A DNA stretch of 39,435 nt from Nemertoderma westbladi (taxonomy: Eukaryota; Animalia; Xenacoelomorpha). The stretch lies in the NCBI GenBank assembly GCA_032718475.1, contig JAUCBJ010000026.1, forward strand, positions 1 through 39,435. Direction: 5' to 3'. Below, one piece after another: positions 1-39,435 of this stretch (position 1 is the first letter of the stretch; every line of letters begins with the position of its first letter). Made by a program: the position numbers and the translations under genes. The notes beneath the pieces are model-generated. The model saw only the letters and a list, made by a program, of their open reading frames with translations, was not told the DNA's origin and made no database searches.

Positions 1-2190
1 GGTTGATTAGCCGGTGGGTAACTACTGTATAAACAAAAAAATTATTGCGTAATAATCACTAATGCTCGTATACGCGTAGCTGGAACCTAACGGAATCTCA
101 TGTATCATACTGCTTGGTTTGTTGATTTGGCGACAGCAGTTGTGGAGTTGGCAATCAATATAATATATGCTGTAGTTGGTGGCCACGTTGTCTGCATATA
201 CAGTATACAGTGGTTGGTTGCGTGGTAGTGGTGGTAACGTGGTGAAAAGGCGAATAACCGTAGGGTTAGGCTAACATCGCCGTTGATTGGTTGGTTGGTG
301 GGTGGGTAACAGCTGTGGATTGAGTAGCGATGATGGGATGGGGGCTAGCCATGCATCGTGAGGTTAGGCTATGTGAAGATGAATATGCAATGGTTGGTGA
401 AAAATAGCGATTTGAAAAATAGTAGACGTTACCTGATGCTAAGTGTAGACACTCGAACACCTGTAAAATAAAGGTTGGTGATTGGATGCAGTACTAGCGT
501 CGGGGGACTAATAACGCCTCTAGCGGAATAAGCGGGAACTTGAGAATTTACCATGGTTACGGATGAAATGCTGTCATCTGATTGGTTGAAATAATAACGA
601 CCACTGGTAAAGGTTGAAATGGTGGCTTCTGATTGGCTGCAGTACCAGAAATGGATGGTAATGATGGACTACGGGTGACCTTGGTGCCGTGTCATAGCAT
701 TCTATACTACTAAGGGTCTACCAGTAGCAACTGCGACTTAAATTATATTGGTTTTGTGTGGATTAAATGCTATTTCATAATCCCTACGTGTGTCAGTTGC
801 AATCCTCCTTATATATATCAAAATCAGTGATGGTCGGCAATTTAGTGTGAATTAGTGTGAAGTCGTGTGAAGGTTAATAAAGCATCTCCTAAAGAATGCG
901 CTATTTACGAGATTCCATAGCCATCTAGTTGAGATTAGTGTAAGTCATAACTCTGTTTTATACATGCGCCATGCCCCAACGGAACTGTTAATATTTTCCT
1001 CAAAGTAAATATAGTTGTCAGAGATTATATAGTGGCAATCAATCGAATAATACAAAGTAGCCTACACCCCAATAACTTTCTCTGGACCCGAATCCAGTCT
1101 CCCACACAGTGGGTCAACTCTAAGGGTATATAAGTTTTAGGGCGTGTGTGTGTTACGAATAAAACACTTTTGGTGTACTCCATTGTACTAGGTTTTAGTG
1201 AATTTTGACCGAAACAATACCGGGCGCTAGCTACGAAAATAAGCTAGTCGCGCTCTGTAGGGCTTAATACTTACAAAATGACATCAAAGCTCTCTCCTTC
1301 CTATCCACAACTCAACCGGGCAACTACGGTGTTAGTAACTACACCCGTGATCGGCACAAATACCAGAGTCTGGTTGTAAGATAAGAAATAGTTGTTAATT
1401 GCTACTGTACGTTAGCTGATCTGGTATACAAATTTGATTCTAGAATTTTGTTGCTGCGGTGGTTAGTAGTAATACCTATCAGTACGTGGCAAGGCTCAGT
1501 AGGATATTAATAAAACCTCCCTAGGCCAAGCATGATTGTGCCGGTAGCAGAAATACTCCTTGCCTGATCAAGTAACACGGGCTCAGGCAGGGGGGGGGGG
1601 GGGGGGTGCTAGTGTATAAACTACAAAGTAAGCCGCTACCGAACTGTCAGTACTACAAATCACTAAATTATGGAACATATGCTGTATGTACCTGAAGTGT
1701 GCTTGCGTACTGACGAACAGCAATAGTTCACACCTATAGGAAATACAGGTTAATCCGGGGATTTTTAGTATGGGTTCTGCCTGAATCTGAGCTATTTGAA
1801 CCTAAATTTCGCGGAGTCCCAGGACGGCGTCACGCTTACCCTGATCTATAGGTCTTACAGCAGGGAAGGGCGTCAAACAAAGTCTTACCTTCCTCTGAAA
1901 CGGGCGCTGCATGGCAAAGAAGAGTATTTCGAAGGGGCGAAGGGGGCGTGCAGGCTAATCTAATGTGGGCGCTTAGCGTGTTGTGGACATCTTCTCCCTG
2001 CGTTGCTGACGGCCTAACGGTTTAAGCAGCCATCTCCCGAATGTTTGGCTGTCTCAAGAGTAGACAATGTAAAATATAGTACATATATATGTACATGTTC
2101 AAAGTTTACAGTATATTTTCGTAATTTACAAAGATTTATTAGAAGTAACTAAAGTAATTGTAAGGAAAGTTGTAAGGGTGGGTTGGGTGT

Positions 2191-2219
2191 GTTGTTGTTG
2201 TTGTTGTTGTTGTTGTTGT
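2191..2219. repeat. (GTT)n/(CAA)n microsatellite
   Basis: About 9-10 GTT units read directly. Confidence 0.95.
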
Positions 2220-2380
2220 AACCGACGGCAAACCAGCCCTTAAATAGCAAATCTGGGACATAGAATTCACTAGAACCTTCCAAAGCATTCCATGGCCTCA
2301 CATTGGAGCAATAAGATGTTCTATGCCCTATGATTGGCCCAACTCATCGTTCCACATGTTGTACGCACATCATTGGCTTA
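2220..2380 (-). promoter_or_regulatory. Candidate Pol II promoter (three CCAAT boxes and a TATA-like box) firing leftwards
   Basis: Minus-strand CCAAT (ATTGG on plus) at 2302, 2333 and 2372, then TATTTAAG at 2239-2246, about 20-25 nt before the (CAA)n tract. Motif arrangement only; no downstream protein recognised. Confidence 0.35.
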
Positions 2381-2412
2381 TCTAATCAATCAGATCGAAA
2401 ATAAATGCAAAT

Positions 2413-2484
2413 TTCCCGACTGGGATTCGAACTCGTCACCTACCAGTAATGTAACCAACGCCTTAACCATCTGACCACTGCGCC
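2413..2484 (-). other. tRNA-derived sequence (A/B-box Pol III promoter-like), not a functional tRNA
   Basis: Minus strand reads GGCGCAG-TGGTCAGATGG...GAGTTCGAATCC with tRNA-like spacing, but the acceptor stem does not pair. Confidence 0.55.
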
Positions 2485-3320
2485 AATAGAGTCACCTATG
2501 AATTAATGTGTACCAATATGAGTTGGCATATTACATTACTGTAATTAAATCAAAATACGTCGGATTTTAGAAAGTTTTTACGTTATACTACAAATGCTAC
2601 TTAACAGTGAAATAATCCATCACTATTATTACGCATTGCGACACGGCAGAACTCACACGGAGGTAGAATATCGGAATTTTAATCACCTGAAACTAGTTAA
2701 ACAAGGAATCCTTTCGTTTAATTAATTATGTATTACATAGGAAAAAATTTATTTTCTATCTATTTTTCACTATTTTCGAGTCATTTTATTTCTCGAGTGC
2801 AAGCGAGATAATAAAAGGTCGAGAGAATAATTAAAAAAAATTGTTTTTAGCTCGAATATACCCCAAAATCTGGAGAAAATGCGTATTTTTTTCCCTAGGG
2901 AAAAAAGTAACCCATAGGATTGCATTGATTCTATTTTTTCCCATGCGAAAAGGTAAAATCATATATTTTTATTGGCATTTCTTAAATTTTATTACATGTG
3001 TTGAAAGAGTATCGAAGTAGAAAATGTTTGCACGTAATTTGAGAAACATCCATTCACAAACTCAAAAGTTATTGCAACTTTAGTGTCTGCGCGGCGAATT
3101 CCCATGTAATACGTAATTTTATTATTAAATTGGCACTGTTGCGTAAATTTTTTTATAAAATATAAAACGATGCAGTACTACAATAACTATTTAAGTGGTG
3201 GCAAAAAAAGTAGGCTTTTTTTGTCGAGCGAAAGCAAGATATAGTATCGAAATAGTAGAATGTGCATTTATCGGAAAAATACTATCCTAGAAAATGCGGA
3301 TAAAAAAAGTCGGACAAAAA

Positions 3321-3381
3321 ATAAATACATACAGACAAAGAATAAATACATACAGACAAAGAATAAATACATACAGACAAA
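3321..3381. repeat. 21-bp tandem repeat, about 3 copies (ATAAATACATACAGACAAAGA)
   Basis: Read directly. Confidence 0.9.
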
Positions 3382-3506
3382 AAATAGTACTTTATTTTTG
3401 TAAAATAAATAGTTATTGCCAAATAAATAAACTAAATATTTAATTTTAAAAAGTAAATATTTTAAACGAGATAATAATTGATCTTCCTCATTCAGATATT
3501 TTTCCT

Positions 3507-6500
3507 GTTTATCCTTAACTTATTGTTTATCCCTAACTTATTGTTTATCCTTAACTTATTGTTTATCCTTAACTTATTGTTTATCCTTAACTTATTGTTT
3601 ATTCTTAACTTATTGTTTATCCTTAACTTATTGTTTATCCTTAACTTATTGTTTATCCTTAACTTATTGTTTATCCTTAACTTATTGTTTATTCTTAACT
3701 TATTGTTTATCCTTAACTTATTGTTTATCCTTAACTTATTGTTTATCCTTAACTTATTGTTTATCCCTAACTTATTGTTTATCCTTAACTTATTGTTTAT
3801 CCTTAACTTATTGTTTATCCTTAACTTATTGTTTATCCTTAACTTATTGTTTATCCTTAACTTATTGTTTATCCTTAACTTATTGTTTATCCTTAACTTA
3901 TTGTTTATCCTTAACTTATTGTTTATCCTTAACTTATTGTTTATCCTTAACTTATTGTTTATCCTTAACTTATTGTTTATCCTTAACTTATTGTTTATCC
4001 TTAACTTATTGTTTATCCTTAACTTATTGTTTATCCTTAACTTATTGTTTATCCTTAACTTATTGTTTATCCTTAACTTATTGTTTATCCTTAACTTATT
4101 GTTTATCCTTAACTTATTGTTTATCCTTAACTTATTGTTTATCCTTAACTTATTGTTTATCCTTAACTTATTGTTTATCCTTAACTTATTGTTTATCCTT
4201 AACTTATTGTTTATCCTTAACTTATTGTTTATCCTTAACTTATTGTTTATCCTTAACTTATTGTTTATCCTTAACTTATTGTTTATCCTTAACTTATTGT
4301 TTATCCTTAACTTATTGTTTATCCTTAACTTATTGTTTATCCTTAACTTATTGTTTATCCTTAACTTATTGTTTATCCTTAACTTATTGTTTATCCTTAA
4401 CTTATTGTTTATCCTTAACTTATTGTTTATCCTTAACTTATTGTTTATCCTTAACTTATTGTTTATCCTTAACTTATTGTTTATCCTTAACTTATTGTTT
4501 ATCCTTAACTTATTGTTTATCCTTAACTTATTGTTTATCCTTAACTTATTGTTTATCCTTAACTTATTGTTTATCCTTAACTTATTGTTTATCCTTAACT
4601 TATTGTTTATCCTTAACTTATTGTTTATCCTTAACTTATTGTTTATCCTTAACTTATTGTTTATCCTTAACTTATTGTTTATCCTTAACTTATTGTTTAT
4701 CCTTAACTTATTGTTTATCCTTAACTTATTGTTTATCCTTAACTTATTGTTTATCCTTAACTTATTGTTTATCCTTAACTTATTGTTTATCCTTAACTTA
4801 TTGTTTATCCTTAACTTATTGTTTATCCTTAACTTATTGTTTATCCTTAACTTATTGTTTATCCTTAACTTATTGTTTATCCTTAACTTATTGTTTATCC
4901 TTAACTTATTGTTTATCCTTAACTTATTGTTTATCCTTAACTTATTGTTTATCCTTAACTTATTGTTTATCCTTAACTTATTGTTTATCCTTAACTTATT
5001 GTTTATCCTTAACTTATTGTTTATCCTTAACTTATTGTTTATCCTTAACTTATTGTTTATCCTTAACTTATTGTTTATCCTTAACTTATTGTTTATCCTT
5101 AACTTATTGTTTATCCTTAACTTATTGTTTATCCTTAACTTATTGTTTATCCTTAACTTATTGTTTATCCTTAACTTATTGTTTATCCTTAACTTATTGT
5201 TTATCCTTAACTTATTGTTTATCCTTAACTTATTGTTTATCCTTAACTTATTGTTTATCCTTAACTTATTGTTTATCCTTAACTTATTGTTTATCCTTAA
5301 CTTATTGTTTATCCTTAACTTATTGTTTATCCTTAACTTATTGTTTATCCTTAACTTATTGTTTATCCTTAACTTATTGTTTATCCTTAACTTATTGTTT
5401 ATCCTTAACTTATTGTTTATCCTTAACTTATTGTTTATCCTTAACTTATTGTTTATCCTTAACTTATTGTTTATCCTTAACTTATTGTTTATCCTTAACT
5501 TATTGTTTATCCTTAACTTATTGTTTATCCTTAACTTATTGTTTATCCTTAACTTATTGTTTATCCTTAACTTATTGTTTATCCTTAACTTATTGTTTAT
5601 CCTTAACTTATTGTTTATCCTTAACTTATTGTTTATCCTTAACTTATTGTTTATCCTTAACTTATTGTTTATCCTTAACTTATTGTTTATCCTTAACTTA
5701 TTGTTTATCCTTAACTTATTGTTTATCCTTAACTTATTGTTTATCCTTAACTTATTGTTTATCCTTAACTTATTGTTTATCCTTAACTTATTGTTTATCC
5801 TTAACTTATTGTTTATCCTTAACTTATTGTTTATCCTTAACTTATTGTTTATCCTTAACTTATTGTTTATCCTTAACTTATTGTTTATCCTTAACTTATT
5901 GTTTATCCTTAACTTATTGTTTATCCTTAACTTATTGTTTATCCTTAACTTATTGTTTATCCTTAACTTATTGTTTATCCTTAACTTATTGTTTATCCTT
6001 AACTTATTGTTTATCCTTAACTTATTGTTTATCCTTAACTTATTGTTTATCCTTAACTTATTGTTTATCCTTAACTTATTGTTTATCCTTAACTTATTGT
6101 TTATCCTTAACTTATTGTTTATCCTTAACTTATTGTTTATCCTTAACTTATTGTTTATCCTTAACTTATTGTTTATCCTTAACTTATTGTTTATCCTTAA
6201 CTTATTGTTTATCCTTAACTTATTGTTTATCCTTAACTTATTGTTTATCCTTAACTTATTGTTTATCCTTAACTTATTGTTTATCCTTAACTTATTGTTT
6301 ATCCTTAACTTATTGTTTATCCTTAACTTATTGTTTATCCTTAACTTATTGTTTATCCTTAACTTATTGTTTATCCTTAACTTATTGTTTATTCTTAACT
6401 TATTGTTTATCCTTAACTTATTGTTTATCCTTAACTTATTGTTTATCCTTAACTTATTGTTTATTCTTAACTTATTGTTTATCCTTAACTTATTGTTTAT

Positions 6501-9131
6501 CCTTAACTTATTGTTTATCCTTAACTTATTGTTTATCCTTAACTTATTGTTTATCCTTAACTTATTGTTTATCCTTAACTTATTGTTTATCCTTAACTTA
6601 TTGTTTATCCTTAACTTATTGTTTATCCTTAACTTATTGTTTATCCTTAACTTATTGTTTATTCTTAACTTATTGTTTATCCTTAACTTATTGTTTATCC
6701 TTAACTTATTGTTTATCCTTAACTTATTGTTTATCCTTAACTTATTGTTTATCCTTAACTTATTGTTTATCCTTAACTTATTGTTTATCCTTAACTTATT
6801 GTTTATCCTTAACTTATTGTTTATTCTTAACTTATTGTTTATCCTTAACTTATTGTTTATCCTTAACTTATTGTTTATCCTTAACTTATTGTTTATTCTC
6901 AACTTATTGTTTATCCTTAACTTATTGTTTATTCTTAACTTATTGTTTATCCTTAACTTATTGTTTATCCTTAACTTATTGTTTATCCTTAACTTATTGT
7001 TTATCCTTAACTTATAGTTTATCCTTAACTTATTGTTTATCCTTAACTTATTGTTTATCCTTAACTTATTGTTTATTCTTAACTTATTGTTTATCCTTAA
7101 CTTATTGTTTATTCTTAACTTATTGTTTATCCTTAACTTATTGTTTATCCTTAACTTATTGTTTATTCTTAACTTATTGTTTATCCTTAACTTATTGTTT
7201 ATCCTTAACTTATTGTTTATTCTCAACTTATTGTTTATCCATAACTTATTGTTTATTCTTAACTTATTGTTTATCCTTAACTTATTGTTTATCCTTAACT
7301 TATTGTTTATCCTTAACTTATAGTTTATCCTTAACTTATTGTTTATCCTTAACTTATTGTTTATCCTTAACTTATTGTTTATTCTTAACTTATTGTTTAT
7401 CCTTAACTTATTGTTTATTCTTAACTTATTGTTTATCCTTAACTTATTGTTTATCCTTAACTTATTGTTTATTCTTAACTTATTGTTTATCCTTAACTTA
7501 TTGTTTATCCTTAACTTATTGTTTATCCTTAACTTATTGTTTATCCTTAACTTATTGTTTATCCTTAACTTATTGTTTATCCTTAACTTATTGTTTATTC
7601 TTAACTTATTGTTTATCCTTAACTTATTGTTTATTCTTAACTTATTGTTTATCCTTAACTTATTGTTTATTCTTAACTTATTGTTTATCCTTAACTTATT
7701 GTTTATTCTTAACTTATTGTTTATCCTTAACTTATTGTTTATCCTTAACTTATTGTTTATCCTTAACTTATTGTTTATCCTTAACTTATTGTTTATTCTT
7801 AACTTATTGTTTATTCTTAACTTATTGTTTATCCTTAACTTATTGTTTATCCTTAACTTATTGTTTATCCTTAACTTATTGTTTATCCTTAACTTATTGT
7901 TTATCCTTAACTTATTGTTTATCCTTAACTTATTGTTTATCCTTAACTTATTGTTTATTCTTAACTTTATTGTTTATCCTTAACTTATTGTTTATTCTTA
8001 ACTTATTGTTTATTCTTAACTTATTGTTTATCCTTAACTTGTTGTTTATCCTTAACTTATTGTTTATTCTTAACTTATTGTTTATCCTTAACTTATAGTT
8101 TATCCTTAACTTATTGTTTATCCTTAACTTATTGTTTATTCTTAACTTATTGTTTATTCTTAACTTATTGTTTATTCTTAACTTATTGTTTATCCTTAAC
8201 TTATTGTTTATCCTTAACTTATTGTTTATTCTTAACTTATTGTTTATCCTTAACTTATTGTTTATTCTTAACTTATTGTTTATCCTTAACTTATTGTTTA
8301 TTCTTAACTTATTGTTTATTCTTAACTTATTGTTTATCCTTAACTTATTGTTTATTCTTAACTTATTGTTTATCCTTAACTTATTGTTTATTCTTAACTT
8401 ATTGTTTATCCTTAACTTATTGTTTATCCTTAACTTATTGTTTATCCTTAACTTATTGTTTATCCTTAACTTATAGTTTATCCTTAACTTATTGTTTATC
8501 CTTAACTTATTGTTTATCCTTAACTTATTGTTTATTCTTAACTTATTGTTTATCCTTAACTTATTGTTTATCCTTAACTTATTGTTTATCCTTAACTTAT
8601 TGTTTATCCTTAACTTATTGTTTATTCTTAACTTATTGTTTATCCTTAACTTATTGTTTATCCTTAACTTATTGTTTATTCTTAACTTATTGTTTATCCT
8701 TAACTTATTGTTTATCCTTAACTTATTGTTTATCCTTAACTTATTGTTTATTCTTAACTTATTGTTTATCCTTAACTTATTGTTTATCCTTAACTTATTG
8801 TTTATTCTTAACTTATTGTTTATCCTTAACTTATTGTTTATCCTTAACTTATTGTTTATCCTTAACTTATTGTTTATCCTTAACTTATTGTTTATCCTTA
8901 ACTTATTGTTTATCCTTAACTTATTGTTTATCCTTAACTTATTGTTTATTCTTAACTTATTGTTTATCCTTAACTTATTGTTTATTCTTAACTTATTGTT
9001 TATTCTTAACTTATTGTTTATCCTTAACTTATTGTTTATCCTTAACTTATTGTTTATTCTTAACTTATTGTTTATTCTTAACTTATTGTTTATTCTTAAC
9101 TTATTGTTTATTCTCAACTTATTGTTTATTC
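3507..9131. repeat. 18-bp satellite (TTATTGTTTATCCTTAAC)n, about 310 copies
   Basis: Continuous head-to-tail array. Main variants are ATTCTT for ATCCTT and TATAG for TATTG, with a 1-bp insertion near 7967. Confidence 0.99.
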
Positions 9132-9297
9132 TGTTAATTTTTCTGTAATCTAAATGAAGTTAGCCAAGCAATTCGAAACTTCTGGGATTAAAATATTAAT
9201 TTAAAAAATGAATAATGAAATGCTTCTACAGTTCGTCAGTTAGAGTGAGTGAGAGAAATATACCTCATCACACGAGTTTAAATTTTATCTACTACTA

Positions 9298-10453
9298 CTA
9301 GGTCGAGCGAACTCGGACAGTGGAAATGAGATCCTTCCAGGCTTCCCGATTCTCCATAGTTGTCGCAATTTCGTTTCTCCCAAGTTCAGTATCCCTTTCA
9401 AGTTGATCTATATATGTTATGGCAGGTCGTCCACGACTACGCTTTCCATGAGTTGGTTGCCAGAGAAGTAGATCTGGTATGACCTCGTCTTTACTTCGCC
9501 AGCAGTGCCCACTGAATCTTAATCTGCGTTCACGGAGGGTGGTTGATACAGGTGGTATTGTACCATAAAGCTCGGCGTTTGTCATGTGTTGTCTCCAGCT
9601 GATGTTTAGGGCTGCCCTTAGTAGTCTTGTGTAGCAACCATCAATTTGTTGTTCAAGTGATTTAGTCAGTGTCCAGGTCTCACCCCCGTATAAAAATACA
9701 CTTTCCACTGTGGCTCGAAAGAACTTGGTCTTCAGGTGCCTGGAGAGATCTGATTTCCAGATGGTATCCATTTTTGATAGAGCTACCCAAGCCTTTGCTT
9801 TCCTAACTTCTATGTCCTTTTTGCTACTCTCTATCCATGATCCAAGATACTGGAAGTCATCGACCTGCCTTAGTTGATTATTATCAATGGTTGTCAAGTT
9901 TCCATCAACATTAAAGGTCATGAATTCGGTCTTGGTAGCATTTATATGCAATCCAACCTCCTTAGCAGCCCTCTCCACTTTATTTAGTAGAAGCTGTGCA
10001 TCTGCTAGCGTATTAGAGAGCAGGGCGATGTCATCCGCAAAGTCGGTGTCTGTGACTGTAGTTGCCGGATATCTACTACTTCTGCGTTCTTGAAGTGTGA
10101 ATCCCAGATCTTGACCCTTTGTGGCCGTCCACATTGCGTAATCCAGCACAATTACAAATAGTAATGGTGCTAATGTGTCACCTTGCAGTACGCCAGCCAG
10201 GATTGAGAAAAACTCAGTTTCACCATCTGGTGAGAGTACATGCGCTTCTGTGTCACAATATAGCAATCCAATGCCAGCAACAATTACTTCTGGTATTCCA
10301 TAAGCTCTTAGGATTTCAAGCATTTTACCTCTATGGATGGAGTCGAATGCCTTCTTGAAGTCCACAAAAGTCATGACTGCGGGGAGATTCTTTGACTTAA
10401 TTCCTTCAATCAGTCTCCGTAGTGCAAGTATCTGAGCTATTGTTGATCTACTT
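9298..10453 (-). pseudogene. RTE ORF, C-terminal part (reverse transcriptase core and C-terminal domain)
   Basis: Motifs FVDFKKAFDSI, GVLQGDTLAPLLF, DFADDIAL, FQYLGS and LRFSGHCWR. The first ~30 aa of ORF-track entry 9298..10545 come from the insertion. Confidence 0.93.
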
Positions 10454-10456
10454 GGT

Positions 10457-13400
10457 GGGATAAATATTTCTCCATTTGACGCAACACCGCCGCGGCCGCT
10501 ATGAGGGAGGTGAATACCGCGGCCGCTCCTAAAGCCGCAGGCCATCGCTAACTATATAGGTTAACTTGGGATTCTGGGGGACTTTTCGATGAAGGAACAG
10601 ACCAATTTTTTTTATTTTCGCACCAGGGGAGCGACTCGGAATTCTAAGATATTAGCCACTCTAACATTAGCAAATCTATCCCCTCGACGGACACGGCGGA
10701 CAAAAAACCGTCATTTTTTTGACAATTTTAAAAATTTTTTGAAAGGCGCTCTACAGTGGCTCGAAAAAACCCTAGGTTATTGCTTAACCGACGCCGGGAA
10801 ACGATAGAAGGGAATAATTAGTGAATTCGTTTTTTTTTTCAAAAAAGATTACCACGCCTTTTTCCCGAAATTGTCCGTCAAAGTTGAAAAAACGGACAAA
10901 ATGGCTTTGCGGGATCCGCTCTGACTCGGCTAATATTAATCGTACGGGGACGAAATTAACGCGGTTGGAAAGGGGAAGAGTGGTACTACCTTCGTATCGA
11001 ATGGGGGTAAGATATTTATTAATATTTCGGGTGGAAAAAGGGGCCATAACTTTGTCCGTTTTTTCCATCTTTTTTACATAATTATTATTTCCAAAATTTT
11101 TAATTCGACAACGCTAGTAGGAATCTGCCAATTCTTTTTCGGAAAGCGTAGAAGACCATTAGGGGCTACATTCCTATCGAATGGGGGTACAAAAAATATG
11201 TAGGCAAAGGGGTCCAAAAAGGGCCAGAAAATAATTAAAAGTTTATAACTAACAACTTTTTTATTTTTGACTCTTGAAGGTTAAAGTACATTTTATACGG
11301 TTAATATCGATACGGGTAATCCAAATATTCGATTGGTTTTGCCGCGCAAACGATATTAAAAAAATTAGGGCCCAAATTATAATTTCACGCTTCAAACTCG
11401 CTTCGCGGGAACTCGTCTAGCTCGAAAAATACATAAGGTCTGGGAGACTTATTTAAACAGTCTTATAGAGCGTCAAATTATCTATCTTTCAACGGTAGTT
11501 ACAGCGCCATAGCTATTATATAACTGAAGCGGCAGACGATCGTGTGAAATATACTACTTATAAAAAAGGGACGAAAAATTTTTTTTTTAATAAATCGCCA
11601 TTACATTATAATTTAACTTTTTGCGCCAAAAGTTCCTGTAAAATGTAGCAAATTAACTCCACTATCTGTTTTCTTAATATTTATAATTAAAATAACGAGT
11701 TTTAAGGGTCGAAAAATATCGCGTAATTTTAGCCCTTTTTTTTCATTTTTTTTGGGGCCAAAAATACCCCCTCTCAAAAGATAGAAAAAAAAATTACGGC
11801 AAAGAATATACCAATTTTATTGAATTTGGAGCACCAGAACCGAAATTTAGTCAAAAATTAAAAATATTTTTTTTTTGCAAAAAATTAAGAATGGTCATAT
11901 TGGGTTTCGAACCCACGAACTTACGTATCGTTAACGTGATTGATTACCACTAGCCTAGTGACAAAGAGAATTTGAAATTTTCGAGTGATTATTTTTAAAC
12001 ATCAATAACTTCTGTTCTACTGGGCCGTTTGATCTGAAACTTTTTTCATTGGATAGAGGATAGATTGTAGTGTGTGAAATAGGATACAACTTGGGAAAAG
12101 ACGCATGTGCACTTAGTGCATAATGCACTTAAAAAGTACACATTTTTTCGATATTTCAAACACTATTATTTCCAGTTCTATTCATCGTAGAATGTTATTT
12201 TTTGGATTAAAATGTAGTTTGGAGTGATTTCTAACTATAATCGTAACATTTGTTTAACTTTTTATGTATATAAAGTGACTTAAAATGCCCATGAATATGG
12301 TCCAAAATCGCAAATGTCGCGATTTATTAAATTAGATTTTTTACACTTTTAGTGACTGACACTTGATCATACACCATCGTAGATCGGTAGAGGATAAACA
12401 TAAGTTTGTTAAATAAGAACCACCATTACGATCTGCTGAAGTGCACTTGTACAAATAAGTGTGCAAAAGTGCAAATTTTTAAATAAGGTCAAATTATATA
12501 GTATTGGGTTCTTTTCTTTGCAGATACTTTATTTTCATATTAATATGTTGTTTGAACCTTACTGAGCGCATTAGGGGATATGCGAACAAATAAGCGGCCC
12601 TTATTAAGGCTTCGATTGGGTTAATAACTAAAACATAAGGTTGTAATATTCTAAAAAACCAGTGTGATATTAAATGCACTTTAAACAATAAATAGAGATC
12701 AAATAACAAATGGACTACACAATTAAAAACTCCCACAATTTTGTACTTATTATATCGCTTCAAATTAATTTAACAGTGGATATTTGGGGGAAGGGGGAAG
12801 TTACAGTGTGCATTCGGGGGAAGTTTGGTGAACTGCATTTATGCAGTGAATCCAAACTTCCCCCTTTTAGATATCGTATACTTAAGACATTCTCGGTTGT
12901 CAGGGAAATATTTGTTACTGTCACACTTTGCTTCCATTTATCCTATCCTTTATTATTACCCCAGTCAGATAAGAGATAATAATCAGTAAAAACCAAACTA
13001 AACTGTCTTTCATGCAAACAAATTTCTAATTAAAGACGGGTGAATGACCATGACCATGGAAATAATTTTAAATATAATCGTATATCAACTCTTTGGGGAG
13101 GCTTCCAAACCCAAAAACAATTATTTCGTTACATATAATATAGTAAATAACGTTGTATGTTCTTCTTCCTCTCATAATAAAATATATATGAAATATCTCT
13201 GATCGCTGTGCCCTGAACATTTCACAACCAAAATGTTTCAGTGTGAAAAGTGTAGGCCTACCACACCCCGCCCAAACAGCCGCAAACGCATAGCCAACAA
13301 ATTTATCAAAAGTTTACATACATGTTGTGTTCATGACGAGATGAGTGAAAATTGATCGCGTAATATAAACTAAAAAATTGAGAGTCGGGCCTGGCTCTTC

Positions 13401-13462
13401 TCCACTTTCTTACCCAATGGAAATGTTGTTGTTATAATCTAATATTGGGGCGGCTTTCTCTC
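10457..13462. mobile_element. 3,006-bp non-coding insertion, probably a non-autonomous DNA transposon (family unassigned)
   Basis: Flanked by GGT (10454-10456 and 13463-13465). Removing it restores ...QNGFRP-SRSTIAQIL. Termini GGGATAAA...TTTCTCTC form only a 6/8 inverted match. No recognisable ORF. Confidence 0.8.
11900..11962 (-). other. Degenerate tRNA-like sequence inside the insertion
   Basis: Minus strand reads TAGGCTAGTGG...GTGGGTTCGAAACCCA (A-box and T-arm/B-box-like). Confidence 0.4.
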
Positions 13463-15348
13463 GGTCGAAATCCGTTTTGGCTCTTACGCAGTAGTTTCTC
13501 TATGTGAGGCCTAATCCTATATAGAATCATTTTATTGTATATTTTGGCAGCTACCACAAGCAGACAGATCCCACGATAGTTTGTTGGTATGCCGAGGTCT
13601 CCTTTCTTGGGGAGAGGCTTTAGTTGACCTTTAGTGAAAATTGGTGGTGGCTTTTCCCCTTTTAACATCCGGTTGCAAACATTCAATAATGGTCTATTTA
13701 GCACTCCGGTTTTCCATACCTCCGCTGGGATTTCATCTAATCCACTCGCTTTATTATTGGACATGCTTTTAATGCTTCTTTGGAGTTCGGCAGGTGTGAA
13801 GTCCCCTGTTTCTATAGGTAGTGTCTTGTCATATATTTTCCTTGTAGGGCTGACCTCGATGTTTGGTGGCTGCCCAAGCAAGTTGCTGAAGTGATTTTTC
13901 CACTTTCCAACACGTTCTTCAGGACTATCGGCTTTGAGGCGCCCCTTTGCACAACTTTTCCGACCAGATACCTCATTTACAGTTTGCCAGGTAAGTCTTG
14001 ATTGTTGCTGTATGTGAGCAGTTGTAATTGCTTCAGTTTTATCCTGTATGTACTTTTCCTGGCTGATGTTATAGGCCAATTTAAGATCGTCCTTAGCTTT
14101 CTCAACCTTGTTAATGTTTTCGGTTGTTGGTTGTTCGGTTTTAACTTTGTAGGCAATCTTAAGATCTTCTCTCTTACAAGTAACCTCAGAGTTTTGCCAT
14201 GGCACATACTGTTTTCGTTTAGGTTTCTGGGGGATATGCCTCTTAGCTGATTCCTTGTGGGCTGTTATTATATTCTGGTATATTGAATCGGTGGATTGGT
14301 CTTCATCCATTGACTGAAGTGCTTCAAAGCGGTTTTGAACTTCTACTGTATAAGCATCCTTTACTGCATTGTCAGTTCTGAGTTTCTCCCAGTCATAGTT
14401 GATTTGCTTGCTTGTCCTGGGTTTGCTGGCTCTCAAACTGAGTCTGATCTCTGCAGTCACAATTCTGTGGTCCGAACCAATTAGGTTGAACGAGCTGTAT
14501 GCCTCGCAGTTGATCATGCTGTTTCTCCACTTTTTGTTTATAAGGATGTAATCCAGTTGTACTTTGGTTCCATTAGGGTATTGAAAGGTCCATAGCTTCC
14601 CCTTATTCTTTTCGAATGTGTTGTTTGTTGGTATCAATTCACATTCTTCCATTAGGTCTAAAAGTAAGTACCCATTTCTGTTAGAACTGGTGTTATAGGT
14701 GTAACCCTTGATGTCTTCTGGGCCAATTTGCGCATTCAGGTCACCAGCAATGACTTTAACATTGTGTTTCGGGATGTCCTTAACAAGTCCAGTCAGTTCT
14801 TCATAAAACTTGACTGCTTGTTCTGGTTCTGATGCATTGGTTGGACTGTAGCAACATATAACTGTTGTCTTGGGATTCCCATCAAATGTTGCGATCATAA
14901 CCCTGGAATTTATAGATTCGACGTTGTTTATGGTCTTAAGTGCAAATGGGCTTAGCAGAATTCCTACTCCACCAATTGATGCATTGGCCGAGTTTCTTAC
15001 TGCTGAGCTTGTTACTAACGTCCATCCATTTCCAATGTCATTGTACTTCATGGCAGTGTCTTCATGACAAATCCGATGTTCTTGGATGCAGATGATGTCG
15101 ATGTTATATTCCATTGCCAGAGCGACCATGTCACCCTGTTTGCTCTGTGCTTTCAGCGTGCGTGCGTTCATTGTAGCAATATTTAGTGTCTTTTTACATT
15201 TCAACAGGTTGGTTCTTCTTTCTTCTCTGTCTTCTGTTCCAGTAGCCAATTTATCGACCCCAGCCTGGTGTACCACTGAGGGACGCGGTCCTTGTTGACC
15301 CGGGCGACGACCGAGCCGGTATTTCTCCTGGAGGGTTCTCATACTCAT
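13463..15348 (-). pseudogene. RTE ORF, N-terminal part (AP endonuclease and start of RT)
   Basis: Motifs ATMNARTL, ICIQEHR, GGVGILL, AGDLNAQIG, QLDYILI, GSDHRIV, KASGLDEIPAE and NYRGICLL. Confidence 0.93.
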
Positions 15349-16069
15349 ATCTTTCAGTTGCGGGGGTAAACCGCTTGTGGTCGCAACTCCTACAAGCGTC
15401 TTCGCAGTAGGTCGCCGTTGGTTGATTACCTTCCGCCGACCTTGTCAGCATGTCTAGCCGTTGGTTTTATCTAGTAAGGAAAAGTTATTTCATTTGGAGA
15501 AACAAAACACCGACTTATTTCCCTTTAAACTTCGCTCACACTTTCTATATGCAGCGGAAGTTATAACGCGGATAAAGTTAGTTTATATGACAGACACTTT
15601 ACTATTTCAAAAAAGAAAACCAGAAATAAATAATTAATGGAAACTAATCAACAATCAGCACCATAACTACAACAGTAAACGACTCTATGGCTAAGTTTGT
15701 TAACGAAATTATCTGTACAAATAAATCTCAAAATTAAATTACTCTATATACACATACTATGCTGTTACTTACAATATATATATATATATATCTAGTATAT
15801 ACACAAAGTAAATAATTTATTCCAGTTTGACTTAATTTATAAGAAAACTAAATAATAAATAACACAGCCGACGCTAATAAATAAATATAAATATCTATAT
15901 AATGTTAACAGTAATAATATTATTATGCAATAGTTGGAGCAATTTGTAGATTTCTTCTGTATTTATGTTAGACCGGGCGGATACTGAAAAATAATCACCG
16001 CGTAATGACTAGTTTTATTGAGTAGTGTGATTTAAAGTAGAAGTTTTAAATGTAAATATCACACCCATT

Positions 16070-16268
16070 ATTACTTTTAATCACGCTTACTACTTTTAAT
16101 CACGCTTACTACTTTTAATCACGCTTACTACTTTTAATCACGCTTACTACTTTTAATCACGCTTACTACTTTTAATCACGCTTACTAGTTTTAATCACGC
16201 TTACTAGTTTTAATCACGCTTAGTACTTTTAATCACGCTTAGTACTTTTAATCACGCTTACTACTATT
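16070..16268. repeat. 19-bp minisatellite (TACTACTTTTAATCACGCT), about 10 copies
   Basis: Read directly. Confidence 0.95.
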
Positions 16269-16479
16269 TAAGAATAAAAAAATGAGAAATATTATATGTT
16301 TCACTTCCGGCACTCGTAACATTTTACGTAAAAAAAGCAACTATATTTCCCCAATATATTAAATAATTATTATCTGATAGAAGATAAATATAAAAAAATA
16401 TAAATAATATAAATACGAACATAATTATTTTCGTACCGACTGGCGGTGCTTCATCAGATATAGGTCTGTAGGTAGGTTA

Positions 16480-17034
16480 AATACCACCAGAAAATTAACC
16501 CCTAAAGAAAAATCACTGACTAACATTCCCCTTCCATACGTAAAAGATCTAACGGAAGATTTAGAACGTTTATGTAATCGTTACAATATCGGCACCTACT
16601 TTCAACCCGGTACATCCATTGTATCAATTATCTGCAAAGGACACAAACCCAAAAAACCCCCAAACTCCGTAACATACAGTATACCTTGCTCATGTGGGAA
16701 ATTTTACATAGGAGAATCTAGTTATACAAAGGACGTCCGACAAAAACAACACACCGCAGACATAAAACATAGTAGAATCAAACAATCAGAACTCACCGCC
16801 CATATCATCACATCACAACACACACCCGACTTTAATAACTCCAAAATACTGCACAGAGGACTAAACCACACTTTAAGACGAAGAATTCTAGAAAGTTTAT
16901 TTATAAAAGAAGGAGGTGACAAAGTAATTAACGGTAGATTATCAGTGAACGTATCATCAATATTCGTACCATTTCTACGCGGTATCCAAGATTTCTATAA
17001 CAGGGCCCAGAACCACAAAAAACATACACACTAA
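16480..17034 (+). pseudogene. Penelope GIY-YIG endonuclease domain (open frame, no start codon)
   Basis: Hand translation gives IPLPYVKDLTEDL...VTYSIPCSCGKFYIGES...RQKQH...SELTAHIITSQHTPDFNNSKIL...RRRILESLFI...IN, matching the PLE linker and GIY-YIG domain with CCHH residues. Absent from the ORF track. Confidence 0.88.
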
Positions 17035-17084
17035 CACAAAAAATAGGGGAGGGGGAGGTTACAATAACTATATAATAAAATAGT

Positions 17085-17255
17085 AGCATTTATTAATTTA
17101 GGATATGACATATTAGTATTTATTAATTTTAGGATATAAAAAATAGCATTTATTAATTTAGGATATGACAAATTAGCATTTATTAATTTAGGATATGACA
17201 TATTAGCATTTATTAATTTAGGATATAATAAATTAGCATTTATTAATTTAGGATA
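17085..17255. repeat. About 30-bp tandem repeat (TAGCATTTATTAATTTAGGATATGACATAT), 5-6 copies, in the PLE 3' region
   Basis: Read directly. Confidence 0.9.
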
Positions 17256-17585
17256 AGAAACTATTAGTTTTCATAATGCATAAAATTAGTTAAAGATACA
17301 TACTGTATAACTCTTCATGCTTCATCAACTTTATACTGTACATACAATACAATTATAACAGACCTAATCATATTAGATTTATCATACAGTTCCACAGTTA
17401 CCGTGTCATTACTGCTATATACCTACACTGTACTCGTAGTCAGAATTCAGAATGCCTAAGTACTGAAGTATCGCTATGTTAATATTACAATTACTGTATT
17501 TACATCTGAATGTTATTAATCATACTTATGTGTTTCCCTTTCTATTATATTGTACCCTTATCATTAGTATTTTGTTAACCTACCT

Positions 17586-17642
17586 ACAGACCTATATCTG
17601 ATGAAGCACCGCCAGTCGGTACGAAATATATTATAATACTGT
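17586..17642 (+). ncRNA. Candidate type I hammerhead ribozyme
   Basis: CTGATGA (17598-17604), stem II ACCG/CGGT, GAAA (17623-17626), a short AT-rich stem III and an AUA or AUU triplet. Minimal hammerheads are an established feature of PLE pseudo-LTRs. Confidence 0.6.
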
Positions 17643-17813
17643 TATAATCTCGCAACAAATTTAATTATATTTATACTATGAATCAACCACCATTAACTCA
17701 ATTAATTATCGCTATAATTATTTTCAAAATTTATTTTGGGTTTTAGTACAAATAACAATGCCCTCGAGTACAGGACGAGTTAACGGATCAACATAACATA
17801 GTTTATACTGTGT

Positions 17814-20800
17814 GTACAGAGGTGCCGGTACCTTATCTGTACAGAGGTACCGGTACCTTATCTGTACAGAGGTACCGGTACCTTACCTGCACAGAGGTAC
17901 CGGTACCTTATCTGTACAGAGGTGCCGGTACCTTATCTGTACAGAGGTACCGGTACCTTATCTGTACAGAGGTACCGGTACCTTATCTGTACAGAGGTAC
18001 CGGTACCTTACCTGTACAGAGGTACCGGTACCTTATCTGTACAGAGGTACCGGTACCTTACCTGTACAGAGGTACCGGTACCTTACCTGTACAGAGGTAC
18101 CGGTACCTTATCTGTACAGAGGTGCCGGTACCTTATCTGTACAGAGGTGCAGGTACCTTATCTGTACAGAGGTACCGGCACCTTACCTGTACAGAGATAC
18201 CGGTACCTTATCTGTACAGAGGTACCGGTACCTTATCTGTACAGAGGTACCGGCACCTTACCTGTACAGAGGTACCGGTACCTTACCTGTACAGAGGTAC
18301 CGGTACCTTATCTGTACAGAGGTGCCGGTACCTTATCTGTGCAGAGGTACCGGTACCTTATCTGTACAGAGGTGCCGGTACCTTATCTGTATAGAGGTGC
18401 CGGTACCATATCTGTGCAGAGGTACCGGTACCTTATCTGTACAGAGGTGCCGGTACCTTATCTGTACAGAGGTGCCGGTACCTTACCTGTACAGAGGTAC
18501 CGGTACCTTATCTGTACAGAGGTACCGGTACCTTACCTCTACTGAGGTACCGGTACCCTTATCTGTACAGAGGTACCGGTACCTTACCTTTACAGAGGTA
18601 CCGGTACCTTATCTATACAGAGGTACCGGTACCTTATCTGTACAGAGGTACCGGTACCTTACCTGTACAGAGGTACCGGTACCTTACCTGTACAGAGGTA
18701 CCGGTACCTTATCTGTACAGAGGTGCCGGTACCTTATCTGTGCAGAGGTACCGGTACCTTATCTGTACAGAAGTACCAGTACCAGTACCTTACCTGTACA
18801 GAGGTACCGGTACCTTATCTGTACAGAGGAACAGGTACCTTACATGTACAGAGGTACAGGTACCTTATCTGTACAGAGGTGACAGTACCTTATCTGTACA
18901 GAGGTGACAGTACCTTATCTGTACAGATGTACCGGTACCTTATCTGTACAGAGGCACCGGTACCTTACCTGTACAGAGGTCCCGTACCTTACCTGTACAG
19001 AGGTACCGGTACCAGTTCTTTACCTGTACAGAGTTACCGGTACCAGTACCTTACCTGTACAGAGTTACCGGTACCAGTACCTTACCTGTACAGAGTTACC
19101 GATACCAGTACCTCACCTGTGCAGAGTTACCGGTACCTTATCTGTACAGAGGTGCCGGTACCTTATCTGTACAGAGGTACCGGTACCTTATCTGTACAGA
19201 GGTGCCGGTACCTTATCTGTACAGAGGTACCGGTACCTTATCTGTACAGAGGTGCCGGTGCCTTACCTGTACAGAGGTACCGGTACCTTATCTGTACAGA
19301 GGTACCGGTGCCTTATCTGTACAGAAGTACCGGTACCACCAGTACCTTACCTGTACAGAGGTACCGGTATCTTATCTGTACAGAGGTATCGGTACCGGTA
19401 CCTTACCTGTACGTACAGAGGTACCGGTACCTTACCTGTACGAACAGAGGTACCGGTGCCTTATCTGTACTGAGGTGCCAGTACCTTATCTGTGGTACCG
19501 GTACATTATCTGTACAGAGGTACCGGTACCTTATCTGTACAGAAGTACCGGTACTAGTACTTTATCTGTACAGAGGTAACGGTACTTTACCTGTACAGAG
19601 GTACCGGTACCTTATCTGTACAGAGGTGCCGGTACCTTATCTGTACAGAGGTACCGGTACCTTACCTGTACAGAGGTGCCGGCACCTTATCTGTACAGAG
19701 GTACCGGTACCTTACCTGTACAGAGGTACCGGTACCTTATCTGTACAGAGGTGACAGTACCTTATCTGTACAGAGGTACTGGTACCTTATATGTACAGAG
19801 GTGCCGGTACCATACCTGTACAGTGGTACAGGTACCTTACCTGTACAGAGGTACCGGTACCTTATCTGTACAGAGGTGACAGTACCGTATCTGTACAGAT
19901 GTGCCGGTACCTTATCTATACAGAGGTACCGGTACCTTACCTGTACAGAGGTACCGGTACCTTACCTGTACAGAGGTACCGGTACCTTATCTGTACAGAG
20001 GTACCGGTACCAGTTCTTTACCTGTACAGAGTTACCGGTACCAGTACCTTACCTGTACAGAGTTACCGGTACCAGTACCTTACCTGTACAGAGTTACCGG
20101 TACCAGTACCTTACCTGTACAGAGTTACCGGTACCAGTACCTTACCTGTGCAGAGTTACCGGTACCTTATCTGTACAGAGGTGCCGGTACCTTCCCTGTA
20201 CAGAGGTACCGGTACCTTACCTGTACAGAGGTACCGGTACCTTATCTGTACAGAGGTATCGGTACCTTACCTGTACAGGGGTACCGGTACCTTATCTGTA
20301 CAGAGGTATCGGTACCGGTACCTTACCTGTACAGAGGTACCGGTACATTATCTGTACAGAGGTGCCAGTACCTTATCTGTACAGAGGTACAGGTACCTTA
20401 CCTGTACAGAGGTACCGGTACCTTATCTGTACAGAGGTGACAGTACCTTATCTGTACAGATGTACCGGTACCTTATCTGTACAGAGGCACCGGTACCTTA
20501 CCTGTACAGAGGTACCGGTACCTTACCTTTACAGAGGTACCGGTACCAGTTCTTTACCTGTACAGAGTTACCGGTACAAGTACCTTACCTGTACAGAGTT
20601 ACCGGTACCAGTACCTTACCTGTACAGAGTTACCGGTACCAGTACCTCACCTGTGCAGAGTTACCGGTACCTTATCTGTACAGAGGTGCCGGTACCTTAT
20701 CTGTACAGAGGTACCGGTACCTTATCTGTAGAGAGGTGCCGGTACCTTATCTGTACAGAGGTACCGGTACCTTATCTGTACAGAGGTGCCGGTACCTTAC

Positions 20801-22859
20801 CTGTACAGAGGTACCGGTACCTTATCTGTACAGAGGTACCGGTGCCTTATCTGTACAGAAGTACCGGTACCACCAGTACCTTACCTGTACAGAGGTACTG
20901 GTACCTTAGCTGTACAGAGGTATCGGTACCGGTACCTTACCTGTACGTACAGAGGTACCGGTGCCTTATCTGTACTGAGGTGCCAGTACCTTATCTGTGG
21001 TACCGGTACCTTATCTTACAGAGGTACCGGTATCTTATCTGTACAGAAGTACCGGTACCAGTACATTACCTGTACAGAGGTACCGGTACCTTATCTGTAC
21101 AGAAGTACCGGTACCAGTAATTTATCTGTACAGAGGTAACGGTACTTTACCTGTACAGAGGTACCGGTACCTTATCTGCACAGAGGTGCCGGTACCTTAT
21201 CTGTACAGAGGTACCGGTACCTTACCTGTACAGAGGTGCCGGCACCTTATCTGTACAGAGGTACCGGTACCAGTACCTTACCTGTACAGAGGTACCGGTA
21301 CCTTATCTGTACAGAAGTACCGGTGCCAGTACCTTATCTGTACAGAGGTACCGGTACCGTATCTGTACAGAGGTGCCGGTACCTTATCTGTACAGAGGTG
21401 CCGGTACCTTATCTGTACAGAGGTACAGGTACCTTACCTGTACAGAGGTACCGGTACCTTATCTGTACAGAGGTGACAGTACCTTATCTGTACAGAGGTG
21501 ACAGTACCTTATCTGTACAGATGTACCGGTACCTTATCTGTACAGAGGCACCGGTACCTTACCTGTACAGAGGTACCGGTAGCTTACCTGTACAGAGGTA
21601 CCGGTACCAGTTCTTTACCTGTACAGAGTTACCGGTACCAGTACCTTACCTGTACAGAGTTACCGGTACCAGTACCTTACCTGTACAGAGTTACCGGTAC
21701 CAGTACCTCACCTGTGCAGAGTTACCGGTACCTTATCTGTACAGCGGTGCCGGTACCTTATCTGTACAGAGGTACCGGTACCTTATCTGTACAGAGGTGC
21801 CGGTACCTTATCTGTACAGAGGTACCGGTACCTTATCTGTACAGAGGTGCCGGTACCTTGTCTGTACAGAGGTACCGGTACCTTATCTGTACAGAGGTAC
21901 CGGTACCTTATCTGTACAGAAGTACCGGTACCAGTACCTTACCTGTACAGAGGTACCGGTACCTTATCTGCACAGAAGTACCGGTGCCAGTACCTTATCT
22001 GTACAGAGGTACCGGTACCTTATCTGTAGAGAGGTGCCGGTACCTTATCTGTACAGAGGTGCCGGTACCTTATCTGTACAGAGGAACAGGTACCTTACCT
22101 GTACAGAGGTACAGGTACCTTATCTGTACAGAGGTGACAGTACCTTATCTGTACAGAGGTGACAGTACCTTATCTGTACAGATGTACCGGTACCTTATCT
22201 GTACAGAGGCACTTCTTTACCTGTACAGAGTTACCGGTACCAGTACCTTACCTGTACAGAGTTACCGGTACCAGTACCTTACCTGTACAGAGTTACCGAT
22301 ACCAGTACCTCACCTGTGCAGAGTTACCGGTACCTTATCTGTACAGAGGTGCCGGTACCTTATCTGTACAGAGGTACCGGTACCTTATCTGTACAGAGGT
22401 GCCGGTACCTTATCTGTACAGAGGTACCGGTACCTTATCTGTACAGAGGTACCGGTACCTTATCTGTACAGAGGTGCCGGTACCTTATCTGTACAGAGGT
22501 GCCGGTACCTTATCTGTACAGAGGAACAGGTACCTTACCTGTACAGAGGTACAGGTACCTTATCTGTACAGAGGTGACAGTACCTTATCTGTACAGAGGT
22601 GACAGTACCTTATCTGTACAGATGTACCGGTACCTTATCTGTACAGAGGCACCGGTACCTTACCTGTACAGAGGTCCCGTACCTTACCTGTACAGAGTTA
22701 CCGGTACCAGTTCCTTACCTGTACAGAGTTACCGGTACCAGTACCTTACCTGTACAGAGTTACCGGTACCAGTACCTTACCTGTACAGAGTTACCGGTAC
22801 CAGTACCTCACCTGTACAGAGTTACCGGTACCAGTACCTTACCTGTACAGATAAGGTAC
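17814..22859. repeat. 25-bp satellite (GGTACCGGTACC-TTA-TCTGTACAGA)n with 31-bp variants and recurring higher-order blocks
   Basis: About 5 kb of tandem units. Variants carry an extra CCAGTA or CCGGTA hexamer. Confidence 0.99.
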
Positions 22860-23296
22860 GACAAAAGTATTAAGATATATTTATGCGGATTTAATATAAC
22901 TAATGTAACTTTAGAAAATGTATCAATATATAGTTATATTCACTTTACATCTCTAGAAGATTAACTTTACACCTATACTGAACCTGAAATCCAAATTATC
23001 GCAAAAAAAATTAAAATACTATCATAAAAAACAACTATTTATAGCTGACTGTACCGGTGCAGCAAAAGCAATCAATCAAATAATCAACAACTCCTAACTA
23101 ACTGGGTGGTTTAATATTATATAGATGTAAATGATTTCTACTATGATTCCACACTCTTACTATAGTAAGTCGATCTTACTAAAGTTAAGAAATTCCACCA
23201 TAAATAACAAAAAATTTAATATGATGTCCTACTCTTTCGTTTTGGAATGTTACAATTTTAAAATAAAACTACATTCACACAGGTTGCAATAAAGTA

Positions 23297-23373
23297 CCGT
23301 ATTTACTCGAATAAAAGCCCCCCATACCAATTTAGAAACTTAAACGCCCAGGCTCTTATTCGAGAAAATACGG
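23297..23373. mobile_element. 77-bp Tc1/mariner-type MITE
   Basis: TIRs CCGTATTTACTCGAATAA / TTATTCGAGAAAATACGG, flanked by TA on both sides. Confidence 0.85.
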
Positions 23374-23715
23374 TACTTTACATTGTTCTGATACTCGTTT
23401 CGCTATTTTCACTCTTTACGTTCGTTAATGTAACAAAAACACGGTTTTACACAAAGTTAATAAACTAATATTGTTTTTATAATAAACGTAAATAGCTAAA
23501 AATAGTTTAAATGTAAAAATGTTTATAAATTCAAAAGATTGAAAATGAAAATTCAACAGATAATTTAAATAATACTTTTTAATAAATTAATTATGGTTTA
23601 GCAACAATTATACAACATTTGTAGCACCTTAAGTTAATTGAATACGGTAAACATTTGTTTAACAAATATTAAACAGGATTAGCTATAATTTCTTATAATT
23701 TAGTGATTAATCATT

Positions 23716-24335
23716 GGGGCTGGACGTAAATCCATTCTCGGCGGTTAAATCCTCAACTTATGGAAAGGAACATCTTACAGTAGCAAGTTATTCTGAACAA
23801 AACAATGAAAGTCAATAAACGAAAGTCAATAGAACAAATGTTACTGTTTTAATTTTTGGAGTAATCAGCTGTTACTGATATATTTTTTGGAGTAATCAGC
23901 TGTTACTGTTATATTTTTGGGAGTAATCAGCTGTTACTGATATATTTTTTGGAGTAATCAGCTGTTACTGATATATTTTTGGGAGTAATCAGCTGTTACT
24001 GTTATATTTTTGGGAGTAATCAGCTGTTACTGATATATTTTTGGGAGTAATCAGCTGTTACTGATATATTTTTTGGAGTAATCAGCTTTTACTGTTATAT
24101 TTTTGGGAGTAATCAGCTGTTACTGAAATATTTTTGGGAGTAATCAGCTGTTACTGATATATTTTTGGGAGTATCAGCTTTTACTGTTATATTTTTGGGA
24201 GTAATCAGCTGTTACTGAAATATTTTTGGGAGTAATCAGCTGTTACTGTTATATTTTTGGGAGAACTACTCTAATCAGCTGTTATTTATGTCGAATTTCC
24301 GCTGGAATCGGATGGAATTTGATTGGGTCGAACGA
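23716..24335 (+). mobile_element. MITE-like element carrying an internally amplified minisatellite
   Basis: Both flanks of the array align by eye with the compact copy at 24640-24875. Confidence 0.6.
23850..24262. repeat. 31-bp minisatellite (TTTTTGGGAGTAATCAGCTGTTACTGATATA), about 13 copies
   Basis: Read directly. Confidence 0.95.
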
Positions 24336-24639
24336 TTATATAATATTAACTAAAAGTAGAAAGTATTCTACCTAAACTAATGATTGCACAAACATACTAA
24401 ACGGCCGTATAAAACTATCTACTTTACATGACGGCGTTGTTGCGGACTGTTAACTTTATATTACTATATGTGAATATATTCTAGTGTTCTGATAATATTA
24501 GAAGTTACAACTGGAAAATAATGAAATACCAGGGGGAAAAAGTTAATCTGAATTTCTTTCACAGTTTTTTAAAACAATTCTGTGATAAAAAGCGAATAGT
24601 TGTAAACCTTTTTAGAATATTTATATTCTCAGACGAGAC

Positions 24640-24875
24640 GGGGGGGGGGGGTGGAAACTGGACACGAATCCCATCTTGGCGAATTCATGTCCCGCCTCAA
24701 TGTTAAATTCTCAATTTAGGGAAAGGAGCAGGTTACAGTGGCACGTTATTTTAACAAAAACAATAAAGTAAACACAATAGAACAGATTACAGTTTTATTT
24801 GTAATCATCTGTTATTTGCGTTGAATTTCCCCTGGAGAGGGATGGATTTTTATTGCGTCCAGTCCCCCCCGCCCC
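24640..24875 (+). mobile_element. MITE-like element with imperfect TIRs
   Basis: G-run...ACTGGAC...CCATC at the left end and GATGG...GTCCAGT...C-run at the right end. No TSD identified. Confidence 0.55.
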
Positions 24876-24929
24876 TTATCTGTCTTAGACACAGTAACTA
24901 TAGAACCACATTATCCGATTTAATAAACC

Positions 24930-25221
24930 AGCCAAACACCTTCGCGCATTACGAGGTAAGCTTATCGTACGAGTACAACTGTCTAACGGTTCTCTAGTCG
25001 CCCCTGGCGGGATACTAGAGAACTGCCGAGTTCCTCAACGCAAATTATATTTCAGACTTTTTACAGACTGCGTGCGTACCGGTACCAAGCAAAGGTTGAC
25101 GGAGTTGTTAACCTTCAAACATTTGCACCGACCGACCGACAGACAGACAGACATGTTAAAAACGGCGGTACCAGTACGCTAATTTTACTTCCTCGATCGC
25201 CCCACGAATCTGAAAAACTAA
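24930..25221 (-). mobile_element. Helentron-associated (DINE-1/HINE-like) remnant abutting the ALS2 stop codon
   Basis: Minus strand GTGGGGCGATCGAGGAAGT..TTAGCGTACTGGTACC followed by a (GTCT/GTCG)n microsatellite, similar to the element at 36821. The left boundary is uncertain. Confidence 0.45.
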
Positions 25222-28200
25222 CTAAACAACATTTTCGGTTAAAATCTGAAAATAAGCGGCTTTCAAGGTGGTCAGCATAATACCGTAGTGTCCGTTAACC
25301 AGACTGTCGTCCATAAACTCGGAGATAACGTCGACTTCGCTACCCAAATGGTGGATCCGCGCGCGAACCACAACGAACTCGAACAACGGGAATAATTCGT
25401 CCATATTCCATCGATGGCTCGCCCCCAACCAGCCGCCCACCTCCGAGTTGAGCAAATGGAATGTTTGTTCTAGAACTGAGAGTTTGGACTGCGGGTAGAG
25501 AGCCGTGCTGATGAGTTGGAGTTCTCGGATGGACTTGGTGTAGGAGGGTTGGCTTTCGGGATTATCCGGACAACTCGAGGTCTCTATCCGACGGTCGCTA
25601 AGCAACGCAGGATTCCAGAACTTCCGGTTTACATCCAAGTAGGTGAGTAGCCGCACGTCAGACTGTAGATTTAGGCGGGTCACTCTCCCCCAGTACAACT
25701 CGTCGTCGTGATTCAACGCAAAGAGAGTGAATATATGCGGGTAAACTTTAGGGAATATTATAGGGTGTAGGAGGGATTGGGAGCTTACCATTGGCTGGCT
25801 GTCTGCGTCGTCGTCCAGTATAACCAACCGGGGGTGCGACGTATCTAGGCAACCACCAACCGAGTTCCTACGATACTGCGGCAGACCGGGGAAGGACAGA
25901 CGGATAATCGCGTAGATCCGATCGACGATAGACCGGAATTCGTCGACCGCCTGTCTCAGCAACCGGCGGTGGCCCCCTATACCTGAGTAGGTCGCCTGGT
26001 AACCGTGTATGACGTCACCGACTAGTTTACCCAAGGGATGGTAGATGCAGCCGCAAGCCGATTCGATGTAACTCGAGACTTTATCCAAATCGCTCAGCTT
26101 TATTTTACCTTTCGGTTGATCCGGAATCCACTCCAAAGATTCTAGAATATTAATTTCCTCTTTACTATCATTATCTGCTGTCTGTAACAGCTGTTTACTC
26201 GAGTTTATTAATGCGGCTGTTTGCTCCCAGACTTTGCCCGTGTCCGTAGAATCAACGACTCCAACTTGGGATAAATACCTCGCGAATATCCCCTCCCATT
26301 TATCCTCGGCGGGAACGATAAACTTCCCGTAAGTTTTGGGAATCCCCGGGGAGGTGGAATTCCGTTTATAATTGCCGCTGATTTTAATCTCGGATTCGAA
26401 GGACCCGTAGAAACTCCCGTCTATGGAATCCCCGTTGGGGAGGATAAACAGACCCTTACCGTTCATGCTGGTCCCACTGAACTCCCCCCGGTACATGTGG
26501 TCGTCGTCGGTTAATAAATAACCGACTCCGACTATTTTATTCTCCTTAAAGACTCCCTCATAGTACAGACCGTCTATGGTTACTATGCAACCGTTGCCAT
26601 GCCTACAATCCTCCTTCCACATACCGATGTATTTCTCGCGTTGGTCGTCGTGTACCCCGTAACCATGGCGATGGTCTCCCTTCCATTGGCCCACGTAGAG
26701 GCCCCTGGTTGGCCCGAGCGGGCCCAGCGGGGTCGTTAGACCCCCGTGGCCCTCCCGACGTCCGGCGTGGAAGTCGCCGTCGTAGACATCCCCGTTGCCG
26801 TAGGTCAACCGACCTAGACCGTGCTGCAACCCCTCCAACCACAGGCCTCGGTAGACCTCTGGGGACTGGTTGCCAGGCGACGGGGTCGACATGACCCCAT
26901 AACCCTGGTGCAACCCGTTATAGAAGTGACCGCGGTAGTTTCTACCGGTCGGCCATGTTAACACCCCTTTACCTTGGGGTTTCCCTGACAACCAGACACC
27001 TTCGTACAAAGCGTCCTTATAAGCAACGTGGTTATAGTAAGTATGAGTTGAAGTTCTAGAACTCGGTAAATTAGTGGTGCTTTTAGTTAATAAAGTTCGT
27101 CCGCCATATAAAACAGTATAAATGGCATTAGTGGCGGTTTTAAACCAGTTGTTTTTAACTTCTATTGAAGGGAAAAGGATTGTTAGAGATTCTTCCGGAG
27201 TTCGGAATATAAATGCGGGTTTTTTGTGTTGGTTCTCGTCGAGGGATTCAACCCAGACGGTGGCCAGCGGGAGGATCTGGTGGCGGGAGAACTGGCAGTG
27301 GACGAGGACGTCGTTAAATAGCAGGAACCAATGGGTAGAGAACCGAGGGGAACCGAGGAGTTCCAACCCGGACTGCTTCCCGTCCAATAGGAGGCGTCGG
27401 GATTGGGTCCTAAGGGATTCGCACAGACGGGACGGGATTGAATCCCAGAATACCCGAGTGGTCTCGGCTAGTCGCAGGTTGAGACTCCAATCGAGACGGA
27501 GGCTATCCCAGGTTGTTAGCGACTCGTTTATTAATTTATATGTGTTGGTATGGGAGGGATATAAAGTGATTATTTCCTTTAACAATTGGCAGTAATTAAT
27601 TATTATTTGTAACGGTTTTTGCAGAACTTCTTTAAATTGGCAAGAAATGTTTAAGTTTTGCGGCGATGAATCCCCCAGGAGTTCCTGCAATACGTTTTTT
27701 GATTTTGAGAATAAATTATTCAAAATCTTAGAAATTGATTGGAATCCTTGATAAGCGATTAAATCAGTAAAGAGATACATATATTGTATATAAATCGGCG
27801 ATATATTACTAATATTACTTATAATAGGTAAACTGTTGGGTTTACCTCCGGTATCGAGGATTCTGTAACAACAACTCGAGTTGCAACTGGTGAACATAAA
27901 GATTCCATTCAATTTCGCGTCGATTTCCGTAACTAATTTACTCAACAACGGAGAAGCCGACGAAACAAACGCATCGGATATGAGAAGCGGTTTAATAATC
28001 TTCCCGCAGATTAAACTGATTTCCCGAGTGAAAATCAATTCGTTACAGGAAAATTTATATAAAATATTCGAGTAAAAATCGCTGTTATTATTAATTAAAC
28101 AGGCTGATTGTTCCTCCCCAATGTAAATCTGGCGAATTACAAGGAAGTTAAGGAATTCTAGAACTCTCGGCGTAGAAACTGAATCCAAAGATTCCTCATT

Positions 28201-29850
28201 TAGACTGACGTTAGTGTAACTGTCTTCTAGAAACTCCTGCGATAGAGTTTCTACTTCCGTTCCGGCGTATAAAACCTGCTGAGTTCTAGAAGGAATGTGA
28301 ATAGTTAGGAATAAAGTTGAGTCGACTCCAGCCGAACTCTTATAGACTAAATAGTTAGGGAGTAGAACTTCTTTAGGAGTTAGATTATCATTATCCGTGA
28401 CGTCACGACCTAACTGGCCGCCGGTGTTCGCCCCCCAGGTATAAACTCTACCGTCCCTGGACACCCCGACACTATGGCGCCGACCTCCCCAGACAGACAC
28501 TAAACATCTGTTGGAGAGACTCGCGACCAGACAGGGCGAGTCTCGGTCGACGGCGTCGCCCAGACCCAACTGGCCAGACTCACCGGCGCCCCAGGACCAA
28601 ACCTCGTCCGAGTCTGGGAGACTCCTGGGGGAACTGATAGTCTCAACGACACTCCCAGCACCGACACTACAGGGTGCACCAACACTACAGGGTGCACCGA
28701 CACTACAGGGTGCACCGACACCACTTGGTGCACCCATAGCCGGTGCTACAACACAACTAACCTCAGCACCAACCCCAACCTCGCCTATCGCAGCTGCCGC
28801 TATATTCTCCATACTCATTATATCCCAACTCAACTGACTGAAACTTTCGTTTCTATCCACAGACAGACTGTCTCCATGGTAACCTCTAGACGACGTCACT
28901 ACCCCATGATTGGCCCATTTCTCGTCGTGTATCGCGTAAGACGGCCGAGAGAAGAATTCCAACGCGGAGTCCGTATCAATAATGGGACTCTTGGGAGCGA
29001 ATAATTCATCAGAAAGTCCGACATTCAGCACATCTGGTCTACCCAGTTCCTTAGAATGATTAACAGTTGATGTAGAAGGAGTTGATGAGCTAATAGAAGA
29101 TATTGTTGATGAGTTATTGACAGACGATTCGTCTTGGAATAGTTTAATATCGTCTATAAACACAATGTCGCTCTCTAGCTTGGACTCCTTGCGGACTATG
29201 GCTACGGAATGGGACCCGCCGGCGGCTATTCGGAGGACCTTTCTGTGTCTCAACGCCGACACAGGGGTCGGGAACAGGGCCGTACGAGTCGCCCCTAAAC
29301 CTAACTGACATCCCGAACCCCAGGAGTACAGAGAACCTAATGTTGTTAACGCTAGTGTGTGAGCGGAACCACACGCCACCTGTTCCACTAAGAGTTCCGC
29401 GTCGTCGGTTATCGGAACGCTAATAGGGCTCCGTACTGAGTGTTCCGCCCCGTTTCCGCACTGACCCAGCCGAGAGTCGCCCCAGCAGTAGAGGAGTTTA
29501 TCCGATGTTATAGCGGCGCTGTGATACGAGCCGCACTGAACGTCCGTCGCGAAAGAGGTGGTGAAACTATCCAATAAAATCGGAGAGGCGACTTCGTTGG
29601 ATACGGAGGATAAACCCAGTTGCCCGTAGGTGTTGTCACCTGAGGCGTATATCTGTCCGGAGGTTGTGAGGAACAAGGAATGATTGGAACCCAGTGAGAT
29701 GGTAGCGATATCTATGTGGTGGAGGCTGGGGTGGGAATATATGTTGGTTTGAGTCGCCGTATCCCATAACATAACTGAACTCTTCGAAGGTGCCGCAATC
29801 TTTCCATTATCAATCTCAATAGTTTCCGATGTATTTTTTGGATTTTCCAT
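25222..29850 (-). CDS. ALS2: Alsin (Rab5 GEF: RCC1-like repeats, DH/PH, MORN repeats, VPS9), single exon, 1542 aa
   Basis: RCC1 repeats (GSNHSLFL..GQLG, CGSYHS..CWG, VWSWGAGESGQLG), PH (HWFLLFNDVLVH), MORN repeats (YEGVWLSGKPQGKG and others) and VPS9 (MDELFPLFEFVVVRARI...LTTLKAAYFQI). This domain order is diagnostic of alsin. Confidence 0.93.
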   Translation of the reverse strand: MENPKNTSETIEIDNGKIAAPSKSSVMLWDTATQTNIYSHPSLHHIDIATISLGSNHSLFLTTSGQIYASGDNTYGQLGLSSVSNEVASPILLDSFTTSFATDVQCGSYHSAAITSDKLLYCWGDSRLGQCGNGAEHSVRSPISVPITDDAELLVEQVACGSAHTLALTTLGSLYSWGSGCQLGLGATRTALFPTPVSALRHRKVLRIAAGGSHSVAIVRKESKLESDIVFIDDIKLFQDESSVNNSSTISSISSSTPSTSTVNHSKELGRPDVLNVGLSDELFAPKSPIIDTDSALEFFSRPSYAIHDEKWANHGVVTSSRGYHGDSLSVDRNESFSQLSWDIMSMENIAAAAIGEVGVGAEVSCVVAPAMGAPSGVGAPCSVGAPCSVGAPCSVGAGSVVETISSPRSLPDSDEVWSWGAGESGQLGLGDAVDRDSPCLVASLSNRCLVSVWGGRRHSVGVSRDGRVYTWGANTGGQLGRDVTDNDNLTPKEVLLPNYLVYKSSAGVDSTLFLTIHIPSRTQQVLYAGTEVETLSQEFLEDSYTNVSLNEESLDSVSTPRVLEFLNFLVIRQIYIGEEQSACLINNNSDFYSNILYKFSCNELIFTREISLICGKIIKPLLISDAFVSSASPLLSKLVTEIDAKLNGIFMFTSCNSSCCYRILDTGGKPNSLPIISNISNISPIYIQYMYLFTDLIAYQGFQSISKILNNLFSKSKNVLQELLGDSSPQNLNISCQFKEVLQKPLQIIINYCQLLKEIITLYPSHTNTYKLINESLTTWDSLRLDWSLNLRLAETTRVFWDSIPSRLCESLRTQSRRLLLDGKQSGLELLGSPRFSTHWFLLFNDVLVHCQFSRHQILPLATVWVESLDENQHKKPAFIFRTPEESLTILFPSIEVKNNWFKTATNAIYTVLYGGRTLLTKSTTNLPSSRTSTHTYYNHVAYKDALYEGVWLSGKPQGKGVLTWPTGRNYRGHFYNGLHQGYGVMSTPSPGNQSPEVYRGLWLEGLQHGLGRLTYGNGDVYDGDFHAGRREGHGGLTTPLGPLGPTRGLYVGQWKGDHRHGYGVHDDQREKYIGMWKEDCRHGNGCIVTIDGLYYEGVFKENKIVGVGYLLTDDDHMYRGEFSGTSMNGKGLFILPNGDSIDGSFYGSFESEIKISGNYKRNSTSPGIPKTYGKFIVPAEDKWEGIFARYLSQVGVVDSTDTGKVWEQTAALINSSKQLLQTADNDSKEEINILESLEWIPDQPKGKIKLSDLDKVSSYIESACGCIYHPLGKLVGDVIHGYQATYSGIGGHRRLLRQAVDEFRSIVDRIYAIIRLSFPGLPQYRRNSVGGCLDTSHPRLVILDDDADSQPMVSSQSLLHPIIFPKVYPHIFTLFALNHDDELYWGRVTRLNLQSDVRLLTYLDVNRKFWNPALLSDRRIETSSCPDNPESQPSYTKSIRELQLISTALYPQSKLSVLEQTFHLLNSEVGGWLGASHRWNMDELFPLFEFVVVRARIHHLGSEVDVISEFMDDSLVNGHYGIMLTTLKAAYFQILTENVV

Positions 29851-30523
29851 AAATCATATTGTCATAGCCTAGACTTCATAGAAGCATACCGGTACCGGCT
29901 GACCGGTAACATTAGGCCTACAATTTACCACTAGAAGCAATTTCGTTTATTACAGTATTATGTAGCCTATAGTACTACCGCAGCCTTTAGTTTAGGCTGT
30001 TACAGTGTTAGGCCTAGTATAATTTTGCGGCACGGTATGCTGTTGGGTGTATAATATGCTTTATTTACCGTTCATCCCGAGATCTGTTATTAAACGACCG
30101 AGCGCACCGAGGGAGGTAAATAAGTCTCCATATTTTGGGAGTGGAGGTCCGAAACCATAATTCAAAGTGGAAATGGAGGCCCAAAGCCTTAATTATAAAA
30201 CAGTCATGTAACCCCAACCTTAAATATTTTGGATCCTAAATTCCACAAAATTTCTTAGATTAGAACATCGGGACTTTAGAGCTACTAATGACAGTTTTAA
30301 TTAGGGTTTGGACCTGACCAACAAACCCAACCACAAAAATAAACCAATAAATACAAGTTAAAGTGCTGTACGGTACGCTAGACCTACTATTAATATACTG
30401 TAAGTCTATAGGAGGGCAATCCGCAGGGGGGGGGGGGGGGGGGGGTAGATACGCCTAGGACACCGGCAGCATTCTTAATGCAACTGCTTCCAGCATGCCC
30501 ATTATAGATAGATAATTGAAACC

Positions 30524-30791
30524 TGAAAAAGGTGGACAGTCCAATCACTAATAAATAGCATTGCTTTAATACGTTTCTGATTGGTCAGACTATTACAGTA
30601 TTATATATGTTTTTTGTGCATGTGTCCTGTCCACCTTTTTCAAACACACATCTTATTCCCAATTATGTAACTAAGAAAGCGGAAACTTGAAAAAGGTGGA
30701 CAGACCAATTGCTACAAACTGCTTTGCTTAATACGTTTCTGATTGGTCTGTCCGTTGTCCATGTTTTCTGTGTCCAGTCCACCTTTTTCAA
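30524..30791. repeat. Two tandem copies of a short foldback/MITE-like unit (30524-30642 and 30687-30791)
   Basis: Each is bounded by TGAAAAAGGTGGAC...GTCCACCTTTTTCA, with an inner CCAAT/ATTGG pair. Confidence 0.75.
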
Positions 30792-30931
30792 ACACCCGTA
30801 TGCTGTTATGCTGTAATGGTACCTTACGTGCTTACGCGTACAGCCTTTGCATACCATCTTAGCCTGCTACCGGCACCGGTATCAGCCTATACTGCTATAA
30901 CAGTATAATTTTACTATAGGCCTATATATTA

Positions 30932-33078
30932 GGGTTTGTCTTTTTGCCGTATATGTGTACGTATTTTAAATAGTTCCCGTAGCCTACCGTACAGCCGTAG
31001 GCTACCGTATGTGGGACGTATTTGCCCGTATTCAGGAAGCAGTAGTCAGTGCACTGCAGCACTACGCACTATGGCTAAATCTGACGGTACGTGCCTGGCC
31101 TATTTATCCATGTTTATAGACCTGTACGTACATAGTACAGGTAAATAATACAGCGAGCCTGCTGTACTGTGCTAAGATTATACAGCTCGCGCTTTGTGGT
31201 GTGAACCACGACGTTCGTTTCGGTACGAATGCTTTAAAGGGACCAGCCTGGGCGCATCTCTGCCTTGCATCGTTAAATGAGTACTGAAGTTTACTCTAAG
31301 GCGTATAGTTCTGGGCCAGGCTGCAAACCACCACTGAACCGCGCACAACGTCCGCGCACAATTTTTCAGCCGCGCTAAATCTGACAATATACCGCGCATG
31401 GAATATTTCATATACTACTATATAACTGAATATATACTACAGTATTTCAAAACCGCGCACAACGCGTTGCGATTTTTGCACTCCATTTGCAGCCTGGGTT
31501 CTGGGGGACCGCACTGGAAATAAGTCGCCAGACTTTGTGCTTATAATCACTGGCCTAATAGTCGAAGAAAATGTAGGCCTGCTTTTTACTTTTACATTTA
31601 CATATATTCTAGACCTCTTATTACATTTATATATATTCTACACTAGACCTCAGGCTGAGTTTTTGTGAAGTCTTAAATCGATTGCAATTACTCAGTCAGC
31701 CTCTATGTGTTATTGCGACTTGTTAGCTTATCCAATTCCGCTAACACGAACCCATAAAGTCAACCGTTAAGCAATATTGGGAGCACGAGGTTGATTACCA
31801 ATATCAACCTCGTGTCACCCCAATAAAGTGGGAAGGAGAAACGCACAATAGGGGTCAGGGGTTACACCCCTGACAGAGAGAGAATAGCAAGGGTGAAGGG
31901 AAGCACTTCAGAGGGGGGCAAAAGGGTGACAAGTAGGATATTAGCCAATAGGGGGGAAGCATCGACTGGGTACAGTAATACGGCCAAACCGTGCAATATA
32001 TATTACCAGTTGATTGCATCAGTTATCTCAGTTTTAGTTAGTCAGATCAGTTAGGGTGGAACGGCAACATCTATTACCGTCCACTACCGTCCACATCATT
32101 TAATCAGTATTTACCGGTATATCATTTAGTCAGTTTAACCGTGCTTGCACTACTCATTTATTATACTTATACATATGAACTCCAGAACTCTCAACTTAAC
32201 TGACCCTTTTCATACACACGGCGGGGACGCGTAAATAGATAAACCCAACGGATAAATCGGGATCCGTAGATCCCGTCACACGACTAGGGGACATGTTTAC
32301 TTTGCACATATTTCTTTCGAATTGACACTTAACATAAGTTCAATTCACGTGCTGCGCGAAGGCCCCACTTCGTGTTATACTAGATTTACTTGAATGTACG
32401 TATGTACTAACTATACTGTAGTTATTTAAAAAGCACAGTAGGCCTACACATGCGCAAAGTATACCAACAGTATCATACCTTTTTATAAAACAATGATGAA
32501 TATTGCCCCTACGGTTATTTTGATATTATTCACATTCCTATTTTATCAATAACAATCAGTTGAATTATTTTATTTATTAATTACCGAAACTTCACCACGC
32601 GATTTTTAAGTATAACACAACTACAGTAAATGTAATTATTTGTCGTATTTGTATTTAAAAAGAACATACAGTATAGGTGGCGGCACCTTAGTGTTACAAA
32701 CTAAATCGTCCTTTATCGTCTGCTCGTTGATTACACTGGAGGGGCAATTCAACTTTCAGCCGTCATCGAACAGTATAATACTTATTATGATTATTTCATA
32801 ATAGTTATTATCATTATTTTATAATAATAATACTTATTATTACATAATAATGAAAAATAATAAAAAATGATATAAAACTCGCAGAGAATTTCCAAACCCC
32901 TGGTACCGGGAGCATAGAACACGTAGTATAAAAAGTTGCCAGGTACAGAACCGTTAGCGGTAAGCAGTGCACTGATTCTGCTTCCTGAATACGGGCAAAT
33001 ACGTCCCACATACGGTAGCCTACGGTAGGCTACGGAAACTCTTTCAAATACGTATACATACGGCAAAAAGACAAACCC
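30932..33078. mobile_element. About 2.15-kb non-autonomous DNA transposon with about 120-bp TIRs
   Basis: 30932-31057 is the reverse complement of 32964-33078 with few differences. No transposase ORF and no clear TSD. Confidence 0.75.
31316..31497. mobile_element. 182-bp MITE with an 8-bp TSD (hAT-like)
   Basis: TIR CCAGGCTGCAAA / TTTGCAGCCTGG; TSD GTTCTGGG at 31308-31315 and 31498-31505; internal repeat AACCGCGCACAACG. Confidence 0.85.
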
Positions 33079-33440
33079 AAGTGCTTAGATAACAATAAAC
33101 AATACGAATATCGAACCACAAGTCACAACAAATATATCACAGTAACATTAACACAATAAAAGTACAGGTAGGGGGGGGGGGGGGGGGGGGTGGGGGCAAC
33201 GCGTCCAGCCGCCACCCCCCCCCCCCCCCCCCTGTCTCTAGAAAGTAGTAATTTAGTCACCTTTATGACAGTAATATTACGTCATTAAATATACGGTGAC
33301 GATTCACAATATTTACAGACCTTGTCCATCAGACGTTGTATGTATAATCATAAAAATAACGGTAGAAAAATAATATATAATATGATATGGTGATAAAAAG
33401 TTCAATATTAACTGATAATAACTGAGACATGCTCATATCT

Positions 33441-33969
33441 GCCACAGTGGAAAGTGTATTTTTATACGGGGGTGAGACCTGGACACTGACTAAATCACTT
33501 GAACAACGAATTGATGGTTGCTACACAAGACTACAAAGGGCATCCCTAAACATCAGCTGGAGACAACACATGACAAACGCCGAGCTTTATGGTACAATAC
33601 CAGCTGCATCAACCACCCTCCGTGAACGCACATTAAGATTCAGTGGGCACTGCTGGCGAAGTAAATAGGTTGCCTATTTTAATTGTTCGAAGCCCCCGAA
33701 GGCCCTTAGCACGACCTTCTGTTTCAGTTACCAGTCACCATCTTTCAGTGATTATCTAATTTATTTAATTTTATCTAAAGATTTATCTAATTTAGGGGAG
33801 GGGGGTGGGTCAACACCTATCTGATGACATCTGATTTAGGGGAGGGAGGGGGTCAACATTTTGGAGAAAAGTGCAGACGTCATACTTGGACGGCCCCTAT
33901 GGAGAATCGGGAAGCCTGGAAGGATCTCATTTCCACTGTCCGAGTTCGCTCGACCTAGTAGTAGTAGTA
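33441..33969 (+). mobile_element. 5'-truncated, rearranged copy of the same RTE family
   Basis: 33441-33665 matches the reverse complement of about 9491-9714. 33899-33969 matches about 9290-9358, including the (TAG)n tail. The middle is replaced by unrelated DNA. Confidence 0.92.
33780..33898. mobile_element. Single end of a PIF/Harbinger-like MITE
   Basis: Ends in GACGTCATACTTGGACGGCCCCT, preceded by GGGGAGGGGG repeats, resembling Harbinger-type MITE termini. The partner end was not found. Confidence 0.45.
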
Positions 33970-34175
33970 AAGATGTCAAGGCTGAAGGAGTTTCTATTCG
34001 AATAGGGCATAACGCATTCCACACTAACGGGGCAGCTACAGCGAAGGAACGGCGACCATAACTTTAACTGCAAATAGTGTTACAGTTAGGTACCGGTACT
34101 GCCAACAGCAGCATGTTAGCGGAGCGCAGATTACGTGTGGGATGGTAAAGTGAAAGTAATTCAGACAAGTAATCA
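33970..34175 (-). mobile_element. Decayed L2/CR1-group LINE ORF2 C-terminal fragment
   Basis: Minus-strand translation DYLSELLSLYHPTRNLRSANMLLLAVP...*SYGRRSFAVAAPLVWNAL. Confidence 0.75.
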
Positions 34176-34288
34176 TCTGCCCTCTAGATAGACAAGCTGT
34201 AGGCCTGCCGACAATAAGACCAAGAAAGATACCGGTACTAGGCCTATACAGTTTTTATCCCTGAGTCAGACTACAGCCAGACAGCACA

Positions 34289-36850
34289 ATGTCCCCGCTC
34301 TTGATCTCCACAGTTTTCATCGTTCTGGGTCGTTTCGTTGTGGCAGAACCATCCGATCCGCGGGGTAACCCTGCAACCCACCCAATACCCGTATTGGACT
34401 GGTTTGCGGAACACCCTGTCGCTACCGTTTCGAACTGCCGCGCCGAATCGACGGAGATGTGGTCGGCGAGTGGATTTAGCCTCTACTGCTCTCGTCGGGG
34501 AAGAAGATCTTGGGTCTCCTCTCCACGATCTAGAGGCCTAATCGGTAAACTCTGTCTACTGTCTCTGGCTGGGGATATTGAGACCAACCCAGGACCCAGC
34601 AGGACGCGGGCCCCGAAGATCAACTGTCCCGTCTGTCAACGAGGAACAAACTCTCGGAGTAAGATCGTCCAATGCGAGAGTTGTGACACATTTGTACATT
34701 TAAAATGTTACCGTAGGAAACGCAGTAATTTATTCTCCACCAGAAACAATCTTGAACCAAGTTTTCTCTGCAATAGCTGTATTTTTACCGAACTTCCCTT
34801 TCATGATACAATTTTAGAATCAGAAACCGACGATTCATTTCTCACATCGCCTCTGCAAACTCCAAGTGATGCTGAGAGTGAAACTTTTAATTTTTTTAAG
34901 AAAAAAGGTCTGCATTTTTTGCACTTAAACGCACGATCTCTGCTTCCAAAACTTTCCGAAATTCGTATTTTAATCAATAAATCGAACCCAGCAGTTTTAA
35001 CAATCTCTGAAACTTGGCTCGATGATAGTGTTTCTGATGGAGAAATTTATATTGATAATTACGTAGTTTTACGTAAGGATAGGGACAGACACGGTGGTGG
35101 TGTCTGTACTTACATTCGATGTGACTTAGCTTTTAATCGTAGGGAAGATTTAGAGACTTGTGACGAAGTTTTACTGGTGGAACTTTTACTTCCTAAAACT
35201 AAACCTATTTTAATCGGTACTTTATATCGGCCCCCTAAACAATCAGATTTTTTGCAAAATTTTGAAAATACAATTTTATGTAATCTTAGGTCAGACTGTG
35301 AAATATATTTCTTAGGTGATTTTAATATCTGTTACCATCACAAAGCATCCCCCATCTGTAAACAGTACCAAAGTATTTTAAATTTGTTTGGTTTAAAACA
35401 AATTATTCGAGATTCTACCAGAATTACCAGTAAAACTTCTACTTTACTAGATCACATCCTTTGTAATAATACCGATATTATTTCTCAATCTGGGGTTTTA
35501 CCTATAGGTCTAAGCGATCATTTTATAGTTTTTTGCACAAGAAAGACACAAAAATATTTTTTCGGGGATCATAAAACAGTAACAGTTAGGTCTATGAAAA
35601 ATTACAGCAAGGAACGCTTTTTAAGTTTGTTAGTTAATTCTGACTGGGAACCCTGTTTTAAGGCCGCTGACATTAACCTTGCGTACACTGTTTTTAAAGA
35701 TATATTTTTAAAGGCACTTAATACTGTAGCACCAATTAAAGAAATTAGTCTTAAACAACGCACTGAGCCCTGGATGACCTCGGGTATTCTTAGTAATATC
35801 AGAGAAAGAGATAACTATTTGTATAAATTTAGGAAATACCGTGTTTTAGCTGATTATAATAATTACTGCAAATATAGAAACCTTGTCCAACGGGAAATAA
35901 AAAAAGCTAAATCTGAATATTTGTACAACAAAATAAGTGAGAATAAAGATAATCCTAAAAGTCTATGGTCTACCCTAAAATCTTTAGGTTATAAAAACCT
36001 TAAATCTAAATCGAATATTGTTCTGCAAGATAACGGTGAGCTGATTCATGATCATACTCTAGTTAGTAATTTATTTAATAATTATTTTACTAATGTTGCC
36101 TCTAATTTAGTTAAGAAGTTACCGTTATCAAGTAATAAATATAGTATAGGGTCCGAAACTCTAAATAATTTTTATTTAGAAAAGTTACAAAATTCAGAAA
36201 AGTTATTTTTAAAACCCGTTTCTGAGGATTTCGTTTTTAAAAATCTACTTAGCCTATCAGCCTCAAAAAGTACCGGTCTAGATCTAATACCTGCCCGTTT
36301 TCTTAAGGATGGTGCTGAAGTACTTAAAGTGCCTATTACTTTTATTATTAATTACTCTATCGTAGATAATGTAGTACCAGACGAACTGAAATTAGCTAAG
36401 GTTGTTCCTCTGTATAAAAAGAATAGTAAAGTAGAACCCTGTAATTACAGACCTGTTAGTATCTTAAGTATTGTATCTAAAATTCTAGAACGTTCTGTTT
36501 TTCTACAGCTGGAGGCACATCTTAGTAGGCTAAATCTGATCTATGAACTTCAGTCCGGTTTTCGTAAATCATATTCTACAGACACCTGCCTTATTAACTT
36601 AACTGATACAATTAGATGTAATAACGCAAAGGGTTTATATACTGGTATGGTAATGTTGGACCTACAAAAGGCTTTCGATACTGTAGATCACGAAATTCTG
36701 CTTGGTAAGTTAGGCCTGATGGGTGTAGGTTCTATAGACTGGTTCAAGTCCTACCTGTCAGACAGAAGTCAAACTGTAGTCATTAGCAAATCGCAGTCTA
36801 CTGTACAAGAGATTACCTGTGGGGCGAGCCACGAAGTGAGAGAGCCTTAG
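34289..36850 (+). mobile_element. CR1/L2-group LINE ORF: hydrophobic leader, 2A motif, PHD finger, AP endonuclease, RT truncated at about 36820
   Basis: [14 protein letters not shown]; CPVC..CESC..HLKC..CNSC; HLNARSL, ISETWL, GGGV, YRPP, LGDFN, LDHI, SDH; [26 protein letters not shown]. The frame ends at EITCG, before the expected PQGS and YADD motifs. Confidence 0.93.
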
Positions 36851-37110
36851 CGTAGTGGTACCATTAATCAACCTGTGGGGCGAGCCACGAAGTGAGTGAG
36901 CCTTAGCGTAGTGGTACCATTAATCAACCTGTCGTTCTGTCGTTCTGTCGCGTTTTTTTTCAGTATTTTATTTTAAACGTTAATAACTCGGCCAATCCTT
37001 GATGAAATCTATCCAAACTTGGTACACATGTTGTTTAGCAAAAGTTTGAAAATTTTCGAAGTAGAATTTGCGTGGGGCCTTCGTGCAGCATCAGTGTAAC
37101 TGTTATTGCA
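36821..37110 (+). mobile_element. Helentron-associated (DINE-1/HINE-like) element with a duplicated 56-bp head
   Basis: 56-bp tandem duplication, (CTGTCGTT)n microsatellite and subterminal inverted pair CACGAAG/CTTCGTG. A related end occurs inverted near 32349-32375. Confidence 0.5.
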
Positions 37111-37517
37111 GTTATAATAAATTTATTTATCCAAATTTAAAATGCGTTAAATTATTATTACTGTAGGATAAATCAGCTGGTTTTCTGACAAATTTTGCAA
37201 TTCTGCATGTACCATGTGTACCGGTACTGTCAGGCTGTACTCAATCCCTGAATCGAGAATCCTGCTAGGGTGCATTTATAGTCAGATGCCGTCCGATCCG
37301 ATCCGATCCGATGCATTTCGGCAATTATTGTAGCTACAACTGTCAGACTGCAGACTGTACAAGCCTAGCTGCTTAGGCTAGGCCTACTTCTGTTTTGCCT
37401 AACACTGAACGCAGTCTGGTTGTATGACTATTGCTGTATTGGCCTATTGCATTAGGCTATTGTATATGGCATGGCAGTACTGCAGTATGCAGGTATGGCA
37501 GTACTGCAGTACACAGT

Positions 37518-38380
37518 ATGGGATCATTCGTAGCTCTGTAGCTGACTGTGGTGTTCAGAAGGAAATCGGACGCGCGTTGGATGTCCTGGAATGGAGTCTA
37601 CCGACCAACTTGCAGGGTGAGGCTGTCCCTCTGCAGCTCTGATCCTGGGCGGTGGAGACTGTGCTGATGGCGGCGGAAGCGGGAAGACCGGGGCATTCTG
37701 TATCCCGATACTACAGCTGGTCCATGAAACTCTACGGTACAAACTCCGAGATGGAAAACTCGATGGGAAATCGGGGGGAAGAACTAGGCCTACGAAATTT
37801 CAGTTGAACTCATTCGATAGAGCGATAGAGGTGACCAGTTGGCCATCTCCCCGGACGGTTGCTGTGTCATGCGCGTGGCCAGAGGAGTTGGCACGGTACC
37901 CGGACGACTAAAGGAATAGTCGGATCCGGTCGTTTCGTTACTATTCAGCTATTACGAGGCGACGGTAAAGGACGAGGTGCGAGGGCCCATGCCGGGTTGG
38001 TTGGAGCACCGGAAGCGCGACACTCGATATCGGGACTGATAAAAATAGTTTTGGCTTCGGAGGAAACGGTAAGAAGTGTTTCGGGCGGCATTTTGACGAC
38101 TATGGACAACCATATGGACTAGGCGACGTGATCGGTTATCGGATCGATCTGGATGTGGGCACAATTGGGTACCGGTACAGTAAAAACGGAAGTGATCTCG
38201 GGAAAGCTTTCGACAGTTCGAGATTCCCGCTAATTTACGCAAACTCCCGTTATTCCTGTATTCCCGCAGTCTGTGGTCTGTCGGTATCTTTAAAGAATGC
38301 TGAAATTATGTTTATTTTCGCCGAATTTATCCGTTTATCTGCGCATCTTCTTTCCGGGTACACCATTGTATCCCGGGCGC
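37518..38380 (+). pseudogene. DDX1: DDX1 pseudogene fragment (Q motif, Walker A, SPRY domain), intronless with multiple frameshifts
   Basis: Across frames: MGSF..DCGVQKEIGRALDVLEWSLPTNLQGEAVPLILGGGD..GSGKTGAFCIPILQLVHETL..WHGTRTTKG..YYE..CRVGWS..DIGTDKNSFGFGGNGKK..FDDYG..SKNGSDLGKAFEIP..LFPAVC..KNAE. A SPRY domain directly after motif I is characteristic of DDX1. Confidence 0.9.
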
Positions 38381-38382
38381 CG

Positions 38383-38560
38383 TTTTGTACCTACAATGTA
38401 CCAAGTTGTGTAACTTTTGTACCCATTGTACCAAGTTGTGTACCTTTTGTACTTATTATGTACCAAGTTGTGTACCTTTTACACCTACTATGTACCAAGT
38501 TGCGTACATTTTGTACCTATTATGTAACAGTTGTGTATGGTCTTGTACCTATTTATGTTT
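38383..38560. repeat. About 32-bp degenerate tandem repeat (TTTTGTACCTACTATGTACCAAGTTGTGTACC-like), about 5 copies
   Basis: Read directly. It starts where DDX1 similarity ends. Confidence 0.85.
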
Positions 38561-39435
38561 CCTAAAGTAAAGATGTGTAATCTGATTATTATTATGATTG
38601 CTACATAACATGGTATAGAGACTATCTTATCTTATAACCGTTATCAACAGTGTTGTAGTCATAATTTGCAACGTTTCATTGAAATAATCACTTGAAATAT
38701 TCGAATACATTCTACCCATAATAATTAATACTAATTATTGTAAAACTATTTTTCTATGCGGAAATCCAGACTGAAAGTCTCTCTCTTGATATCTGTTGTT
38801 CCTTTGCGTCAATATAATTAGAGTGTATTTAACAAATTTATTGTATCCGTTGAAATGTATTTGTAAACAATAATTTAGTTGTCATGATTTTTAAGTAAGA
38901 TTAGGTTAATTAAATAAAGCCTTTATAAAATTATTATTATTATCCTGGGGGAAACTTTACAGCTTTATCGAAACTCTATAGCTCCATGGTAAGTATAGCT
39001 CCACGAAACTCTATGGGGGGGGGGGGGGGGGGGGTAGTATACTCCAGGTATTAAACTAAACTGATCCTTTTCTTATATATGATGGACAGATTGTCGGATA
39101 GTCAGAAAGACCAAATTTAATATACTATCTAGTTAAGTTTTTGAATTTATTTTTTGAAATATACCAGAACATGACTAGCTATTTTATTTTTAAAAAATAA
39201 TGTTCTAGAACGAATATTTTTTGAAATATTTAAAAAATTATCAAACACTAATGTTTAGTAACTTTATTTTTTCATATCAATAAAAAGCTTGTCTTGCAAG
39301 GATTCCAAATACAACTAATTACCCAACTAATTAGTATAAACAATTTCGTGGGAGGGTTTACGACGTACCTCCAGTTCCCCCTCCCTCCTCCAAGCCAATT
39401 ACTAGCTTTACCTGTATCATGGACGTAGGGAGCAT

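Follow-up and report, generated by a model that had tools for sequence, protein, structure and literature searches.

Which process leaves a variable 5-mer on both sides of a constant CAG or CTG, again and again, along one piece of animal DNA? This question is raised by a stretch of 39,435 nt from Nemertoderma westbladi (Xenacoelomorpha; assembly GCA_032718475.1, contig JAUCBJ010000026.1, positions 1-39,435, forward strand), which was analysed as a whole and is referred to below as the window. A first-pass annotation had read such motifs as scars of a departed transposon. All 15 N5-CAG/CTG-N5 motifs that it listed were found in place, as were its two 7-nt forms (37973 and 38269), 17 of 17 motifs in total.

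Excess of duplicated 5-mers around CAG and CTG

The unmasked window contained 25 N5-CAG/CTG-N5 motifs (14 CAG, 11 CTG). After tandem arrays and homopolymers were masked, 27,058 nt were left for counting, and 23 motifs were observed. Re-pairing the flanks of every CAG/CTG occurrence (n = 781) predicted 1.08, which makes the excess 21-fold. Markov simulations (order 2, 4 and 5, 100 each) gave means of 0.96-1.21 and a maximum of 7. The second-ranking filler class in the N5-XYZ-N5 count was CCA/TGG (n = 7, in part shifted readings of the same events), and N5-CAC/GTG-N5 occurred 3 times in the masked window (0.7 expected), against 23 for CAG. The annotation had proposed comparing CAG/CTG with other fillers after correction for composition, and in this comparison CAG/CTG stood far above all others. 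Metagenome pattern scans for this animal's repeats returned 0 matches in one case and 118 chance matches only in the other; these 118 unrelated loci (645 kb, without BLASTN match to the window) served as control DNA and showed no excess, with 23 motifs against 21.3 expected. Thus, the excess of N5-CAG/CTG-N5 in this window is confirmed.

The excess was sharp at a duplication length of 5. A 4-nt duplication around CAG/CTG was found 9 times (3.6 expected), and for lengths of 3 and 6 CAG was outside the eight top-ranked fillers; the scars thus have a fixed duplication length, as do cut-and-paste footprints. The 7-nt class, N5-CA/TG-N5, was mildly enriched across the window (15 against 3.9 expected). 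Scars with one mismatch around CAG numbered 27 against 13.3 expected, a count that is uninformative because CAC, CAA, TAG and AAG were similarly in excess, and for one-letter fillers the signal was swamped by short repeats.

Short tandem duplications of every kind were mildly enriched in the window, and chance accounts for one motif, or a few, among the 23. About one is attributed to it, the motif at 25241 lying inside the intact alsin reading frame, and simple tandem repeats may explain those at 32178 and 34273. The motif at 17582 (ACCTA-CAG-ACCTA) is a copy of TAGGT-CTG-TAGGT (16461..16473) within an inverted repeat pair. As a general explanation, however, chance, replication slippage or assembly artefact is refuted, and its probability is negligible: the 21-fold excess is confined to one filler, slippage cannot generate a constant foreign 3-mer, and the scars recur letter for letter in the contigs of three samples. 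This recurrence led us to reject a library-adapter artefact. Tn5 ends finish in CAG, yet the target duplication of Tn5 is 9 bp.

Insertions of eight bases at pre-existing targets

About twenty of the motifs are exact 8-base insertions (5 + 3 nt) at pre-existing 5-mers. The comparison used a paralog in the window, an alignment of a DDX1 fragment (below) and contigs of four public runs (X1-X4) from three samples, X1 and X3 being from one sample; in all of these, scars appeared as net insertions relative to an empty site with a single target copy, the empty sites being paralogous copies and not alleles of a single-copy locus. At CCGTA-CAG-CCGTA (30987..30999), exactly 8 nt are missing from the paralog of 30932-31057 (32964..33078, - strand, single CCGTA) and from contigs of all four runs. 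Contigs of all four runs are likewise without exactly 8 letters at TATTA-CAG-TATTA (30591..30603), which lies within a dispersed repeat. An additional scar was detected outside the window sequence: the empty target TTGGA (37577..37581) reads TTGGA-CTG-TTGGA in other copies, with 8 letters inserted behind 37575 in X1 and X3 (one of three samples; readable also as 6 + 2) and no such insertion in X2 and X4. The empty-site test suggested by the annotation therefore came out in its favour, as sites short of exactly 8 nt are present in the paralog, the contigs of the four runs and the DDX1 alignment.

Three scars lie upstream of alsin: ACCGG-CTG-ACCGG (29894..29906, about 40 nt from the alsin start), TATTA-CAG-TATTA (29948..29960) and TGTTA-CAG-TGTTA (29998..30010). 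No empty allele of these was found in the contigs of X1, X2 and X3, which match the window over 29820-30079 with 0 differences. Overall, 11 of the 21 sites are supported neither by an empty copy nor by the alignment, and no filled site, with an element at the scar position, was present among the contig indels and loose ends listed. Scars also occurred on top of each other. CTATA-CTG-CTATA and TATAA-CAG-TATAA overlap (30887..30908), the target of the second overlapping the first scar, and at 37475..37518 CAGTA-CTG-CAGTA, GTATG-CAG-GTATG and CAGTA-CTG-CAGTA-CA-CAGTA are stacked, the same target having been hit again with a 2-nt filler. TATTG-CTG-TATTG (37429..37441) is upstream of the DDX1 fragment, and CTTTA-CAG-CTTTA (38955..38967) and AAGTA-CTG-AAGTA (17458..17470) lie beyond the range covered by the annotation.

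A decayed DDX1 fragment as a natural reporter

A decayed 5' fragment of the DDX1 helicase gene, likely in a multi-copy repeat, occupies 37518..38330 of the + strand (E = 3e-22 against human DDX1 SPRY). A word-indexed protein search with its SPRY piece gave no matches; the DDX1 profile was built from 28 of 150 relatives found by exhaustive protein search, and the fragment was aligned to it blind with two gap settings. The alignment placed 7-8-base insertions on the scars, at four of five CAG/CTG scars with both settings and at the fifth with one, and at both TG forms.

Insertions of 8 nt coincided with CTCTG-CAG-CTCTG (37629..37641), which frameshifts the fragment, and with TTCGA-CAG-TTCGA (38209..38221). 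At the former, the parent-like contig of X4 is short of 4 + 2 + 1 + 1 = 8 letters. CTATT-CAG-CTATT (37941..37953) fell in a 13-nt block (8 + 5), CGAGG-TG-CGAGG (37973..37984) in a 7-nt insertion and GTCTG-TG-GTCTG (38269..38280) in a 15-nt block (7 + 8), and TATTC-CTG-TATTC (38251..38263) corresponded to net 7 nt in the protein alignment. The 11-nt insertion at TAGCT-CTG-TAGCT (37531..37543), in the DDX1 N-terminus, is weak and appeared under one of the two gap settings. A further 8-nt insertion coincided with CGATA-GAG-CGATA (37815..37827), equally readable as a mutated scar or a plain 8-bp duplication. The net length of the alignment was +2 over 37540-37744 and 8 + 13 + 7 - 1 = 27 over 37745-37988 (a 3-nt block in a variable loop, being uncertain, is left out), in both cases equal to that of the unscarred parent-like contig.

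Scars thus made up 7 to 8 of the 9 to 10 inserted blocks in the fragment. Substitutions relative to the parent-like contig amounted to about 15% and far outnumbered the scars. The annotation had called the activity a major local mutagen; this holds for indels in the DDX1 fragment, which scars dominate, but not for mutation as a whole.

Anatomy of the scars and alternative origins

On the + strand, CAG and CTG fillers were found at 12 and 9 of the 21 sites, respectively. The filler was identical to the flanking 3-mer at none of the 21 sites and to the inverted TSD end (hairpin type) at two, and a variable 5-mer around a constant, strand-symmetric filler, as first described, was therefore borne out. 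A filler that is never a copy of the flank and rarely an inverted copy speaks against both an 8-bp TSD and the usual hAT or Transib chemistry.

An element with an 8-bp TSD (hAT, KDZ or similar), whose stereotyped repair trims three target bases and keeps three end bases, had been offered by the annotation as an alternative. The net gain is indeed 8 nt, at 37815 the sequence forms a clean direct repeat of 8 bp, and a G at position 3 of hAT ends, as given in the cited part of PMC1131882, would fit. However, with 0/21 matches between filler and flanking 3-mer, and with extra assumptions needed to account for an exact one-sided loss of three target bases and for 7-nt forms that shorten the filler yet keep the 5-mer, this origin is very unlikely.

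It might also be considered that the filler consists of hairpin-derived (P) nucleotides, left when a hAT5 or Transib-like element acts by the standard chemistry, since among eukaryotic cut-and-paste transposons these are the groups known to have a 5-bp TSD (PMC12730594, PMC9004415, PMC1131882). hAT5, a hAT group of invertebrates and fish that the annotation had not named, resembles the scars in its 5-bp TSD and in the G at position 3 of hAT ends, compatible with CAG (PMC1131882), a likeness drawn from published descriptions of the group. However, according to the cited portions of PMC3499496 and PMC5499845, the hAT transposases studied form hairpins on the flanks, and repair of hairpins yields variable, flank-complementary footprints, whereas the 3-mer here is constant and matches the inverted TSD end at only two of 21 sites. 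Transib and RAG1 share the 5-bp TSD but have CAC ends, GC-rich targets and flank hairpins (PMC1131882, in part), in contrast to CAG and AT-rich, TA-N-TA-like targets in the window. Hairpin chemistry of the standard kind is thus highly improbable as the source.

The duplicated 5-mers point to a TA-directed target. TA was present at one end of 13 of the 21 (local background 19%, p = 2.2e-5), A at position 2 and T at position 4 were found in 25 of 42 symmetrised cases, and the consensus is palindromic and TA-N-TA-like. The window also contains 24 TA-CAG/CTG-TA scars outside three long arrays, and the 5-bp scars cluster near gene starts in the same places as these ordinary TA-type scars. These observations would also fit ordinary TA-targeting Tc1-like elements, if three flank bases were copied in error-prone templated end joining. 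However, 8 of the 21 duplicated 5-mers have no terminal TA, and targets of this kind include the alignment-supported CTCTG, CTATT and TTCGA as well as the new TTGGA; in addition, templated inserts vary in length, but the excess is sharp at 5. We consider this origin unlikely.

Search for the element and its transposase

A strict scan of the window for CAG...CTG-ended elements with a 5-bp TSD gave two weak pairs only. A relaxed scan gave seven pairs (1-3 in five shuffles), none of them convincing, and the best was rejected as an inverted copy of a retrotransposon end. No transposase domain was detected by a Pfam scan of 56 window frames, which yielded reverse transcriptases and alsin only; IS630-Tc1-mariner transposases are of the DD(30-41)D/E type. 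Because neither element nor transposase was found in the window, we infer the family and the chemistry from the anatomy of the scars, on which the term transposon excision also rests. The literature searched (Repbase Reports and most subscription papers being outside its scope) contained no description of a 5-bp CAG/CTG scar and no report of hAT5 excision.

Proposed mechanism

The filler excess and the 8-nt empty sites support the excision-footprint reading of the annotation. The scars are likely (probability roughly 0.8) excision footprints of a cut-and-paste DNA transposon that would have CAG...CTG ends and a 5-bp TSD. On insertion, staggered attack 5 bp apart would duplicate the target. On excision, cleavage would fall at the very tip on the transferred strand but 3 nt within the element on the opposite strand, leaving a CAG 3-nt overhang on each flank, so that the filler would represent the element's own terminal nucleotides. 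End joining would then pair the overhangs over one central mismatch and give CAG or CTG about equally, with a minority of products truncated to CA or TG. As each scar holds two target copies, it could be hit again.

The closest parallel is Sleeping Beauty, which leaves TSD + CAG/CTG + TSD after its non-transferred strand is cut a few nucleotides inside (PMC6943129), with minor fillers that include CA and TG (10.1101/659086). In the parts of these sources on which we draw, the likeness to Sleeping Beauty and Tc1-mariner extends to a scar made of TSD, the terminal three nucleotides of the element and TSD, to CAG or CTG through resolution of a central mismatch, to TA in the target preference, and to CA and TG as the same two truncations found here. 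The differences are a variable 5-bp duplication instead of TA, with 8/21 targets lacking a terminal TA, and a net gain of 8 nt instead of 5 nt. Tc4, on the IS630-Tc1-mariner branch, duplicates TNA at CTNAG and is a precedent for a wider stagger around an interrupted palindrome, although its duplication is 3 bp and not 5 bp and it is described from nematodes, arthropods and tardigrades (PMC11071193, in part). As for the enzyme, our preference is for a transposase of the IS630-Tc1-mariner kind in which the target stagger would be wider and each subunit would cut before a TA on its own strand. It carries about half of the weight of the explanation and is placed above a hAT5-like or different enzyme whose first nick is shifted.

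Implications

In DDE transposons, the way in which the donor is cleaved and the length of the TSD are regarded as coupled characters that define families: staggered 3-nt cuts are associated with TA (or 3-bp) targets, and 5-bp TSDs with enzymes that form hairpins. The scars appear to join a Sleeping-Beauty-like 3-nt cut to a 5-bp target duplication, and with both traits in one scar the enzyme would be either Tc1-like with a new target geometry or hAT5-like with a new cut. Tentatively, and with less than even confidence, it may be suggested that an undescribed IS630-Tc1-mariner-like branch combines the cut of Sleeping Beauty, 3 nt within CAG ends and with each subunit attacking before a TA, with a 5-bp spacing of the target cuts at TA-N-TA, and that in this animal small insertions and frameshifts at active gene starts come from its insert-and-leave cycles more than from any other source. 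In any case, the scar can be read as a mutational signature. With a one-line search for the pattern, past transposition that left no element can be counted, and the pattern is usable for dating transposition in pseudogenes and for surveying other genomes for the same activity.

A mutational signature around CAG and CTG

All 15 motifs in which the first-pass annotation had seen the same 5-mer on both sides of CAG or CTG were found at their positions, together with both 7-nt forms, CGAGG-TG-CGAGG (37973) and GTCTG-TG-GTCTG (38269). The unmasked window contains 25 N5-CAG/CTG-N5 motifs, and masking of tandem arrays takes out 2, leaving 23. Re-pairing of flanks across the full set of 781 CAG/CTG triplets gave an expectation of 1.08, and Markov simulations (n=300) gave means of 0.96-1.21 and a maximum of 7. 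As the annotation had supposed, CAG/CTG stands out from other fillers against composition controls, with the next class reaching 7 in the masked window. The duplication length is sharp at 5 (only 9 motifs versus 3.6 expected at k=4), and CAG/CTG is outside the top eight fillers at k=3 and k=6. Unrelated metagenome DNA (645 kb), used as a control, had 23 motifs versus 21.3 expected. N5-CAG/CTG-N5 is a real, well-supported mutational signature.

Site statistics were based on 21 distinct sites, leaving out 17582, which duplicates 16461 within an inverted repeat, and 37499, which adjoins 37475 and has an identical 5-mer. Site 25241 was retained; it is probably a chance motif, because it is located within the intact frame of alsin (ALS2), which runs uninterrupted for 1543 codons on the minus strand (29853-25222) and has ~40% identity to fish and echinoderm alsins. 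The 60-bp inverted repeats at 16421-17634 flank a 208-codon frame (16408-17034) that by eye resembles a Penelope-type endonuclease end and had no match in a Pfam scan. Both repeats carry the same scar, which is therefore older than their duplication.

Evidence that the scars are insertions

In an inverted paralog (33078-32964) of 30932-31057, the scar at 30987 is missing as a block of exactly 8 nt. The public data for the region are contigs from four runs (X1-X4) of three samples, and in all four exactly 8 letters are missing at 30987 and at 30591 (among the indels listed, 12 of 89). Thus, the empty sites anticipated by the annotation do occur, and all those found lie in paralogous copies and are not allelic. 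Contigs of X1, X2 and X3 were identical across three scars upstream of alsin, with no empty form among them.

A decayed DDX1 fragment (~37518-38330; E=3e-22 versus the human DDX1 SPRY domain) is a natural reporter of such insertions. It was aligned to a profile built from 28 DDX1 relatives by a frameshift-tolerant procedure with flat insertion cost, blind to the motifs. Under both gap settings, insertions of 8 nt were placed at 37631, 37813 and 38209, of 7 nt at 37974 and 38256, of 13 nt (8+5) at 37937 and of 15 nt (7+8) at 38275, along with a TA-CCGG-TA scar of 6 nt at 38170 and an uncertain 3-nt block in a variable loop at 37786; an 11-nt insertion at 37539 appeared under one setting of two. 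Four of the five CAG/CTG scars in the coding part were matched robustly and the fifth weakly; both TG forms were matched as well. A diverged, parent-like DDX1 contig occurs in X1, X3 and X4 (aligned blocks 37540-37744 and 37989-38155), and the X4 version has gaps of 4, 2, 1 and 1 letters, 8 in total, at 37630-37641. Relative to the contig, the window is longer by 2 nt in the first block and by 27 nt between blocks; the protein alignment predicted +8-6 = +2 and 8+13+7-1 = 27, or 30 with the uncertain 3-nt block counted as real. This contig is colinear and intron-free over the part seen, and the alsin frame is likewise uninterrupted. An out-of-sample scar was also detected: X1 and X3 contigs (one sample) have 8 extra letters after 37575, reading TTGGA-CTG-TTGGA, where the window is the empty form and X2 and X4 contigs show no such gain, though this insertion can alternatively be read as 6+2. 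Empty-site or alignment support is absent for 11 of the 21 sites.

Anatomy and probable origin of the scars

The filler is constant and strand-symmetric, as the annotation described (CAG 12, CTG 9 on the plus strand). It matches a flanking 3-mer at 0/21 sites and an inverted copy of the duplication's end at 2/21, so that neither an 8-bp duplication nor a hairpin accounts for it. Of the sites, 37815 alone suits the annotation's alternative, an element with an 8-bp TSD. Excision by the standard hAT or Transib route is no match: it involves hairpins on the flanks (PMC5499845) and gives variable, flank-complementary fillers (PMC3499496).

The duplicated 5-mers are nonrandom, with a symmetrised consensus T/C-A-N-T-A/G (A in second and T in fourth position, 25/42). 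TA lies at one end in 13/21 versus 19% of nearby 5-mers (p=2.2e-5), whereas internal TA is not enriched (4/21 versus 21%). A two-fold symmetric transposase gives a palindromic target. The pattern suggests that each strand is cut at a TA, in the manner of Tc1/mariner, yet with the two cuts 5 bp apart; re-insertion into older TA-rich scars could partly account for it. Scars do stack: 30887 and 30896 overlap, and at 37499-37518 a single 5-mer occurs in three copies separated by CTG and CA fillers.

The window also contains TA-type scars of at least three classes, TA-CAG/CTG-TA (24), TA-CCG/CGG-TA (11, plus 7 TA-CCGG-TA) and TA-GGC/GCC-TA (14, plus 8 TA-GGCC-TA), with peaks at 29854-31110 and 36951-38330, the same places as the 5-bp type. 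Copies differ by 5 letters at 37374, compatible with the GGC class, and a 91-bp miniature inverted-repeat element (23290-23380) with ends TA-CCGT...ACGG-TA is a candidate source of TA-CCG-TA scars. Templated repair after TA-type excisions fails to explain the 8/21 sites, alignment-supported ones among them, that have no terminal TA, and it would not yield a sharp duplication length.

In Sleeping Beauty, the cut on the non-transferred strand lies a few nucleotides within the element, whose three terminal base pairs stay behind between the TSD copies after end joining, as TACAGTA or TACTGTA (PMC6943129); CA and TG are among the minor fillers (10.1101/659086). A cut and end joining of this type, with a 5-bp TSD in place of TA, would give +8 nt with CAG or CTG about equally and +7 forms with TG or CA, and would regenerate the target, so that all observed features would follow. 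The 7-nt classes number 15 versus 3.9 (N5-CA/TG-N5) and 9 versus 3.9 (N5-AG/CT-N5). We consider it likely, with a probability of roughly 0.8, that the scars are excision footprints made by this route; the insertions, their lengths, the filler and the bias in targets are observed, and the element, its cut positions and the repair are what we infer. Direct second-strand hydrolysis would leave the same scar as a hairpin formed on the flank, with CAG as its 3-nt loop and opened on the 3' side.

Although the footprint works as in Sleeping Beauty, the TSD is not TA, and the scars are for this reason not assigned to Tc1/mariner; a stagger widened to 3 bp has a precedent among Tc1-related enzymes in Tc4 (PMC11071193). 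hAT5 elements share the 5-bp TSD (PMC12730594 and PMC9004415), and the third base of hAT ends is G, as in CAG; Transib elements end in CAC and insert at GC-rich targets (PMC1131882 for both). Thus, hAT5 agrees with the anatomy, though not with known hAT chemistry. Scans for CAG...CTG-ended pairs and a Pfam scan of frames gave no convincing source element and no transposase in the window. No description of this scar was found in the literature searched; hAT5 ends and targets are defined in Repbase Reports and Dfam logos, which lay outside that search and may bear on family assignment.

Setting of the scars and their share in local mutation

The window is animal DNA and contains satellites, non-LTR retrotransposon pieces, the alsin frame and the DDX1 fragment. 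Satellites occupy 3506-9129 (5.6 kb; 18-bp unit, 312 copies, 98% identity) and 17813-22860 (5 kb; 25-bp unit, largely palindromic, with GGTACC/TGTACA words). An RTE-like frame on the minus strand (13432-15444 and 9298-10440, region 9298-15444) is interrupted by ~3 kb of other DNA beginning near 10450, and a piece of its 3' end is repeated inverted at 33441-33971. An 861-codon LINE frame (34265-36850) with PHD finger, endonuclease and reverse transcriptase is truncated at a 56-bp tandem duplication.

Scars are densest in the 250 nt upstream of alsin (12 per kb), followed by the DDX1 fragment and its upstream stretch (6-7 per kb) and by 30105-31110 (4 per kb); the alsin frame, the retrotransposon frames and most remaining stretches have 0-0.4 per kb. 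This clustering, though counts are small, would fit targeting of open chromatin at gene starts.

The scarred 5' DDX1 fragment lies in an apparent multi-copy repeat (36970-38380) whose copies have 0-1 differences across hundreds of bases; an adjoining, very abundant short repeat begins near 36970 after a (CTGTCGTT)n tract. This may be a gene capture by a Helitron-like element. Summed contig depth is 300-950 over the fragment (X1-X3), 14-20 for the parent-like contig (X1, X3) and 22-39 upstream of alsin, which suggests, although depth is not copy number, that the fragment was amplified inside a repeat after scarring. The annotation's term "major local mutagen" holds in part: substitutions relative to the parent-like contig (~15%; 56 other letters in ~365 aligned) far outnumber scars, but scars of the 5-bp type are present in 7-8 of 9-10 insertion blocks of the DDX1 fragment and therefore lead the local indel spectrum.
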